A DNA stretch of 64,000 bases from Nitrospirota bacterium. GTDB taxonomy: Bacteria; Nitrospirota; UBA9217. The notes under the pieces were generated by a model. That model had not been told where the DNA came from. It worked only from the letters and a program-made list of their open reading frames with translations, and ran no database searches. The position numbers were made by a program, and so were the translations under genes. The DNA lies in NCBI GenBank assembly GCA_963751455.1, contig CAVVUN010000015.1, positions 1,568,001-1,632,000 on the forward strand. Reading direction: 5' to 3'. Positions 1-64,000 of this stretch are shown in pieces (the first letter of the stretch is position 1; the number at the start of each line of letters is the position of its first letter).

Positions 1-636
1 CGGATCCTGCGTTCGGCGCTCTGGCAGTGGAAAAAAAACCTGCGTTGGGCGACGCGCATTGCATCCGCCATCGGGTCCGCATTCGGCGTTCTCCTCATTG
101 CCGTCGGCATCTTTAACGTAATCATGGGCCGCATCGTGAGCGGCATCTGGCAATTCATGATCGGTATGTTTCTTCGAAACGCAGCTCAGATGTCATATCG
201 CCAGGTGCTGATCCGCAGGGCGCTGGAAGGAGAAACCGTGGGGCGCTTCATGAAGACTGAGCCGGTTACAGCTCCTTCTGAGATTTCCCTGCAGGAACTC
301 GTGGACAAGTATATTTATGCACACCATTATAAGATGTACCCCGTTGTCGATGACGGCAAGCTTATCGGCTGCGTTACCATGCGCCAGGTAAAGAACGTAC
401 CCCATGAGCAGTGGAAGGAGCGCACGGTCAGGGATGTCGCAAATCAGTGTTCTTCGGAAAATTCGATCAGTCCGGGAGCGGATGCGCTCAGGGCCTTGGC
501 AGTGATGAGCAGAACGGGCAACGGCCGTTTGATGGTCGTTGACGAAGGACGCCTGGTCGGTATTATAACGCTCAAGGACATCATGGGATTTCTTTCGGCA
601 AAAATCGACCTGGGGGGCTTTGAAAACAGCCGGTAA
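1..636 (+). CDS. Site-2 protease (peptidase M50) family protein with C-terminal CBS pair, 5'-partial
   Basis: Frame is open from base 1 (RILRSALWQWKKNLRWATRIA..., typical of the segment after the M50 DGG motif). Hydrophobic helices are followed by two CBS motifs (YPVVDDGKLIGCVT, LMVVDEGRLVGIIT). Confidence 0.85.
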   Translation, partial: RILRSALWQWKKNLRWATRIASAIGSAFGVLLIAVGIFNVIMGRIVSGIWQFMIGMFLRNAAQMSYRQVLIRRALEGETVGRFMKTEPVTAPSEISLQELVDKYIYAHHYKMYPVVDDGKLIGCVTMRQVKNVPHEQWKERTVRDVANQCSSENSISPGADALRALAVMSRTGNGRLMVVDEGRLVGIITLKDIMGFLSAKIDLGGFENSR

Positions 637-844
637 TTTCATCGCGTCAGATTACTTCCTTCAAAAAAACCAACGTCCGCGACCATCCAACCTAAGCGTC
701 GTATTGACGGCGAATATCCTCACAAAATATCATGCAAAGCGCGGAAAACTACTGTATACTTTAAAACAGGACAAGATAAGTCTTAATTAGGGCTGTTAGC
801 GATCCCGGCCGGCTATGCGTGAAGGGGAGATGCCTTGAAGAGGC

Positions 845-1843
845 CTACGCGGCCACGAATTGAAAGATATATTTCAGGGCAAGAGATACGAGCATGACGC
901 CAAGAATCAACTTTATGAATTTCTGAGGCATGTATTTTTGAAGTCGTGCTCCGATATACATCCCGGCAAAGCCCCCGAGGCCGAACAGGAAGCCCAGCGC
1001 CCAGTCAGGCGCGGTGGAGATTCCGCTTGCTGCGGGCAGCACGCTGTAAAAGAAGACGCCCACGATTGAAGTAAGAAACGTTCCGAGCAGGGCAGCGCCT
1101 GCCACAGTATAGACCGGCAGTTGGAAAACGGCCACGCAGAACGGCGCAATGATGGCGCCTCCGCCGATTCCATATGTTCCGCCGATGATGCCCACGACCA
1201 GGGCGAGGAGGAACATTGCCGGCACGCTGAAGCTGAAGCGCTCGCCCCAGAATTCATATTCGATTCTTCGGGCGTTGAACGTTATGGTCCTGACTACCGC
1301 GTCCGGGGGAAGACCTGCGGCTGCCTGGGATTGCCGTTGTTCCTTGATTCGCTTGGCCCGCTCGGCGAATTTTTTGTCCAGTTCGCTTAATTTAGCCTTG
1401 CTGATTTGGGCCGAACCGGTCATCTCGTACAGCAGTCTGCCGCCTATATAGAGAAGGACGAGCCCTACAAAGAACTTGAACGCGCGCGGATCAGGAAGAT
1501 AGAGGATGCGGAGATAATAACCGATGAAAACACCCGGCAGAGTGCCGATGATGACCACCCAGGTAAGCGGCCAGGCCATCCGGCCTTCCTTGAAATAGCG
1601 GTATACCCCGCTGGGAATAGCAACTATATTGTACACAAAATTCGTTGAGCTGACAGCGGGGCTGGTAAAACCGAGGACGCTCATCTGAAAGGGGAGGAGG
1701 ATAAAAGCGCCTGAAACGCCGGCCATCGAGGTGAATGTAGAGACGACGAGCGCTACGAGCGGAGGGACAAAAACCCATGTTTTTACGCCTGAAACAGGAA
1801 AGAGCGAGTACAGGGCTATCCATGAGTTCGCAGTATACCACAA
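845..1843 (-). CDS. Sulfite exporter TauE/SafE family membrane protein
   Basis: Multi-TM protein with repeated TauE motifs SMAGVSGAFILLP and GGTYGIGGGAIIAP. Start is uncertain; an ATG at 1823 in another frame suggests an indel near the 5' end. Confidence 0.85.
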   Translation of the reverse strand: MWYTANSWIALYSLFPVSGVKTWVFVPPLVALVVSTFTSMAGVSGAFILLPFQMSVLGFTSPAVSSTNFVYNIVAIPSGVYRYFKEGRMAWPLTWVVIIGTLPGVFIGYYLRILYLPDPRAFKFFVGLVLLYIGGRLLYEMTGSAQISKAKLSELDKKFAERAKRIKEQRQSQAAAGLPPDAVVRTITFNARRIEYEFWGERFSFSVPAMFLLALVVGIIGGTYGIGGGAIIAPFCVAVFQLPVYTVAGAALLGTFLTSIVGVFFYSVLPAASGISTAPDWALGFLFGLGGFAGMYIGARLQKYMPQKFIKLILGVMLVSLALKYIFQFVAA

Positions 1844-1986
1844 AAATTGGCCGGGTCAATTGCAAAAAACGCATTCGTAGCTCGGTTTATTGCCCCGTGC
1901 GGCGTGGAACGAGGACCCGCGAAATCTTTTTTTTGTGATTTAAATTACAGTTTACAGGTAAAAGAAGATTACAATTATAATACCGT

Positions 1987-2014
1987 TTGACGCAATGATT
2001 GATTTTGCTATAAT
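1987..2014 (+). promoter_or_regulatory. Sigma70-type promoter of the sigma factor gene
   Basis: TTGACG-N16-TATAAT with an extended -10 TG (TGCTATAAT), about 30 bp upstream of the ATG. Confidence 0.7.
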
Positions 2015-2046
2015 CTAAGCAGAGCCATAATAGAAAGGTAGAATGG

Positions 2047-3399
2047 ATGGGCAAAATGGCATTATCTCAAGATAAAAACATACCGGAAGGAGTACCCGAG
2101 GACGTTCTTGAGGAACTTGTGGAAGAGCTTGATGAGGACCATGAAGAAGAACCGTCCTTCGTAGAAGTCGCCGAGGCCGCAGTGGAAGAAGTGAGCGGCG
2201 CCGACCTGGTTGATACCTATCTGAAAACTGTCGGCAAATTTCCGATGCTCAAAATCGAGAAGGAGCAGGAATATGTACGCGTGCTTGAAGACGGAAAAGC
2301 GGAACTCAAGAAGATCGCCTTGGGGTCGCCGCTCGCCATTCCGCGGATTCTCGCGCTTGGCGCTAATATCAAACAGGGCCTGGTGAAGGCCCAGGACGTA
2401 CTTCGGTTCCCGGGAGAATGGAAGGATTCGTTTGAAACCGAGTTCATGCGCCTGTACAACCGGTTGAAGCGGCAGGTTGCGCGCCGCGATATGGAGCGGG
2501 CCACAGTTACTCTAAACGAAATGAGCCTCTCGTTCCGAGAGATAGAAAAGATGCTGAAACGGATTATGTTCATCGGCAAGCAGGTGGAGCGCGGCATTCC
2601 CGGGGAAATGGAAAAGCTCGGCCTGGACGAGCCCGCGCTGCGCGACATGGTTGCCCGCATCGAGCATGCAGACATCAATGTCAAAATAGCCAAGGACGAG
2701 TTGATCAAGGCCAATCTGCGGCTCGTTGTGTCCATAGCGAAGAAATACGTAAACCGCGGTTTGACGCTGCTCGATCTCATCCAGGAAGGCAACATCGGCC
2801 TGATGAAAGCTGCGGACCGCTATGAATCCGGAAAAGGAACAAAGTTCAGCACGTATTCGACCTGGTGGATCAGGCAGCGTATCACGCGCGCTATCCTCGA
2901 CCAGGCACGCACCATCCGGCTCCCGGTCCATCTGATCGAAGAAAGCACCCGGATCAGCAGGATTTATACAAAATTCATGCGCGAGAAGGGGAGGGAGCCG
3001 GCGCCCGAAGAGATCGCGAAGATCATGGGGCTTTCGGTTACACGCGTAACGGAAATTCTGCGTGCCATCCAGGAGCCTGTTTCTCTGGAGACGCCGATCC
3101 TGTCCGAGGAGAAAGAGCTGAAGGACGTCATCGTTGATGAAAAGTCGATCTCGCCTTTCAAGACGTTGGAGAACAATGAGGCCGCCCACCGCATTGAGGA
3201 AGTACTCTCATCGCTTTCCGAGCGGGAAGAGAAAATAATCCGCATGAGGTTCGGCATAGGGATAGGCACTGAGCATACGCTTGAAGAAGTGGGAAAGTTC
3301 TTTAATTTGACCAGGGAACGTATCAGGCAGATCGAAATCAAAGCTCTGAAGAAATTGCGCCATCCGGCGCGAAGCAGGCTGCTCAGGGAGTACGTGTAA
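2047..3399 (+). CDS. RNA polymerase sigma70 factor, RpoD/SigA family (possibly a secondary paralogue)
   Basis: Region 2 motifs [38 protein letters not shown]; region 4 [30 protein letters not shown]. Confidence 0.93.
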
Positions 3400-3417
3400 T
3401 TACAAGCTGTCACGCGG

Positions 3418-3500
3418 GCCCACAAAAGAGACGTGTCTTTTGGGCGGTTGAATGCCGGTTTCAAACGGCGATCACCTGCCGAAAATGACACGTTTTTTTT
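3418..3500. terminator. Putative bidirectional intrinsic terminator between convergent genes
   Basis: AAAAGAGACGTGTCTTTTGGGC pairs with GCCGAAAATGACACGTTTTTTTT, ending in a T-tract. An alternative short hairpin CAAAAGA/TCTTTTG is also possible. Confidence 0.5.
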
Positions 3501-3506
3501 GGTCCG

Positions 3507-3953
3507 CTAATCGTTCGTATTCGATATGAATTCGATATCGGACACAATACGGGAGGCTTCATCGAGGGAAGGATGATCGTTTTCCGGGTTGCAAACGTAG
3601 GCGGCCATAAGCGCTCTTGTCCGGTCCACCAGGAACCATACCCTCCAGTGAGTAGGTTCTTCCTTTTCCCGGTATGTATAGTCGAGGGTCGCTATACCCA
3701 AGGGCCCCTGTTCCTCGACCTTGACCGCTTCACGGGGAAACGGAATATCGCGCTCTTCCAGCGTATCTTCAAGAAGTACTCTTGCCGCTTTTGCAGGCGG
3801 TGTTTTTGTCTCTTCGCGCTCTATGAATGAAAGCTGCAGCATTCCTGGCCAGCCGTTCTTCTCGAGCAGCACAAACCCCATTTCCTCCCGTTCGCTCCAT
3901 CCATCCGGCAGGAAAAGGTTGATCCATCTTTCATACGTGACTTTTTTACCCAT
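3507..3953 (-). CDS. Hypothetical protein (DUF3805/PsbP-like fold possible)
   Basis: 148-aa ORF from ATG 3953 with LFLPDGWSE near the N-terminus and HWRVWF later. Family assignment is by resemblance only. Confidence 0.55.
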   Translation of the reverse strand: MGKKVTYERWINLFLPDGWSEREEMGFVLLEKNGWPGMLQLSFIEREETKTPPAKAARVLLEDTLEERDIPFPREAVKVEEQGPLGIATLDYTYREKEEPTHWRVWFLVDRTRALMAAYVCNPENDHPSLDEASRIVSDIEFISNTND

Positions 3954-4028
3954 GGTAAGAGATTGTATCTGAGTCAAGTGAGGCAGTCAAATGAGTTTCG
4001 TAAATAGGGTCTAAAGAACTGTTTATAT

Positions 4029-4367
4029 CCCTTGATTCCCGTCTCCTGCTTCCCAAGGAGATGGTAGGTAAAGGGTCTATGGTTCACCCTTGATTCCCGT
4101 CTCCTGCTTCCCAAGGAGATGGTAGGTAAAGGGTCTATGGTTCACCCTTGATTCCCGTCTCCTGCTTCCCAAGGAGATGGTAGGTAAAGGGTCTATGGTT
4201 CACCCCTTGATTCCCGTCTCCTGTTTCCCAAGGAGATGGTAGGTAAAGGGTCTATGGTTCCCCTTGATTCCCGTCTCCTGGTTCTCAAGGAGATGGTAGG
4301 TAAAGGGTCTATGGTTCACCTTGATTCCCGTCTCCTGCTTCTCAAGGAGATGATACGTCAAGGGTCT
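4029..4367. repeat. Tandem array of 6 hairpin-forming ~58-bp units
   Basis: Unit CCCTTGATTCCCGTCTCCTGCTTCCCAAGGAGATGGTAGGTAAAGGGTCTATGGTTCA. TTGA anchors at 4032, 4090, 4148, 4207, 4264, 4321 (periods 58,58,59,57,57). No unique spacers. Confidence 0.95.
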
Positions 4368-4407
4368 CACCCGTTCCTCAGGAAGGGTGAACAATGGGTG
4401 AGCATCA

Positions 4408-4935
4408 TTAAATGAATTGTAACTGCTCCAGTTTGTCGATAATTCTGTCAACGCCTGTTTCCGGCCCGGCCTCTCCGCTGACTGTAAGCTCTGGTTTAAC
4501 AGGGGGTTCGTACGGTATCTGGATTCCGGGCACTGTTACGGCGCGGCCGGAGGTCGCACTGGCATATATCCCTTTCGGGTCTCGTCTCATGCAGATATCA
4601 AGCGGACAGTCGACGTAGACTTCAAGGAACCTGGAGATCAGACCGCGGGCATGGTCACGGTACGCCCGTTTTCCCGCTGTCGCATCGAAGATTACATTGA
4701 CGCCGCTCGCAATGATCCGTTCACCGATCAATACCAGCGCCCGGTAAAACTGGTCTCTCTCTTCCAGCCTGTATGTCGGTTCCGGTGTAAGGATCTTTCT
4801 CATCTCGTCCGATTCCAGCGTAACCACAGGTACACCGAGCTCGTTTAAGCGTTTTACCAGCTCACGTGCAATGGTGCTCTTGCCGGATGCCGGAAGTCCC
4901 GTTATCCACACTCCAAATCCCGCTTGTCCCCTCAT
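4408..4935 (-). CDS. cysC: Adenylylsulfate kinase (CysC)-like P-loop kinase
   Basis: WITGLPASGKSTIA Walker A, then LESDEMRKIL, EVYVDCPLDICMRRDPKGIY, PGIQIPYEPP. Confidence 0.75.
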   Translation of the reverse strand: MRGQAGFGVWITGLPASGKSTIARELVKRLNELGVPVVTLESDEMRKILTPEPTYRLEERDQFYRALVLIGERIIASGVNVIFDATAGKRAYRDHARGLISRFLEVYVDCPLDICMRRDPKGIYASATSGRAVTVPGIQIPYEPPVKPELTVSGEAGPETGVDRIIDKLEQLQFI

Positions 4936-6014
4936 GCAAGGTACCTGTTGACGTCTTTGGGATCGAACCGGTCCGATCCAAGGACATTTTCAATAAAAGA
5001 GAATATTTTTTTACGGATATCCAGTGACAGATGCGGGTACCAGACAGGGCTGGCAATTACCAAACCGCGCCACGCGTAAAAGGGAGCAATTACCTCGAGC
5101 ATCTCGCGGTCCCCGGTCCCGGCAAGGTAGTTTTCCCAGAACAGGTGATAGAGTTTTTCAAAATCGCCTTGAAAAGCGCCGGACTGCTGCAGCGAAAAAA
5201 AGATAAAATTAATGGTCATCGTGGCTACATCGTCCGCGGCCTCGCCCCATTCCCCCCTGGAGCGGTCAAGCACCGTGAAATCGGCGCCGCTGCGAAACAG
5301 AATATTCCAGGGGTGGAAGTCGCCGTGGACGCGGCAGAGCCGGTGTGATCTTTTTTTGATGCGCCAGCGCCATTCGACGCATGTTGTTTCGATCCGCTTC
5401 AGAGCCACCTGGCCAATGGATTCCAACTTTGGGTAATTATCGATAATTCCCATGATGCATTCGCCGTGGCCGAGAAGCTCCCGAATTCGACGGGCATACA
5501 GGCCGGGAGAATCATGCTTGTCCTGATGCACTTTCACGAGATAATCCGAGAGAGCGGCTGTCCGCATGAAGTCGGCGTCAGCTACCCGTGCTCCGTCCCT
5601 GATCCGTTCAAGATCCTTGAAATATCCTGCACCGTCCACAAACTCTGAAAGAAGAAAAAATTCCTGAGCCTTGCCGGTTGATATCATTTTCCCGGACTCC
5701 AGAAACGCTCCGCTGTCGATAGAGCGCACGTGGCGCAGCAGGGCGTTAAAGGCGGAGTGTTCCCAGAGAATGGTTTGTGCCCTGTCCGAGAAATGGTCGT
5801 GTCCGTAGAAGGAAGGCGCAATGGTTTCGAGCACTGCCTTTTTCCGTTCTCCCCGTACTTCATATTCAACAAAAAGAGGGGAGCCATACCCATAGCCCTT
5901 GAGATCATCTCCTTCTTCCTGGGCGCCGTGTGTAGACACTGAAAAAACACGGACCGGTGTTTCGTACAGGGACTGCAGATACTTGGTGAGCGAATCAAGC
6001 TTGATGGCTGGCAT
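4932..6014 (-). CDS. Aminoglycoside phosphotransferase (APH/choline kinase-like) family protein
   Basis: Brenner motif VHGDFHPWNIL plus VLDRSR. GAGGAG RBS before ATG 6014; 4-bp overlap with the cysC-like gene. Confidence 0.8.
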   Translation of the reverse strand: MPAIKLDSLTKYLQSLYETPVRVFSVSTHGAQEEGDDLKGYGYGSPLFVEYEVRGERKKAVLETIAPSFYGHDHFSDRAQTILWEHSAFNALLRHVRSIDSGAFLESGKMISTGKAQEFFLLSEFVDGAGYFKDLERIRDGARVADADFMRTAALSDYLVKVHQDKHDSPGLYARRIRELLGHGECIMGIIDNYPKLESIGQVALKRIETTCVEWRWRIKKRSHRLCRVHGDFHPWNILFRSGADFTVLDRSRGEWGEAADDVATMTINFIFFSLQQSGAFQGDFEKLYHLFWENYLAGTGDREMLEVIAPFYAWRGLVIASPVWYPHLSLDIRKKIFSFIENVLGSDRFDPKDVNRYLA

Positions 6015-6218
6015 TGTCTCCTCGTATGAGATCTTTCCTGGTCGCCGTGGGTCATTACAAGCGTCCGCTTGCAACAAAATATCCCGAATATCAGCTTTGA
6101 TTACTTAGGTTGTCTCAGATTGTGGTTAAGAACGATACTGCTTAAATTGTAGCATGTCTCGAAAGAGAAAGAAGGGAATTTGAGATGAGAGGATCAATAG
6201 CGCGTCCCGGAAGGAAAC

Positions 6219-7211
6219 TTAATCATCCGCGCCGACACGCCGTAATCCTGAAGATTTAATAGGAAGCGGTTCTCCCGGATCGAAAATCTCGTCACCGTAC
6301 TTGATTCTGTATGTCAGACCCGGGACCTGTTTACTGTAGGTAATCATGGAGCCGCCCTACGGTCTGTTTAATTCCTGTGTAGCGTCCCCGTTGAGAAGGG
6401 CGACCGGACCGGAAAGCCATGAGGAGTAAACAGATGGTAGTCATGAGATGCCAGCGAAATGAGCATATTGTTCTCGCTGTTGTTGCGCCCAACTACGATC
6501 TTTACTCTTTTATCGAAACGGTAATGGCGGCCGACCGTGAGCAGGCGGATATCATTGGGATTGACATTCTGTTTATCCTCGAAAAGATCGCGCAATTTAT
6601 CCGAGAAGTTTTTATCTAAAGAGGCAGCCGCCTGCCGGGGTGGAGAAATCTTTTATGCCGTACCGGGCTGAAGCTGAAGCTGGACCGTTCTCGACCGCCC
6701 GCTTATGGCGAGCAGATTTTCCCGCCGAATCAGGCCGTTCTGTTCAGCAGCAGTCTCGGGCAGCAGCGCGGCTGAAAGAGGGCGAAGAATAAGCCCTTTC
6801 ATGCCGGCATCGCGTTCAATCACGTTCAAGGCATCACGGCGCTGCGACAGGGACGCGTCCCAGCACTTCGCCGGTCACGACAAAGGATGCATTTGCTTCA
6901 TGCATGATTGTCTTCGCATGTTTCAGCATGAGGATCTTGCAATCGATACAGGGGTTTATGTTTTTTCCGTAGCCATGCACAGGGTTGCGGACAAGGTCGA
7001 CGTACGCCTGCCCCATATCGAAGATGCGGATGTCGATGCCGATCGATTTGTAAACGGTCGCTGCATGCGTCCGGCTTTCGTTACCGTAGCTCTTGGAAAA
7101 GGCGGACGTAAAGTAGAGTGCGGAAACTTCAAAGCCCTGTTCCATGACCAGCTTTGCCGCCAGCACACTGTCAAGACCGCCCGATATCAGGGCAATTGCC
7201 TTTCTGCTCAA
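6219..7211 (-). CDS. tRNA sulfurtransferase-like PP-loop protein (ThiI/MnmA-like, DUF814-type), frameshifted
   Basis: N-terminal ALISGGLDS, GYGKNINPCIDCK and TGEVLG; downstream fragments PAGGC, VGRHYR and VVGRN in other frames. C-terminal frame ends ...RRVGADD* at 6219. Several indels. Confidence 0.7.
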
Positions 7212-7439
7212 ACTGCCTCCCTGCTACGGATATTGTAAACGTAGTATTATAAATCTCCTTAGCCTGTTTTGGCAATAGATAAGAGCGTATTCCACTATTT
7301 GTCCCTTTTTAAAAAAAGTCGGATAAGACGTTTCTTATCGTCGCTCAGTTACAGGGCCGGGCCTGTTCATCTTCTCCGAGGCAGAGACCGGTTTCTTGCC
7401 GAGAGATCGCAGAAAGGCGGAAAGTTTTGACGTGCGTAA

Positions 7440-8100
7440 TCAAATTTTTATCAACGTGCGGGCTGCCATATCCGCGCATCTCAGCGGTTCCGGAATTCGA
7501 TAGTGGCCGATGCAGCCGGTGGTTATTCTGATCGCGCCGAATACATCAATTCGGTGCCCGGGCGATATGAACAATGGTTTGACAATCCCTGGTTTGTAAG
7601 ACAGCACCGACAACACTCCCGTGGAATTTCAAAGGAGACCAACTGCCCTTCTGGGTGCCAGGTTCGTCGAATTCGCCGATTAACCTTGTCTTTGCGCACC
7701 CGATCGTCGGAATGTCGAGCAGCACGCCGAGATGGGAAGCGCTGCCGATTCCCCTGGGGTGCGCAATCCCCTGGCCGTCTATAAGAAGTACGTCCGGCTT
7801 GTTCTTTAGTTTATCAATAGCGGCGATCAATGTGGGACCTTCACGGAAGAGGAGATACCCGGGAACATAGGGAAAACCCGACTTTGACACGGCGGTTTGC
7901 TGTTCAATCAATTGAAGTTCCGGATAACTGAAAAGGCAGGCTGCCGGGATAACGTTATCTCCGGTAAAAGCAGCATCCACACCTGCAACGGATTCCGGTT
8001 CTTTTTCCAGATGCATGATTCGCACATTGCCGACGTAAATATTTTGCAGCAGGTTCGCTTCTTTAACGGTCACGGGCCATTTGATATCCGTCTGTCTCAT
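7440..8100 (-). CDS. nfi: Endonuclease V (deoxyinosine 3'-endonuclease), one frameshift near the 3' end
   Basis: [43 protein letters not shown]. The C-terminus [12 protein letters not shown]...YRIPEPLR lies in the adjacent frame and ends at 7440. Confidence 0.9.
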
Positions 8101-8270
8101 CTTTTCAGATATAATTATACTATGTACAAACAAAAATTCAATCGGCCGAAATGGATTATCCCACCCCCGCCCGGGCCTAAAAAATACCCGCAAGCCTAAT
8201 TAAAAAGAGATTCACCTTTATAAGATATCTCTAGCGGGGGAAGGCTCTACTTAACGGAGGGAGTGATTTC

Positions 8271-8735
8271 ATGCTGCTTTATCTTGTTCAACACGGTGAA
8301 GCCGGGAAAGAAGAGGAAGATCCCAAGCGCGGTTTGAGCGATAAGGGAATACATGATGTCGAAAAAATTGCAGCCTATCTCCAGAAATTGCCTGTTCGGG
8401 TAAATGAAATATACCACAGCGCCAAGCCCAGGGCGCAGCAGACTGCTGCTATACTGGCACAGCATCTTAAACCGGACAAAGGGATAAACCAGGGAGATAA
8501 TCTTCTGCCCATGGACGATCCCGGACTTTGGGCAATGCGTATCAAGGGAATGGAAGAGGACATGATGGTTGTGGGACATCTGCCGTATATGGCGAAGCTG
8601 GCGGGTCTGCTCCTGTGCGGCGACCAGGAGAAGATCGTTATTGATTTCAAGATGGGAGGTATTGTATGTCTGAAAAGATTTGAAGACGGGAACTGGTTGC
8701 TTGAGTGGATGCTGCTGCCGGGACTGATTAAATGA
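8271..8735 (+). CDS. sixA: Phosphohistidine phosphatase SixA
   Basis: LYLVQHGEA, RGLSDKG, HSAKPRAQQTA, VGHLPY; GGAGGG RBS. Confidence 0.9.
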   Translation: MLLYLVQHGEAGKEEEDPKRGLSDKGIHDVEKIAAYLQKLPVRVNEIYHSAKPRAQQTAAILAQHLKPDKGINQGDNLLPMDDPGLWAMRIKGMEEDMMVVGHLPYMAKLAGLLLCGDQEKIVIDFKMGGIVCLKRFEDGNWLLEWMLLPGLIK

Positions 8736-9171
8736 ATCGGAAGAAGCGGATTATACAAACTTATAAACGAAAGTATTAGGATATTTTTTTAAGTTGTTCG
8801 ATTTCACCTGCGCAAACGGAACAGAACCAGACCGAGCCTTTCCCTGATATTCCCACATAAGCTTCCGGAATCATCCTGGTCCGTTCAGACTCTCGTGCGG
8901 ATATTCACCTTTCCTGATCCCATTGCGCTCGTTGAAGTAACATGCAGCTGACAGTCCGCATTCCGGAAACGATTAATTTTTCTGTTCTGCGCGCAAACTG
9001 AGTACTCATGACAGTTACCCCTGCAAGAGAATCCAAATGATGAAATGAGCTTAAGCTAAAACCACAATAAAAAGAAGCGGCCTGAGTCTGATTTTTTTGC
9101 AGGATTATAACTGAATGTCATGTAGGTGTTAGTCTTACACGCTTGAGCGGTTAAGGGGCGTAAACAGGGGC

Positions 9172-9804
9172 TCACTGAGCAAGCTTGTTTTCGAGCGCAT
9201 AGCGCGTCAGTTCCGAGTTGTTCTTCATTTCCATTTTTTCGAGAAGGCGCATGCGGTAGGTGCTTACGGTCTTTATGCTGAGCGACAGCTCCTCTCCGAT
9301 CTGTTTCACAGTTTTCCCCGAGGCAATCATGCAGAGCACCTGAAATTCCCGGTCTGAAAGCCGTTCATGAGGGTATGTTTCAAACTTAACTCCCACGCGA
9401 TCTGCGAGTTTTTCGGCAAGAAAAGCGCTCACATATTTTCCTCCGGAGTTAACTTTTCTTATCGCCGCAATTAATTCGTCAGGTGCACTGTCCTTGGTAA
9501 GATAGCCGGATGCTCCGGATTTAAGAGCGCGAACTGCGTACTGCTCCTCCGGAAACATACTCAGCATGAGGACGGCCAGCGAAGGTTTTTGTCGTTTCAA
9601 TTCCTTCAGGATCTCAAGTCCATCCTTGCCGGGCATGGAAATGTCCAGCAACAGCATATCGTAATTTTTTTTCGCAAGTTTCGCATAGATCTCGTCGCCG
9701 TTGCCCGCTTCATCGGCCACCACGATGTCCGGAGTTTCGGCAAGTATCTGTTTTATGCCTTTTCTTACGACCGCATGATCGTCCGCAATCAGTAATTTAA
9801 TCAT
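9172..9804 (-). CDS. NarL/UvrY-type response regulator (REC + LuxR HTH)
   Basis: MIKLLIADDHAVVRKG...LLDISMPG...LSDREFQVLCMIASGKTVKQIGEELSLSIKTVSTY. Has its own GGAGGA RBS 7 nt upstream of ATG 9804. Confidence 0.92.
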   Translation of the reverse strand: MIKLLIADDHAVVRKGIKQILAETPDIVVADEAGNGDEIYAKLAKKNYDMLLLDISMPGKDGLEILKELKRQKPSLAVLMLSMFPEEQYAVRALKSGASGYLTKDSAPDELIAAIRKVNSGGKYVSAFLAEKLADRVGVKFETYPHERLSDREFQVLCMIASGKTVKQIGEELSLSIKTVSTYRMRLLEKMEMKNNSELTRYALENKLAQ

Positions 9805-12800
9805 GAATAATTCCTCCGCCAGGGGAATTCGCACCGAAATCTCCGTTCCCGACATACGGGAACCGGTGATCGTCACGCTTCCGCCCCAGAAATACACCCG
9901 TTCCCTGATCCTGATCAGTCCAAGCGACTTCCGGTCACTAATCTGCTTTTCTGTAATGCCTTTGCCGTTGTCCTTCACGCAAAGGTGAAATTCGCCCTGT
10001 CCGCCTGTCAAGCCGATACTGACCTTTGTGGCCTTCGCATGCCGGGCGATATTCGTGAGCGTCTCCTGAAAGACCCGAAAAACCGCTGTCGAACGGTCGC
10101 GATCGAGAACAATCTCGTCCGGACTGAAAACAATGCTGCATTTGATGCCGGTTCTCTTTTCGAATTCTTCAGCCTGCCATTCCACTGCAGCGGCAAGGCC
10201 GAGGTGATCGAGTATGCCGGGCCTCAACTCGGTTGCGATTCTCTTTACGCTCTGCATAGTTGTTTCTATGAGCTCCGACATGGAAGCTTCTTTTTCTACC
10301 AGATCTTTGCGGTCAGAAGGGGTCTTTTTCTTCAACCACGCAAAATCCATCTTCAACGCAGTCATGGCCTGCCCAAGCTCGTCATGGATCTCCCCGCGCG
10401 ATGGAGGCCCGTTTTTTTTCGCGCGCCTCCTGAAGATAGCTGGAAAAACTTCGCAGCTGTTCGTTCAGCATCGTCAGCTCCGCTGTGCGTTCAGCCACCA
10501 GAATCTCAAGGTTCTCGTGCGATCTGCGCAATGCCTCCTCGGCTTCCTTCTGCTCGGTGACATCCTGAACCGTACCGGATTTGATGAGAGGTTTGCCCTC
10601 CGGGTCATAAAATACCTCGCCTATGGTGTGTACGGTCCGTACCGTTCCATCCGGACGGATGAGGCCGGTAATCCAATTCAAAAGGTTGTCGTTCGTAGAG
10701 CGCCGCATTTACTGCGTTTATAAAGGTTTCAGCGTCATCGGGATGCATGGCTTTCCCGACAGACTCGAACGTGGGAACATACTCCTCGGGGTTGACGCCG
10801 TATATACGGTACACTTCCTCGGACCAATAAAGCTCATTCGTAACAATGTCCCATTCCCAATTTCCGACGTGGGCCATTTTTTGCGCTTTGGACAGGCGCT
10901 CCCGACTGGTTGGAAGGGCCTGGTCAGCCTGTTTGCGCTCGGTGATGTCACGTACCACCGCAACCATGTAATCTTTGGTTCCTAAAGTCATGTACGTGAC
11001 GCTTACCTCCACCGGAAATAATGTACCGTCTCTGCGCCTGTTCATGCCTTCTATTGTCAGGTATCCCTTGTTCTTTGACTTTGGTGACATGATGAGTCCC
11101 AGAAGGTCTGATCGGGAAAACGCGCTTCAATATCCATGGTACCCAAACTCAGAAGGGTAGTTTTATCATAGCCGAGATTACTGCATGCCCGGTCATTTAC
11201 CATCAGGAAATGGCCCGTTGCAGGATCATTGACGAGTATTGCATCCTTCAGTGGTTGAGCAGGTTACGGAAAAGCAGTAAAGACTCCCTTGCCTCCTTCC
11301 TGGATGTCATGTCTCTCACCATTTCGATGACCGCACTGACTTTTCCAGACGAGTCCTTCAGCGGTGAAGCAGTGATGTCGAGGCGCAGGGTACCAACGAC
11401 AGATGGTGCGATTCTTTCTCCCCTGTGAACCGTCCCGTCCTGGAACGTCAATTCCACGGGGCAGCCTTCACATATTGCGTCCCTGTTTTCGAACGCTTTA
11501 TAACAGTTTTCGCCTGTATGGTCCCCGACAGTTTGATTCGCCAAATGGTTCTGATAGATGATCCTGAAATCGGGATCGAGGATGACCATCTGGTCACCAT
11601 TGTCGGCAATGATTGCTTCGGATTTGGATTTTTCCTCCTGTGCCGTCAGCAGGGCTGTCTTAAGCCTTTCTTCCGCCTGCTTTCGCCCGGTTATTTCCCT
11701 TATCAGCTCAATGCCGGCAACAATATTCCCCAAGGCATCCCTGAGGGGGATGCTGTTATTTCATAATGGGAGGTTCCCGTCTCAGTGGTCCTGTGCTGTT
11801 CCAGTGTATGGATTTTACCGTCCTTGAAGGACATGGTAAGATGACATCGTTCGCAAACCTGCTTTTTGTTCTGGAATGCCTTATAGCAATATTCTCCGAT
11901 ACGGTCGCCAAAAAAACCTATTGAGGCTTCGTTCTGATACAGGACTTTGTAATCCCGGTCCTGGATATTGATCCCATCGCCGATGGGCCGTGATGATCGA
12001 CTCGGTCCTGGCCTTCGCTTCTTTAGCTCTTGTAACCGCAGTCTTTAAGGATTCCTCGATTAGCTTTTTTCGCTCCGATATGTCCTTGAGAGGACCAGGA
12101 CAGCGCCCGTAATCCTGCCTTCCTCTGTGATTGGCGTGCTGATGTACTCGACAGGGAAGTTCGATCCGTCCTTTCTCCAGAAGACCTCATCAGGGGGGTG
12201 GTGAACGACGCCATCTTTCAGGGAAGCGGAAATGGGACAGTCCTCCGCGGGATAAGGCGATCCATTCAGACGGGAATGGTGCCCCCCAGTGTGCTGGTGT
12301 TTTCCGATGATCTCAGAGACGTTCCATCCCGTCAGCCGTGCCGCTGCGGGATTTGCGAAGGTTATTATGCCGTCAAGGTCGATTCCGCAGATTCCTTCGC
12401 CGGCAGTTTTCAGGATCATCTCGTTCCGGCGGTTGAGCAGCCGGATCATCTCGTCCGCACTCCGGCGTTCTGTTATGTCGCGGCTGACTCCCACCAGCCC
12501 GAGCACATTGCCCTGGATATCATGAATCGGTGCTTTGACGGTGTCGATAAATCTCTTTTTACCGTCGCTTCCGGTCATGATGTCCTCGACCTGGAGGGTC
12601 CGGCCGCTTTTCAGAAGCGCTTCATCGCTTCTTCTGCAGCTCTCCGCCAGTTCAGGAGATATCAGTTCTTCATCGCTTTTGCCGATAACCACTTCACTGC
12701 TTACGCCGGCGATTTCCTCAAACGCCTTGTTGACCAGCAGATAGCGGCCGCTGCAATCCTTAAAGAAAACCGCATCCGGCATGGCGTGAATCAAGGCCTC

Positions 12801-13646
12801 GAGTTTCGCATTGATATCCCTCATTGTTCTGTCCGCCCCCATGCGGTCTTCGATTTCGTTTACGAGACGGTTATTTATCCTCGAAAGCTCAGCTGTGCGA
12901 TCGTGCACCAGCCCTTCGAGCTGGGTCCGGGAAACCGTTGTTTTCTGCAGGTTGTCGACCATCATGTTGAATGTTGCCGTCAATTGCCCGATCTCGTCCT
13001 CCGCCTTTATCGGGATCCTGTACTCTAGGTTGCCGCTTCCCACGGTTTTCGCCGCCTTCACGAATTCGGCAAAGGGTTTTGTGATTCTTACGCTGAAAAT
13101 GATGCCTAGTACGCAGACAAACGCCGCAACACAGATGATAATCCATACGATATAGTTGATGATGCCGGCTATGCTTTTTCTGATCGGCTCGGCGGAAATC
13201 CCGATTCGAACTGTACCGAGGTTGCCTTTTAATATGGGGGCCGCAATGTCAAAGACCGACCCCATATCCATTGTGAGATGCCGGATGCTGTACGTCTGCC
13301 CGGTTTGTACGGCATTCGTTTTCTTCAGGTGTGGCGGGAATGACTCCCCGAACGTATGGGCGAGTACTTCTCCTTGCGGATTTACGACGAAGATATACTC
13401 GATGTCGCTTTCCAGAAATTTATGATCAACACAGAGCAGCCGGAGGGAGAGAACATTCTCCGTCAAAAGAGGATCTACAACCTCTTCAGCGAAGGCTCTG
13501 GCCAGAACAACCGCTCTTTTCTGGAGCTGCGTCTCGAGGATGTCTGTCAGCATGGTACGTATGAGGACAATTGCACCAAAGCCGAGAATCAATACCAGGC
13601 CCAGCGAACCGGCAAGAAATTTTGTTCTTAAACTCGATGCTTTCAT
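9801..13646 (-). CDS. Membrane sensor histidine kinase (2 TM, HAMP, about 6 PAS, HisKA_3/HATPase), multiple frameshifts
   Basis: Fragments 12060-13646, 11248-11733, 10605-11090, 10382-10708 and the N-terminal part of 9172-10365 join into TM-HAMP-PAS...-HDELGQ-ELRPGILD-FQETLTNIARHA-DNGKG. Confidence 0.82.
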
Positions 13647-14610
13647 TAATTATGATTACCCGTATCGGCTTTCATCCCTGTTGTCCATTCCCGCATCTCC
13701 CTGATTGAATCGTATGCGGTGTCGTCAGCGGAAACGAACCGTTCTATCATCATCCCTTTCAGGATTTCCCTGCCTGCTTCGTCCTTGTCGATATTGAGTA
13801 ATATTTTTTTAAGTCTTTCCTTGGTTTGAACGTCCAGTTCGCGGCGGACTACCACCGGTGGTATTCCGCAGGGAAGGGATTTCTGGATGATTTTCGTTCT
13901 GGATGTGTAGGTGGGGTCGGTTTGATTCAAATAATCCCAGATGAGGTGGTCCACTGCCGCCCCGTCCACCAATCTCTCCGCGACCGCCTTGATGGACGTG
14001 TCATGGCCGTAGGTAAAAAAATATTTCTTAAAAAAGGTATCCGGGGTCCCCCTGGCGAGCATGTAGGTGGGAACCAGCTTTCCTGTATTTGAATCCGGAT
14101 CGGAAAAAGGGTAAGGTTGTTGTTCTGGCTGGAGGTCATCGAACGTTTTCAGACTGCTGTCGCTTCGCACGATGATATATGAATAATAGACGGTTTTTCC
14201 GTATGCCTGCGGCACAACCAGGAGTTCCAGCCCGAATTCTTCGTGGCCTGCCACATACGGCCCGCTGCAGACAAAGGCAATGTCGAGATCTCCTTTTTTC
14301 AGAAGATTGTTGATCTCCTCATACTTATTTTTTGTAACGAATTGCACGGGCCTCCCCAACTGAACTCCTATATAATCGAGGAGCCTGCGGTAATAAGCAA
14401 ATCCCGCCCGAGGGGTGATCATCGCTCCGACGGCGATCCGCAGGGGATAGAGCCCTGTACAGGCTTGTTTTCCTCCTGGAAAACTTTTCTTTGTTCGAGG
14501 TTCACATTAGCGGTTTTATCCGTTCGGTCGCATCCGCCGGCGCACATGATAAAGGTTACAGTCAGTATAGAATTGACTGCTGAAGCTATTGTCCTGTTCC
14601 AGTATGACAT
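13646..14610 (-). CDS. PhnD/AioX-like periplasmic oxyanion-binding lipoprotein, frameshifted
   Basis: Signal and lipobox-like CAGGC in 14419-14610. Mature part has DIAFVCSGPY, YYSYIIV, FSDPDSNTG, FTYGHD and VDGAAVD. Confidence 0.8.
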
Positions 14611-14695
14611 TTTCCACCCCTTTGCTGTCCTGTCATGAATTGCGCCCCGCGGGAGGCTGTGTGTTGCCGCTAACCGTAATTCCAGGGTACCACCT

Positions 14696-17279
14696 TTAAT
14701 GGCTGAGGGGAATCCGGATAGTTATTGCTGTTCCCGATTCCTTTGAATTTTTGATGGCCACCTTGCCGCCCCAGGCATGAACGTACGCGTTCCCGTATCC
14801 CGATCAATCCAAGCGAATTCGGGTCAGCAATCTGCTTCTCGGTAATGCCTTTGCCGTTGTCCTTCACCCGCAGCATGAACTCGTCGGGCCCCCGTGTCAA
14901 CCCTATAGTAACCTTTGTGGCCTTCGCATGCCGGGCGATATTCGTGAGCGTCTCCTGGAAGACACGGAAAATTGCCGTCGAACGATCGCTGGTCGAGAAC
15001 GATCTCGTCAGGACGAAAAACGATATCGCACTTAAGGACCCGGTCCCTAATTCGAACTCTTCAGCCTGCCAATCCACAGCAGCGGCAAGACCCAGGTGGT
15101 CGAGCATGCCCGGCCTCAGCTCTGTAGCAATTCTCTTAACGCTCTCCATGGTGCTTTCGATCAGCTCCTTCATATATTTAGCTTCTTCCTTCGACGAGAT
15201 CCTTCCGTTCGGGAGGGGTCTTTTTCTTTAACCAGGCAAAATCCATCTTCAACGCAGTCATGGACTGCCCGAGTTCGTCTTGCGATTTCCCGCGCCATAG
15301 CGGCCCGTTCTTTTTCCCGGGCCTGTCTAAAGGTAGCTGGAAAAGTTGCGCAGCTGTTCGTTCATCATTGTAAGCTCGGCCGTCCGTTCGTTCACCTGTT
15401 TTTCCAGTTCGTCACGGGACCTGCGAATGGCCTCCTCTGCATGTTTTCTTGAAGTGATGTCCCTGACCATCTCTATAACCGCGATGACCTTTCCGGAGAC
15501 GTCGAGCAAAGGCGACGCAGTGATATCGAGATGCATGATTCCCACTTTCGTGGTTGCGATCCGTTCTCCGCGGTGGACCAGACCGTCTTTGAAAGACAGC
15601 TCGACGGGGCAGTTGTCACAGACAGTCTCCCTTCCTTCAAAAGCTTTGTAACAGCATTTACCCACGAGGTCCCCGTTCATTTTCCGGTCTACCTCGTTTT
15701 GATAGATGATTCTGAATTCGGGATCGAGAATGACGAGATTGTCGCCGATGGCGGCAATGACTGCTTCGGATTTGGCCTTTTTTTCCCCGGCGCTGATAAC
15801 GGCGGCCTTGGGAGTTTTTTCAGCCTGTATATGATCGGAGACATCCTTGAACACCACGACGGCGCCGACCACCGTGTTATTCTCGCGCATCGGCGTACTT
15901 ACATACTCGATCGGGAAAGAAGAACCGTCTTTTCTCCAGAATACTTCGTCTTTGACCTTATGGACAGTCCCGCTCTTCAATGCCTTATGGAACGCGCACT
16001 CCTCGCGCGGGTAGGGGGATCCGTCAGGCCTTGTATGGTGGAATGTCTCGTGTGACCGTTTTCCGATAAGCTCCGCAACGGACCAGCCGATCATTTCCGC
16101 CGCTGCAGGATTAATGAAGGTTATGTTCCCGTCCTGATCCAGACCGTAAATGCCTTCGCCGGCCGATTTCAGGATCATCTCGTTGCGGCGGCTGAGCAGC
16201 TCTATTATCTCCGAGGCCCTTTTTTGTTCGGTGATGTCCTGCCACATCCCGAGACAGCACACAGGCGTGCCGTTTTTGTCGCGAATTGCGGACGGGCTTA
16301 CGATGCCATGTATTATTCGGCCGTCACGGCATATATACCTCTTCTCGAATGAAAGATAATCCGCCTTGCCCGCGATCAGTTTTGAGAGCGCATCAAGCCC
16401 CTTTTTGATGTCGTCCGGATGAGAAATGTCTGAAAAAGTCTTTGACAAAAGCTCCTTTTCCTGGTATCCGAGCATTTCGCACAGTCTTTTGTTGACCTTC
16501 AGGAAACGTCCGCTAAAGTCGACGATGGAAGCGCCCACGCCTGCGTTTTCGAATGCCCGGCGAAAGCGCTCTTCGCTCTCGCGTATCTCTTCATCCTGAC
16601 GTTTTCGGGCAGTGATATCTCTGCTGACCGTGACGAGCCCGACAATGTTCCGGTTGTCGTCAAAAATGGGGGCTTTGAGCGTGTCCAAATATCTTGTTTC
16701 TCCGCCCTTGCCGGGGATCTGCTCTTCAAAATGAACGCTGGTCGTGCTTTTCAGCGCTTCCTCGTCGCTCCTCCTGCACTGTCCAGCCGCTTCCGGAGGA
16801 AACAATACATCGACGGTCTTGCCAAGAAAATCTTCCTTTTTACGGCCCGTGAGATTCTCAACGACTCGGTTGACGAGGAGATGTCTCCCTTCAACATCCT
16901 TGAAGACTACCATATCAGGCATGGATTGTATCAGGGCATGCAGTTTGGCATTCGTCTCTTCAAGCGCTGTTTCGGTTCGAATACGTTCGTCGATTTCCCG
17001 TTTATGAGCGGAAATCAAACTGACAATATAGAGGAACCCGAGCAGCAGGATGCACGATATTATCAACGCGGTAAGCTCTGCCGGCAAGTCGATCTTTACT
17101 GCATCGCCCGTGATCTCTCTGTAGAAAGAAATGGCCCGGCGGAAGGTCATCAATAGCGTCAGGAGCAACATGAAAGCTCCTATTGTCCTCTTGCCTGAGA
17201 GAGCCAGCCGCAAGGCAACGAGCGCTGAAATCATTTGAAGAAAGAGTGACAGGCTTATGATGAGCAGTGATATTTTCAT
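14696..17279 (-). CDS. Membrane multi-PAS sensor histidine kinase (3 TM, 4 PAS, HisKA_3), frameshifted
   Basis: ORF 15327-17279 (TM + PAS x4) continues into ELRPGMLDHLGL...FQETLTNIARHA...DNGKG. The corrected frame ends ...ITIRIPLSH* at 14696. Confidence 0.82.
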
Positions 17280-17426
17280 ATGCGCAATATCTTAAATAAG
17301 TTACTAAAGTTTACTGATGATGCCGAAAGTATAACTAAATTAGCAGGAGAGATAAAGGATAAAAAGAGGCGTTTGCGGGTGCAGAATATGCAATTTAGTG
17401 AAATTTCAGGTTGGCACGTACGCGCT

Positions 17427-17891
17427 CTATAACCAGCGGCGGACACGTTTGCAGTATGCCTCGAATTCACTACGGAATAGTGATGCCAAAACTTGTTCCT
17501 CAGGCTTTATCTGAAAGCGGTTAAGATATGCGATAAACAATGGGAGCAGCACAAACGAAACAAGGTTTGATAGATAGATCGACCATCCGAGCAGGACTAA
17601 GAGGAGCGACAAGTACATGGGATTCCGGGTAACCGAATAAACACCGGTTGTTACCAACGAAGAGGATTTACGCGGGTCATGCGGGTTTATTGTAGTTTTT
17701 GCGCGAAATATGGAAAGGATGCCTGCGGTTCCGAATATTCCTGCCAGTGCAGCCGTTCCCGCTGCAAGCGCCTTGTGTGCCGGCACGTCAAGCTCAGCCG
17801 TGGGGATTGCTCGGGAAAGCAGCCACATAAGACCCGCGAAGACCGAGAAGACAACAGGCGGCGGGACCTTGAGTTCAAGGTTCTTATTCAT
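17427..17891 (-). CDS. Isoprenylcysteine carboxylmethyltransferase (ICMT/PEMT) family protein
   Basis: TTINPH, LVTTGVYSVTRNPMYL, IKPEEQVL, YCKRVRRWL. Confidence 0.9.
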   Translation of the reverse strand: MNKNLELKVPPPVVFSVFAGLMWLLSRAIPTAELDVPAHKALAAGTAALAGIFGTAGILSIFRAKTTINPHDPRKSSSLVTTGVYSVTRNPMYLSLLLVLLGWSIYLSNLVSFVLLPLFIAYLNRFQIKPEEQVLASLFRSEFEAYCKRVRRWL

Positions 17892-17911
17892 TTTATGCCA
17901 GTACAAAAAAG

Positions 17912-18334
17912 CTATAGTTCACCTTCAATTGACCAGTTTATTTGAGTAGAGGGATCAACAGGCCAGGTTGTGTCGCTTACATGATAGATGACGAAGATAT
18001 CGATAGTATCGACAGGATCGCCTGAAAAACGAATATCCACGGGAGTCGGGTAGTCGGTTTTAGACGACAGTACGGTTTTAACCGGCAGAGGCAGCGTTGT
18101 CCTGAATTCAGTAACGTAATAGGTGCCGGTGGTATACGGTGTCATGGTTCCCCATTCATAGACGATATTTCCGTCAATTTGATAACATTTGTTCCCGTAT
18201 GAATCCTCGACACACGTTATGCGGTTTGAAGTAGAGTGACCGCACCCGAACAATCCCAGGACAAGTATAATCAAGAGACCTGTGTCCCGTAATTTGGCGA
18301 TCATTAACCTGCAGCGTTTCTCATATGCGCTCAT
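17912..18334 (-). CDS. Hypothetical lipoprotein
   Basis: Lipobox LFGC after a hydrophobic stretch; 4-bp overlap with the upstream GDSL gene. Confidence 0.65.
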   Translation of the reverse strand: MSAYEKRCRLMIAKLRDTGLLIILVLGLFGCGHSTSNRITCVEDSYGNKCYQIDGNIVYEWGTMTPYTTGTYYVTEFRTTLPLPVKTVLSSKTDYPTPVDIRFSGDPVDTIDIFVIYHVSDTTWPVDPSTQINWSIEGEL

Positions 18335-18852
18335 TTTTTCAAAAACCTTTCCACTTCGTTCGCCCAGACTTCGTATCCTTTGGCGCTCAAATGCACACCA
18401 TCGTCCTGCAGATAGCCGTTTTTTGAGTTCCCTTTTGAATCGACAAAGAGATGATACACATCGAGGTATGCGGCGTTATGGTCGCCGGCTATTCTATCGA
18501 GATCGCGGTTTGTGTTTTTTATAATGTTGTTGTCGATCCATGACAGGTTAACAGGCAGGATGCTTTGGACAACTATTACTGCTTTCCTGTACCAGGTAGT
18601 GAAGTTCCGGACGAGTTCGCTGTAGGGCACAATGATATTGTACTGCTCCATGGCAATGTTGTTTATGCCGGTCATGAGGAAGATGAAGTCGGGATTTTGA
18701 ACGCGGGACCTGATTTGCTCTCTTCGGCCAAGCAGACCTTCGACGGGTTCACTGGAGATGCCGAGGTTCAAGACCTGATAATCCGGGAAGCGCCGCTGCC
18801 AGTCAAACCATTCGGTAAGGGAGTCGCCTATGAACACAAGATGACCGGTCAT
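18331..18852 (-). CDS. GDSL/SGNH hydrolase
   Basis: FIGDSLT, NLGISS, GINN and DGVH blocks. Confidence 0.9.
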   Translation of the reverse strand: MTGHLVFIGDSLTEWFDWQRRFPDYQVLNLGISSEPVEGLLGRREQIRSRVQNPDFIFLMTGINNIAMEQYNIIVPYSELVRNFTTWYRKAVIVVQSILPVNLSWIDNNIIKNTNRDLDRIAGDHNAAYLDVYHLFVDSKGNSKNGYLQDDGVHLSAKGYEVWANEVERFLKK

Positions 18853-18992
18853 AATGCCTGAGTATAACATTTTTTTCGATGTATGGCTTTCTTTGCTTAA
18901 TCGAAATTACAAATTAGTAAAACCATAGTTTTATATTTCGTGTATAATTAAAACACTTTTCTACGTAACTCGGTGATCCCAAGGGAGGTAAT

Positions 18993-20483
18993 ATGGCGAA
19001 CGAATCCTTGCGGGCCTTTTCTTTGACCATCCTGTTTACCGTTATCTTTCTCTTCTCAATCCCCTTATTCGGCGCAGAACAGCAGCATATGATCTCAGCG
19101 AACGAAAAACTCTCTGTTGAAGACGTAATCCCCCTGACAATGGGAAACCTGCGCGGACACAAGATGCTTTACAATGAAGGGTGGTATGTGGTCACCTCGA
19201 GCAGCAGGGCTTTTGAATATGCCAGGGAAAAATCGATCATCTCATCGAAGACAGCGCTGCAGCGTGTCGTAAAAGACGCATCTACACATTCCGGCCAATA
19301 CAAGGAATCCGTCAAGACCGATATTCTGGATTCGGTAAAAACCGGGCAGAAGCTGGTGGCCGGAGGTTCGAAACTGAGCAATGAAATCATCGATACAACT
19401 CATACGCTTGCCCTGGCTGAACTTGATTACGCCGGAGATCGATTCAAAAAAGCAATGGAGGCATTTGTGCAGGGTAATATGTCCATTGCAAGACGGACGG
19501 AAGAAGACCGCCATGAATTGAGTGTCATCCCCGGGAATTATTATAATTCCATAAAAAGCGATTTCAGCAATATTTTCGATATCACGGAACAGAACCGAAA
19601 ACGCTTTGCGAAAAAGATTGATCCTGCCTGGGAGGCGTCATTCCAGAGGGCAAGCAGGGAGTTCCAGGCAGAGTACGATAAGTCCGGCAGGGAGCAGAAC
19701 ACGCTTATGGCCCTCGGGCCGATCCTCTACGGCTACCTCAAGTCGTTTTATTACGGGCTTGCTGCGCCGGCGTCAAAGACGATCGTGAAAACAACGGTAC
19801 GCGGGGCCACCTATACAGTATTCCTTCCGGTTACGGCCACATCCATCGTCGCGGGCAGAACAATTCAGTCTGTGGGGCTTACAGTCTATTATACAGGCAA
19901 AGCGGGTCTGAAGCTCGTATCGCCGACAGTCGAAGGCGGCCTTCTGAGCGGCCTTTCCCTTTTGTCACTTGGCTCTGTTCCGGTTACGTATGCCGCCGGA
20001 GGCACGATCGGGGCCATCAATCAGGTGGCGTTTTCTACGGTCGGGCCCGCTGCCGGTGTTGTCGAAGGGGTCGGAAGTACGGCGGCCCATTCCGCAGGAT
20101 ATGTCGGCTTTCTGGCGTATGACGCGGTGAAGGGGACTACGAAGGTCGTGATCAATCAGGCTTCTTCCGGCATCGTGCTCGGTTACAATGCTTTGACCGC
20201 GCTCCCGACGCATGCGCTGACCGGTGTGATAGATACCGCAGTCTTCCTGGCCTGGGACGGGCCGCGCCTTGTCATTGCCGCTGCCAAAGGACGCGTGAAG
20301 ATGAGCGACGAACCTGCTGCCGACGAAACCTATTCAATCGGTGATCTGCCTGTCGGGTCCGTCGTTGATTTGAAGAAGCTTGAAAAAACTGAAGGTGTGA
20401 GCCTGGAAATACTTTCAACAGACACTCAAGTCATAAAGAACGTGCTCGAACAAATTCCGGACGATGTGAGGGTGCGGGAATGA
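18993..20483 (+). CDS. Uncharacterised exported Gly/Ala-rich protein (paralogue A)
   Basis: 496-aa ORF with GGAGG RBS, N-terminal signal peptide and long G/A/V/T-rich hydrophobic segments in the C-terminal half. Confidence 0.8.
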   Translation: MANESLRAFSLTILFTVIFLFSIPLFGAEQQHMISANEKLSVEDVIPLTMGNLRGHKMLYNEGWYVVTSSSRAFEYAREKSIISSKTALQRVVKDASTHSGQYKESVKTDILDSVKTGQKLVAGGSKLSNEIIDTTHTLALAELDYAGDRFKKAMEAFVQGNMSIARRTEEDRHELSVIPGNYYNSIKSDFSNIFDITEQNRKRFAKKIDPAWEASFQRASREFQAEYDKSGREQNTLMALGPILYGYLKSFYYGLAAPASKTIVKTTVRGATYTVFLPVTATSIVAGRTIQSVGLTVYYTGKAGLKLVSPTVEGGLLSGLSLLSLGSVPVTYAAGGTIGAINQVAFSTVGPAAGVVEGVGSTAAHSAGYVGFLAYDAVKGTTKVVINQASSGIVLGYNALTALPTHALTGVIDTAVFLAWDGPRLVIAAAKGRVKMSDEPAADETYSIGDLPVGSVVDLKKLEKTEGVSLEILSTDTQVIKNVLEQIPDDVRVRE

Positions 20484-22337
20484 AAAAAATACGATCCAAT
20501 AAATCCAGCCTGCTCCTGCTGTTCGCGGTTGTAGCAACCGGGGTCAACGGGTGCGCAACAACAAACGGAACCGGCGATCCCCTCGGCAATACGAAAAAGC
20601 TGGTTACCGAGGGCCATGTATCGCTTTACAGGAACGGCGCTTTTCAGGTCCCGAACACCTCGATCAGCGTTATACCGCCCGGTCCCGGCACTATGGACCT
20701 TATTGCGGAACTTACCGGCTCACGCGCAAGGCAGTCATTTGAAATATCGATCAAGCACGCAGCCGACTCTGTCTACATCGTTACAGAAGGAACAAGGGTG
20801 ACATACGGCCTTTCAAAAAAGATCAGCAGCGGCAGCAATAAAGCCGCAGACGAGATAAGAAAGCTAAGCCGGGAGAACAGCACACTCCTTGTCTACCGTT
20901 CAACGGAAATCGGCAAAAGCATCGTCGGCAAGTCCTGGGACCTGTCCGGATATATGTTCCAGGCGCGTGAAAAAGCGGGGCACGCCGTGATCAGGGATGC
21001 GCGATCAGCGGGGAACACGGTCAGTGAAACCGGTACGAAGCAGGGGACGGAACTGGCATCGGCGTCGCTGCAGACCGCCAAAGATATTTCGATATCGAGC
21101 GCGGACCGAAGCGGAGCGGCTCTCGAGTACGGCGGGCATGCCTTCGTTAAGGGGTATGCAGCCGTTCCGTCAAAGGTGAAAAAAGAGGACGTGAGCATCG
21201 GAGAGAGCCTGTCCGAGGCGAACCTTGTCGATATCATCAAGGAACAGAACGAAACACGAAGGGAATGGTCCGGAAAGACAGTTGATCTTATGAGTGATAC
21301 GGCCAGGAATTACAGCTCCGGTGTCTCGTCGTCATTCAGCAAAGCAGGAAAGGAACTGGACGGTAATTATACAACGACCGGATTGAGCCTGGCGCTATTG
21401 AAATCCCTGCGGTGGGTGCTGCAGGGAATACTGTGGGACGCAACCATAGAACCGGCCGCAAAAATGACAGCGGCGTCACTCGGGTATATCGGCGTTAATT
21501 TCGTGGCCTTCCCGATCAATGGTCCTGGTCCAGGAAGGCGTGACTACCACGAAACTTGCCGTTGAGGTGACCTGGGATGCGGCAAAAACCGGGTATGACC
21601 TGGTTGCACCCACCGGGATTGCAGCGGTGGCGGGAGTTTATGCTGTTGTTGATTCTATCGGTTCACATGCCGTTGCGGGCGCTACTGCCGTTACGGGAAA
21701 TATTCTCGGATATGGTGAAGCGGGATTAAGCAAGACCGCCGGAGTTGTTGTGAAAGGAGGCGGATATGCCGCCGGCAAAGGCGTTCAATATATCGGGGTA
21801 CCCCTTGCCAGTGCGGGAATTGCCGTTGGCGGCGGAATTATCGGGACAGCGGTAGGGGGTGTCGGCGCTGTATCCGGCGGCGCGCTCAGGGTGACCGGCG
21901 AAGCCGGCGGTGCGGTAACCCAGGGCTTTGGTAATGTCATAGCAGGCACGACGCTGGCCGCCGGGACGGCGGCGTCAACAGCGGGCGGCGCTGCCTATGG
22001 AGTCTATGAGCTGTCCAAGGCAGTTGTCGTTCCAACGGGATATGAACTCGGCGGCGGGATTGTGCTGAGCTACGGTACGCTTAGCCATCTTGCAGCTCAT
22101 TCGATCCTGGCAGTTTCGGACTGTGCATATATGGTGCTTTCACTTGAAGGCCCACGATGGGTTCTCTACGCTGTCAAGGGAAAATCCGGAACAGGTGAGG
22201 ACCTTCCTGTGGGCGTGGTTGTTGACCTCAAGAAAATGCAGGAGACCGGAGAGGAGATAAAGTATTTGCCCGTTTCGGATGAAGAGATGATGAAAGTGAT
22301 CGATTCGGTTTACGACAATTTGCCGGAGATGAGATGA
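20480..22337 (+). CDS. Uncharacterised Gly/Ala-rich lipoprotein (paralogue B), one frameshift near 21518
   Basis: ORFs 20480-21565 and 21519-22337 join (about 618 aa). Lipobox VNGC; ATGA overlap with paralogue A; shared C-terminal motif DLPVG.VVDLKK. Confidence 0.78.
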
Positions 22338-22436
22338 TCGGTTGAATAAAGAGGCTTGCCTTAAGCGACAAAATTATTTCAAAGCGCTCAAGGAGGAACG
22401 ATTCAGACAATTTGCCGGAATAGATCTGAATGCATT

Positions 22437-22511
22437 TGCCACGGATTACACTGATGGCCACGGATGAAACCGGTCTGTTCAAACCGTGTCAAATCCGTGC
22501 CATCCGTGGCA
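22437..22511. repeat. Short palindromic element built from CACGGAT/ATCCGTG units
   Basis: TGCCACGGAT...ATCCGTGGCA perfect terminal inverted repeat with internal copies; lies between convergent genes. Confidence 0.75.
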
Positions 22512-22559
22512 TGGAAGATATTCTTTATCTGTGTACGCTCATTCTCCTGATCCGGAATA

Positions 22560-22784
22560 TCAGTCTACGTGAATGATCGTGACGGGGCAGGAATCAGCCG
22601 CTTCCTTGACTTTATCCAGCAGATCCGTCGGTGCTTCGCCGCTGGCCGGGTCGCCGCCCGTTTGATACTTGGGTACTACCTCGCTCCAGTTGTCCGTTGG
22701 GTTCTGCTGAAAGAATTCCGGACAAACCGTCCAGCATGATTCACAGCTGATGCATTCTTCCCGATCAATCTTTACACTTGCCAT
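22560..22784 (-). CDS. Ferredoxin (single-cluster type)
   Basis: CISCESCWTVCP ... AADSCPV; AGGAGAGG RBS. Confidence 0.9.
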   Translation of the reverse strand: MASVKIDREECISCESCWTVCPEFFQQNPTDNWSEVVPKYQTGGDPASGEAPTDLLDKVKEAADSCPVTIIHVD

Positions 22785-22879
22785 GAGGGCACCTCTCCTT
22801 AGTTGAATGTGTTTATTAAAAATGCAATTGTTGTAATTATAGCCTATTCAATATCTGCAGATGTCTGTCGCAGTTTTTT

Positions 22880-23206
22880 TTAAAGCTTGTGGTCTTTCTT
22901 TTCGAGGATATCGTCTGTCCAGGAAAGGGCCGCAGAAACCGAGGGAAAGCCTATCGTGCTGGCAAGCAGGATGATGGCATGACGTATTTCTTCGGGGCTC
23001 GCTCCCGCAATAAGCGCACGCCGGGCATGCGAGTGGACTGATCCTTCCGAGAAATTTGCGGCTGCGCCTGCGAGTTGAATAAGACAGCAGGTTTTTTCGT
23101 CCAGAGGTCCGGCCGCTTTGCTTGCCTTGCCAAGGTTTTCCACCGCAGTCATAAAACTTTGGTATTTCTTTTGAAGGTTGGTATATTGATCCGGAAGCTT
23201 TTGCAT
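22880..23206 (-). CDS. Carboxymuconolactone decarboxylase (AhpD-like) family protein
   Basis: GPLDEKT, SVHSHARRA, GASPEEIRH, TIGFPS. Confidence 0.88.
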   Translation of the reverse strand: MQKLPDQYTNLQKKYQSFMTAVENLGKASKAAGPLDEKTCCLIQLAGAAANFSEGSVHSHARRALIAGASPEEIRHAIILLASTIGFPSVSAALSWTDDILEKKDHKL

Positions 23207-23328
23207 TGACGTCTCCTTTTGCCGGCTGGTGATCAGCCCGATTCACATAAATTATTATAAGTGTAAGCAAAAAGTAGTTAATAGTCAAGGCGATTGACTC
23301 GACCGTTTTTGTGTGATACATTTTTAGT

Positions 23329-24255
23329 ATGAACAGAATAGACTTTATTCGGGAGATCGTCCAGGTGCTGGCAGGCGATATCGGCTCTCGAACCTTTCAG
23401 GATATCGAAAGGCTTAAGAAAACAGCCGATTATATAACGGGTCAATTCCAGTCCTTCGGCTATGAAGTATTCTGGCAGCCGTTTTTGTACCGCGGAAACA
23501 CTTACTATAACATTATCGCTGAGAAGACGGGCGACACGGATCCTGAAAAAATACTTGTCATCGGAGCACATTACGATACGGTCAGGACTACTCCCGGCGC
23601 TGATGACAACGCCAGCGGCATTGCCGGGCTTCTCAGTCTGGCCAGGTCCTTTGCCGGTCTCAAGGTCCGAAAAACGGTCAGGTTCGCAGCTTTTGCACTT
23701 GAAGAACCGCCCGTATACCGGACGCAGAACATGGGAAGCTTTCATTATGCGCGAAGCCTGAGAGAGCGGAACGAACGGGTCGAGGGCATGATCTGCCTCG
23801 AGATGATCGGCTATTTCAGTGAGCGAGAAGGATCGCAGCATTATCCGCTTCCGACGTTCAGATTGAGATACCCTTCGCGCGGAGATTTTATCTCGATGGT
23901 AGGCAACATCAAGTCCCGTGCTTTTACCGAGCTTATTGGAGCGGGTTTCGAAAACGGCACCGACCTGCAGCTTGTCACCTTGAACGCTCTTCCGGTCGTT
24001 ATTGGTGTAGATTTTTCGGATCATTGGTCATTCTACAAATTCGGGTTCAAAGCGCTCATGGTAACCGACACCGCTTTTTACCGCAACCCTCACTATCATG
24101 CGCCCACCGACCTTCCGGAAACGCTCGATTACAAAAAAATGGCGAAGGTGGTGGATGGGCTGAAGGCCGCGGTCACGGCGTGGAGCGAAGAAGATCCGGG
24201 AGATCTGGAACGGTTATCGGGAAAACGCGACGCTGTAAGCGTGATGGTAAAATAG
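23329..24255 (+). CDS. Peptidase M28 family protein
   Basis: IGAHYDT, PGADDNASG, LEEPP, LEMIG, SDHWSF, YHAPTD. Confidence 0.9.
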   Translation: MNRIDFIREIVQVLAGDIGSRTFQDIERLKKTADYITGQFQSFGYEVFWQPFLYRGNTYYNIIAEKTGDTDPEKILVIGAHYDTVRTTPGADDNASGIAGLLSLARSFAGLKVRKTVRFAAFALEEPPVYRTQNMGSFHYARSLRERNERVEGMICLEMIGYFSEREGSQHYPLPTFRLRYPSRGDFISMVGNIKSRAFTELIGAGFENGTDLQLVTLNALPVVIGVDFSDHWSFYKFGFKALMVTDTAFYRNPHYHAPTDLPETLDYKKMAKVVDGLKAAVTAWSEEDPGDLERLSGKRDAVSVMVK

Positions 24256-24446
24256 AATATTCCAGCGCATCATTTGCCGCCTTTCGTGTACGCGCGCCTG
24301 TAGTATCCCAAGCTGACCCCCCCATTCTGCAATCTACTATTTTCTGCCGCAAAAATATTGTATAATACTCAAACAAAAAACAGACTGAATCTTGCCATAT
24401 GATCAGGTACTGTGTGGTAAAATAGTGATCGTCATGGGAGGGCCGA

Positions 24447-24674
24447 ATGAAAACAGGAGTGGTATTCTTTACGCTTTTTTTTGCGCTTTTGTCGCCGGCT
24501 ATTGCAGGCGACGGACAATCGGTGAAAGAAGGCTTCAAAGAGGTGCATAAGGGCATGAAGAAAGTGACCCGCACAGTCGATAAGAACGCGAAAAAAGGCG
24601 TCAGAAAAATCGACAAGAACGCAAAGAAGACCTGGAAAAAGGCAGGGCACGACATAAAGCAGGCTACAAATTGA
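24447..24674 (+). CDS. Small exported Lys-rich hypothetical protein
   Basis: GGAGG RBS, signal peptide ending AIA, repeated DKNAKK. Confidence 0.65.
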   Translation: MKTGVVFFTLFFALLSPAIAGDGQSVKEGFKEVHKGMKKVTRTVDKNAKKGVRKIDKNAKKTWKKAGHDIKQATN

Positions 24675-24793
24675 CCGTTTCGTAACCGTCCCTCGCGGCA
24701 TACGAGGGTGCTGCACTTCCGCATTGACTTTCCCCAAGCGCCCATATATTGTGTTCACATCAAGGAATCCCGAACCTGTTGAAAAGGCGTACA

Positions 24794-27400
24794 ATGATCC
24801 TGATTACAATCCAAGAGACCGCACACCGTTATCCGGATAAAACTGCCGTTCAAATGAAAACCGGGGAGCGGTACCGTCGGTACACGTATCGCGAATTCTT
24901 AAAAGGCATCGCGTCAACGGCCCGCTCTCTTTCAGATGCGGGAATAAGCAAGGGAGACCGGGTCGCACTCCTGTCGGAAAACAGGCCTGAATGGATGTCC
25001 GCCTATCTCTCGGTTGTGTCGCTCGGCGGCGTCATCGTTCCTCTCGATGCCCAGCTCACCGACAAGGAAGTCGCGAACCTGCTCGCACGTTCCGAGGCAA
25101 AAGCCGTTTTTGTATCTAGAGGCACCTTCGAGAAGCTTCCGCCGAAAAGTTCACTGATGATCGTGTCGTTTGACGAGGGTTCGGGCGTCTCTTTCAGCGA
25201 TATGTTGACCGCACATCCTGATGCTTCCGTTCCGGCCACGCCTTCCGCCGGCGATCTCGCCGCGCTTCTGTATACGTCCGGGACCACCGGCGATCCGAAG
25301 GGCGTGATGCTTTCACACGGCAATCTTGCATCGGATTGTGCCAGCTGCGTAAAGCTTGATCTTGTGCATGATTATGACAATATGCTTTGTCTTCTTCCTC
25401 TGCACCATACCTATCCGGCTATGACCTGCATGCTGCTGCCGTTTTCGGTTGGCGCCACAGTAACCATCCAGAACAGCCTCAAGGGCCCGGACATACTTTC
25501 ATGCATGGCCGAAACCGGGGTCACTATTATGCTCGGGGTTCCACAGTTGTACGCCGGACTCCGGCGCGCTATCTTCGACGGGATACAGAAAAAACCCGCG
25601 CCCGTGCAGATGATCGTAAAGCTGCTGCTCAAGCTCAATGGCGCCCTCAGAAAAACGATGGGCGTGAACCTGGGCAAGTCCCTGTTCGGCAAGGTTCACG
25701 CGCTGTTCGGACCTTCGTTGAGGCTGTTCGCAAGCGGCGGGGCGCGGCTCGAACCCGAAGTATACACGGACATGACCAACCTCGGTTTCACGGTCATCGA
25801 AGGCTACGGTCTTACCGAAACCTCCCCGGTAAGCACCTTCAACCCCCTCTCGAGACAGAAGGCGGGCTCGATTGGAATACCGCTTCCTGATGTGGAAGTC
25901 AGGATCGCAAATCCCGATGAAACAGGCCAGGGCGAGATCGCTGTACGCGGCCGGAACGTGATGCTGGGATACTATAAAAAACCCGAAGAAACCGCGGAAG
26001 TGCTGAAAGACGGATGGTTCTATACCGGCGATCTCGGCTATCGGGACAGGGACGGCTATTTTTTCATTACGGGCCGGTCAAAGGAAATGATCGTGCTGTC
26101 AACCGGCAAAAAGATCTTCCCCGAGGAGCTCGAGAAGTTCTACAAGCAGATCCCGGAAATCAAAGAAATATGCCTGCTCCAGGGGGAGCGAGGTCTTGAA
26201 GCGGCAGTCGTCCCGGATTTCGATTACCTCAGAAAAATCAACCTTTCCAACTCGCGTGAGGTCATCGCTTACAAGATCGAAGACCTTTCAAAGGAACTCC
26301 CGCCCTATAAAAGAATCACCGGGCTCAAGATCTTCAAGGACGCACTGCCGGTAACGCGTCTGGGCAAACTGAGGCGCGCCCTTGTGCGCGACCTCTATCT
26401 GAAGCAGGCTGAGAGGGCCGAGAAGGCGGTTGCCGATGCAGACAAAGAGCTGCTCGATACGCCGGAGGGAAAGAAACTGGTCGCCTGCATAGAGCCGTTT
26501 ACCCCGAAGAAAAAGGTTGTGCCGGACGACAACCTCGAACTCGACCTGGGGCTCGATTCGCTCGCCCGGGTGGAACTCGTGGTCAGCATCGAGAAATCGT
26601 TCGGCATTTCCCTGGAGGAGTCTTTCGGATCGAACGTTTTTACCGTGAAGGATGCGCTGCTCAGGATCAAAGAAGCTCTGACTGCTGCGCCGATCGAAGC
26701 CGGGAACCGAGTGCGTTTGTCATGGAACGAAATTCTTGCACAGGAACCATCCGAAGACGCGAAACAGACGCTTACGTTCGAGCCGGGACGATTGTGCATC
26801 GCGGCACGCTACATGATCAAACTGATGCTCAAACTGGTTTTCAAGGTTTACGGCGGTCTGGACGTCCGCGGTCTTCAAAACCTTCCCGAAGCAGGACCGT
26901 ACATTGTTGCGCCGAATCACGTCAGTTTTGCTGATGCCCCCTCGGTAGTGGCTGCGCTTCCCTGGAAGATTGCCTCACAGACGTTCTTTCTGGGAGCGAC
27001 TGCCTATTTCGGGGGCCCGTTGACGTCCATTGTCGCGAAGGGAATCCAGGTCATACCTGTCGATATGGAGGCCAGGCTCTATAACGCGCTCCAGTTGTCC
27101 GCATATGTTCTGCGAAACAGAAGGATACTCTGCGTGTTCCCCGAAGGACAACGGTCGCGCGACGGCTCGCTCAAAGAATTCAAGAAAGGCGTCGGCATCA
27201 TAGCGAAAGAGCTTAAGGTGCCTGTTATCCCGGTGGCGATTGAGGGCACTTATCGTATGCTTGCGCCGGGAAAGGCATTTCCGAGACCGGCAAAGGTAAG
27301 GATCACGTTTGGAAAACCGATCCAGCCAGGAGATCAAGACTACGAATCGATCGTTAAAAAGCTCTCCGAGGAAGTCGCCAGGCTGGCGGGGCAGGCGTGA
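24794..27400 (+). CDS. Long-chain acyl-CoA/AMP ligase-ACP-PlsC acyltransferase fusion (Aas-like)
   Basis: YTSGTTGDPKG, GYGLTETSP, YTGDLG (adenylation domain); LGLDSL (phosphopantetheine site); NHVSFAD and FPEGQRS (lysophospholipid acyltransferase). Confidence 0.9.
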   Translation: MILITIQETAHRYPDKTAVQMKTGERYRRYTYREFLKGIASTARSLSDAGISKGDRVALLSENRPEWMSAYLSVVSLGGVIVPLDAQLTDKEVANLLARSEAKAVFVSRGTFEKLPPKSSLMIVSFDEGSGVSFSDMLTAHPDASVPATPSAGDLAALLYTSGTTGDPKGVMLSHGNLASDCASCVKLDLVHDYDNMLCLLPLHHTYPAMTCMLLPFSVGATVTIQNSLKGPDILSCMAETGVTIMLGVPQLYAGLRRAIFDGIQKKPAPVQMIVKLLLKLNGALRKTMGVNLGKSLFGKVHALFGPSLRLFASGGARLEPEVYTDMTNLGFTVIEGYGLTETSPVSTFNPLSRQKAGSIGIPLPDVEVRIANPDETGQGEIAVRGRNVMLGYYKKPEETAEVLKDGWFYTGDLGYRDRDGYFFITGRSKEMIVLSTGKKIFPEELEKFYKQIPEIKEICLLQGERGLEAAVVPDFDYLRKINLSNSREVIAYKIEDLSKELPPYKRITGLKIFKDALPVTRLGKLRRALVRDLYLKQAERAEKAVADADKELLDTPEGKKLVACIEPFTPKKKVVPDDNLELDLGLDSLARVELVVSIEKSFGISLEESFGSNVFTVKDALLRIKEALTAAPIEAGNRVRLSWNEILAQEPSEDAKQTLTFEPGRLCIAARYMIKLMLKLVFKVYGGLDVRGLQNLPEAGPYIVAPNHVSFADAPSVVAALPWKIASQTFFLGATAYFGGPLTSIVAKGIQVIPVDMEARLYNALQLSAYVLRNRRILCVFPEGQRSRDGSLKEFKKGVGIIAKELKVPVIPVAIEGTYRMLAPGKAFPRPAKVRITFGKPIQPGDQDYESIVKKLSEEVARLAGQA

Positions 27401-27523
27401 AGGCCGCGAGTGCTGCATCTGCGATAAAGCTTTTAAGATTTCGAAACCGGATCGGGTTTCCTTCGATCTGTGTAATCTGTGGATAGCTGCGGTTACTTTC
27501 ATTTCAGAAATAGGGTGAAGCTT

Positions 27524-28462
27524 ATGAAGCATGGTATACGTTTGATGGTGCTGTTCCTTGTTCTTTCCTGTTCATCGTGTGCGACGACACCGGACCCTTC
27601 TGCAATAGAGACTTCGGAGCCGCCGGCAACCGGGATTTTGAAACCGAAAGTAGCGCTGGTTCTGGGAGGCGGCGCTGCGCGGGGTTTTGCACATGTCGGT
27701 GTGATCCGTGCACTGGAGCAGGAAAAGATCCCGATCGACCTGATTGTCGGTACCAGCGTAGGCAGCCTGATCGGCGCCATTTACGCGCATGACCTGAACA
27801 GCTTTGAGCTGGAGTGGACGGCATTTGCCCTCGAAAGAGAACACCTCTTCGACTTCGCCATGTTCGCCGCGCTTACCAGTATGGGGCCGGTCAAGGGGGA
27901 CAAACTGGAGGAGTTCGTGCGTTCAAAAGTGCCTGTCGAGAACATAGAAAACCTCAAACTCCCTTTTGCCGCCGTAGCAACCGATCTGAACCGCGGCACA
28001 CGTGTTGTGCTTGAACGCGGATCGGTGGCAAAAGCAGTGCGTGCAAGCAGCGCCATCCCGGGGGTGTTCAATCCGGTCGAGCATCAGGGCAGGCTGCTCG
28101 TGGACGGCGGCGTGGTGGACAATATCCCCATAGCCGTGGCCAGGGAGAAGGGCGCCGATATCGTGATTGCCGTAGATATCAGCGAGAACGTGGTCAACTT
28201 TAACGTTACAACCCTGGTTGATGTCGTGCTCCAGTCCGTGAACATCATGTTCAGCGAGAATGTGGGCTACAAAAAAAAGGATGCGGATGTGCTGATCATG
28301 CCGGCCGTCGGGAATGTGGCCATGCTGGATTTCACCCAGAAGAAGAGGTGCATGCAGGCGGGGATCGAGGCTGCGCAGAGGGCCATGCCTGAGATCAAAA
28401 GGAAGATCGACGAATGGACGAAAAACGCGAATTCGAAGCACGACGTCCGATCACCCAAATAA
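27524..28462 (+). CDS. Patatin-like phospholipase lipoprotein
   Basis: GGGAARG, GTSVG nucleophile motif, DGG; lipoprotein-like signal. Confidence 0.9.
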   Translation: MKHGIRLMVLFLVLSCSSCATTPDPSAIETSEPPATGILKPKVALVLGGGAARGFAHVGVIRALEQEKIPIDLIVGTSVGSLIGAIYAHDLNSFELEWTAFALEREHLFDFAMFAALTSMGPVKGDKLEEFVRSKVPVENIENLKLPFAAVATDLNRGTRVVLERGSVAKAVRASSAIPGVFNPVEHQGRLLVDGGVVDNIPIAVAREKGADIVIAVDISENVVNFNVTTLVDVVLQSVNIMFSENVGYKKKDADVLIMPAVGNVAMLDFTQKKRCMQAGIEAAQRAMPEIKRKIDEWTKNANSKHDVRSPK

Positions 28463-28525
28463 AATAAATAAAATTTAAAAAAGTAACTACTTGCTTCTTA
28501 CATAATCTGATTGAAAAAAGCTTTA

Positions 28526-28658
28526 GCCGCAGATTTCGCAGATGGACGCAGATTTTATAACCGGAATATGAAAGACTTGTATGTCTTTATAAATCCGTGT
28601 CTAAGGCTCTCTTCAGTTAATCCGTTTGCATTATCTGCGCAATCTGCGTAATCTGCGG
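28526..28658. repeat. Palindromic element of 9-bp CGCAGAT/ATCTGCG units
   Basis: GCCGCAGATTTCGCAGATGGACGCAGAT ... ATCTGCGCAATCTGCGTAATCTGCGG inverted arms around an AT-rich core. Confidence 0.8.
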
Positions 28659-28724
28659 ATAAAAAACTCGAACATCTCTACCCAAATTAAAGAAATTCAT
28701 CAATCAGGTTCGGTGAAAATCAGA

Positions 28725-29576
28725 ATGCTCGAAAAAGTAAAAATCATCCTGGAGATGATCAAGTTCGAACATACCGTCTTTGCGCTGCCCTTCGCCTTTA
28801 CCGGTGCGCTGCTGGGAGCACGTGGACTGCCATCATGGTGGAAAATCTTCTGGATCACGGCAGCGATGGTCGGTGCGCGCTCGGCGGCCATGGGCTTCAA
28901 CCGCTGGGCAGACAGGGGGTTTGACGCTCAAAACCCGAGAACCAAAACACGCGCGCTTCCTCTGGGGCTCGTGACCCCGGCACAGGTGGCAATGTTCAGC
29001 GGGATCTCGTCGCTGCTGCTGGTGTTTGCCGCCTGGATGCTGAATACACTCAGTTTCTGTCTCTCCCCGATTGCGCTCGCCGTGGTGTTTTTCTATTCTT
29101 ACACCAAACGCTTCACGTTTCTATCGCATGCGTTCCTTGGTCTTGCCATCTGTCTTGCGCCAATCGGCTCGTGGATAGCGGTTACAGGAAAGCTGGAACT
29201 TCCGGCGCTCGTGCTGGGAGGGGCGGTGCTTTTCTGGCTTTTGGGGTTTGACGTCCTGTACGCGCTCCAGGATATGGATTTCGACCGCAAGTCGGGTCTG
29301 CACTCGATTCCCCAGAAGTTCGGAATTCGGCGCTCGCTCTGGATAGCCCGGCTCTCGCACACGATAACCATGGTGTTTCTGTTCGGGCTAGGGAACCTCC
29401 TCTCTCTCGGCTGGTATTACTATGCCGGAGTATTTGCCGCACTTTTCCTTATGTTTTACGAGCACATGCTGGTTAAGGAAGGAGATCTGTCGAAGCTTGA
29501 TATTGCCTTCTTTAACATGAACGGTTATATAAGTGTTACAATTTTTATTTTTACACTCCTGGACGTACTGCTATAA
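28725..29576 (+). CDS. ubiA: UbiA-family polyprenyltransferase (MqnP-like)
   Basis: MIKFEHTVFALPFA, ARSAAMGFNRWADRGFDAQNPRTKTRALP, YSYTKRFT, FDVLYALQD, AFFNMNG. Confidence 0.88.
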   Translation: MLEKVKIILEMIKFEHTVFALPFAFTGALLGARGLPSWWKIFWITAAMVGARSAAMGFNRWADRGFDAQNPRTKTRALPLGLVTPAQVAMFSGISSLLLVFAAWMLNTLSFCLSPIALAVVFFYSYTKRFTFLSHAFLGLAICLAPIGSWIAVTGKLELPALVLGGAVLFWLLGFDVLYALQDMDFDRKSGLHSIPQKFGIRRSLWIARLSHTITMVFLFGLGNLLSLGWYYYAGVFAALFLMFYEHMLVKEGDLSKLDIAFFNMNGYISVTIFIFTLLDVLL

Positions 29577-29725
29577 GACATACCTCGCTTTTACCCTGCC
29601 TCTTTCTTCCCTTATAAAAAAGTATAAGAAAAAAATCAGACATTCTGGTATTATGTACGCAGACTGTAATATTGTGTCATCCCTTTTATTTGTCGTTTAA
29701 TACTGGTACGAGGCTTATTGCGGCC

Positions 29726-31051
29726 ATGCGAAAACCCATAAAAATACTGGTTGCGGACGACGAAAAAAATATCCGGCTTTTATTGAAAAACGAACTGTCC
29801 GGGAACGACACGGAGGTACATGAAGCGGCCACGGGGCAGTCGGCCCTGGACATGCTCAAAGGGGACGAATACGACATACTTCTCCTGGATCTCAACATGC
29901 CGGGTGTCAGCGGCATTGAAGTGCTGAAAGAAATCAAAAACCAGCTGATCACAGCCGAAGTAGTAGTTCTTACAGCCCATGCCACCGTAACCACAGCGGT
30001 CGAAGCAATGAAGCTCGGAGCGTATGATTTTATCACCAAGCCCTTCAAGATCGAAGAGCTCAAGGCCGTTATCGAGAAGGCTTTTGAGAAGAAAACAATT
30101 CTGAGCGAGAACCTGCTCCTGAAAACCCAGATAAAAATCCAATCGGAAGCCGCCACGATCATAACCGGCAACCGGCAGATGCTCGAGATTCTCGAAACGG
30201 TGAAAAAGGTGGCTACTTCGGATTTGCCGGTCCTTATCAGCGGCGAGAGCGGGGTGGGCAAGGAGCTCGTCGCAAGGGCGGTGCATGATGACTCGGGCAG
30301 GCGTGGACAGTTCATCCCGATCAATTGCGGCGCCATACCTGAAACCATGATCGAGAGCGAGCTTTTCGGAAATGAACGGGGCGCTTTTACCGGTGCTCAG
30401 GCTAGAAAACTGGGTCTGCTTGAAATAGCCGACAACGGCTCCCTTTTTCTCGATGAGATCGGGGAGCTGCCGCAGTCTCTTCAGGTCAAGCTGCTGCGGG
30501 TTCTGGAAACAAAGCAATTCTTCAGGATCGGGGGCGTCAAGGAAATCAAGGTGGACGTCAAATTCATATCCGCCTCCAACAAGGATATCAAGGCAGAGGT
30601 CGGAAAAGGCGCTTTCAGGGCGGATCTCTATTACCGGATCAGCGCCCTGGGCCTGACCGTGCCGCCGCTCAGGGAACGGAGAGAAGACATCCCTGTCCTG
30701 ATCGAACATTTCAAAAAGAAAAATCCCGCCTTTAAGCGCAAACACTTCAGCAACGAAGCGCTCGCGGTTCTCTCTCAGTACCCCTGGCCCGGGAATGTCC
30801 GCGAACTTCATAATCTTATCCATCGGGTTCTCCTCCTTTCGCCCGGCGACACAATCGAACCATGCGACCTGCCGCCGGATCTTATCAACTGCGGGAAGGA
30901 AAGCAGCATGCTTCTGGACGACGTGGAAAAACAGCATATTCTCGCCATTCTGAAGCAGGCAGGCGGCCATCGCGGCAAGGCCGCTGAACTTCTCGGCATA
31001 AATCCCAAAACGCTTTACCGGAAACTCCTGGATTACGGGGTGAAGGAATGA
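29726..31051 (+). CDS. Sigma54-dependent response regulator (REC-AAA+-Fis HTH, NtrC family)
   Basis: REC domain, GESGVGKE, GAFTGA, LFLDEIG, WPGNVREL, C-terminal AAELLGINPKTLYRKL. Confidence 0.95.
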   Translation: MRKPIKILVADDEKNIRLLLKNELSGNDTEVHEAATGQSALDMLKGDEYDILLLDLNMPGVSGIEVLKEIKNQLITAEVVVLTAHATVTTAVEAMKLGAYDFITKPFKIEELKAVIEKAFEKKTILSENLLLKTQIKIQSEAATIITGNRQMLEILETVKKVATSDLPVLISGESGVGKELVARAVHDDSGRRGQFIPINCGAIPETMIESELFGNERGAFTGAQARKLGLLEIADNGSLFLDEIGELPQSLQVKLLRVLETKQFFRIGGVKEIKVDVKFISASNKDIKAEVGKGAFRADLYYRISALGLTVPPLRERREDIPVLIEHFKKKNPAFKRKHFSNEALAVLSQYPWPGNVRELHNLIHRVLLLSPGDTIEPCDLPPDLINCGKESSMLLDDVEKQHILAILKQAGGHRGKAAELLGINPKTLYRKLLDYGVKE

Positions 31052-33900
31052 GCATCAGCAGGAAGTTCGCGCTCTGGATCGTGTCAGTGCTTCTGGTTGC
31101 TGCCGCGGTGAGCATTTACCTTTTCTACGTGGTTGAAATGCGGGCTGAGGCGAAGAAACTGGAATTATTCGGAAAATTGTCCGGCCGGGTCATCGAGGAA
31201 AGCCTGATGACGTTCATGCTGAACCGGGACAATGCAGGGCTCAATCGAAAACTGGACGAAGTTAAAGCGGCCAGCGATACCGTCAGCCGGATATTATTGC
31301 TCGACACGTCGGGTGAGGTCAGGGCCTCTTCAGAGAAGGGGCTGATCGGGAAGAAATTTTCAACCAGGGATCCCGGGTGCCGGGAGTGCCATGAAAAAGG
31401 GCACAAGGGCATTCTCATGAACGGCAACAGCTCCTATCGCTGGGCTGCACCGGTCCTCAATAAGCCCGTGTGTCACGGCTGCCATGATTCCCGGACCCTA
31501 AACAACGGCCTGCTCATCATCGATTTTTCCGTCAGCGAATTTGTCGTACCACGTCAGGCAGGAACTCTTCGCCGGTTCTGCCTTCATCGTCACGGCCCTG
31601 TTCATTATCGGCTGGATGATGGTTTTTTTATCGGAGACACTCGTCAGCCGCAGGTTGAACGGCATGGTAGTCAGAATGAAGGACTTCCAGGACGGTGATA
31701 TTGCGGCACGGGCGCCGGTGGAAGGAAACGACGAGATTACGAGACTCGAAACCGGCTTCAACGAGCTTGCGCAGGCTGTCACGACACGGGAGTGGGAAAA
31801 AAACCGGCTGGTTGAAGAGGTCAACGCAACAAACGAACAGCTGCAGCGCGAAATTGCCGAGAGGGAGCGCTGGGAGCGCACGCTGCACGAGCAACTCCAG
31901 TTTCTCCAGCGCATGATCGATACTATCCCCATGCCAATTTTTTACAAGGACCTTGCCGGGGCCTACCTGGGCTGCAATAAGGCGTTCGAGCTTTTTCTCG
32001 GCATATCAAAAGAGAAGCTTGTCGGGAAGACCGTTCTCGACATCACGCCCAAAGAGTTTGGCAGATAAATATCATGACATGGACAGGGACCTCATCGAAC
32101 ACCCGGGTGTTCAAATCTACGAATATTCAGTCAAGCACGCTGACGGCTCTTTCCGCGACGTCATCTTCAACAAGGCGACATTTGCCGATGTCGAGGGAAA
32201 GGTGGGCGGGCTGATCGGCGCAATGCATGATATCACGGAACGGAAAAAGATCGAAGCGGCTTCCAGGAGGGCCGAACTGGTTATTAAGCGGAACTACGAC
32301 ACCCAGACCGCCATCAACTGGATCCTGCACATCTCCCTCGAAAATCTTACTCTTGACGGCATCTTGAAGCAGGCGCTCGATATCATCCTCTCGATTCCCT
32401 GGTTGTCGATAGAATCGAAGGGTGCAATCTTCCTTGTTGAGGATTACCCGGAAATACTGGTCATGAAAACACAGAGGGGGCTCTCGGAACATCTGCATGA
32501 CCAATGCAAAATCGTCCCGTTCGGCAAGTGTCTCTGCGGAAGGGCAGCCGCCCGGGGAGACGTTCAGTTTGCGGACCGCCTTGACGATCGTCACGAAGTC
32601 AGCTACGACGGGGCTATAGGGCACGGTCATTACTGCGATCCCGATCATGGATGCGCAGCGCGTGCTCGGTGTCATCAATATGTATTTAAAGGAAGGACAC
32701 CGGCGGGACGATAAGGAAATCGAGTTTCTGAACGCAATGGCGAGCGCTTTGGCCGGGGTCATCCAGCGGAAACGGACCGAGGAGGAGCGTGAAAAGCTGA
32801 TCATAGAGCTTCAGACCGTTCTGAACATCGTATCCCACTCCCAGCAGGAATGGCGGAACACCTTCGACAGCATCACGGACATGATCGCCATCCTGGACAA
32901 GGAATTCACCATAGTGAAAGCGAACAAAGCCTTCGCGGCGTATTTCGGCCTGCAGCCGCAGGAGGTCATCAAAAGAAAGTGTTATGAGCTTATGCACGAG
33001 GGCAGTTCCCCAATCCCGAATTGTCCTCACCACACAACGTTAACCCAAAAAATAGCGGCCGCAGAGGAGTTTCTCGACAAAAGGACCAACAGACTGTTCC
33101 GCGTTTTTACGTTTCCCTACCATTCCCCGGAAGGCGAGATCATCGGGTCTATTCACATCTCCCGCGACATAACCGAAGATAAGGAAAAGGAAACCCGCCT
33201 TATCATGAGCGAACGGCTTGCGGCGCTTGGCCAAATGGCCTCAGGCATCGCCCATGAGATCAACAATCCTCTTGCCTCTATTGCCGGATGCTCGGAAGGG
33301 CTCATGACAAGGGCCAGAAAGGGGAACTGGGACGCTAAACTGTTTGAATCCTACCTCGGCATTATCCAGGAAGAGGTCTTCAGATGCAAAAGCATCACTA
33401 CTGCAATATTGTCCTTTGTCAGGAAAAGCAGCTATGAAAAAAAAGAAGTTTCGCTGAATGGACTTCTCGACAAGACGCTCGAGATCATCGGATTTCAGGG
33501 GAGGCTCAAAGACATAGAGATACAACGGCGCTACCAGCCCGAAGGGCCTGTTATTCGAGGCAATGAAGGCGAACTCAGGCAGGTTTTCCTTGCAGTCATA
33601 ACCAATGCGCTGGACGCAATGTACGACAAGGGCTGCCTTGTTCTTGAAACCGCCGCACAAGAGGAGTCATCCGTAATTCGCATCAGCGACACAGGTTCCG
33701 GAATATCACCGGAGAACATGCTCAAAATTTTCGATCCATTCTATACGACCAAGGCAGAGAGGGGCGGGACCGGTCTTGGCCTCTCCATTGCGCGCAAGAT
33801 AGTTGCGAACCACAACGGCACCATCCAGGCAGTTTCCGACCCAGGGCAAGGCACTACCATAACCATAACCCTTCCATCCTCATTCACTCCTGAATTATAG
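31048..33900 (+). CDS. Sensor histidine kinase with di-haem-c periplasmic domain, HAMP, PAS, GAF, PAS, HisKA; three frameshifts
   Basis: Fragments 31048-31698 (CRECH, CHGCH), 31541-32068, 31953-32714 and 32647-33900 (AHEINNPL, DTGSG, FDPFYTTK, GTGLGL). Confidence 0.85.
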
Positions 33901-34024
33901 CCAAAGCAGTTAAAAAAGCATTTACGTCCGGCATTTTATGAGCACCTGCTTATCGGGCATCCCGCCCGATACAACAAGGCAGCCTGCCTTATTTCCTTTC
34001 AAATTTTATTTAAAATCCCTAAAA

Positions 34025-34057
34025 AATCAATCCCTTGCAGCGGGCATACTACTTGCT
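34025..34057 (+). promoter_or_regulatory. IHF site plus sigma54 (-24/-12) promoter of the chemosensory operon
   Basis: AATCAATCCCTTG (34025-34037) matches WATCAANNNNTTR. GGGCAT-ACTAC-TTGCT (34042-34057) has correct GG-N10-GC spacing. Confidence 0.7.
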
Positions 34058-34142
34058 CTCTATGACAAGAAAGCACTATTATATCCCGGCGCTATTGCTG
34101 CTTGATGTCATAGAAAGCAAGACAAGTTCAGGAGGGAATAAC

Positions 34143-34619
34143 ATGGGAATAAATTGCTGGGAATTCAAGAAATGCGGCAGGGAACCGGGCGGCAAAAAAG
34201 CAGCGGAACTCGGTGTCTGCCCTGCGACTACGTACACAAAATTGAACGGCGTCCATGGCGGCAAGAACGCGGGCCGCGCCTGCTGGGTCGTGGCCGGTTC
34301 GCTCTGCGGCGGGAAGATACAGGGGACCTATGCTCAGAAGCTGAACAACTGCTGGAGGTGCGAATTCATGAATGCCGTAAAAAAAGAAGAGGAACCTGCA
34401 CCGTGGGGTTTTTGTCATACTCGCCTCGGCATGGACAGGACTCTTGAAAAGATAAAGGACAAAAAGGCGGCGACCGATCAACCTGCGGCTGCACTGCAGT
34501 CCACAGGGCGGATTAAACCGGTTGGACCGGAAGCAAAATATCAAGGAGGAAAGAAATGGCTAAGAACCTTCAGCTGGTTGTGTTCAATATCGGCAAAGAA
34601 CTCTACGGTGTCGGCATAG
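34143..34619 (+). CDS. Two-CW domain Cys-rich protein
   Basis: NCWEFKKCGREPGG...CPA...GRACWVVAGSLC...CWRCEF; GGAGGG RBS before ATG 34143. The 3' end is uncertain because a 64-bp overlap with cheW suggests an indel. Confidence 0.75.
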   Translation: MGINCWEFKKCGREPGGKKAAELGVCPATTYTKLNGVHGGKNAGRACWVVAGSLCGGKIQGTYAQKLNNCWRCEFMNAVKKEEEPAPWGFCHTRLGMDRTLEKIKDKKAATDQPAAALQSTGRIKPVGPEAKYQGGKKWLRTFSWLCSISAKNSTVSA

Positions 34620-35038
34620 AATCCGTGCACGAGATCGTAAAAGTGCCCGATATCACGCAGGTGCCCGATGCGCCCCGTTTTCTTGAGGGTGTGATCAACT
34701 TGAGGGGCAAGATAATTCCGGTAGTGGACCTCAGAAAGAGGCTCAATCTGCAGGGGAAGGAAAGGAACAAATCGTCCAGGGTTCTCATTACAGAGAACGA
34801 GGGGCGCCTTATCGGGCTGCTCGTTGACGCGGTATCCGAGGTCCTCAAACTGCATCCTGATGCTATCGAGGCCCCTCCTGAAATGGTTTCCGCAATCGGC
34901 GTCGAGTACATAACGGGTGTGGCGAAGGTCGGGGAACGGCTGGTTATCCTTCTTACCCTTCAGAAAGTGCTGAATCTCGACGACATGAAAAAAGTCGTGA
35001 AAGTGATTGAAAAATCAGCCGGTTCTCAGGCTGCATAG
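34556..35038 (+). CDS. cheW: Chemotaxis coupling protein CheW
   Basis: LVVFNIGKELYGV, GVINLRGKIIPVVDLR, GLLVDAVSEV. Confidence 0.95.
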   Translation: MAKNLQLVVFNIGKELYGVGIESVHEIVKVPDITQVPDAPRFLEGVINLRGKIIPVVDLRKRLNLQGKERNKSSRVLITENEGRLIGLLVDAVSEVLKLHPDAIEAPPEMVSAIGVEYITGVAKVGERLVILLTLQKVLNLDDMKKVVKVIEKSAGSQAA

Positions 35039-35068
35039 AATTCTAAATAAAGGCAAGGAGACCGAATA

Positions 35069-37300
35069 ATGAAGTGGACTATCGGGAAAAAATTGACTGC
35101 CGGCTTCATGAGTCTTGTCCTGTTGCTCATCATCGTCAGCGTCGTGGCATACGCCAACATGACAAGCATGGCCAGAAGTTCCGAATTTATATCATCGGCT
35201 GCGGAGATCAAGAACAGCTGTACTGCCCTCGCGAGGGATTTTATACGCCAGCAGGATGGTTATACCGACTATTCACTCACGAGAGAGTCCGAGGTAAAAA
35301 AAGAGATCGCTGAAGACGGCGAGCTGGTGAGAAAGGACATCGAAATACTGAAGGTGCTCCTTGCGGGCAAGGAAACCGGCGTCTCGAATGACGACATTCT
35401 GAAAATTCATGAACAATTCGAGACTACCGGCGAAATGATGGCATCCCTCTATATCCAGGGCAAGCAGGCGGAGGGGAATGCCGCAATGGAAAAGTTCGAC
35501 GGCGTCATTTCCAAGATCGAAAAACAGATGGCAAAACTGGAAGACTTTGCTAATAGAAACAGCGCCGATGCTGTAAAAGCGGCTGCTGATTCGAAAAGAA
35601 CGGCCAATATACTGATCATCGGCATTTCGTTGCTGTCAGTCATGATCGCGATTATTCTGGGGCTCTTCCTGTCGCGGTCGATAGCTATCCCCGTGATTGA
35701 AGTAGCGCGCATTGCCGGCAGGATCGCTGAGGGAGACATCGACCAGGATGTCAGGATAGAACGGGATGATGAAATAGGGACCCTGGCCGCATCGTTCAGG
35801 GAAATGATAACTTATCTGAAAGCAATGGCAAACGCGGCCGGCAACATCGCGGAAGGAGACCTGCGCTCCGATGTTAAGCCGAAGTCCGGCAAGGACGTAC
35901 TCGGTAATGCATTTGTTGCGATGTCATTATATCTGAAAGGGATGGCACAAGCGGCGGGTGACATAGCCGAGGGGGACCTGGGGTCCGATGTGACACCGAA
36001 GTCGGAGCGGGACGTTCTCGGGAACGCCTTTAAAAGGATGAACGGATACCTGAAGAGCATGGCAGCAGCGGCAAGCGACATCGCTGAGGGCGACCTCAGG
36101 TCCGAAGTGACGCCCAAATCCGACAGGGACGTTCTTGGAAACGCTTTCCATTCGATGATCCAGTCCTTGAGGAATATTATCGGGGATGTGCGCTCCGGCG
36201 CTAACGATATTGCTTCCGCCTCGGTGCAGGTCGCATCAACGTCGGAACAGGCCGCAAGGAACAATGAAACCGCCGCAACGGGAGTTGAAGAAACGACCTC
36301 GACCATGCACGAGATGTCGGCCAATATCCAGAACGTGGCAAAAAGCTCGCAGAGCCAGGCCTCGTCCGTCACCGAGACGTCCGCTTCCATTGAACAGATG
36401 ACGACATCCATTCAGCGGATTGCCGCGACGGTAAAGCAGTTCGTGGATCTTTCCCAGAAGACGAAAAAGGCCGTGGATCAGGGCTCGAATCCGTAGACCG
36501 CTCCATCAAAGGGACGGACGAGATCAACAAAGCGATCGTGAGCTCCGCGGACACCATAGCAACCCTGGGTTCGCGGGTGGAAGATATCGGCAAAATCGTG
36601 GACGTCATCGACGACATTGCGGAACAGACGAATCTGCTCGCCTTGAATGCGGCAATCGAGGCGGCGCGAGCCGGAGAACAGGGGATGGGTTTTGCAGTGG
36701 TCGCCGAGGAGGTTCGGAAGCTGGCCGAGCGTTCCGCAAAATCAACAAAAGAAATAGCCGATCTGATTTCCGGCATCCAGAAAGAATCGCAGGAGGCCGT
36801 CCGCCTGATGGAAAAATCGACCCAACTGGTGGAAAAGGGAGTGGACCTGAGCAGGGACGTGAAACGATCGCTCAAGGCCATTGAGAACAACGTGGGAGAA
36901 GTCGACAAATACTCGAAAGAGATCGGAGCGGCGACTCAGGAGCAGTCGAGCGGCAGCACGCAGATCGCGAAAGCCACGGAAAGCCTGCGAGAGATCACGC
37001 ATGAGATCACGTCCGCAACAGAAGAGCAGGCGTCGGCAGCGGAACAGATCGTGAAGACGATGGAAAAAATGAGAGAAATGATCCATCAGAATGCGTCGGG
37101 TACCACCGAGCTTGCTTCCTCCGCGGAACAGATGAGGGCACAGGCCGACCGGTTCAAGGAGATCATAGACCGGTTTGTACTGAGCAGACGAGGGCCGGAC
37201 GGCTCGCTCCGTGAAGAAAAAGAGAAGCAGTCGCGCCTGACGACGGCAATGGCAACGGGAAAAAAAAGCCGCCGAACGGCAGCTGGCAGGCGCGGTCTGA
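35069..37300 (+). CDS. Methyl-accepting chemotaxis protein 1 (helical periplasmic sensor, 4 HAMP), frameshifted
   Basis: ORFs 35069-36496 and 36538 onward; two TM, 39-aa HAMP repeats, [18 protein letters not shown]. Probable stop ...LAGAV* at 37300. Confidence 0.85.
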
Positions 37301-37338
37301 TCGAATGGGGTCGTCCCAGAGGAGAAAAAAAGAGGACT

Positions 37339-39908
37339 ATGAAGGGCAAGGACTTGACGATCAAATCGAGGGTAATCGTGACTGTTATCGCGATTTTCCT
37401 CACGAGCAGCGATCATCATGGGATTCGTAACGTACACAAGCCAGATGAACCAGCTGCAGGAGGCGATCACGGAAAAGGTGAAGAATAATCTCAACCTGCT
37501 CCCGTCTCAGATTCAGGGTGAAGCGGAGGGGCTGTCCCGGGCCTTGTCGGGGTTCATCAGAATGGAGAGCTCTTCTTCAGCCTTTTGCCGAGAGAAACCG
37601 GGACAAGCTGGCGGCAGCGGTAAAACCGATTTTCCAGGATCTGAAAGCGAAGAACAATATCACGCATATGTATTTCATCGAGCCGGACGGTGAGGTCTTC
37701 TTCAGGGGCCACCAGCCGGATCAGCACGGCGACCGGCTTACCCGAACCACGTATAAAAAGGCAGCGGAAACGAACAGAGCTGGCAAGCGGGATCGAGATG
37801 GGGAAGAATTTCTTTTCCCTCAGGGCGGTGCATCCCGTGGTGTATAAAGGAACGCTGATCGGATATCTGGAGCTGGGGCAGGAGATAGATCATATCTTCA
37901 AAGACCTGTCCGCAATAACCGGGGACGACGTGAGCGTATTCCTGACGGATGAATTTCTCAAGAGCAAGTCTGCGGAGCTCAAGGCGGAGCGGGTAGGTGA
38001 CTTTATTCTGCTGGACTCCACGCACAGGGAAACCGGACTCAGGCTTGCGGAAAAAGTGATGCTGGACAAAGGCTTGAAGGAAATGGCCGTCTTTGACGTG
38101 GAGTTGAGGGGGGCACGGTACGCCGTGGGTCTGGGACCCCTGAAGGACGCATCCGGCGCGACGGCCGGAGTTCTCCTGTTCGAGCATGAGGTAGATGCTC
38201 TGTACGCCTCGATCCGGAAAAACATCCTGATCGTGGTCGTGCTGTTCGGCCTGCTTCTCGGCGCCGCCATCGTGGTTTTCTATTTTTCGATCAGGACGAG
38301 CCTTGCCCTGTTCAAGCACGTGTCGGCGAGCGCTCAGAAAATTGCGGATGGCGATCTGGATGTGGACCTCGCGACGGATCGGACGGATGAGATCGGCCAG
38401 CTGGCACTCGCCTTTAAACGCATGATCGATTATCTCAAAGGCATGGCGAAGGTTGCCGGCGCCATCGCCGAAGGAGACCTGCGGGAAACGGTGAAGCCGA
38501 AATCCGAAAAAGACGTGCTCGGGAACGCCATTCAGAACATGAACCTGTATTTAAAAAACATGGCGGACGTTGCAGGCTCCATCGCGGAAGGCGACCTGGC
38601 CTCCGAAGTCAAGCCAAAATCGGGAAAGGACATGCTGGGAAATTCTTTCCATACCATGATTCTTTACGTAAAAGAGATGGCACTTGCGGCAAGTAATATT
38701 GCCGAGGGGGATCTTCGGGCCGATGTAAAGCCGAAATCGGGAAAGGATATACTGGGAAACTCTTTCCAATCCATGTTGGCCGGGCTGCGGGGAATTATCG
38801 CCGATGTGCGCAACGGCGCTGAGGAGATTGCGTCTACCTCCAGCCAGGTGGCCCTGACCTCGCAGCAAGCCGCAAAAAACAATGAGACCGCCGCAACCGG
38901 AGTGGAGGAAACGACATCGACCATGCACGAGATGTCCGCGAACATCCAGAACGTGGCTAAAAACTCCCAGAGCCAGGCGTCATCGGTTGACAGAGACGTC
39001 GGCTTCGGTCGAGCAGATGGTAACGTCGATTCAGCGGATCGCAAACACCGCGAAGCAGTTCGTGGAACTGTCCGAGAGAACAAAGAAGGCTGTGGACATG
39101 GGTCTTGAGGCAGTGGACCGGTCGGTCAAGGGCACGGACGAGATCAACAGCTCGATCATCCGATCTGCGGACACGATCGCTGCCCTGGGGTCCCGGGTTG
39201 AGGACATCGGCAAGATCGTGGACGTGATCGATGAAATTGCGGAACAGACGAATCTTCTTGCCTTGAACGCGGCAATCGAGGCAGCGCGGGCCGGGGAGCA
39301 GGGCATGGGGTTCGCGGTGGTGGCCGAGGAAGTGCAGGAAGCTTGCGGAGCGTTCCGCGAAATCGACAAAGGAGATAGCGGAGCTGATCTCGGGCATCCA
39401 GAAGGAGGCCCAGGAAGCGGTCAAGACCATGGAGAAATCCACGCAGCTCGTTGAGAAGGGCGTTGAAATGAGCAAGCAGGTGGGTGATACACTGAAGGCG
39501 ATCGAGAACAACGTTGTGGAAGTGGACCGGTACTCGAAGGAGATCGGCGCTGCCACGCAGGAGCAGTCAAGCGGAAGCACGCAGATCGCGAAGGCCGCGG
39601 AAAGCCTGAGGGAGATCACGCACGAGATAAGCTCGGCAACGGAGGAGCAGGCCACGGCAGCGGAGCAGATCGTCAGGAACATGGAGAAGATGCGGGAGAT
39701 GATCCACCAGAACGCTTCAGGAACCACGGAGCTGGCGTCGTCAGCGGAACAGCTGCGATCGCAGGCGGACCGGTTCAAGGAAATCGTCGGAAAATTCGTG
39801 CTCGATGAGGATGAGGGCGCCGTGCTCGTTTCTTCTTCGAGGAAAAAAGCGGATCAGAGGCATGGCGACGGAATCGGCAACGGCAGGAAGAAACCAGGAA
39901 TGAACTGA
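37339..39908 (+). CDS. Methyl-accepting chemotaxis protein 2 (Cache-type sensor, 4 HAMP), multiple frameshifts
   Basis: Start [11 protein letters not shown] with AGAGGA RBS; fragments 37418-37693, 37518-37847, 37690-39108, 38882-39454 and 39429-39908; MCP hairpin motif. Confidence 0.85.
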
Positions 39909-40072
39909 CCGGGCTGAGCTGCAGAGAGACCGGCAGTAGTCAAACAGGAGGTGGCGGCATGCCGCGACAAACATAGGGACGGGTGAAAACAGATTGTTCA
40001 TGCAAGTGTATTAAAAATATTTTCGGGCGGTTTGCAAAGCCGCAATATCCATCACTCACTCGGGAGGAAACA

Positions 40073-40984
40073 ATGAAAACGACAAAAAAAGGAAAGTCGC
40101 AGATAACGGTTCCGGCAGCAGCCATTATTCTGAGTATCCTCATTAGCTTCTTTGTATCGTTCTCGACTGCAGCAGCGGAAGAACTGAAATGGGTAGGATG
40201 CGGGATTTCGAAAAAGGCTTTTATGAGTGGTCTTGTGGCAGCCTATGAGAAAAAATCCGGCATTAAGATCAAACTGGAGGGCGGCGGAGCCACCCGCGGC
40301 ATCGTGGATGTGGCTGAAGGAAAGGCAGACATGGGCGGTACCTGCCGGCACGTTCTGCCGAGAGCCGAGGAACGCGGCGTAAAACTGATACCGATGGGCT
40401 GGGACGCTCTGGTCGTGCTGGCGCATCCTTCCAACAGCGTCCGCAATCTGATGCTGGATGAGTTAAAGAATATCTATACAGGTAAGATCACAAACTGGAA
40501 ACAGGTTGGCGGCGCGGACCGCAAAATCATCGTAGTGGCACGGTCAGGCAAGATTTCCGGGGTGGGCCGGACGTTCCGGGAACTCGTTTTTAAAAATCCG
40601 GAACAGGAGTTTACCGCCGATGCGAAAATAGTGGAAGAATCAGCCGGAGTCGAACAGGTGGTTGAAAAAGAAGCGGGGGCCATTGCGGTAAGCGGCGTAA
40701 GCAGCGCGCAAAAAAGAGAAGTCAAAATGGTTCAGGTCAACGGAAAAGCGCCGACTCATGAGAACATCAAGGATGGATCGTACCTTCTGTACCGGCCTCT
40801 GTACCTCGTAACGAAGCAGCAGGCTACGGCTGAAGTCGGCAAGTTCGTGGCATTTGCGCTGAGTGAAGAGGGGCAGGCCGTCATCTCAGGAGAAGGAACC
40901 GTGAATTTGAAGGAAGGGGCCCGTCTGTGGGCGCTCTACAGCCAGCAGATGAAAGAAGCAGGTGTAACTCCCGGGAGCTTCTGA
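40073..40984 (+). CDS. PstS-like periplasmic substrate-binding protein
   Basis: Signal peptide, GGGATRGI, ADMGGTCR, WDALVVLAHPSN, IYTGKITNWKQVGG, YLLYRPLYLVT. Confidence 0.85.
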   Translation: MKTTKKGKSQITVPAAAIILSILISFFVSFSTAAAEELKWVGCGISKKAFMSGLVAAYEKKSGIKIKLEGGGATRGIVDVAEGKADMGGTCRHVLPRAEERGVKLIPMGWDALVVLAHPSNSVRNLMLDELKNIYTGKITNWKQVGGADRKIIVVARSGKISGVGRTFRELVFKNPEQEFTADAKIVEESAGVEQVVEKEAGAIAVSGVSSAQKREVKMVQVNGKAPTHENIKDGSYLLYRPLYLVTKQQATAEVGKFVAFALSEEGQAVISGEGTVNLKEGARLWALYSQQMKEAGVTPGSF

Positions 40985-41050
40985 GCCGGCGGGAGAAATA
41001 GAATAAGCCGGCCGCACCTTGCAGCGAACTTTACGAATAAGGAGTATGTG

Positions 41051-42934
41051 ATGAGCGCTATAACCTTCATGAATAACTGGAAGCTGACAAAAAAAATTAT
41101 ATTCACCCTCATGGTGGCGCTTGCCTTCGTGTTCACGGTCCTGACCATCATCCTGAGCCTTCATCAGAAGCAGGTCCTGATGCATGAACTCGATAAAAAG
41201 GGCGTGAGTCTTGCCAAATTTGTGGCGGACATATCAGCAGAGCCGATCTTGACGTACAATTTTACGTACCTTGAGAACTACGTAAAAAACATATCGGAAG
41301 GGGACAAGGACATTGTGTATGCAGTGGTTCTCGGAAAGGACGGAAACCCGCTAACGCATCATTTCGACGGCGTCCAGGAGAAAAAGGACGTAAGCGAGTT
41401 CATGAGCCCTGTCATGCAGAATTCTGAAAAAATCGGTTCCGTAAAAATCGGATTCAGCACGTCTTCCATCAGCAGGGCCCTTTTCGGTTCGCAGCTGATC
41501 ATAGGCGCACTCTGCGTGGGCACCCTGATCGTCATCTCCCTCGCGATGCTGGTCATGTTCCGGGTCCTTGCGCTCAACCCGATTGAAGAACTGAAAGCGG
41601 TTGTGGAAACGGCCGCATCAGGAGACCTCACCGTGAAAGTAGATGTGAAGAGCAGGGACGAAATAGGCGACCTTGGTTTTCGCGTCAACCAGATGATCGG
41701 TTCCCTGGCAGATTTGATCGGGCAGGTAAAGTCTTCCTCGAAAAGCATCATGGAAGCTTCCGACCGGATTGCGGCAACATCCGAAAACATCACTGTTTCA
41801 GCCGACCAAACCGCGTCGACGTCGGAACAGGCTGCGAAGAACAACGAATCGGCTGCATCTGCTGTTGAAGAGACGTCGGCCACGATGCACGAGATGTCCG
41901 CAAACATCCAGAATGTCGCCCGGAACGCCCAGAATCAGTCATCCGTTGTCGCGGATACCTCGGGCTCGATCGAGCAGATGGTTGCGTCGATCAAGACTGT
42001 GGCGGGCACGGTCCAGGATCTCGTCGACCTGTCCCAGAAAGCACGGAAAGCCGTGACGATCGGGCTTGAATCGGTCGACAAATCAATCAAGGGAACCGAC
42101 GAGATCAGCAAGACTATCGTCATGTCCGCTGAGACCATAGCGGCCCTCGGATTGCGCGTTGAGGACATCGGAAAGATTGTGGACGTTATCGATGAGATCG
42201 CCGAACAGACGAACCTGCTGGCGCTGAACGCGGCCATTGAAGCTGCGCGCGCCGGGGAACAGGGAATGGGTTTTGCCGTCGTTGCCGAGGAGGTGCGGAA
42301 GCTCGCAGAGCGCTCTGCGCGGTCCACCCGGGAAATCGGCGACCTGATCTCCGGCATCCAGAAAGAGTCACAGGGCGCGATAAAGGTCATGGAAAAGTCT
42401 ACCCTGCTCGTTGAAAAGGGCGTGGAGATGAACAGGCAGGTGGGCGATGCGCTCAAGGGAATAGAAGTGAATGTCGCGGAGGTCGATAAATTCTCCAAGG
42501 AAATAGGCGGAGCGACCCAGGAACAGTCGGCGGGGAGCACCCAGATCGCGAAGGCCGCTGAAAACCTGCGGGAGATCACCCACGAGATAACCTCGGCAAC
42601 AGAGGAACAGGCCTCTGCGGCCGAACAGATCGTAAACACCATGGAAAAGATGAGGGCGACTTTGCATCAAAACGCGGCGCAGACGCTTGAACTTGCAAAA
42701 TCCGCAGAGCAACTGCGTTCCCAGGGAGCTTCGGAGCTTGCCGAGTCAGTGGGGCAGCTTCGATCACAGGCCGAGTATTTCAAGGACATTGTCGGAAAAT
42801 TCATTATTGACGATGAGACGGCTTCTCCGGTTTCCTCTGCAAAAAAAGCGGAGTCCCTGTATAGCGACGGCAACGGCAAAGGCAACGGGAACGGCAGAAA
42901 GGGACTGAGGCGGGAACTGGCGGGGAGAGTGTAA
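41051..42934 (+). CDS. Methyl-accepting chemotaxis protein 3 (short periplasmic domain, 1 HAMP)
   Basis: Intact 627-aa ORF; two [26 protein letters not shown]. Confidence 0.93.
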
Positions 42935-43767
42935 TGCTGACGAACGAGGAATTCAGGCTTTTCCGGAACCTGGTGTACGACGAGTCCGGCATATACCTTG
43001 CTGAGAACAAAAAGGATTTTCTCGAACACCGGTTGATGGGAAGAATGAAGGCGACCAACAAGACGACGCCGTACTGGTATTACCGGTTTCTTCTTGAGAA
43101 CAGGAAAGCCGAACTCCTCCTTCTTCTCGACTACCTTACCGTCAACGAGACGCAGTTCTTCAGAAACATGCCCCAGTTCGACCTTTTCAGGAATGTTATC
43201 CTTCCCGACATAACGGCCCGCAAAAAGAAGGAGGGCAAGAGAACGCTCAGGATATGGTCGGCAGGATGCTCGACGGGTGAAGAAGCATATTCGATCGCCA
43301 TGTGTGTCCTGGACTTCGTGGAAAACATCACGACGTGGGACATCAAGGTCCTGGCATCCGATTTGAGCCTTCACGCACTTGAAGTCGCTCATCGCTGCAT
43401 CTACCCTGAAGAGAAGGTGAGGGAGAGCGTGCCCCCTCCCGTCATATCGAAATATTTTGAACGCCAGACGGAAGCATACCGGGTGCGCGAGCTTGTCAGA
43501 AACCTTGTCGTATTCGATTACCACAACCTGAAGCATGAGAACGGCATGAGCGGGCTGGACGTCGTTTTCTGCAGGAACGTGATGATCTACTTCGACGAGG
43601 AGGAACAGAAGAGGCTCGCAAAAAAATTTTACATCTCCCTTTCACCGGGCGGATATCTGCTGATAGGGCATGCCGAAAGCCTGCATGGCTGGAACCTGGA
43701 CTTTCAATTTATCCATGACAACAAAGGAACCGCATATAAAAAAATCGACCGGGGGGCGACATTATGA
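42934..43767 (+). CDS. cheR: Chemotaxis methyltransferase CheR
   Basis: TVNETQFFR, IWSAGCSTGEEAYS, FCRNVMIYFD, GHAES. Confidence 0.95.
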   Translation: MLTNEEFRLFRNLVYDESGIYLAENKKDFLEHRLMGRMKATNKTTPYWYYRFLLENRKAELLLLLDYLTVNETQFFRNMPQFDLFRNVILPDITARKKKEGKRTLRIWSAGCSTGEEAYSIAMCVLDFVENITTWDIKVLASDLSLHALEVAHRCIYPEEKVRESVPPPVISKYFERQTEAYRVRELVRNLVVFDYHNLKHENGMSGLDVVFCRNVMIYFDEEEQKRLAKKFYISLSPGGYLLIGHAESLHGWNLDFQFIHDNKGTAYKKIDRGATL

Positions 43768-44129
43768 AGATACTGGTTGTGGAAGACGACAAGAACTTCG
43801 GCTTTGTGCTCAAGGGCGAACTCGAGGAGTCCGGCCACGAAATAGATCTTGCCCTGGACGGGGTCGAAGGCGTTTTGAAATTCATCGACGGCAGTCATGA
43901 TTTCGTTCTGCTCGACATCAAAATGCCGAAACTCGACGGAATCAATGCGCTGCGCATTATCAAAAAAGTGAATCCCCGGGTGCCGGCCATAACCTATTCC
44001 GGAAATGCCGGAAGCGGGGAGATGGCGGAATCCGTCAAGGCAGGCGCGATACGCTGTCTTACCAAACCGTTCGGGATCGGTCAATTGAAGGATGAGATCG
44101 GGAAGTATCGCGTGCGGCACGGAGCATGA
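43764..44129 (+). CDS. Single-domain response regulator (CheY-like)
   Basis: ILVVEDD, LLDIKMP, LTKPF; 121 aa. Confidence 0.9.
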   Translation: MKILVVEDDKNFGFVLKGELEESGHEIDLALDGVEGVLKFIDGSHDFVLLDIKMPKLDGINALRIIKKVNPRVPAITYSGNAGSGEMAESVKAGAIRCLTKPFGIGQLKDEIGKYRVRHGA

Positions 44130-44130
44130 T

Positions 44131-46146
44131 ATGACCAACAATCTGGGACAGTGGGATGAAAAAGAAGTTGCAGAACTCAAAAAGGTCTTCTACTCCCAGG
44201 CGTATGAGATTGTGGAAGAACTTCAGGACGCACTGCTCAAGCTGGAAGCAGACCCTGCCGATGATGGAGTCCTGAAAACAGTGAAGCGATTCGTCCACAC
44301 GCTCAAGGGAGATTCGAATTCGATCGGGTTGACGTCCGTCGGCACGCTCTGCCACCGGATGGAGGATGTCCTTTCTTCCGTCATGGATGATAACGGCCAC
44401 GCTGTTCATGAAGCACTCGAACTGCTCCTGACCAGTGTGGACACAATGCATGCCATGCTGAGCAGGAGCGAGGAAACTTCGGACGTACGATGCCCTGAGG
44501 AACTGCTCCTGAGGATCAACCGCTTTCTCGGCAGTTCCCGCCAATCGCCGGAGCCGCTTGAACAGGAGCAGGGTCTGAGCGAATACCAGGCGCTCCAGGT
44601 CCGTGAAGCGTTGAAGGAGGGATTTTACATTTATCGTGTGGACGCTCTGTTTCACGCAGAGTGCGCGGAAAGGGCCATCGCAGGCTTGATGGTGCTGCAG
44701 AGACTGAGGGAGATGGGCGAGATTATTGCAGTTACGCCTGACCCGGAAAGCAGCGAAATGGAGCACGCGTGCTCTCTCTCAGTAACGTTCAGTTCACGGG
44801 CTGATAGGGCCGCCGTGAAAGAAAAAGCCTTTGTGACAGGTGTTACCGCCGACGTGACCGCAACAGCCTTGCAGTCCGGGAACGAACATACAGAACCAGC
44901 GGCCGCATCGCCGGTATCGGTCTCCCCGGGTTTGAAGAGGGACATGCTGCGTGTTGAAGCGTCCCGCGTAGACAGGATCATGGACCTCGTGGGAGAACTG
45001 ATAATCGGCCGTTCCATGATCGAGCAGCTGACGAGAGACATCGCGGCAGGCGAGTCTCCCGGCGATGTGGTCGATCGACTGATGGCGGCCAATTCCTACA
45101 TGGAGCGCACGGTCTCGGATCTCCAAAAGGGCGCCATGAAGATGCGTATGGTGACTTTGTATCAGATATTCAGAAAATTTCCCAAAATGGTCCGGGATCT
45201 GTCCGTTGAAAAGGGCAAAAAAGTCGCGCTCGAAATATACGGCAATGAGACTGAGCTGGACAAGGGCATTGTTGACGCGCTCGGAGAGCCGCTTGCGCAT
45301 ATTGTTCGCAATTTTATCGATCACGGCATCGAAAGCCCCGCGGAACGGCGCTCAGCCGGCAAGTCCGACACGGGCCGGATCATATTCAAAGCCTATCACG
45401 AGGCATCCGAGATCGTCATCGAAACCTCGGACGACGGACGCGGTATCGAAACCGCGAAACTCAAACGGAAAGCCGTAGAACGCGGGTTCATAACCGCTGA
45501 AGAGGCGGAGAAGATGCAGGATAAAGATGCCATGAACCTGGTATTTTTATCCGGTCTGAGCACGGCCGAAACCGTGAGCGATACGTCCGGCAGGGGAATC
45601 GGCATGGATGTCGTAAAGAGCGCTGTGGAAAGCATGAAAGGCTCGATCGAGATCGAGTCAAGCCTGGGCCGGGGCACGATGTTTCGCATTCGCCTTCCGC
45701 TCACTCTTGCCGTGATCAAGGCGCTGCTTTTCGAGGTCGGTGAACGGACATACGCCGTACCGGTTGCGATGATTGCAGAAGTTGCAAAAATCCGGATGGA
45801 TGATCTTATTACCGTGGATGGGAAGAAGACCCTTCTCCTGAGAGATCAGATCATCTCCATTATTTCCCTGGAGAATCTTTTTGCTATTGATGGCAACGGA
45901 AAAAAGGGAAAATACGTACTTGTCCTCGGTACGACCGGCAGGAAGATCGGGCTGATGATCGACCGGCTCGTCAGGCAGCAGGAGCTGGTGGTAAAGGCGA
46001 TCGACCACGGCGATGTCCACTCGGATTTCGTCGCCGGCGCATCCATACTCGGCAACGGGATGGTCGTTCTCATTCTTGATGTGACAGCACTGCTCAAAAA
46101 AGCCATCGAGGAAGAAAAAAGAAAAAGACTGGAGGTAAGCGCATAG
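44131..46146 (+). CDS. cheA: Chemotaxis histidine kinase CheA
   Basis: Hpt HTLKG, LVGEL, HIVRNFIDHGIE, DDGRG, SGRGIGMDVV, LPLTLA, C-terminal CheW domain. Confidence 0.95.
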   Translation: MTNNLGQWDEKEVAELKKVFYSQAYEIVEELQDALLKLEADPADDGVLKTVKRFVHTLKGDSNSIGLTSVGTLCHRMEDVLSSVMDDNGHAVHEALELLLTSVDTMHAMLSRSEETSDVRCPEELLLRINRFLGSSRQSPEPLEQEQGLSEYQALQVREALKEGFYIYRVDALFHAECAERAIAGLMVLQRLREMGEIIAVTPDPESSEMEHACSLSVTFSSRADRAAVKEKAFVTGVTADVTATALQSGNEHTEPAAASPVSVSPGLKRDMLRVEASRVDRIMDLVGELIIGRSMIEQLTRDIAAGESPGDVVDRLMAANSYMERTVSDLQKGAMKMRMVTLYQIFRKFPKMVRDLSVEKGKKVALEIYGNETELDKGIVDALGEPLAHIVRNFIDHGIESPAERRSAGKSDTGRIIFKAYHEASEIVIETSDDGRGIETAKLKRKAVERGFITAEEAEKMQDKDAMNLVFLSGLSTAETVSDTSGRGIGMDVVKSAVESMKGSIEIESSLGRGTMFRIRLPLTLAVIKALLFEVGERTYAVPVAMIAEVAKIRMDDLITVDGKKTLLLRDQIISIISLENLFAIDGNGKKGKYVLVLGTTGRKIGLMIDRLVRQQELVVKAIDHGDVHSDFVAGASILGNGMVVLILDVTALLKKAIEEEKRKRLEVSA

Positions 46147-46244
46147 CGCATGGGGCAGAGCGCATAGCGTAAAGCGATGAAAAACAAGTATGACGCAAAG
46201 ATGAAAATATTTTTTGCCATGCTTTATGCCCTATGCTCTATGCG
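46138..46244. repeat. Palindromic element of 7-bp GCATAGC/GCTATGC-like units
   Basis: AGCGCATAGCGCATGGGGCAGAGCGCATAGCG ... TGCCATGCTTTATGCCCTATGCTCTATGCG; the left arm contains the cheA stop codon. Confidence 0.75.
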
Positions 46245-46268
46245 GTTTGCCTTTGAAAGGTATGCGCA

Positions 46269-47342
46269 ATGCGAAAGATAAGGGTCCTCGTAGTCGATGA
46301 TTCAGCGCTGATGCGGAAGATGATCCCACAGATCCTGGCATCCGACCCGGGTATCGAAGTGGTGGGCACGGCAATGGACGGTCTGTTTGCGCTCAAAAAA
46401 GCCAAAAATCTTGAGCCGGATGTCATCACGCTCGATGTGAGCATGCCGCGCATGAACGGCATAGAAACGCTCAGGCATATCGTAGAGGACTTCCGGATTC
46501 CGACCATTATCGTCAGTTCTCTGGCTCAGAAAGAGGCCGAGTTGACCCTGCAGGCCCTCGAGATCGGCGCTTTTGATTTCGTTACCAAGCCGCAGGACGC
46601 CATTTCCGTTCATATCGGGGAGATAAGCCGGGACCTCATCGAAAAAGTAAGGGCTGCGTACGAAAATCCGCCGGTATCGATACGAATGATGAAAATTCGT
46701 TCAGAACTTCTCCCCAGAAAAAAAGCAAAGCCCGCCGCCCCGGTATCGACTGAACACGTGCTCGCCATCGGCGTATCGACGGGCGGTCCGAATGCGCTCA
46801 GCTATCTGCTTCCGCAGATACCGAAGGATTTTCCCGCCGGGATCGTGATAGTGCAGCACATGCCGGCCGGGTTCACCGAGATGTTTTCAGCAAGACTGAA
46901 CGCGGCATGCGACATCGAGGTGAAGCAGGCCATGGACGGGGACCTTGTTATGCCGGGCCGGGCGCTGATTGCGCCGGGTGACAGGCATCTCAAAATCAAA
47001 CGGATGACGCTCGGCACTATTGCCGTACTGTCTGATGCTCCGCATGTGGGCGGACACCGGCCCTCCGTGGATGTCCTTTTCCGGTCGGTGGCCTCAGAGT
47101 ATGGGCAGCAGGCGACCGGCGTCATCATGACCGGCATGGGGTCGGATGGGTCCGACGGTATCGGGGAAATCAAGGCGCGGGGCGGCATGACGATTGCGCA
47201 GGACGAGAACAGCTGCGTTGTCTTCGGAATGCCGAAAGTTGCGATCGAAAAAGGGAACATCGTGAATACGGTTTCTCTTGCCGGGATGGGATCTTTTCTG
47301 CTGGAGCATTTCTCGAAAAAGGAGGCAGCATATGGCAGTTGA
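46269..47342 (+). CDS. cheB: Chemotaxis methylesterase CheB (REC + esterase)
   Basis: VLVVDDSALMR, GVSTGGP, VQHMP, RPSVDVLF, MTGMGSDG, FGMP. Confidence 0.96.
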   Translation: MRKIRVLVVDDSALMRKMIPQILASDPGIEVVGTAMDGLFALKKAKNLEPDVITLDVSMPRMNGIETLRHIVEDFRIPTIIVSSLAQKEAELTLQALEIGAFDFVTKPQDAISVHIGEISRDLIEKVRAAYENPPVSIRMMKIRSELLPRKKAKPAAPVSTEHVLAIGVSTGGPNALSYLLPQIPKDFPAGIVIVQHMPAGFTEMFSARLNAACDIEVKQAMDGDLVMPGRALIAPGDRHLKIKRMTLGTIAVLSDAPHVGGHRPSVDVLFRSVASEYGQQATGVIMTGMGSDGSDGIGEIKARGGMTIAQDENSCVVFGMPKVAIEKGNIVNTVSLAGMGSFLLEHFSKKEAAYGS

Positions 47343-47760
47343 TTTCGAAGGTGCGAACAGGAGTTCGTTCAACTGTGTGGTGGCTGATGATTCCGCCTTT
47401 GCAAGAAAGAACATAGCCAAGGTCGTAGCGCAGGTCGGCGGAACCGTAATCGGCGAGGCAGCCAACGGCAATGAGGCACTGGAGTTATACATCAAGCTCC
47501 AGCCCGACATCCTGCTGTTGGACATCACCATGCCGCTGCTTGACGGCGTTGATACGCTCAGAAAGATAGTAGAACTCGACAAAAACGCCAAGGTCATCAT
47601 GGTAAGTTCGATCGGGCACAAGGAAATGATCTGGCGGGCGCTCTGCCTCGGCGCGAAACATTTCATCACCAAACCGTACAATCCGGAGTACGCCGGCCTG
47701 ATAATCAAATCGATCATCGAAGGGAAGGGGGGCGCAGCATTATGCGATACGACTACATAG
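47332..47760 (+). CDS. cheY: CheY-like response regulator
   Basis: VADDSAFARK, LLDITMP, FITKPY; AGGAGG RBS; located between cheB and cheX. Confidence 0.8.
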   Translation: MAVDFEGANRSSFNCVVADDSAFARKNIAKVVAQVGGTVIGEAANGNEALELYIKLQPDILLLDITMPLLDGVDTLRKIVELDKNAKVIMVSSIGHKEMIWRALCLGAKHFITKPYNPEYAGLIIKSIIEGKGGAALCDTTT

Positions 47761-48203
47761 AGCCTTTGGTCGCTTCAACAAAAAAGGTACTGGTCAGCCT
47801 CATGCATGCGGAGATAACCAACGGCGAGACAGCGCTCGTGAAGGGTGATGATCTGAAGGGCGAGGTCTCGATTCTCATAGCCCTCAGGGGAGACTCGGAT
47901 GGCCACATCATCGTAAACCTTGACCGGGACACGGCCGCACGGATTTGCACAGTCATGAACGGGCCGGTGGTCGACGGTTCGACTTCATACGATGTCGATA
48001 CGATCTCGGAGCTTTCCAATATGATCGCGGGGAACGCGGCAAGTTCTCTGAATGACCTGGGGTTCGATTTTGCGGTGTACCCTCCGTGCGTTATGACAGC
48101 CGATGAAATCGGGCGGAAAACACAGGGAGTAGAGGTCTTTCGCGTGCCTCTGGGCACGCCGTGCGGCGAGATTTCGATTAATGTGGCCCTGAAGACGAAT
48201 TGA
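47742..48203 (+). CDS. cheX: Chemotaxis phosphatase CheX
   Basis: ISELSNMIAGNA (ExxN motif), VYPP, typical CheX size. Confidence 0.88.
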   Translation: MRYDYIEPLVASTKKVLVSLMHAEITNGETALVKGDDLKGEVSILIALRGDSDGHIIVNLDRDTAARICTVMNGPVVDGSTSYDVDTISELSNMIAGNAASSLNDLGFDFAVYPPCVMTADEIGRKTQGVEVFRVPLGTPCGEISINVALKTN

Positions 48204-48281
48204 AAGCTGCTGTGGGGATGTCGGGTTATTCGAGGAGCCTCCGGGCTCCAGCGGCCGGGCTGTCCGGTCCGGGAGGAAACG

Positions 48282-49325
48282 ATGTCGGATCCCATGAGGA
48301 TACTGTTTGTTGACGACGAGAAGATGATTGTCGAGACGTTTTCCCTGATGCTGACGGACCTCGGCTATTACGTGAAAACCGCGTGCGGCTGCGAAGAAGC
48401 ACTGGGCCTCGCATCGCGCGAGCAATTTGATATAGCCTTTCTCGACCACTTTCTCGGATCGTGCCTCGGACTCGACCTGATGCGCGCCATGGCCGAGGAG
48501 AACCCGGACCTGTCGTATGTTATTGTTACGGCCAACAGCAGCATGGACCTTGCCGTCGAATCCCTGAAGAGCGGCGCGTCGGATTTTATCAGTAAGCCCT
48601 TTCGGGTGGCCGATCTCATCAGGAGTATTGAGTACGTCGGCAAAAAGCGCGAGCTCAAACGGCAAAAGAGAAACTTGCTGGAGAATCTCGAGCACGTTGT
48701 GAATGAAAAGACCGAGGAATTGAAGCAGATCTATACAAATGTGCTGTCGTCTCTGGCCCAGGCAATGGAAAAAAGGGACATCGGGACCTACGGTCACAGC
48801 AGACGGGTCAGTTACCATGCACGGCTCATCGCGGCCGCGCTGGATCTCCCGGAGAAGGAGCGAGCAGACCTCAAAACAGCGGCGCTGCTCCACGATATAG
48901 GAAAAATCGGCATCTCCGATTTTATTCTGGGAAAACAAGGCCAACTCAATGAAGAGGAGCGCCAGGCAATCAAGAACCATCCGCAAAAAGGGTACGAGAT
49001 CCTGAAACCACTCAAACAGTTTGAACCAATACTTCCCGCTATCCTTCATCACCACGAATTTTACAACGGCTTGGGCTACCCCGCCGGTCTTGCGGGCGAA
49101 GCAATCCCTCTTCATGCCAGGATCATTGCCGTTGCGGACACGTATGACGCCATACTGGCTAACAGGCCGTATCGGTCGGGTGCGACCCATGAATCTGCGG
49201 TGAGGGAGCTTTTGCTTTATTCCGGGTCGCAGTTCGATCCTGTAATTGTGAAGGCCTTTGTGGAGACGGACGCCAAATACCGGCATGTAATGGCCGCCGC
49301 ATCAAGCGCGAAGGAATCTGCATAG
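48282..49325 (+). CDS. Response regulator with HD-GYP c-di-GMP phosphodiesterase domain
   Basis: REC domain followed by GHSRRV, LHDIGK, HHEFYNGLGYP, VADTYDA. Confidence 0.93.
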   Translation: MSDPMRILFVDDEKMIVETFSLMLTDLGYYVKTACGCEEALGLASREQFDIAFLDHFLGSCLGLDLMRAMAEENPDLSYVIVTANSSMDLAVESLKSGASDFISKPFRVADLIRSIEYVGKKRELKRQKRNLLENLEHVVNEKTEELKQIYTNVLSSLAQAMEKRDIGTYGHSRRVSYHARLIAAALDLPEKERADLKTAALLHDIGKIGISDFILGKQGQLNEEERQAIKNHPQKGYEILKPLKQFEPILPAILHHHEFYNGLGYPAGLAGEAIPLHARIIAVADTYDAILANRPYRSGATHESAVRELLLYSGSQFDPVIVKAFVETDAKYRHVMAAASSAKESA

Positions 49326-49382
49326 CGCAGAGCGCATAGGGCATAGCGAAAATATTTTACGCTTTGCGCCATACCCTCTCCG
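49320..49382. repeat. Palindromic 7-bp-unit element (same family as 46138-46244)
   Basis: GCATAGCGCAGAGCGCATAGGGCATAGCG-AAAATATTTTA-CGCTTTGCGCCATACCCTCTCCG; overlaps the HD-GYP stop codon. Confidence 0.72.
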
Positions 49383-49438
49383 CACGACGCTCCGGAAAAA
49401 ATATTGCGCTGGAGTACGCTTCCAGAAAGGAACAATCC

Positions 49439-50476
49439 ATGAAGAACTCAGTAACGAGAATGCATATTGCTGTCGTGGGGGCAGTACTATTGCTGACGAC
49501 TTTTCTTTTTGCAGCGTCCGCTGCTTCTGCTCATGAATCGCAAACCGGCTTGCGTGACCACGCCTTTACGGACCCGTCCCGACATTTCCCCATGCCGGAC
49601 GACTGGACCACAAAGCCCATCACGTACGAAAATGGAACAGGACAGGCCGATCTAGTGATCGTCATGGACCAGGATATCTATTTTACGCTGCTTCCCATTA
49701 TAGAAAAATTCGGCAAGGACAATAATATCAAAATCGTTGTCAAGGAAGGCACCTGCGGCATTGCCGCGGGCATGCTCGGCAGGAAGTCGGCTGACATGGG
49801 AGGGTTCTGCTGCCCGCCGGGCGCCGAGGACCGCCTGCCCGGATTGCGATTCCATACCATGGGGATTGTTGCGAAGTCGTTTTTTGTTCATCCTGATAAC
49901 CCCGTGGACAGGGTATCATCTTCACAGCTGCAAAAAATCTACCAGGGAAAGATATACAACTGGTCTCAGTTGACCACTGCACAGGGGAGGCGCGGCCCGG
50001 ATTTGAAGATCAAGGCCGTTGCCAGGCTTCACTGCCAGAGAAGACCCGGTCATTGGCGTAAGCTTCTTGATTCGGACAAAGATTTCAGTCCCCGGATTTC
50101 GGAGGTCGGGTCCATACCCGATATGATCGCCCAGGTGGCAGCCTCAAAAAATGCCATCGGTTGGGAAGTGCTGACCATGGTTGAAAAGAACAAAGACAAG
50201 GGCGCGGTCAAGCCCGTAAGCATCGACGGCTTCCGGCCAAACGACTCTTCGGTTCTTGTTTCGCTTAAATATCCCTATTACCGCACATACAATCTGACAA
50301 CCTGGGAAGGAAAGGGACTCGAAAACAAGCATGCAGGCAAACTGGTTGATTACATGATGCGCGAATTCGACAAGCTTGATCCGGACCGGTTCGGGTTTGT
50401 CTCCGCGAGCCGCCTCAGGAAGGCGGGATGGAAATTCAGTGGGAATGAGCTTATCGGTGAACCGGCCCGACAGTAA
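49439..50476 (+). CDS. Cys-rich PstS/PBP-fold periplasmic binding protein
   Basis: Signal peptide, EGTCGIAAG, ADMGGFCCPPG, FVHPDNPV, IYQGKIYNWSQL, YPYYRTY. Confidence 0.78.
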   Translation: MKNSVTRMHIAVVGAVLLLTTFLFAASAASAHESQTGLRDHAFTDPSRHFPMPDDWTTKPITYENGTGQADLVIVMDQDIYFTLLPIIEKFGKDNNIKIVVKEGTCGIAAGMLGRKSADMGGFCCPPGAEDRLPGLRFHTMGIVAKSFFVHPDNPVDRVSSSQLQKIYQGKIYNWSQLTTAQGRRGPDLKIKAVARLHCQRRPGHWRKLLDSDKDFSPRISEVGSIPDMIAQVAASKNAIGWEVLTMVEKNKDKGAVKPVSIDGFRPNDSSVLVSLKYPYYRTYNLTTWEGKGLENKHAGKLVDYMMREFDKLDPDRFGFVSASRLRKAGWKFSGNELIGEPARQ

Positions 50477-50499
50477 CAGGGCGGGGAACGGAACGGGCA

Positions 50500-52314
50500 A
50501 TGATTACTCTCGTACGGAACTTACTGCACCGCATATCATTGACGCCCAAGATGCTGTTCGTCACCATTCTGGTCGGGGTGGCCGTTTGGGCGGCGTTGGA
50601 CACGGTCCAGAGCAGAAGGCTCCGTGATATGTTCGAGGCTGACCTCTGGCAAAGGCTCCAGAAACATGTTCACCAGGACAGGATCCGGTTCGATAATTAT
50701 GTGGCGAGCTACAACCAGGCTGCGAAACTGATGGTGTCGCAGCACAGCTTCCGTCACTATGTCGCCAATCGGCTGCAGCCGGGCAGTTCGTCCCCGGTCG
50801 CATTTCACCGGGACCTTCCGGCCTGGCTGCCCGATGCAGCTGTAATGAGGAAATTCACGTATATCAACTTCGGGCTGCTTATCGACGAACGCGGACTGGT
50901 CCGGGAGGTTTACCAGGCTCAGCCCGCAGCCCCGCCGGCGTCACTCCTCAGGTCCTCCAAACTCCACAGGCAGTTGAGCCGGAACCAGAGCTTCCTGACG
51001 GAGATTGACGGAAAACCCTTCCTGCTTACCTCCGAATCGCTACCCGGTTCGAAGGGCGCAACGGCGTCGTTGATGCTTGCCGCCCAACTTGACGACGAAT
51101 TTCTTATGAGTTCAAAGAGAGACGCTGGTTTTGAAGGCGAAATTGAGGTACTCGCGGGAGGCGAAGAGCCGCGGATCGTAGCCAGCAACAGACCGGACAT
51201 TGTTCCAGCCGGCGCAAAGCTGTCCGATCTGCGGAACGATTATCTGATTATCGGCAAGTCCTTCTTCGATTCCGGCGCGTCCGACCTTCTGCTGCAGTTG
51301 ACGACCTTGATCTCGAAACGGGAATTCAGAAAGCTGAATGACGCAATCATGACCGCAGAGCGGTTACAGCGCGCGATTGTTGCGCTTGCACTCATTGCCG
51401 CATTTGCTTTTATCATATATTGCATCACGCGTCGAATCCGGCGGCTCACCGATACGATTACGGATTTGTCACAGCACAGGCTCAATTTGGAACCTGCCCG
51501 CCGGGTTGAACGGGGAGACGAACTCTGTGGCCTCGAAGACCAGTTCCGGCATTTCACGGACGAGATCCTGGAATCGCACGAGCGGCTCGAGCAGAGCAAC
51601 CGGCAGCTCCATGAATTCACGTATATCGCTTCGCATGATCTGCAGGAGCCGTTGCGCAAAATCGTCGCCTTCAGCGACCGCTTGAAAGCCGACACAGCCG
51701 GTATTCCCGATGACCGGAGCCGCGACTATCTTAAGCGCATACAGAATGCGGCGACACGGATGCAGACACTGGTGAACGATCTTTTGATCTATTCACGAGT
51801 CACGACCAGGGCCGAGCCGTTCGTTCCTGTGAACCTCGCTACAGTCGTCAAGGAGGTCCTTTCTGATCTTGAAATAAGTATTGAACAGACGGGTGGGCGC
51901 GTCGAGATCGGGAGCCTGCCGACGGTCGAGGCCGACGCGCTGCAGATGCGCCAGCTCTTTCAAAACCTCATCGGCAATGCGCTGAAATTCCATCGAATAC
52001 AGGAACCGCCGTTTGTACAGGTCACGTCATGCATCATTAATGCTGAAAGAAAAAAATCTGTCGGGAATGATGGAGAACTTTGCCGGATAACGGTGGTGGA
52101 CAACGGTATAGGCTTTGAAGAGAAGCATGGAGACCTTATCTTCGGCGTTTTTCAGCGGCTTCACGGCAGAAGCGAGTACGAGGGAACGGGAATTGGTCTT
52201 GCAATCTGCAAGAAGATCGCGGCACGCCACGCGGGGAGCATCAGCGCAAAGAGCAGCCCCGGAAACGGAGCAACCTTTATCGTCACCTTGCCGCTCAAAC
52301 AAGTAAGAGGATAA
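50500..52314 (+). CDS. Membrane sensor histidine kinase (periplasmic domain, HAMP, Cph1-like kinase core)
   Basis: Two TM, ASHDLQEPLRK H-box, QNLIGNALKF, DNGIG, FQRLH, GTGIGL. Confidence 0.92.
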   Translation: MITLVRNLLHRISLTPKMLFVTILVGVAVWAALDTVQSRRLRDMFEADLWQRLQKHVHQDRIRFDNYVASYNQAAKLMVSQHSFRHYVANRLQPGSSSPVAFHRDLPAWLPDAAVMRKFTYINFGLLIDERGLVREVYQAQPAAPPASLLRSSKLHRQLSRNQSFLTEIDGKPFLLTSESLPGSKGATASLMLAAQLDDEFLMSSKRDAGFEGEIEVLAGGEEPRIVASNRPDIVPAGAKLSDLRNDYLIIGKSFFDSGASDLLLQLTTLISKREFRKLNDAIMTAERLQRAIVALALIAAFAFIIYCITRRIRRLTDTITDLSQHRLNLEPARRVERGDELCGLEDQFRHFTDEILESHERLEQSNRQLHEFTYIASHDLQEPLRKIVAFSDRLKADTAGIPDDRSRDYLKRIQNAATRMQTLVNDLLIYSRVTTRAEPFVPVNLATVVKEVLSDLEISIEQTGGRVEIGSLPTVEADALQMRQLFQNLIGNALKFHRIQEPPFVQVTSCIINAERKKSVGNDGELCRITVVDNGIGFEEKHGDLIFGVFQRLHGRSEYEGTGIGLAICKKIAARHAGSISAKSSPGNGATFIVTLPLKQVRG

Positions 52315-52318
52315 ACCT

Positions 52319-54229
52319 ATGGATAAAAAGGTAAGGCCAACAGAGGATCGGCAAGCTGGTTCCTTTCAAGGACATGCTATCGGCCATGAGGACCCGGAGA
52401 AAATTCCGGCTCAAGACAGGCGGATGACTGCAGGGATGCGGAGCATGACGGAAAAGCGGCACGTAAAAATACTTCTCGTCGATGACGATGAGGACGATTA
52501 TATCATAACCCGGGACATGCTTCGCGAGGCCCGGCGGACCGTCTGCCAACTGGACTGGGCGCCGACCTTTGAGGCGGGCCGGGATGCGATCATGCGCAAA
52601 GAGCATGATCTTTATCTCCTGGATTTTCGCCTCGGCAAGCATACGGGCCTGGAGCTTCTGACTCTCGTTGCCGGGGAGTGTTGCAAAGCCCCGGTCATTC
52701 TGTTGACCGGCCAGGGAGACCACGACGCGGACATAGAAGCAATGAGGGCCGGGGCGTCGGATTACCTCGTAAAAGGCGGCATCGACGCGCCGCTCCTTGA
52801 GCGGTCTATCTTGTATTCCCTAGAGCGCAAACAGTGGGAAGAACAGATCCGGCAGCTCGCATATTATGACTGCCTGACCAATTTGCCGAACAGGATGCTG
52901 TTTGAAGACCGGCTGGAACAGACGGTGGAACAGGCCAGGCGGTACGAACGGCTTACCGGAGTGCTGTTTCTGGATCTGGACAATTTCAAGCGCATAAACG
53001 ACACGCTCGGACACCGCATGGGAGACCTGCTGCTCAAAATGGTCGCTGAGCGGCTGATGGGCTGCGTGCGCGGAAGCGATTCCGTGGCGCGCCCAAGCAC
53101 GGATGAAAAAAACAGTACGGTTTCACGCCTCGGCGGAGACGAGTTCACCATCATCCTTGTGGAGCTCAGGCATGCTCACGACGCCGCTACAGTGGCGCAG
53201 CGCATTATCGATGAGATGTCAAGGCCGTTCTTGCTTGGCGGGCGTGAAGTGTTCATCTCGGTCAGCATAGGCATCGGCATTTGTCCGCAGGACGGTGAAG
53301 ATGTGACGACGCTGCTCAGGAACGCTGATGCGGCCATGTACTATGCAAAAGAGCAGGGTAAAAGCAACTACCAGTTTTATGCAAAGTCGATTAACTCAGC
53401 GTCGCTGCAAAGGCTTGCGCTCGAAAACGATCTGCGAAAGGCCCTGGAGCGAAATGAGTTTCAGGTGTATTACCAGCCGCAGATAGAGATCAGTACAGGC
53501 AAGATGATAGGCATGGAGGCGCTGCTTCGATGGCGGCGTGGGGGCGGGGAGATGATTTCTCCGGGGGAGTTCATTCCTCTTGCTGAAGAAATCGGGCTGA
53601 TCGTGCAGATCGGGGAGTGGGTACTTCATAACGCGTGCATGCAGAACAGCGCATGGCAGAAAGCGGGTTTTCCACGCATACCGGTTTCAGTGAACCTGTC
53701 TTCCCACCAGTTCAGGCACCGCGGCATTCTAAAAACCATTACCGAGGCTTTAAGCGCCTCGGGACTTGACCCTGAATGCCTGATCCTGGAAATCACTGAA
53801 ACCGTTATCATGCAGAATACGGACGCAACCCTCCGCACGCTCCATCAACTGAACGCGATGGGCCTGCGGCTTTCACTTGATGATTTCGGCACAGGGTATT
53901 CGTCTTTGAGTTATTTGAATCGATTCCCTCTCTTTGCCATAAAGATCGACCGTTCTTTTACGAAAGATATCACGGTGGATGCGTATAGCGCGGCCATTAC
54001 CAGGGCAATCATTGCGATGGCGCACAGCCTCGCTATGAAGGTCGTTTCAGAAGGCGTGGAAACAGAGGAGCAGCTCGGTTTTTTATCGAACCTGAATTGC
54101 GACGAGATGCAGGGGTATCTCGTAAGCAAGCCGCTCGCGGTAGAGGAGGTTACGAAGCTTCTTGCAAGGGAAAAGGCCGGAACGGGCGTAGGACTTGCGA
54201 TCTGTGCAAAAAGCCTACGTTCGCAATGA
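52319..54229 (+). CDS. REC-GGDEF-EAL diguanylate cyclase/phosphodiesterase
   Basis: ILLVDDDEDD REC, RLGGDEF, MEALLRW, DDFGTGYSSL. The true start may be about 120 bp downstream. Confidence 0.92.
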   Translation: MDKKVRPTEDRQAGSFQGHAIGHEDPEKIPAQDRRMTAGMRSMTEKRHVKILLVDDDEDDYIITRDMLREARRTVCQLDWAPTFEAGRDAIMRKEHDLYLLDFRLGKHTGLELLTLVAGECCKAPVILLTGQGDHDADIEAMRAGASDYLVKGGIDAPLLERSILYSLERKQWEEQIRQLAYYDCLTNLPNRMLFEDRLEQTVEQARRYERLTGVLFLDLDNFKRINDTLGHRMGDLLLKMVAERLMGCVRGSDSVARPSTDEKNSTVSRLGGDEFTIILVELRHAHDAATVAQRIIDEMSRPFLLGGREVFISVSIGIGICPQDGEDVTTLLRNADAAMYYAKEQGKSNYQFYAKSINSASLQRLALENDLRKALERNEFQVYYQPQIEISTGKMIGMEALLRWRRGGGEMISPGEFIPLAEEIGLIVQIGEWVLHNACMQNSAWQKAGFPRIPVSVNLSSHQFRHRGILKTITEALSASGLDPECLILEITETVIMQNTDATLRTLHQLNAMGLRLSLDDFGTGYSSLSYLNRFPLFAIKIDRSFTKDITVDAYSAAITRAIIAMAHSLAMKVVSEGVETEEQLGFLSNLNCDEMQGYLVSKPLAVEEVTKLLAREKAGTGVGLAICAKSLRSQ

Positions 54230-54292
54230 TACCATGAAAAATGTGAAATTTCGAAATGCATTTGTCGGCGCAAAAATAGGCGGTGAAAGTAC

Positions 54293-54795
54293 ATGACGCG
54301 CAAGGCCGCGAAAATATGGCACCGAATTTCACTGACTCCCAAAATGCTGTTTCTTGCCGTCCTGGTCGGGATGGTCGTCTGGTCAAGCCTGGATCAGCTC
54401 CAGAGCAGGACGCTGAGGGAAATACTCAAGGCCAACCTGGCGCAAAGGCTCCAGAAACATGTCCACGAAGACAGGATACGGTTCGATAATTATGTGGCGG
54501 CTTATAATCAAGCCGCTAAGCTGATAGTTTCTCAGCATAGTTTCCATGAGTACGTCGCTGACTACCTGGCGAGGGAGGGACACGTCAAGCCGAGTCGTGT
54601 TTCATACGGATCTTCCCGCCTAGCTCCCCGGCAATCATGCGTAAATTCGCGTATATCAGCTATGCGGTGCTGATTGACGACAAAGGACTTGTCCGGGAAG
54701 TTTACCAGGCACACCCGGGAACGGCGCCTGCGTCTCTTCTCAAATTTTCCGAACTCCTGAGGCAGTTAAGCCATAACCAGAGCTTCATGACCGGT
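54293..54795 (+). pseudogene. Truncated duplicate of the 5' part of the kinase at 50500
   Basis: HRISLTPKMLF...QRLQKHVHEDRIRFDNYVA...MRKFAYI...RQLSHNQSF matches the N-terminus of 50500-52314, then similarity stops abruptly in AT-rich DNA with no kinase core. Confidence 0.8.
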
Positions 54796-54902
54796 GATTG
54801 TTTACGATTTTTGGTCTCTTTCCATGACATATCCAGCCAACATCATGATTCTAAATATCAGACCGCCATGGTCATAATACTTAGTCAAGGAAAAGAATTA
54901 AT

Positions 54903-54948
54903 AAACATCGGAACTGTCCCCGGTTTCTTGGAACCAGCCCCGTTTTTG
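54903..54948. repeat. REP-like GGAAC(T/C)N2CCCC doublet
   Basis: GGAACTGTCCCCGGTTTCTTGGAACCAGCCCCGTTTT. Confidence 0.4.
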
Positions 54949-55037
54949 TTGACTGCATCGAAGAACTATGACATAATCCGGACGTTTTCTTTGTCAGCCT
55001 GTATTATAAATTAAGACTAAAAGGACGCTTCAACCCT

Positions 55038-55132
55038 TTAGAGCTGGCTGCCCCGGAAACACTGGGGAGACTGCACAACTGCTGGGTGTACAGGACAGCG
55101 GCCGAGCTGCCGGGAATGCCAGCCAATTCTAA
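55038..55132 (+). other. Candidate structured 5' leader RNA upstream of the first multihaem cytochrome
   Basis: Manual pairing: outer TTAGAG-CTGGC/GCCAG-TTCTAA, inner CCCCGG/CTGGGG, TGCAC/GTGTA and CAGC/GCTG. No known family recognised. Confidence 0.3.
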
Positions 55133-55166
55133 CAGGGCCCAAGAGTTATGTCAGGTACTGGAGCCG

Positions 55167-56006
55167 ATGAATTCAGTAAAGCGCAGCAGCTTGATTGTTA
55201 TAGTATGCCTGAACGCGGTACTCATCGCGCTTCTTGTTCTGTCGGGCAGCGCGCCTGCACAAATAAAAATACAGTATAAAAAAGAAGATTGCGTGAAATG
55301 CCATGCCGCCCGGGTAAACGATATAGCCACGGCTGGAAGGAAACACAGGAGTGTTCCCTGCGTAGGCTGCCACCCCGGTCATCCGCCGGACGTGAAGAAG
55401 CCGATTGCGCAATGCGCGAAGTGCCATCCGAAGACTCGGAAAGCGCATTTCGAAGTAGGAGGCTGCCTCAATTGTCATAAAAATCCGCACACCCCTTTGA
55501 ACATACCGCTTACAGGCAAAGAGGGATGTCTTAACTGCCATGCGCTCCAAATTCGACAGCTCAAGGACAGCAAGAGCAAGCATACCGCTCTTGACTGCTC
55601 GTTCTGCCACGACGTTCATCGAAAAGTCCCGAAGTGCACCCAGTGCCACTTGTCCCATTCCGATACGATCCTCGGTGACTGCAAAGAATGCCACAATGCT
55701 CATATGCCAAGGCATGTGAGGTATTCTGTTGAAATACCGTCAAAAGACTGCGGCGCTTGCCACAGCACGGCTTTAAGCCTTCTGGCGTCCAGTAAAACCA
55801 AGCACAAGCCATTTGCCTGTGCATTCTGCCATCAGGAGAAACATAAGATGGTGCCTAAGTGCCGCGACTGCCATGGTTCGCCGCATCCTGCAGGTATAAT
55901 GGCAAAGTTCGCGAACTGCGGCGAGTGCCATAAAATCGCTCACGATCTCAATAACTGGACCGCGGCGGACATTCCGGACACAGCGAACCATGCGCCGCGG
56001 AAATAA
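55167..56006 (+). CDS. Periplasmic dodecahaem cytochrome c (copy 1)
   Basis: Signal peptide and 12 CxxCH motifs counted. Confidence 0.92.
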   Translation: MNSVKRSSLIVIVCLNAVLIALLVLSGSAPAQIKIQYKKEDCVKCHAARVNDIATAGRKHRSVPCVGCHPGHPPDVKKPIAQCAKCHPKTRKAHFEVGGCLNCHKNPHTPLNIPLTGKEGCLNCHALQIRQLKDSKSKHTALDCSFCHDVHRKVPKCTQCHLSHSDTILGDCKECHNAHMPRHVRYSVEIPSKDCGACHSTALSLLASSKTKHKPFACAFCHQEKHKMVPKCRDCHGSPHPAGIMAKFANCGECHKIAHDLNNWTAADIPDTANHAPRK

Positions 56007-56030
56007 ACATTCCCGGTTACCGAGAGACAG

Positions 56031-56059
56031 TTGACTGATTCAGCTAAATATGGCACAAT
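56031..56059 (+). promoter_or_regulatory. Putative sigma70 promoter of the second cytochrome
   Basis: TTGACT-N17-CACAAT with an extended -10 TG. Confidence 0.45.
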
Positions 56060-56139
56060 GTCGGCTGTTTTTGACTTCCTGATTTTTGAGCGAGATTCGC
56101 TCTCTGGAAAAACGGCATATTTCAATTAAAGGAGGAAAC

Positions 56140-57021
56140 ATGAAAGCATTAAAAGGCAGTAGTTTTACGGTTATGGTATTCCTGGTCCTCTGTATGTCTC
56201 TGTTTCTTGTCTCAGCTGGTACAGCAGCTGCACAATCGAAAAACAGTCAGCCGCCCGCGAAGTCAAAGCCGGCCCTGTCAAGCGACGATTGTCTCAAGTG
56301 TCATGAAGCTCCGCCGAACGACATAGCAGCCGCCGGCGGGAAACACAAGGATGTAGGGTGTACAGGCTGTCATAACGGCCATCCGCCGACCGTAAAGAAG
56401 CCGATTCCCCTGTGCAACGACTGTCATATGGGCAAGGCGCACTTTGAACTCAAGGGCTGCCTAGGGTGTCACAAAAACCCGCATACGCCGTTAAAAATAT
56501 CATTTGCAAATAATGTTACCGACCCTTGTCTCACCTGCCACACGCCGCAAATCGATCAACTCAGGAAGAACAAGAGCAAGCATACCGCCCTTGACTGTTC
56601 GAGATGTCATGACGTTCACCGGAAGATACCCCAGTGCACGCAGTGCCACAAGCCGCACTCCACAGAAATGACGGCCGGAGACTGCAAGAAATGTCACAAG
56701 CCGCATATGCCTACGCGCGTGACCTATGCCGCGGATACACCTTCGAAAGACTGCGGCGCATGCCATGCCAATGTTTTGAGCATGCTTACGGCGAGCAAGG
56801 CCAAGCACAAGACCTTCGCATGCGCATTCTGTCATCAGGAAAAGCATAAGATGGTTCCCAACTGCTCGGATTGCCATGGTTCACCGCATCCCGCCGGCAT
56901 CATGGTGAAGTTCCCGAAGTGCGGCGATTGTCACAAGATCGCTCACGACTTGAATAACTGGCCTGCGAATGCCGCCGAATCTTCCGCAGCGCCCAAAGAA
57001 GCACCGAAGAAACGCAAATAG
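56140..57021 (+). CDS. Periplasmic dodecahaem cytochrome c (copy 2)
   Basis: AAGGAGG RBS, signal peptide and 12 CxxCH motifs; colinear paralogue of copy 1. Confidence 0.94.
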   Translation: MKALKGSSFTVMVFLVLCMSLFLVSAGTAAAQSKNSQPPAKSKPALSSDDCLKCHEAPPNDIAAAGGKHKDVGCTGCHNGHPPTVKKPIPLCNDCHMGKAHFELKGCLGCHKNPHTPLKISFANNVTDPCLTCHTPQIDQLRKNKSKHTALDCSRCHDVHRKIPQCTQCHKPHSTEMTAGDCKKCHKPHMPTRVTYAADTPSKDCGACHANVLSMLTASKAKHKTFACAFCHQEKHKMVPNCSDCHGSPHPAGIMVKFPKCGDCHKIAHDLNNWPANAAESSAAPKEAPKKRK

Positions 57022-57037
57022 GATACTTTGAAAAGCC

Positions 57038-57074
57038 AAGGAGGGCCTGTGATTAAGCAGGCCCTCCTTTTTTT
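57038..57074 (+). terminator. Rho-independent terminator
   Basis: AAGGAGGGCCTG-TGATTAAG-CAGGCCCTCCTT followed by a T run. Confidence 0.88.
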
Positions 57075-57251
57075 GTGGAACGTGTTATCTATCCCCTGAC
57101 CGAACCAGAGCCAATGCTTTTTAATCACTGAATTTGGTTCCAATTGTTCTCCGCCTGCTTCAGAAGCTTTGGCATCATAATAAATTTCCCTAAGCTAAAT
57201 TTTAAAATCGCAAGTTCAATTGTAAAGTGCAACACTTGGGAGAGCAGCAAC

Positions 57252-57291
57252 GGGACGACCTGCGAGTTCAGCTCTTGTTCAGGGGTCGTCC
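57252..57291. repeat. GC-rich hairpin downstream of norB
   Basis: GGGACGACC ... GGTCGTCCC perfect 9-bp inverted repeat; no T-tract. Confidence 0.5.
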
Positions 57292-57336
57292 CCGCAGTCG
57301 AACCAGTAATGAATTCATCCGAGGTCTGTGACCGGA

Positions 57337-58667
57337 TTACGAGGAGGTTTTTGGCGCAGGCCTCAGGAACAGGAGGTCTTTCACCATGATCAGCAGCCCG
57401 GCCAGGAAACAGAGGCCGAGGAAGAATGTGACCAGAAGCCAGAGTCGCATGTATGATTGAGCGATCATATAGCCCATCCCGAGTACGCGTTCGAGATAGG
57501 ACTGCACCACGCCTGCGATGCCGAACGAGATGCCCATCAGCAGCATGGCGGTGACCATTGTCCAGAAGGCGGCGGTGCCGCGGGAAGAATCATACACGTC
57601 TATTCCCTTGAGCTTCGGCATCGCAAAATAAAAGACCATGATGTTCAACAGCGCGTAGGCGCCGAAGAACGCGAGATGGCCGTGCGAGACGGTCACCTGC
57701 GAGCCGTGCGTGTAGTAGTTGATCTGCGGCAGCGTATGCATGAAACCCCAGACCCCGGCGCCGACCACGTGCATGACCGCAGTGGTGATAGCGATGGTCC
57801 AGGTAAGCTGATTTTTTATCACGGTCCTGCGGTGCCGGACGTGGCTGATCGTATCAACGAGCATGAGCAGGATCGGGAGAGGTTCCAGCGCCGAGAAGAC
57901 GCCGCCTACCCAGAGCCAGTATTTGGGAGCGCCGATCCAGTAATAATGATGGCCGGTTCCCGCGATGCCCGTAAAGAGGAACAGGCCGATCTCGACATAA
58001 AGCCATTTTTCCAGAACGTGCCGGTCGATTCCGGTAAGCTTCAGCAGTACAAAGGCGAATATCGAAGCGGTCACGAGTTCCCAGGCGCCTTCCACCCACA
58101 GATGAATGACCCACCACCAGTAATACCAGTCGATCACCTCGTTCCGGTAAAAGGGTATCCCGAAGAGATACTGGGCTGCGAGAAAGATCAGGCCGCCAAG
58201 AAGCGTACCCTGGATCACGGTCCAGCGTTTTGCCCTGAACATGGTCATGCCCACATTGAACAGAAAAATGAGCGCGCCGATTACCACAACGATGTCGAGT
58301 GGACGGGGTATTTCGAGGAGCGGCCTTCCCTGTGTCCAGCCGAAAAGAAATCCGACAAGAGCGACCACACCGGTGACAACAAGGCGATAAGCTGGATCCA
58401 CGCGAGACGGACAGAGTAAAGCTCGCTTCTCGTTTCCTCGGGTACTATGTAGTATGTGCCTCCCATGAAGCCGAGGAGCATCCACAACACGAGGAGATTC
58501 GTGTGCATGGCGCGGGCAGTGGCAAAGGGAAAGACATCAACAATAGCTTGCGGCACCGTGAAACTGTAATTATAGGCAAGCCACAGTCCCAGGATCACCT
58601 GGAGCACGAAGAGCGGCAAGGCAGCGACGAAATACCAGTAGGCTACTTTCTGAGAACGATATTCCAT
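57337..58667 (-). CDS. norB: Nitric oxide reductase large subunit NorB (cNOR), one frameshift
   Basis: ORFs 58281-58667 (ARAMHTNL) and 57337-58485 (WWWVIHLWVEGAWE, GTGHHYYWIG, SALEPLP, HGHLAFFGAY). Confidence 0.9.
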
Positions 58668-58723
58668 ACAGTCCTCCTCTTTTCCGTATGTAGGCCTGGC
58701 GACGAACGCGTTTCTCTTTTATC

Positions 58724-59425
58724 CTACTTTAAATTCGCCAGGAAGCCGGCGACTGCCTCCAGTTCCTTGTCCGACAGGTCCTTCTGCGGCGGCATCAGCG
58801 CCCTGGGGTTAATAGACTTGGGGTCCTGTATATAGTGCTCGATCCGCTCTTTGTTCATCTTTCTGCCTACCGTATCGAGCGCCGGCCCGAAGACCCCTCC
58901 TTTTCCGTGCAGGGAATGGCAGTTTATGCACCCGCGAGTCTGAAATACGGCTGCGCCCGGCTGCACACCGGCGCCCGCAATCATCCGCTCTTCGCCCCTC
59001 GTGAACCTTCTTTTGCTGTCCTGCGGAGGCCAATCCCCGTTGTCGATGTTGCCGACCCAGGTAAAAAAAGCAACCAGATTGTTAATTTCTGCATCGGTGA
59101 CGTTCTGGTTCGGCATCTTTCGCCATGATGAGGCAAATGCTTTTGCGGGATCTTTAACACGGAAGCGAATGCCGTCTTCGCCGATTCGCTGAACCACTTT
59201 GGTAAGATCCGGCGCGTAATAACCGCCGAAACCGATGATCGTATGGCAGTCATTGCAGTTGTATTTTTCAAAGATTCTTTTTCCCTCTACCACCGTATCA
59301 GTCAGCTTGTCCACATGCGAAAGCGTTTCGACCTGTTTGTGGGTGTCCCAGGTCAAGTAGAGGAAAAGAGCTGCCGAAGAAATGGTCCCCCACAAGAATA
59401 TCAGAAAAGCGGTTTTCTTCGACAT
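58724..59425 (-). CDS. norC: Nitric oxide reductase cytochrome c subunit NorC with an extra C-terminal cytochrome c domain
   Basis: N-terminal TM, CNDCHTIIGFGGYYAPDLT, RKMP; second domain CINCH...GPALD...MP. GGAGG RBS. Confidence 0.88.
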   Translation of the reverse strand: MSKKTAFLIFLWGTISSAALFLYLTWDTHKQVETLSHVDKLTDTVVEGKRIFEKYNCNDCHTIIGFGGYYAPDLTKVVQRIGEDGIRFRVKDPAKAFASSWRKMPNQNVTDAEINNLVAFFTWVGNIDNGDWPPQDSKRRFTRGEERMIAGAGVQPGAAVFQTRGCINCHSLHGKGGVFGPALDTVGRKMNKERIEHYIQDPKSINPRALMPPQKDLSDKELEAVAGFLANLK

Positions 59426-59648
59426 GGCACCTCCCGATTGTTGAAGATGAGTCATTGTCAAAAAGAGTCGTCGGAGCAGCCCCGCTGCATGCCCCATCTC
59501 TGGTAATAATCATATCGCTTTTTTATCGGCGGATTGACCGCTGAAAAACGGTAAGAGACCTCTATTACAAAAGATTGTATAAGCCCGGCTGCTCCGTGTC
59601 GGCGGTTTTGATTGAAAAAGAAAAATAATTAAGGTAAACTTGATTTCC

Positions 59649-60884
59649 ATGGCGCGTGAAATCAAAGCAAACTCCGGCGGCTGGTCGAAAGGACTCAGCC
59701 GCAATGTGGTTCTTCTCGGTTTTGTCAGCCTTTTAAACGACGGCGCCTCGGAAATGATATACCCGCTCCTGCCCGTTTTTCTGACGGCTGTTCTCGGGGC
59801 CGGCCCGGCGGCCCTGGGCATCATTGAAGGGATTGCCGAGGCAACCGCATCACTGCTCAAGCTCTACTCCGGGTACCTTTCCGACCGTGTGAAGAAGCGA
59901 AAGGGCTGGATCGTCGCGGGCTATTCCCTTTCGAATGTTATCCGTCCGCTTATCGCCTTTGCCTCGTCATGGCTGCACGTTCTTGTTCTCCGTTTTTCTG
60001 ACCGCATCGGGAAAGGTCTGCGAACATCACCCCGGGACGCAATTATCGCCGAGTCGACCCCGGCCGAGTACCGCGGCAAGGCGTACGGGTTTCATCGGGC
60101 CATGGACCACAGCGGCGCTATCATCGGCCCTCTCATCGCAACCGCGCTGCTGGTTGTCTACGAAGAGAACCTCAAGGCCGTTTTCCTGCTGTCCTTCATC
60201 CCGGGACTGCTTGCAGTCTCCCTGCTCTTGCTCGGCCTCAAAGAAACGCCTTTGGAGGTGACACACTCACGGAAGACTGTGTTCAATTTCAGATCGGCAT
60301 TTCAAGAGATGCCACGCGGATTCCGGTCTTATCTCCTTATTATTCTCATATTTACGCTCGGAAACTCGACGGATGCGTTTCTTCTTTTGCGCGCCCAGCA
60401 GTTGGGCGTCCCTGTGAGTCTGCTTCCGACGATCTGGGTTGTGCTTCATGTCGTAAAGATGGCATTCTCGGTGCCCGGAGGGGCCTCCTCAGACCGTATC
60501 GGCAGAAAGAAAGTCATCATTGCGGGCTGGATCATCTATGCGCTCGTATATGGAGGCTTTGCGGTTGCGAACCACCAGTGGCATGCCTGGGCGCTTTTCG
60601 CGGTCTACGGCGTCTTTTTCGGTTTGACTGAAGGCGTAGAAAAGGCGCTTGTGGCGGACTTCGCACCGGCGCACCTGCGGGGGTCGGCGTTCGGCCTTTA
60701 TCATCTTATTGTCGGGGTGGGAGCGTTTCCGGCTTCGCTTATTTTCGGGCTTGTTTGGCAGAAATTCGGTTTCGCGGCCGCGTTTGGAATGGGGGCGTCA
60801 CTGGCACTGGCAGCGATCATAATGCTGTCCATGCTGAATGTCGGGAAACCGGGTGATAACCAAACAGAAGCCATCCCCACCTAA
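59649..60884 (+). CDS. MFS transporter
   Basis: SGYLSDRVKKRK motif A, DRIGKGLRTSPRDA, about 12 hydrophobic segments. Confidence 0.9.
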   Translation: MAREIKANSGGWSKGLSRNVVLLGFVSLLNDGASEMIYPLLPVFLTAVLGAGPAALGIIEGIAEATASLLKLYSGYLSDRVKKRKGWIVAGYSLSNVIRPLIAFASSWLHVLVLRFSDRIGKGLRTSPRDAIIAESTPAEYRGKAYGFHRAMDHSGAIIGPLIATALLVVYEENLKAVFLLSFIPGLLAVSLLLLGLKETPLEVTHSRKTVFNFRSAFQEMPRGFRSYLLIILIFTLGNSTDAFLLLRAQQLGVPVSLLPTIWVVLHVVKMAFSVPGGASSDRIGRKKVIIAGWIIYALVYGGFAVANHQWHAWALFAVYGVFFGLTEGVEKALVADFAPAHLRGSAFGLYHLIVGVGAFPASLIFGLVWQKFGFAAAFGMGASLALAAIIMLSMLNVGKPGDNQTEAIPT

Positions 60885-60977
60885 GCTCTCTGAGGGGAAA
60901 TACTGTGAGGGGATGGGTCAAAAACTGATTCTTGGATTTGGAGTTTAGTGTAATTTCGGATTGAGAGAGGATTGTTC

Positions 60978-61577
60978 ATGTCAACCTATACCGTAGCGAT
61001 CACGGGCGCGAGCGGGGCACCATATGCGCTCAAACTTCTTCAGGTTCTGATCAAGGGCGGGCACTCCGCATTTTGTTCAATATCCAGGGAGGGGCTTTCA
61101 ATCCTGAAGGACGAGACGAGCCTGATGCTGAAGGGGTCAGAGACCGATATCCAGTACACTCTCGAAAAGCATCTGGAAGCGAAGCAGGGACAAATCACCT
61201 ATTTCGATGAAGACAACATGTATGCCGCGATAGCAAGCGGTTCGGTCAAGGTCGATGCCATGATCGTCATACCGTGTTCCATGAAGACCCTGTCGGCAAT
61301 GGCGCACGGCTATGCCTCGACGCTTATTGAGCGGGCCGCGGATGTTACCTTGAAGGAAAAGAGGAAGCTGATCATCGTTCCGCGGGAAACGCCGCTCTCC
61401 GCCGTTCACCTTCGTAATATGCTCACGCTTGCTGAATTGGGGTGCTACGTTATTCCTGCGATGCCCGCCTTTTATCAGCATCCGAAAAAGGTTTCAGATA
61501 TGGTCGACTTCATCGTGGGAAGGGTGTTGGACAGTCTCGAAATCGAGAACGATCTTTCTCCGAGATGGGGAATGTAG
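60978..61577 (+). CDS. ubiX: Flavin prenyltransferase UbiX
   Basis: AITGASG, IASGS, PCSMKTL, RAADVTLKEKR, PRETP, PAMPAFY. Confidence 0.95.
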   Translation: MSTYTVAITGASGAPYALKLLQVLIKGGHSAFCSISREGLSILKDETSLMLKGSETDIQYTLEKHLEAKQGQITYFDEDNMYAAIASGSVKVDAMIVIPCSMKTLSAMAHGYASTLIERAADVTLKEKRKLIIVPRETPLSAVHLRNMLTLAELGCYVIPAMPAFYQHPKKVSDMVDFIVGRVLDSLEIENDLSPRWGM

Positions 61578-61630
61578 AATTGCGATTGCGGATTTCACAT
61601 CCGAAATCCGAAATTCGCAATCCGAAATTG
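61578..61630. repeat. 7-bp-unit palindromic element (ATTGCGG/TCCGAAA type)
   Basis: AATTGCGATTGCGGATTT-CAC-ATCCGAAATCCGAAATTCGCAATCCGAAATT between convergent stop codons. Confidence 0.7.
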
Positions 61631-61633
61631 AGA

Positions 61634-62029
61634 TCATGCCGCCTTCGGTTCATGGAGGGCCGCTTTTACGACCCGCTCGAATTCCGTTTTACCCACCGGT
61701 TTGTTCACGTACTCAAAAACGCCGAGGCTCAACGACTGGAAGTAGTTTTCGATGCTTCCGAACGCCGTGATCATGATCACGGGTACGGCAGGCAGGATTC
61801 GTCTCAATTTCATGACAAGCTCAAGTCCGCTCATGTCCGGCATCCGGTAGTCGGTTATGATCAGGTCGATGCCCGGTGCATTCTGTATCGCGGACAGCGC
61901 CGATGTTCCGTCCGGCATGGCGATGACGCTGTATCCGAGATCGCCCAGGATCTCACTGAAGATCCGCCGATTTTCCGGCTCATCTTCGACGACCAGTATT
62001 ATCCTCTTTTCCTTGTTGCTCTTACTCAT
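61634..62029 (-). CDS. Single-domain response regulator
   Basis: ILVVEDE, ITDYRMPDMSG, YVNKP. Confidence 0.9.
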   Translation of the reverse strand: MSKSNKEKRIILVVEDEPENRRIFSEILGDLGYSVIAMPDGTSALSAIQNAPGIDLIITDYRMPDMSGLELVMKLRRILPAVPVIMITAFGSIENYFQSLSLGVFEYVNKPVGKTEFERVVKAALHEPKAA

Positions 62030-62067
62030 TACTACTCCTTTTTCGGGAAAAGCAATGCGCCCTCCCG

Positions 62068-64000
62068 TTAAATCTTATGAGTGCGTATTTCGGCGGTACC
62101 GCCCGTACCGCCTTTTTTCCCCGCGGGCAGCATGATGTCCACGGTCGTTCCGGAGTCTTGCCGGCTCGATATTTCCACAGAACCGTTCATGGCTATAATC
62201 ATTTTTTTTACGATCACCAGCCCCAATCCCGTGCCCTTGACCTTCGTCGTGTAGAATGGTTTGAAAAGATTCAGCTGCTGCTGCTCTGTCATTCCGCATC
62301 CGTTGTCCTCGACCCGTATGCGGCACGCCGAATGCTTATCAGCTGCCGTCACCCGTATTCTCGGATTGCTGCGGCCCCGGAGTGCATCCGTGGAGTTGGT
62401 CAGCAGATTGATGAGTACCTGCTGGAGAGCGCGGGGATCGGCATAACAGAAGCTGCTCGATTCGTCGGCTGCCTCGATCTCTATTCCTTTCGCCCGGAAG
62501 TCTTCCTTGACGAGCGTCATCAGCTTGTCGAACAAGTCCTTGAGCTGTATGTTCTGCAGTTCAGGCTTTTCATACAGATTGAAGCTCCTCAAGGCGCGCA
62601 GCAGATAATTCACCCTTGCAATTTCACTCAATGCCCGGTCTATGTAGTCCTGGATGGCGTCTTTTTCGAGTTTCCCGATCTTTTCCCTGAGCACGCTTAA
62701 GATCATATTGGTTGAATTGACGGGGTTGGCTATTTCATGCCTGACTCCGGAAAAAATGAACCCGATGTTGTTCATGTTGTCCATTGCATGGGCAAGCGAC
62801 TCAAGGCGCAGCTTCTCGGACACGTCGCGTTTAATCGAAACATAGTTGATGGTCCGGCCGGCCCTGTTACTGATGGGGGAATATGTGCACTCCTCATCGT
62901 ACAAGGTCCCGTCTTTCTTTTTGTGGAGGAGCCGCCCGGTCCAGACTCCGTCGCGTTTCAGAGTTGCACGCAGGTCGCGATAAAACCGGTCATCCTGTTT
63001 TCCGCTGTCAAGAATGTGCAGGTTGCTTCCGACCGCCTCTAATTCGGAGTAGCCTGTCATCTTCTCGAATGCCGGATTCACGTACGAAATGACGCCGCGA
63101 ACGTCCGTTATGACTATAGAGTCGGCTGCTGAGTCTATCGCGGCCGCCAAAGTAATGCTGTTTTCCTCTGCCCGCTTGCGATCCGTAACATTTACGGCGC
63201 TCAATACGAGTCCGCTCACGGAACCGTCGACGTCCTTTACCGGCTGAAGACTCCAATTCCAGTAGGTGGGAGCGCCGTTAAAACCCGGGCTTTCGAAGGA
63301 CTTTTCATATTCGATATAGGGCTCGCCGGTTTCTACCACTCGTTTGAAAATTGCTTCATTTTCAGAATTAGGAAATATACTGAAGTAATTCCTTCCCACA
63401 AAATTGTCCGGCGTGCCGCCCGCAGCAACGGCGTACGCCCTGTTTACGCTGATGAAGTTGAAATTTCTGTCGACGTATGCGATATGAACGTCAATACTCT
63501 CGAAGATCCTTTTCAGGAATTCGTAGGCTTTGGTCAGTTGATCTGTCCGCTCGCGCACCTTTCGTTCCAGGTCCTCGTGCGATTCCTGGAGCGCCTGTGT
63601 CAGCCTCTGCTCTGTTATGTCCAGCATCGCGCCCACGATCCTCCTGGCCTTTCCAGACGGATCGCGCGCTATCAAAGCGCGGTCATGCACATGCGACCAT
63701 GCGCCGTCGGCCCTCAAAAAACGATATTCGGCTATCCAGGACGATGCCCCTGTTCTGATTGCTTCCTGAGCCGTCGAAACAACCCGCTCGCGGTCATCAG
63801 GATGGACACGCTGGATCCACCATTCCGGCGACGAACTCTCTTCCGGAAAACGGCCGAACCCGGTTGTATATGTATTGTTCCAGGAAACAACGTCGTTGAC
63901 CAGGTCCCAGTCCCAAATCGCCTCATTGGCGGCGTTGGTCGCAAGCCGAAGCCGCTCCTCGCTCACACTCAGCGCGTGGTCGGTTCCTTCCTGTTTCTCG
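62068..64000 (-). CDS. Multi-PAS sensor histidine kinase, 5'-partial
   Basis: Frame is open to the window edge; three PAS domains, VRHEIANP, DNGCG, FKPFYTTK, GTGLGL. Confidence 0.9.
   Translation of the reverse strand, partial: EKQEGTDHALSVSEERLRLATNAANEAIWDWDLVNDVVSWNNTYTTGFGRFPEESSSPEWWIQRVHPDDRERVVSTAQEAIRTGASSWIAEYRFLRADGAWSHVHDRALIARDPSGKARRIVGAMLDITEQRLTQALQESHEDLERKVRERTDQLTKAYEFLKRIFESIDVHIAYVDRNFNFISVNRAYAVAAGGTPDNFVGRNYFSIFPNSENEAIFKRVVETGEPYIEYEKSFESPGFNGAPTYWNWSLQPVKDVDGSVSGLVLSAVNVTDRKRAEENSITLAAAIDSAADSIVITDVRGVISYVNPAFEKMTGYSELEAVGSNLHILDSGKQDDRFYRDLRATLKRDGVWTGRLLHKKKDGTLYDEECTYSPISNRAGRTINYVSIKRDVSEKLRLESLAHAMDNMNNIGFIFSGVRHEIANPVNSTNMILSVLREKIGKLEKDAIQDYIDRALSEIARVNYLLRALRSFNLYEKPELQNIQLKDLFDKLMTLVKEDFRAKGIEIEAADESSSFCYADPRALQQVLINLLTNSTDALRGRSNPRIRVTAADKHSACRIRVEDNGCGMTEQQQLNLFKPFYTTKVKGTGLGLVIVKKMIIAMNGSVEISSRQDSGTTVDIMLPAGKKGGTGGTAEIRTHKI

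What the first reader, a model, noticed from the sequence alone, without database searches (positions are those of the whole stretch)
4029..4367. Six-unit tandem array of ~58-nt hairpins with variation concentrated in the loop
Seen: each unit folds as ACCCTTGA/TAAAGGGT plus CCGTCTCCT/AGGAGATGG around an 8-nt loop, joined by the linker CTATGGTTC. In units 1-5 substitutions occur only in the loop (GCTTCCCA x3, GTTTCCCA, GGTTCTCA), with 1-bp indels at the unit junction. Unit 6 is more diverged and makes the outer stem perfect (CCTTGA/TCAAGG). Identical copies cluster at one end, and a partial TAGGGTCTA copy lies just upstream. The array sits between co-oriented genes (cysC-like and a hypothetical), so it may be transcribed. 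Inference: a structure-selected, polarly expanding array such as a REP/BIME-like element, a protein-binding RNA sponge or a processed small-RNA array. It has no spacers, so it is not a CRISPR.
Basis: partly seen in the sequence, partly recalled or inferred. Interest (0 to 1): 0.7.

Follow-up and report, generated by a model that had tools for sequence, protein, structure and literature searches.

The report
Stacked copies of tiny mobile hairpin
The array is real: six head-to-tail copies of a 58-base DNA hairpin found about 120 times across this Nitrospirota genome, often nested inside other small repeats, and it is likely a gene-less mobile element moved by an unidentified enzyme rather than a functional RNA.

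Summary
The array is real (58-nt period, 5.9 copies, 4029-4367, plus a decayed seventh piece to about 4400). Its unit ('A') is a dispersed family: 123 copies at 79 loci here, also in one other genus (2 of 64 genomes of the order) and in metagenomes. None of 14 relatives has the repeat at this locus, where cysC normally abuts the promoter of the next gene, so it is a late insertion. The 9-bp inner stem covaries strongly. Family-wide, variation is not confined to the loop; the least variable part is the unpaired TGATTC just 5' of the stem. A sits mostly 3' of TGAG with at most 1 nt duplicated, very often inside a second 44-nt hairpin element ('B') that itself inserts cleanly into other repeats. 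Arrays are whole units in one orientation, with the most diverged unit at the 3' end (7 of 7 simple arrays). No transposase or nuclease is linked, orientation is independent of transcription, and neighbours are unrelated. Verdict: an apparently undescribed family of REP/SDR-like small mobile hairpin; not a GTAG/CGTC REP, BIME, MITE, CRISPR or dRS3 repeat. The mobilising enzyme was not found. An RNA function is unlikely.

The parts
4029..4086 (+). Unit 1 of element A (58 nt): CCCTTGATTC, 9-bp stem with one G-T pair, 8-nt loop GCTTCCCA, 3' tail ending GGGTCTATGGTTCA
4087..4144 (+). Unit 2, identical to unit 1
4145..4203 (+). Unit 3, identical core, one extra C at the junction
4204..4260 (+). Unit 4, loop GTTTCCCA, 57 nt
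4261..4317 (+). Unit 5, loop GGTTCTCA, 57 nt; resembles the first unit at the same site on the second-organism contig C10
4318..4367 (+). Unit 6, most diverged full unit (7 differences in the first 52 positions)
4367..4402 (+). Decayed seventh piece (loop and 3' half of a unit), still able to fold a hairpin
   Evidence: nhmmer E=0.038; DNA fold -8.1 kcal/mol
4023..4028 (-). ATATAA, the position of the cysC Ile-stop in relatives; now the promoter-side flank of the insertion
4408..4413 (-). ATTTAA, present Ile-stop of cysC; possible degenerate copy of 4023-4028 (inferred 6-8 nt duplication at this one site)
   Evidence: inference
3962..4022 (-).
4408..4935 (-). cysC-like adenylylsulphate kinase gene, frame intact to the residue where relatives end
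   Evidence: PF01583 E=5.5e-36
3507..3953 (-). Conserved hypothetical gene, 148 aa; found in 22 of 24 same-family genomes; lead only: DUF1795/DcrB-like

Best explanation
The array is a stack of six whole copies of a 58-base gene-less hairpin repeat that is scattered through this genome and was inserted at the cysC stop codon; the repeat is likely moved as folded single-stranded DNA by an enzyme encoded elsewhere, and the stack likely grew by adding copies at its 5' end. Shown: dispersed family, empty sites in relatives, covarying stem, near-invariant unpaired ATTC at the 5' foot of the stem, preferred left flank TGAG, at most 1 nt duplicated when inside element B, array period within 1-2 nt of the inserted length, one orientation in all arrays, decay towards the 3' end. 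Inferred: a strand-specific nick-and-transfer enzyme (HUH type is my leading guess, about 0.4) reads the hairpin and foot motif; the first head-to-tail pair arises from re-insertion at the element's own end or from a rolling-circle-like copy, and later copies may also come from ordinary slippage. The array probably has no selected function at this locus.
For: 123 copies at 79 loci, 0 hits at E<=0.01 in the reversed genome. No repeat at this site in 14 of 14 relatives; 13 of them have cysC directly against the conserved promoter. A second empty-site case: the rplN-rplX gap holds a 3-unit array here and is 26-56 nt in 10 of 10 relatives parsed. Contig C10 (second organism, 83-91% identical) has a different two-unit nested cluster at the same site. 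Stem: 376 of 432 cells paired against 311+-6 in arm shuffles, 64 double changes against 22+-4, 0 of 2000 shuffles (48 distinct arm pairs); the three highest mutual-information pairs are stem partners. ATTC precedes the stem in 90 of 95 full copies. TGAG precedes the first unit at 31 of 71 loci. Cutting A out after TGAG and 5 nt after GTCTA restores element B's GAGTG in 16 of 23 genome cases and 14 of 22 others; insert length is mostly 57-60 nt. All 25 multi-copy loci are single-orientation. The last adjacent pair is the least similar in 11 of 13 arrays and in 7 of 7 without nested inserts. Patchy range: 2 of 64 genomes of the order. Precedent for hairpin plus 5' tetranucleotide plus stem mismatch, and for a rolling-circle-like tandem model: passages of PMC3333891 and PMC8266576.
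Against: No mobiliser found: none of 33 Y1, 1 DUF559 or 6 GIY-YIG matches lies within 1 kb of a copy (nearest 1109 bp); no TnpB match; 0 of 123 neighbouring ORFs from G011 and metagenome loci hit a nuclease or transposase family. Several genomes with element B have no Y1 match (G001, G013, G057, G069, G071, G076; 68-98% complete). The folded strand lies mostly on the C-rich strand (A on the G-rich strand at 19 of 58 loci, p=0.012), opposite to the lagging-template preference of IS200/IS605 if G-rich is the leading strand; the bias is not significant for A outside B (13 of 36, p=0.13) or with 25-kb windows (32 of 78, p=0.14). The TGAG count is inflated by A-in-B composites that may share founders. 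The 3' end is uncertain by 1-2 nt, and this locus hints at a 6-8 nt duplication unlike the B sites. Covariation shuffles do not correct for relatedness. Slippage alone would also leave the last unit's tail unhomogenised, which weakens the polarity argument. No excised circle or new insertion was observed.
Confidence: 0.62

Rival explanations
1. Same dispersed element, but it moves through an RNA copy (reverse transcription in trans), the hairpin being the RNA handle; a sharp 5' end and a ragged 3' end would come from priming.
For: Fold is better on one strand and keeps G-T at stem position 3 in 22 of 48 arm pairs; 3' end varies by 1-2 nt; no Y1 link.
Against: No orientation bias to transcription (11 versus 12); no internal promoter seen in the array; G-T pairs and G-A loop closure also suit single-stranded DNA (general knowledge). 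Reverse transcriptases were not searched.
Confidence: 0.12
2. The unit moves as a small circle through a site-specific recombinase (IS110 type or tyrosine recombinase) that pairs a short core with hairpin targets.
For: Little or no target duplication; preference for hairpin hosts; three IS110 matches in the genome; several lone copies are followed by ACC(CT), like the unit's own start.
Against: No attC-type boxes in 0 of 95 copies; no shared core seen between TGAG targets and the tandem junction; the IS110 genes were not examined for matching ends.
Confidence: 0.1
3. The family is an immobile relic; this array grew only by replication slippage or unequal exchange from an old two-unit insertion.
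For: C10 holds a unit-5-like then a unit-6-like copy at the same site, so units 1-4 could be local duplicates; each array is made of its own subtype.
Against: Explains later growth but not the first tandem pair, the shared linker at unrelated loci in two genera, or the nesting. It is compatible with the best explanation as a secondary process.
Confidence: 0.12
4. The array is selected as RNA: a protein sponge or a precursor of processed 58-nt small RNAs.
For: Regular hairpins with a conserved loop-closing G and A; lies between co-oriented genes.
Against: Absent at this site in 14 of 14 relatives; read-through from cysC would give the weaker-folding strand; neighbours are unrelated genes; no Rfam match near threshold; copies are freely interrupted by other repeats.
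Confidence: 0.06
5. The tandem array is an assembly artefact.
For: No record spans the whole array; junction indels sit in C runs.
Against: Units differ from each other; X1 contigs cross unit junctions; similar arrays occur at other loci, in G011 and in metagenome contigs. The exact count of six remains unverified.
Confidence: 0.02

Closest known systems
REP sequences, BIMEs and REPINs with TnpA-REP/RAYT (passages of PMC3333891, PMC8266576, PMC6006769, PMC3733652, PMC3116915)
   Same: Intergenic, high-copy, lineage-restricted hairpin within the 21-65 nt range given in PMC6006769; conserved tetranucleotide 5' of the stem; stem mismatch; tandem copies alike within a locus; REPs inserted in other palindromes and REPINs in REPINs are reported.
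   Different: Foot motif is ATTC, not GTAG/GTGG or CGTC; never an inverted pair (0 of 25 multi-copy loci); fixed 3' tail of about 22 nt; arrays are bare units without captured flank; no flanked tnpA-REP gene found.
Small dispersed repeats (SDRs) of Nostocaceae, Elhai et al. 2008 (paper not readable here; citation seen in PMC3116915; features recalled)
   Same: Very small gene-less repeats with conserved folding that insert into other repeats and into each other, with no known mobiliser (recalled).
   Different: Different phylum; A is longer and forms head-to-tail arrays; sequence relationship not tested.
IS200/IS605 ends and their gene-less derivatives (passages of PMC3333891, PMC6006769, PMC8266576)
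   Same: Hairpin with a motif 5' of its foot; sits 3' of a preferred tetranucleotide; strand-specific fold.
   Different: One hairpin, not two ends; no similarity seen by eye to the ends of the IS200-type genes of this genome; replication-strand bias is in the opposite direction or absent; no TnpB match.
dRS3/NTS and Ssn-related motifs (passages of PMC11893778)
   Same: Shares ATTCCC at the 5' side; single-stranded hairpin.
   Different: 0 of 95 copies have the ATTCCC-N8-GGGAAT palindrome; in A the ATTC is unpaired; no ssnA-like gene adjacent.
CRISPR arrays
   Same: Regular hairpin repeats, most diverged copy at one end.
   Different: No spacers; dispersed single copies dominate (54 of 79 loci); no cas family among the 10 window ORFs scanned.

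Membership tests
GTAG/CGTC REP | Extragenic, multi-copy imperfect palindrome | tested here: met
   123 copies; 3 of the genome's 79 loci fall inside a called gene, one of them a short doubtful call; covarying stem
GTAG/CGTC REP | GTAG, GTGG or CGTC tag at the hairpin foot | tested here: not met
   ATTC in 90 of 95 on the folded strand; on the other strand the foot varies (CGTA, CCTA, TCGA)
GTAG/CGTC REP | tnpA-REP/RAYT gene flanked by the repeat | tested here: not met
   0 of 33 Y1 matches within 1 kb; 0 of 123 neighbour ORFs elsewhere; flanks of G011's 7 Y1 loci not scanned for A
GTAG/CGTC REP | Strand-specific cleavage by the cognate Y1 enzyme | not testable with these tools
   needs biochemistry
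BIME / REPIN | Two copies in inverted orientation | tested here: not met
   25 of 25 multi-copy loci are head-to-tail
MITE | Terminal inverted repeats at both ends | tested here: not met
   the weak outer pairing stops 7-8 nt before the 3' end and is not among the top 18 covarying pairs
MITE | Fixed target-site duplication | tested here: not met
   0-1 nt inside B; a possible 6-8 nt duplication at this one locus is unexplained
IS200/IS605 derivative | Insertion 3' of a conserved tetranucleotide without duplication | tested here: inconclusive
   TGAG at 31 of 71 loci, many being A-in-B composites; other flanks vary
IS200/IS605 derivative | Left and right end hairpins matching an autonomous IS | tested here: not met
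   single hairpin; no split copy enclosing a gene; Y1 flanks differ
IS200/IS605 derivative | Active strand on the lagging-strand template | tested here: not met
   folded strand on the G-rich strand at only 19 of 58 loci, assuming G-rich is leading (1187 of 1575 long ORFs)
dRS3/NTS/SRM | ATTCCC-N8-GGGAAT palindrome | tested here: not met
   0 of 95; the broader SRM pattern was not tested
CRISPR | Unique spacers between repeats | tested here: not met
   units abut directly
Integron attC array | RYYYAAC...GTTRRRY boxes at the ends (motif recalled) | tested here: not met
   0 of 95
SDR-like small mobile repeats (loose class, features recalled) | Small, gene-less, conserved fold, nested in other repeats, empty sites in relatives | tested here: met
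SDR-like small mobile repeats (loose class, features recalled) | Sequence kinship with the Nostoc SDR families | not tested
   paper not held
Known structured RNA (Rfam 15) | Match at gathering score | tested here: not met
   best 19-21 bits against thresholds of 53-235

The most novel reading that the evidence does not exclude
Element A is a 58-nt parasite of a 44-nt parasite. It targets TGAG inside hairpin element B, which itself lands precisely in other repeats. It builds spacer-less arrays by unit-exact duplication of the 5'-most copy, and both elements are moved by an enzyme class that is not a Y1/RAYT transposase. That would be a new single-strand transposition system with built-in polar array growth, mechanically reminiscent of CRISPR repeat duplication.
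Probability: 0.2. Interest if true: 0.78.

Novelty: new member of a known kind. Interest (0 to 1): 0.4.

Why it matters
How tiny gene-less palindromic repeats spread and form tandem clusters is still open even for E. coli BIMEs, where tandem growth rests on models. This family has unusually readable anatomy: defined ends, a preferred target, a nesting hierarchy with a second element present in 31 of 64 genomes of the order, polar arrays and a patchy range (2 of 64 genomes). That makes a comparative search for the mobilising gene feasible. For the locus itself the result is ordinary: a passenger insertion that left cysC and the downstream promoter intact. It also warns that loop-only variation in one array is not evidence of a loop-read RNA.

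Tried and rejected
Rfam on the locus and on 8 related loci: nothing near threshold. Linked mobiliser: Y1, DUF559 (17), GIY-YIG, IS91-type Y2 (the control rang nowhere, so uninformative), TnpB (54, none), IS110 (55, three, ends not examined), split copies around a gene (41), neighbour clustering of 680 ORFs and Pfam on 123 ORFs kept of 143: no link. G000's own neighbours were clustered but not Pfam-scanned, apart from 10 window ORFs. Gene presence across 64 genomes: Y1 in 54 and PF13366 in 50, neither tracks A or B. Viral contigs, phages and plasmids: no A; B occurs in 4 viral stretches, and the two read (L152, L153) are phage structural regions. A sense-strand bias for lone A copies (13 versus 3) vanished with better gene calls and grouping (11 versus 12) and was dropped. 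The exeA-like site could not give a junction because relatives carry other repeats there. No RNA holder was listed, which says nothing on expression. The second read lay covered only rplN and rplX of other organisms. Likeness of A to the repeat beside the DUF559 gene was noticed by eye; L039 showed no such gene among ORFs of 70 aa or more, not pursued. Guide-to-cleavage pairing rules gave no consistent match to A's junctions; rejected as numerology. An HDV-like ribozyme or kink-turn reading of B was dropped because covariation gives one long hairpin. The regex-based pair counts were not used, as the metagenome rows had been selected by a stem pattern. The A-in-B count returned 0 through a pattern error and was redone. 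Literature: searches found no description of this repeat; the library lacks most subscription papers, and no supplements were read (the REP tables in the supplements of PMC3733652 and PMC6006769 could bear on novelty).

Full report
Observation. The array is in the sequence as described: period 58, 5.9 copies, 4029-4367, with starts 58, 58, 59, 57 and 57 apart. Units 1-3 share one core, unit 4 differs at one loop base, unit 5 at two, unit 6 at seven positions. Single units fold well on the + strand (z -2.7 to -3.9) and less well on the - strand (z -1.4 to -2.0); the whole region on the - strand is unremarkable (z -0.96). A decayed seventh piece runs to about 4400. Short-read contigs of run X1, which differ from the window at several sites, include an 87-nt piece across two junctions, so the tandem arrangement is real, though six copies is not independently confirmed.

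It belongs to a dispersed family. Iterated nhmmer finds 123 copies at 79 loci (E<=0.1; 115 at E<=0.01) and none at E<=0.01 in the reversed genome; 54 loci are single and 25 multiple, all head-to-tail. I call the unit A. A degenerate pattern matches 2 of 64 genomes of the order, G000 and G011. A stricter pattern gave 10 stretches in the species-level genome collection, all from one Nitrospirota assembly whose coordinates match G011. The degenerate pattern gave 108 metagenome stretches, 86 with a profile hit, a few of them weak or unrelated. There was no match in viral contigs, phages or plasmids.

It is a late insertion here. The downstream gene is found in 22 of 24 same-family genomes. At the 14 relative loci fetched there is no repeat, and in 13 the cysC stop runs straight into a conserved stretch ending in TTGACT-17-TACAAT (the promoter scan alone is not above chance, conservation carries it). 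The array sits at that ancestral stop and leaves both cysC and the promoter intact. Contig C10, which aligns to this region over 30 kb at 83-91% identity and is probably a second organism in the bin, has a different two-unit nested cluster at the same site, so the insertion predates that split and the clusters then diverged. A three-unit array lies between rplN and rplX, where 10 relatives have 26-56 nt.

What is conserved. In 95 full-length copies (48 distinct arm pairs, found by sequence only) 376 of 432 stem cells pair, against 311+-6 when arms are shuffled, with 64 double changes against 22+-4. Relatedness is not corrected, and a few misaligned rows were left in. Position 3 is G-T in 22, C-G in 13 and A-T in 6 pairs. 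The three top mutual-information pairs are stem partners, and no outer-stem pair is in the top 18. The unpaired TGATTC before the stem is 97-100% conserved, the loop's first G 100% and last A 97%, while stem position 8 is only 45%. So the selected features are a one-strand hairpin with a fixed 5' foot, not a free loop on a fixed stem.

Nesting and ends. Many copies lie inside a second element, B (44 nt, 205 hits, none in the reversed genome; pattern in 31 of 64 genomes); 42 of 79 A loci adjoin B, on the same strand in 33 of 34 cases scored. Cutting A out after TGAG and 5 nt past GTCTA restores B in 16 of 23 genome cases and 14 of 22 others; some cut within 2 nt works in 17 of 23 and 22 of 22, with inserts mostly 57-60 nt. 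B is itself a clean insert: removing it rejoins flanks found elsewhere in the genome for 51-56 of 80 copies at the best no-duplication cuts, against 9-32 off that diagonal and controls of 13 of 80 and 41 of 200. A also sits in A, and B in A and in B. TGAG precedes the first unit at 31 of 71 loci. Filled B copies read TTATGA in 43 of 48, empty ones in 12 of 97; founder effects may contribute. At this locus Ile-stop-like hexamers stand on both sides of the insertion, which may be a 6-8 nt duplication and is not explained by the B pattern.

Arrays. The period equals the inserted length within 1-2 nt, and the linker is shared between unrelated loci and two genera, so arrays are stacks of whole units. 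Similarity between neighbours is lowest at the 3' end in 11 of 13 arrays of three or more hits (one tie, one reverse) and in 7 of 7 without nested inserts.

Function and mobiliser. Lone copies are 11 sense and 12 antisense between co-oriented genes; an earlier 13 to 3 bias did not survive. Neighbours are unrelated housekeeping and signalling genes. Rfam has no match. No Y1, DUF559 or GIY-YIG match lies within 1 kb of a copy, there is no TnpB, and no copy is split around a gene. Y1 and PF13366 presence do not track either element. The folded strand leans to the C-rich strand (19 of 58 on the G-rich strand), which does not fit the IS200/IS605 rule quoted in PMC3333891 and is not significant for A alone.

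Mechanism. Shown: dispersed insertion, defined ends, covarying stem, fixed foot, nesting, polar whole-unit arrays. Inferred: movement in trans as folded single-stranded DNA, by analogy with REP and IS200/IS605 hairpins whose 5' tetranucleotide and stem mismatch are needed for binding and cleavage (passages), and array growth by re-insertion or the rolling-circle-like addition modelled for BIMEs, helped by slippage. I put 0.62 on this overall and about 0.4 on an HUH-type enzyme. Rivals are an RNA intermediate (0.12), slippage of an inert relic (0.12), a recombinase acting on a circle (0.10), a functional RNA (0.06) and artefact (0.02).

Comparison. It works like a REP or SDR but fails the defining tests for GTAG/CGTC REPs, BIMEs, MITEs, dRS3, attC and CRISPR. 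REPs inserted in other palindromes and head-to-tail REP dimers are reported (passages of PMC3733652), as are REPINs in REPINs and tandem REP arrays (passages of PMC3116915). The dRS3 definition is from passages of PMC11893778 and the REP size range from passages of PMC6006769. The Nostoc SDR paper could not be read and is recalled. Nine paper searches found no description of this repeat, within a library that lacks most subscription papers; no supplements were read. Earlier scan notes describe similar nested micro-elements in other genomes, none matching this sequence; they are leads, not support.

Verdict. A real, apparently undescribed family of a known kind of small mobile hairpin repeat, with a clean anatomy and an unknown mover. 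Interest 0.4.

Noticed in passing
G000 genome-wide, e.g. G000:C15:960253 and L153:4175-4219: Element B, a 44-nt hairpin with a 5' CCTG overhang, covarying pairs 6-43, 8-41 and 19-34 and a predicted tandem G-A pair; 205 hits here, pattern in 31 of 64 genomes of the order with 1-80 matches and in phage contigs; inserts after G without duplication into other repeats. It deserves its own study.
   Followed up: partly
G000 contigs C10 and C7: C10 duplicates 30 kb of the window region at 83-91% identity and C7 aligns to C1 over 20 kb; the bin probably holds DNA of a second organism.
   Followed up: partly
window 3962-4027, - strand: Beyond the -35 and -10 boxes, about 35 further upstream bases (TATAAAC..CCTATTT.CGAAACTCAT) are conserved in 12 of 12 aligned relatives; possibly a regulator site. 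The transcript would be nearly leaderless.
   Followed up: partly
window 3423-3501: Long imperfect inverted repeat between the converging ends of the sigma-70 gene and the hypothetical gene, likely a two-way terminator or another palindromic insert.
   Followed up: no
G000:C15:1002561-1002722 (L174): A three-unit array of A sits inside the ribosomal protein operon between rplN and rplX, antisense to the mRNA.
   Followed up: partly
G000 Y1 matches, e.g. C1:546104, C15:1291667, C15:1323935: About 20 of the 33 Y1 matches belong to a roughly 300-aa family bounded by inverted repeats starting TTTAGGGTCA, like the TIRYT group of PMC6006769; some are nested or tandem. Not linked to A or B.
   Followed up: partly
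window 6834-7211 and 9172-10365: A thiI-like gene ends early, and a histidine-kinase part is fused in frame to a response regulator; these may be frameshifts from assembly errors or real decay.
   Followed up: no
L155-L170, upstream of the exeA-like gene: Nearly every relative carries a different palindromic or 7-base repeat in the same short intergenic gap, suggesting a hotspot and many unrelated repeat families in this family of bacteria.
   Followed up: no
G000:C3:110884, C3:113117, C8:270459, C14:28103, C4:78981, C8:256541, C9:349986: The 5' end of lone A clusters often lies within 1-6 nt of a start or stop codon, while the 3' side carries decayed copies and other repeats.
   Followed up: partly
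window 35929-36144: A 117-nt repeat of 1.8 copies at 76% identity, probably a repeated protein domain.
   Followed up: no

Follow-up and report, generated by a model that had tools for sequence, protein, structure and literature searches.

What do two adjacent genes, here called A and B, encode in the window (the whole stretch of DNA analysed, 64,000 nucleotides), and do they belong to a system that is already described? An earlier note had read them as coupled genes for a pair of exported paralogues of no recognised family. All features given below are on the + strand. Gene A (18993..20483) encodes 496 amino acids, as the note had claimed; the protein has an export signal, is predicted to be a helical hairpin and is of near-constant length among homologues. 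A Shine-Dalgarno-like sequence, AAGGGAGG, lies 5′ of it (18981..18988). The stop codon of A and the start codon of B overlap in the ATGA at 20480-20483, again as claimed. Gene B (20480..22337), the lipoprotein paralogue, had been taken as a single ORF of about 618 amino acids, but in the assembly it is split into ORFs of 361 (20480-21565) and 272 (21519-22337) amino acids, and its span of 1858 nt misses divisibility by three by one base. We located the frameshift (21512..21520) near 21515-21520. The frame of B was continuous in 20 of 22 genome loci, the remaining two being cut by contig ends, and frame junctions occur at about 12 further places within the window, so the frameshift is probably a sequencing or assembly error. 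A promoter and terminator scan gave chance-level hits only.

The note had proposed checking whether A and B always co-occur. A was followed by B in 106 of 111 loci, a count that includes duplicates and kin, and the other five end at A with at most 117 nt after it. Three seemingly lone copies (G024, G188 and G233) were cuts at contig edges. Across phyla, each locus has exactly one A-type and one B-type gene; wherever the contig is long enough to tell, they are neither separated nor in another order. The pairwise identities of A correlate with those of B (r = 0.92, 105 pairs). Members were found in Nitrospirota, Geobacteraceae, Myxococcota, Bacteriovoracia, Gammaproteobacteria and Leptospira. 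The named Leptospira matches are, except for one fragment, from species that we take to be saprophytic, and L. biflexa Patoc 1, a laboratory strain that is not pathogenic, has an intact, transcribed copy on plasmid p74 (LEPBI_RS18690 and RS18685). The pair was present in 34/401, 6/400 (4 of them strong) and 5/301 genomes of three samples, and in 26 of 63 genomes of the window's own family. A search of sequencing runs found two matching runs at a share of 0.06, with no RNA run among the matches listed, and none of 81 candidate viral stretches was confirmed.

No third gene was conserved across the loci compared, whether for a transporter, secretion or immunity, which suggests that the two genes may be sufficient. 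The divergent GDSL/ICMT genes, once offered as a hint of a lipid role, appear incidental because neighbours change from locus to locus. Defence-type neighbours were scattered: AIPR at L010, AbiEii at L013 and a TA pair on p74.

The N- and C-terminal motifs quoted in the note were all found in the sequence. The homology of A and B at both ends, inferred from them, held for the C-termini (33% identity over 105 aa, BLASTP E = 9e-13), whereas the N-termini alone are only weakly similar in pairwise comparison (E = 0.94). A profile-profile match (99.6%, E = 9e-25, 347 columns) covers A 123-494, so that homology extends along the chain, beyond the ends. A has a Sec-type signal peptide at residues 1 to about 27 (18993..19073; hydrophobic core at residues 8-26, cleavage site inferred), and B has a lipobox, VNG-C, with the cysteine at residue 25 (20543..20554). 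Of 137 aligned B rows, 132 could be scored and 119 of these fit a loose lipobox pattern; of 130 aligned A rows, 106 could be scored and 27 fit it. One secreted and one lipid-anchored protein is thus correct for this locus but not general, because about a quarter of A homologues also have a lipobox. The +2 residue, by which E. coli sorts lipoproteins, was never Asp in the 219 pattern-matched of 235 B sequences.

The contrast of a polar N-half and an uncharged C-half was borne out across homologues (26-30% versus 8% D/E/K/R). The many GxxxG/AxxxG motifs, read as glycine zippers, were not: their counts equal those of shuffled sequences (A, 5 versus 3.3, p = 0.22; C-part of B, 9 versus 9.0, p = 0.58), no Pfam glycine-zipper family matched, and this transmembrane (2TM) reading was not supported. 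The best windows of mature A and B scored 2.7-3.5 on the scale applied, none like an ordinary transmembrane helix; in three membrane proteins of the window used for comparison, all but two of 15 helix-like windows scored -2.6 to 2.5. What the sequences do show is an 11-residue repeat, seen as periods of 3.62-3.74 and as 11-mer expansions.

Coevolution, matched indels (mostly in 11-residue steps) and a model give good support to the prediction that A and B each form one giant antiparallel 11/3 helical hairpin. By direct coupling analysis (DCA), 33 antidiagonal pairs were found in A (240 sequences) where 12.4 were expected, and 51 in B (197 sequences) where 19.4 were expected. The band is enriched 1.9-fold in A and 2.0-fold in B, while 22 slid bands for each protein gave 0.5-1.5. 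Indels in the N-arm and C-arm of B are correlated (r = 0.987 in 222 of 235 sequences), and 94 of 97 length variants match within 8 aa between the arms. These indels are confined to B 155-228 and 379-443; A is near-constant in length. Natural B homologues occur at lengths of 540, 620, 755 and 908 aa. The arms run antiparallel over about 165 residues in A and 230 in B. The predicted hairpins, if straight, would measure about 25 nm (A) and 35 nm (B), with long B variants reaching up to about 55 nm; among relatives, the arm of B differs by 5-21 nm and that of A is fixed.

In A, the head includes a conserved helix and strand near the N-terminus (residues 47-67, GHxxLYxEGW; 19131..19193), which AF2 models as helix 47-61 and strand 62-67 and which covary with residues 401-407. 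The amphipathic N-arm (residues 70-232, period about 3.65; 19200..19688) carries a mid-arm motif that we call the latch (residues 158-167; 19464..19493), found by DCA, for which AF2 predicts a strand at 159-167 in a confident region. The hairpin turn (residues 231-241; 19683..19715) follows from the antidiagonal at i+j of about 474 and from AF2 helices 211-231 and 237-270. After it come the nearly uncharged G/A/V/T-rich C-arm (residues 240-405, 12 charged of 166; 19710..20207), antiparallel to the N-arm, and a C-terminal alpha/beta head with a WDGPRL hairpin and LPVGxVVDL (20220..20468; pLDDT 81-94), homologous to the head of B. B has the same layout. Its amphipathic N-arm of about 228 residues (20690..21373; numbered as in homologue P0121, offset 2) takes 11-residue insertions in its distal part in homologues and carries a latch (FVKGY..., 21143..21169) homologous to A 158-167 by profile alignment and supported by DCA. 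Its uncharged Gly/Ala C-arm (21389..22097) crosses the frameshift; in long homologues the 11-mer unit is AG(E/G)AVKGG(G/S)(Y/I)V. The C-terminal alpha/beta head, with LSLEGPRW and LPxGxVVDL (22104..22322), is homologous to that of A. Aromatic amphipathic helices adjoin both hairpin turns.

The two faces of the C-arm are distinct: 96% of contact-centre positions are G/A/S and 0% of opposite positions are charged, while 40-51% of the outer face of the N-arm is charged. It is well supported that the charged N-arm lies over one side of the C-arm, whose opposite side carries no charged residue. Face angles were weakly concentrated, with R at 0.34-0.43 in the best window and 0.07-0.36 in the others. 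The free face is Gly/Ala-rich, a composition as compatible with packing between helices as with contact to lipid, and invariant Gly stripes run along the arms.

The latch gave the top-ranked contacts of the head, at homologous positions in A and B, with few pairs carrying the signal (A 165-485, z = 7.9, and 165-487, z = 6.7; B 230-614, z = 9.7, or 4.7 in a rerun with a reduced alphabet). There is moderate support for the prediction that the latch binds a head domain. The motif sits on the N-arm, 90 residues in for A and 155 for B, which is too far from the head of the same chain if the hairpin is straight, and the contact would then be between subunits; the C-arm between head and latch is of low confidence in both models (A 328-388, B 447-526), as would be expected if intra- and intermolecular contacts conflict. 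Two observations on A would instead allow an intramolecular latch: a weak signal of fold-back (14 versus 6.1 at N-N sum 222, nominal p = 0.004) and a kink at 109-115 of its AF2 model. The same signal in B was 20 versus 14 (p = 0.08), and the B model is of low confidence (pLDDT 58, pTM 0.31). Mutual information between A and B in 105 pairs (effective number 74) gave no usable signal and is too weak to count against binding; an apparent A-B band around sum 300 was diffuse and mostly disappeared once column rates were controlled.

Neither sequence nor fold searches gave a confident match to a characterised family, and the claim of an undescribed pair of exported paralogues stands. Pfam gave nothing significant and no ClyA-family match at E up to 1, and glycine-zipper, apolipoprotein, MCE and PspA_IM30/Snf7 families were likewise absent; NCBIfam gave no MCE, PspA_IM30/Snf7 or other significant match. 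Nothing was significant in PDB sequence and profile searches, including the ClyA family; apolipophorin-III appeared at a non-significant E of 0.077-4.5. From 1.84 billion representatives, the 146 matches examined were all A- or B-type by length, score and 16 sampled sequences. Precomputed Pfam domains on the listed homologues were absent except for one phosphatase fusion, and neither Pfam/NCBIfam nor homologue annotation revealed a peptidoglycan-binding or adhesin domain. For seven proteins, PADLOC/PHROG gave no anti-phage or phage assignment (best E 0.021 and 0.008, partial, in one of the seven). Foldseek against PDB and viral structures found nothing significant apart from one designed bundle (E = 1e-4), and ClyA/SmhA rows, queried with low-confidence models, were weak (E 0.02-0.12, TM at most 0.19). 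VIA-align returned generic hairpins (best Z 7.5 for A and 9.7 for B), with the head queried within the full chain. The B model aligned along 145-450 with the chemoreceptor hairpin 2ch7 in a generic way (Z 9.7, rmsd 47.6, 297 aligned, 4% identity), and PspA/Vipp1/ESCRT-III hairpins (Z 6.7-8.0) tied with unrelated ones. In the Atlas, only two unnamed clusters (Spirochaetota and Nitrospirota) were found below 0.9. Literature searches, which covered texts other than subscription journals and most supplements, found no main-text discussion of the genes by locus tag and no description of the family by its architecture or in L. biflexa.

Our leading reading, a tentative one, is that A and B form a belt or ring, anchored by lipid, whose binding to membranes would resemble that of apolipoproteins. 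Both proteins are exported paralogues in obligate A-then-B order, with antiparallel arms in which the charged N-arm would cover the uncharged C-arm and the latch would dock a head domain. Head-to-mid-arm contacts between subunits would give a shingled polymer, the tail of about 70 residues of each subunit overlapping the first 70-80 residues of the next like roof shingles. This would explain the fixed length of the first 80 arm residues of B and of both tails, and also why 11-mers are gained in the free distal part of B while A, with little free length, is invariant. The lipid of B, 12-20 residues from the head, would pin the polymer to a membrane, the outer one if the E. coli +2 rule holds. 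The greasy ribbon might lie with its uncharged face to lipid and coat, curve or cap a bilayer edge, using no energy source. A more specific and more doubtful form of the belt is a size-tunable ring, tens of nm across and about one bilayer tall, that holds a membrane edge, acting either like the belt of a nanodisc or by rimming a giant in-plane pore, its diameter set by the number of 11-mers in B.

The same parts might instead form a bipartite membrane-attack device, which we consider possible but rather doubtful. The uncharged arm would be stored under the charged one and latched to the head until contact with a target, for example a grazing protist met from the cell surface or by vesicles, opened an A-B oligomer into a large pore. 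An adjacent paralogous pair that needs no other gene, amphipathic helices shielding marginally hydrophobic ones, the patchy spread with plasmid carriage, and the fold-back signal of A would all fit. Two-component alpha pore formers of the ClyA family do work as A-B pairs, with a five-helix bundle as core (PMC6162564). Against it, the predicted topology is one long hairpin and not such a bundle, and ClyA-family similarity was absent from Pfam, PDB and the 1.84 billion representatives. Lipid anchors on B and on about a quarter of A, slow, indel-poor divergence and, one fragment aside, the saprophytic habit of the named Leptospira also speak against attack. An upright two-layer tube is unlikely: C-arms as an inner ring with a Gly/Ala-lined lumen, N-arms as the coat around it, the whole suspended from one membrane by the lipid of B and touching the other with its aromatic tips, so that lipids or other hydrophobic molecules could diffuse through the periplasm. 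The two-layer face pattern and the aromatic helices beside both turns agree with this, and hendecad-containing tubes can span envelopes, such as that of phiX174 H, 170 A long (PMC7354561). However, the variable B arm beside a fixed A fits poorly with one periplasm or with side-by-side A:B, there is no inner-membrane partner or energiser, and an in-register tube leaves the latch-head contact unexplained.

A purely structural role as tether, spacer or surface filament, with a protein-protein core and no lipid contact, seems improbable. Invariant Gly stripes favour the tight helix packing it would need, and rulers and stalks typically have their length tuned in repeat units; the patchy, non-essential-looking spread and the lack of a detected peptidoglycan-binding or adhesin domain speak against it. 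Separate self-assembly of A and of B, as co-expressed paralogues with complementary roles and no binding between them, is very improbable. The latch-head covariation lies within each family and points to like-with-like contact, which does not by itself require the partner gene, but the finding of exactly one of each per locus, always together and in the same order as far as contigs show, speaks against this reading.

The pair is an unnamed two-gene module in at least six bacterial groups, and its predicted architecture, an exported antiparallel hairpin of 25-55 nm whose arms gain or lose 11-mers in step, had no match in the libraries searched. If a lipid belt or in-plane pore rim is correct, it would give bacteria a new means of remodelling or piercing membranes and offer a natural scaffold of tunable size. 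Envelope tubes (PqiB, Mce needles, phiX174 H) share long helices, a possible apolar lumen and envelope-scale length, and Mce needles, helical like PqiB, are built of paralogues including a lipoprotein; A and B differ in lacking an MCE domain and an ABC or membrane partner and in their two-layer antiparallel design. Like XaxAB, YaxAB and Hbl/Nhe of the ClyA family, they are helical paralogues from neighbouring genes, have hydrophobic helices that are shielded and may need no gene beyond the two, but their uncharged segment is 165-230 aa rather than a short hairpin, no five-helix bundle is predicted, and they have Sec and lipoprotein signals, variable length and no sequence match. The chemoreceptor cytoplasmic domain is also a very long antiparallel hairpin, whose length classes arise by matching indels in the two arms, but in 7- rather than 11-residue steps, cytoplasmic and not exported, and with no uncharged arm. 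PspA/Vipp1/ESCRT-III are likewise helical hairpins; A and B would similarly polymerise by shingled contacts on a membrane, but their hairpin is three to four times longer, periplasmic or on the surface and lipid-anchored, without sequence similarity. Comparable in helical character are exchangeable apolipoproteins, perilipin and synuclein, 11-mer helices with length set by repeat number and a continuous apolar face. A and B have this trait, amphipathic 11/3 repeats rich in small residues, their length set by repeat count, with an apolar face. They differ in having no significant sequence similarity, in being bacterial, exported and lipid-anchored, and in joining two arms with matched indels in one covalent antiparallel hairpin, with a conserved alpha/beta head and two obligate paralogues.

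Gene A (window 18993-20483, + strand) was intact, encoding 496 aa, and overlapped gene B (20480-22337, +) by ATGA as the earlier note had described. The same note had read B as a single ORF, which it is not in this assembly: it lay in two frames (361 and 272 aa) with a break near 21515-21520. B was one complete ORF at 20 of the 22 genome loci fetched with A; one of the remaining two leaves its contig within B and the other stops within A. Frame junctions were present at about a dozen places in other window genes, so the split of B is likely an assembly error. We therefore examined B through intact homologues, and B numbering below follows one of these, P0121 (from locus L015).

The other junctions lay within signalling and other genes (window 7600-14800, 31500-32600, 39300 and 58400), among them split PAS/histidine-kinase genes and a truncated phosphonate-binding-like ORF. 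The assembly thus seems indel-prone here, and other "split genes" of the window are to be distrusted. A was fragmented too in four genomes (G042, G219, G227 and G242), few-contig assemblies, consistent with indel errors in them.

All sequence motifs that had been quoted for A and B were found in the window, and their claimed paralogy was strong in profile-profile comparison (99.6%, E 9e-25, A 123-494). The supposed enrichment of GxxxG was not above that of shuffled sequences. Co-occurrence was borne out: B directly followed A in 106 of 111 loci (98 scored automatically and 8 with over-long start calls), a count that leaves out the window's own locus and takes in duplicates and close kin. The lone matches checked were cuts at contig edges, and the five loci without a B call had at most 117 nt of sequence beyond A.

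Relatives of A numbered 410 among 7996 scored candidates and those of B 268 among 7995; those listed were unnamed and, with one exception, lacked Pfam domains. The exception, P0156 (1037 aa), joins a B homologue to a tyrosine-phosphatase/DUF442-like domain and might be a read-through artefact. Searching 1.84 billion representatives by profile gave 146 matches, of which those examined were all A- or B-type. In the window's phylum, 34 of 401 genomes had a match (two of these weak), with 26 of 63 in its own family; the counts were 5 of 301 in the phylum of a Geobacter locus and 6 of 400 in a sample of a gammaproteobacterial class, where 4 matches, the centre genome's among them, were strong. Named members belong to Nitrospirota, Geobacteraceae, Deltaproteobacteria, Polyangia/Myxococcota, Bacteriovoracia, Campylobacterales and Leptospira; no match was confirmed on viral contigs.

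No partner gene recurred beyond close kin in scans of picked flanking ORFs (Pfam on 63 of 107, NCBIfam on 115 of 232); those scanned were housekeeping and unrelated genes, changing from locus to locus. In the window, a 74-aa ORF with CxxCxxC...C, presumably ferredoxin-like, lies directly downstream of B on the other strand (22560-22784, -). At 24749-28462 (+), an 883-aa AMP-binding/PP-binding/acyltransferase fusion and then a patatin-like protein, whose start resembles that of a lipoprotein, make up a local lipid-metabolism cluster; it was not seen to recur beside the pair at other loci. In one contig (L120/L121, G272:C8), B was divided into two parts separated by about 280 kb, the first of which still followed A while the second lay beside glycosyltransferase-like ORFs close to the contig end, by rearrangement or misassembly.

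B homologues ranged from 540 to 908 aa, and their insertions hit the charged N-arm (155-228) and the uncharged C-arm (379-443) jointly, in pairs of 22/25, 33/33, 31/33, 42/44, 66/66, 104/110 and 135/143 residues. Segment lengths of the two arms had a correlation of 0.987 (222 of 235 sequences); variants matched within 8 aa between arms in 94 of 97 cases, and C-arm changes differed from a multiple of 11 by no more than one residue in 60 of 97. The A counterpart of this segment was constant within 5 aa (240/240), and distal tails were almost constant in both families. P0309 (544 aa), of A-type, departs from the otherwise fixed length of its family by a stretch of charged residues inserted in the distal N-arm.

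Hydrophobicity had a period of 3.62-3.74 in most windows scanned. On an 11-mer wheel, the N-arm turned small and apolar residues toward its partner and charges outward, and the C-arm carried a 96% small-residue stripe at the contact, with an uncharged opposite face. Mean-field DCA, noisy at an effective depth of 113-141, gave a single continuous antidiagonal per family without drift, at i+j near 474 for A and 608 for B, which puts the turns near residues 236 and 303. Enrichment in the band was about twofold, versus 0.5-1.5 in slid bands; it was significant for the central segments, with p values of 2e-5 and 1e-9, and less marked toward the ends (p 0.0007-0.08). AF2 models, which share overlapping alignments with DCA and so are not independent of it, had long helices and a hairpin over 145-450 in B (pLDDT 58); in A (pLDDT 70, pTM 0.65) they gave the head confidently but left the C-arm unresolved. 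A and B are thus each very probably one long antiparallel hairpin. No segment of the mature proteins reached the score of an ordinary transmembrane helix on a hydrophobicity scale calibrated on window proteins, which fits export through Sec.

A conserved mid-arm motif, the latch (A 158-167; B window 21143-21169), was paired with the last helix of the C-terminal head among the top DCA pairs in both families (A 165-485/487; B 230-614), at equivalent positions in the profile alignment. When DCA was rerun with a reduced alphabet, the B pair dropped to z 4.7. In the A model, strand 159-167 belonged to a confidently predicted region, and its secondary structure sets it next to the strands of the head. 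A straight hairpin would separate the latch from the head of its own chain by 14 nm in A and 23 nm in B; the contact therefore requires either another subunit or a fold-back, the latter weakly supported in A. We prefer, by inference, an intermolecular contact, because B indels occur only past the first 80 arm residues, the reach of a neighbour's 70-residue tail; such one-sided insertion suits fold-back poorly.

In L. biflexa Patoc 1 the pair lies on plasmid p74, where A is LEPBI_RS18690 and B is RS18685, matched on gene order to LEPBI_p0055 and p0054. Both are listed in supplement 7 of a published study (PMC4863578), with values that read as logCPM 7.0 and 7.5 and logFC 0.4-0.7; the study reports about 68% of p74 genes as up in late biofilm, so these values indicate expression only. 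On both Leptospira plasmids viewed, genes for the synthesis of periplasmic glucan sit upstream of A and divergent from it (L118:2467-6453, -; L119:8555-10138, -); they were not seen there outside Leptospira. The names of two Leptospira B homologues, "YlbF family regulator" (P0414) and "DUF262 domain-containing protein" (P0423), look misannotated.

Function is the weakest part of our proposal. Exported B would be tethered through lipid adjoining its head. Exported A would be soluble; the suggestion that A is secreted and B lipid-anchored is not general, as about a quarter of A homologues also have a lipobox and may be lipidated. A and B are predicted, with good probability, to co-assemble; that they are independent paralogues is very improbable. 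The subunits would overlap like shingles to build a filament or ring, two to four helices in width and flat on the membrane, its uncharged face toward lipid; this polymer might coat, bend or cap the membrane without energy input. We tentatively prefer this membrane-lying belt or ring. A latched bipartite pore former is rather unlikely, an upright lipid tube slightly more so, and a plain tether improbable.

No published description of the A/B family was found in the open-access literature searched. We conclude that A and B form a genuine and widespread two-gene envelope system, not described before, whose architecture is distinctive and well supported and whose function is putative. General background on apolipoproteins, the length classes of chemoreceptors, Mce needles, the +2 rule and the clades of Leptospira entered into the comparison. 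A and B failed the sequence tests for the apolipoprotein, ESCRT-type and XaxAB families. In fold searches, low-confidence models gave weak ClyA/SmhA matches (E 0.02-0.12, TM at most 0.19), and the similarity to ESCRT-type hairpins (Z 6.7-8.0) was equalled by unrelated hairpins. The ClyA family has a five-helix bundle (PMC6162564), and the phiX174 tube is a further comparison case (PMC7354561). In mode of action, A/B would resemble apolipoprotein or ESCRT-type scaffolds as a belt or ring, and XaxAB as a pore former.
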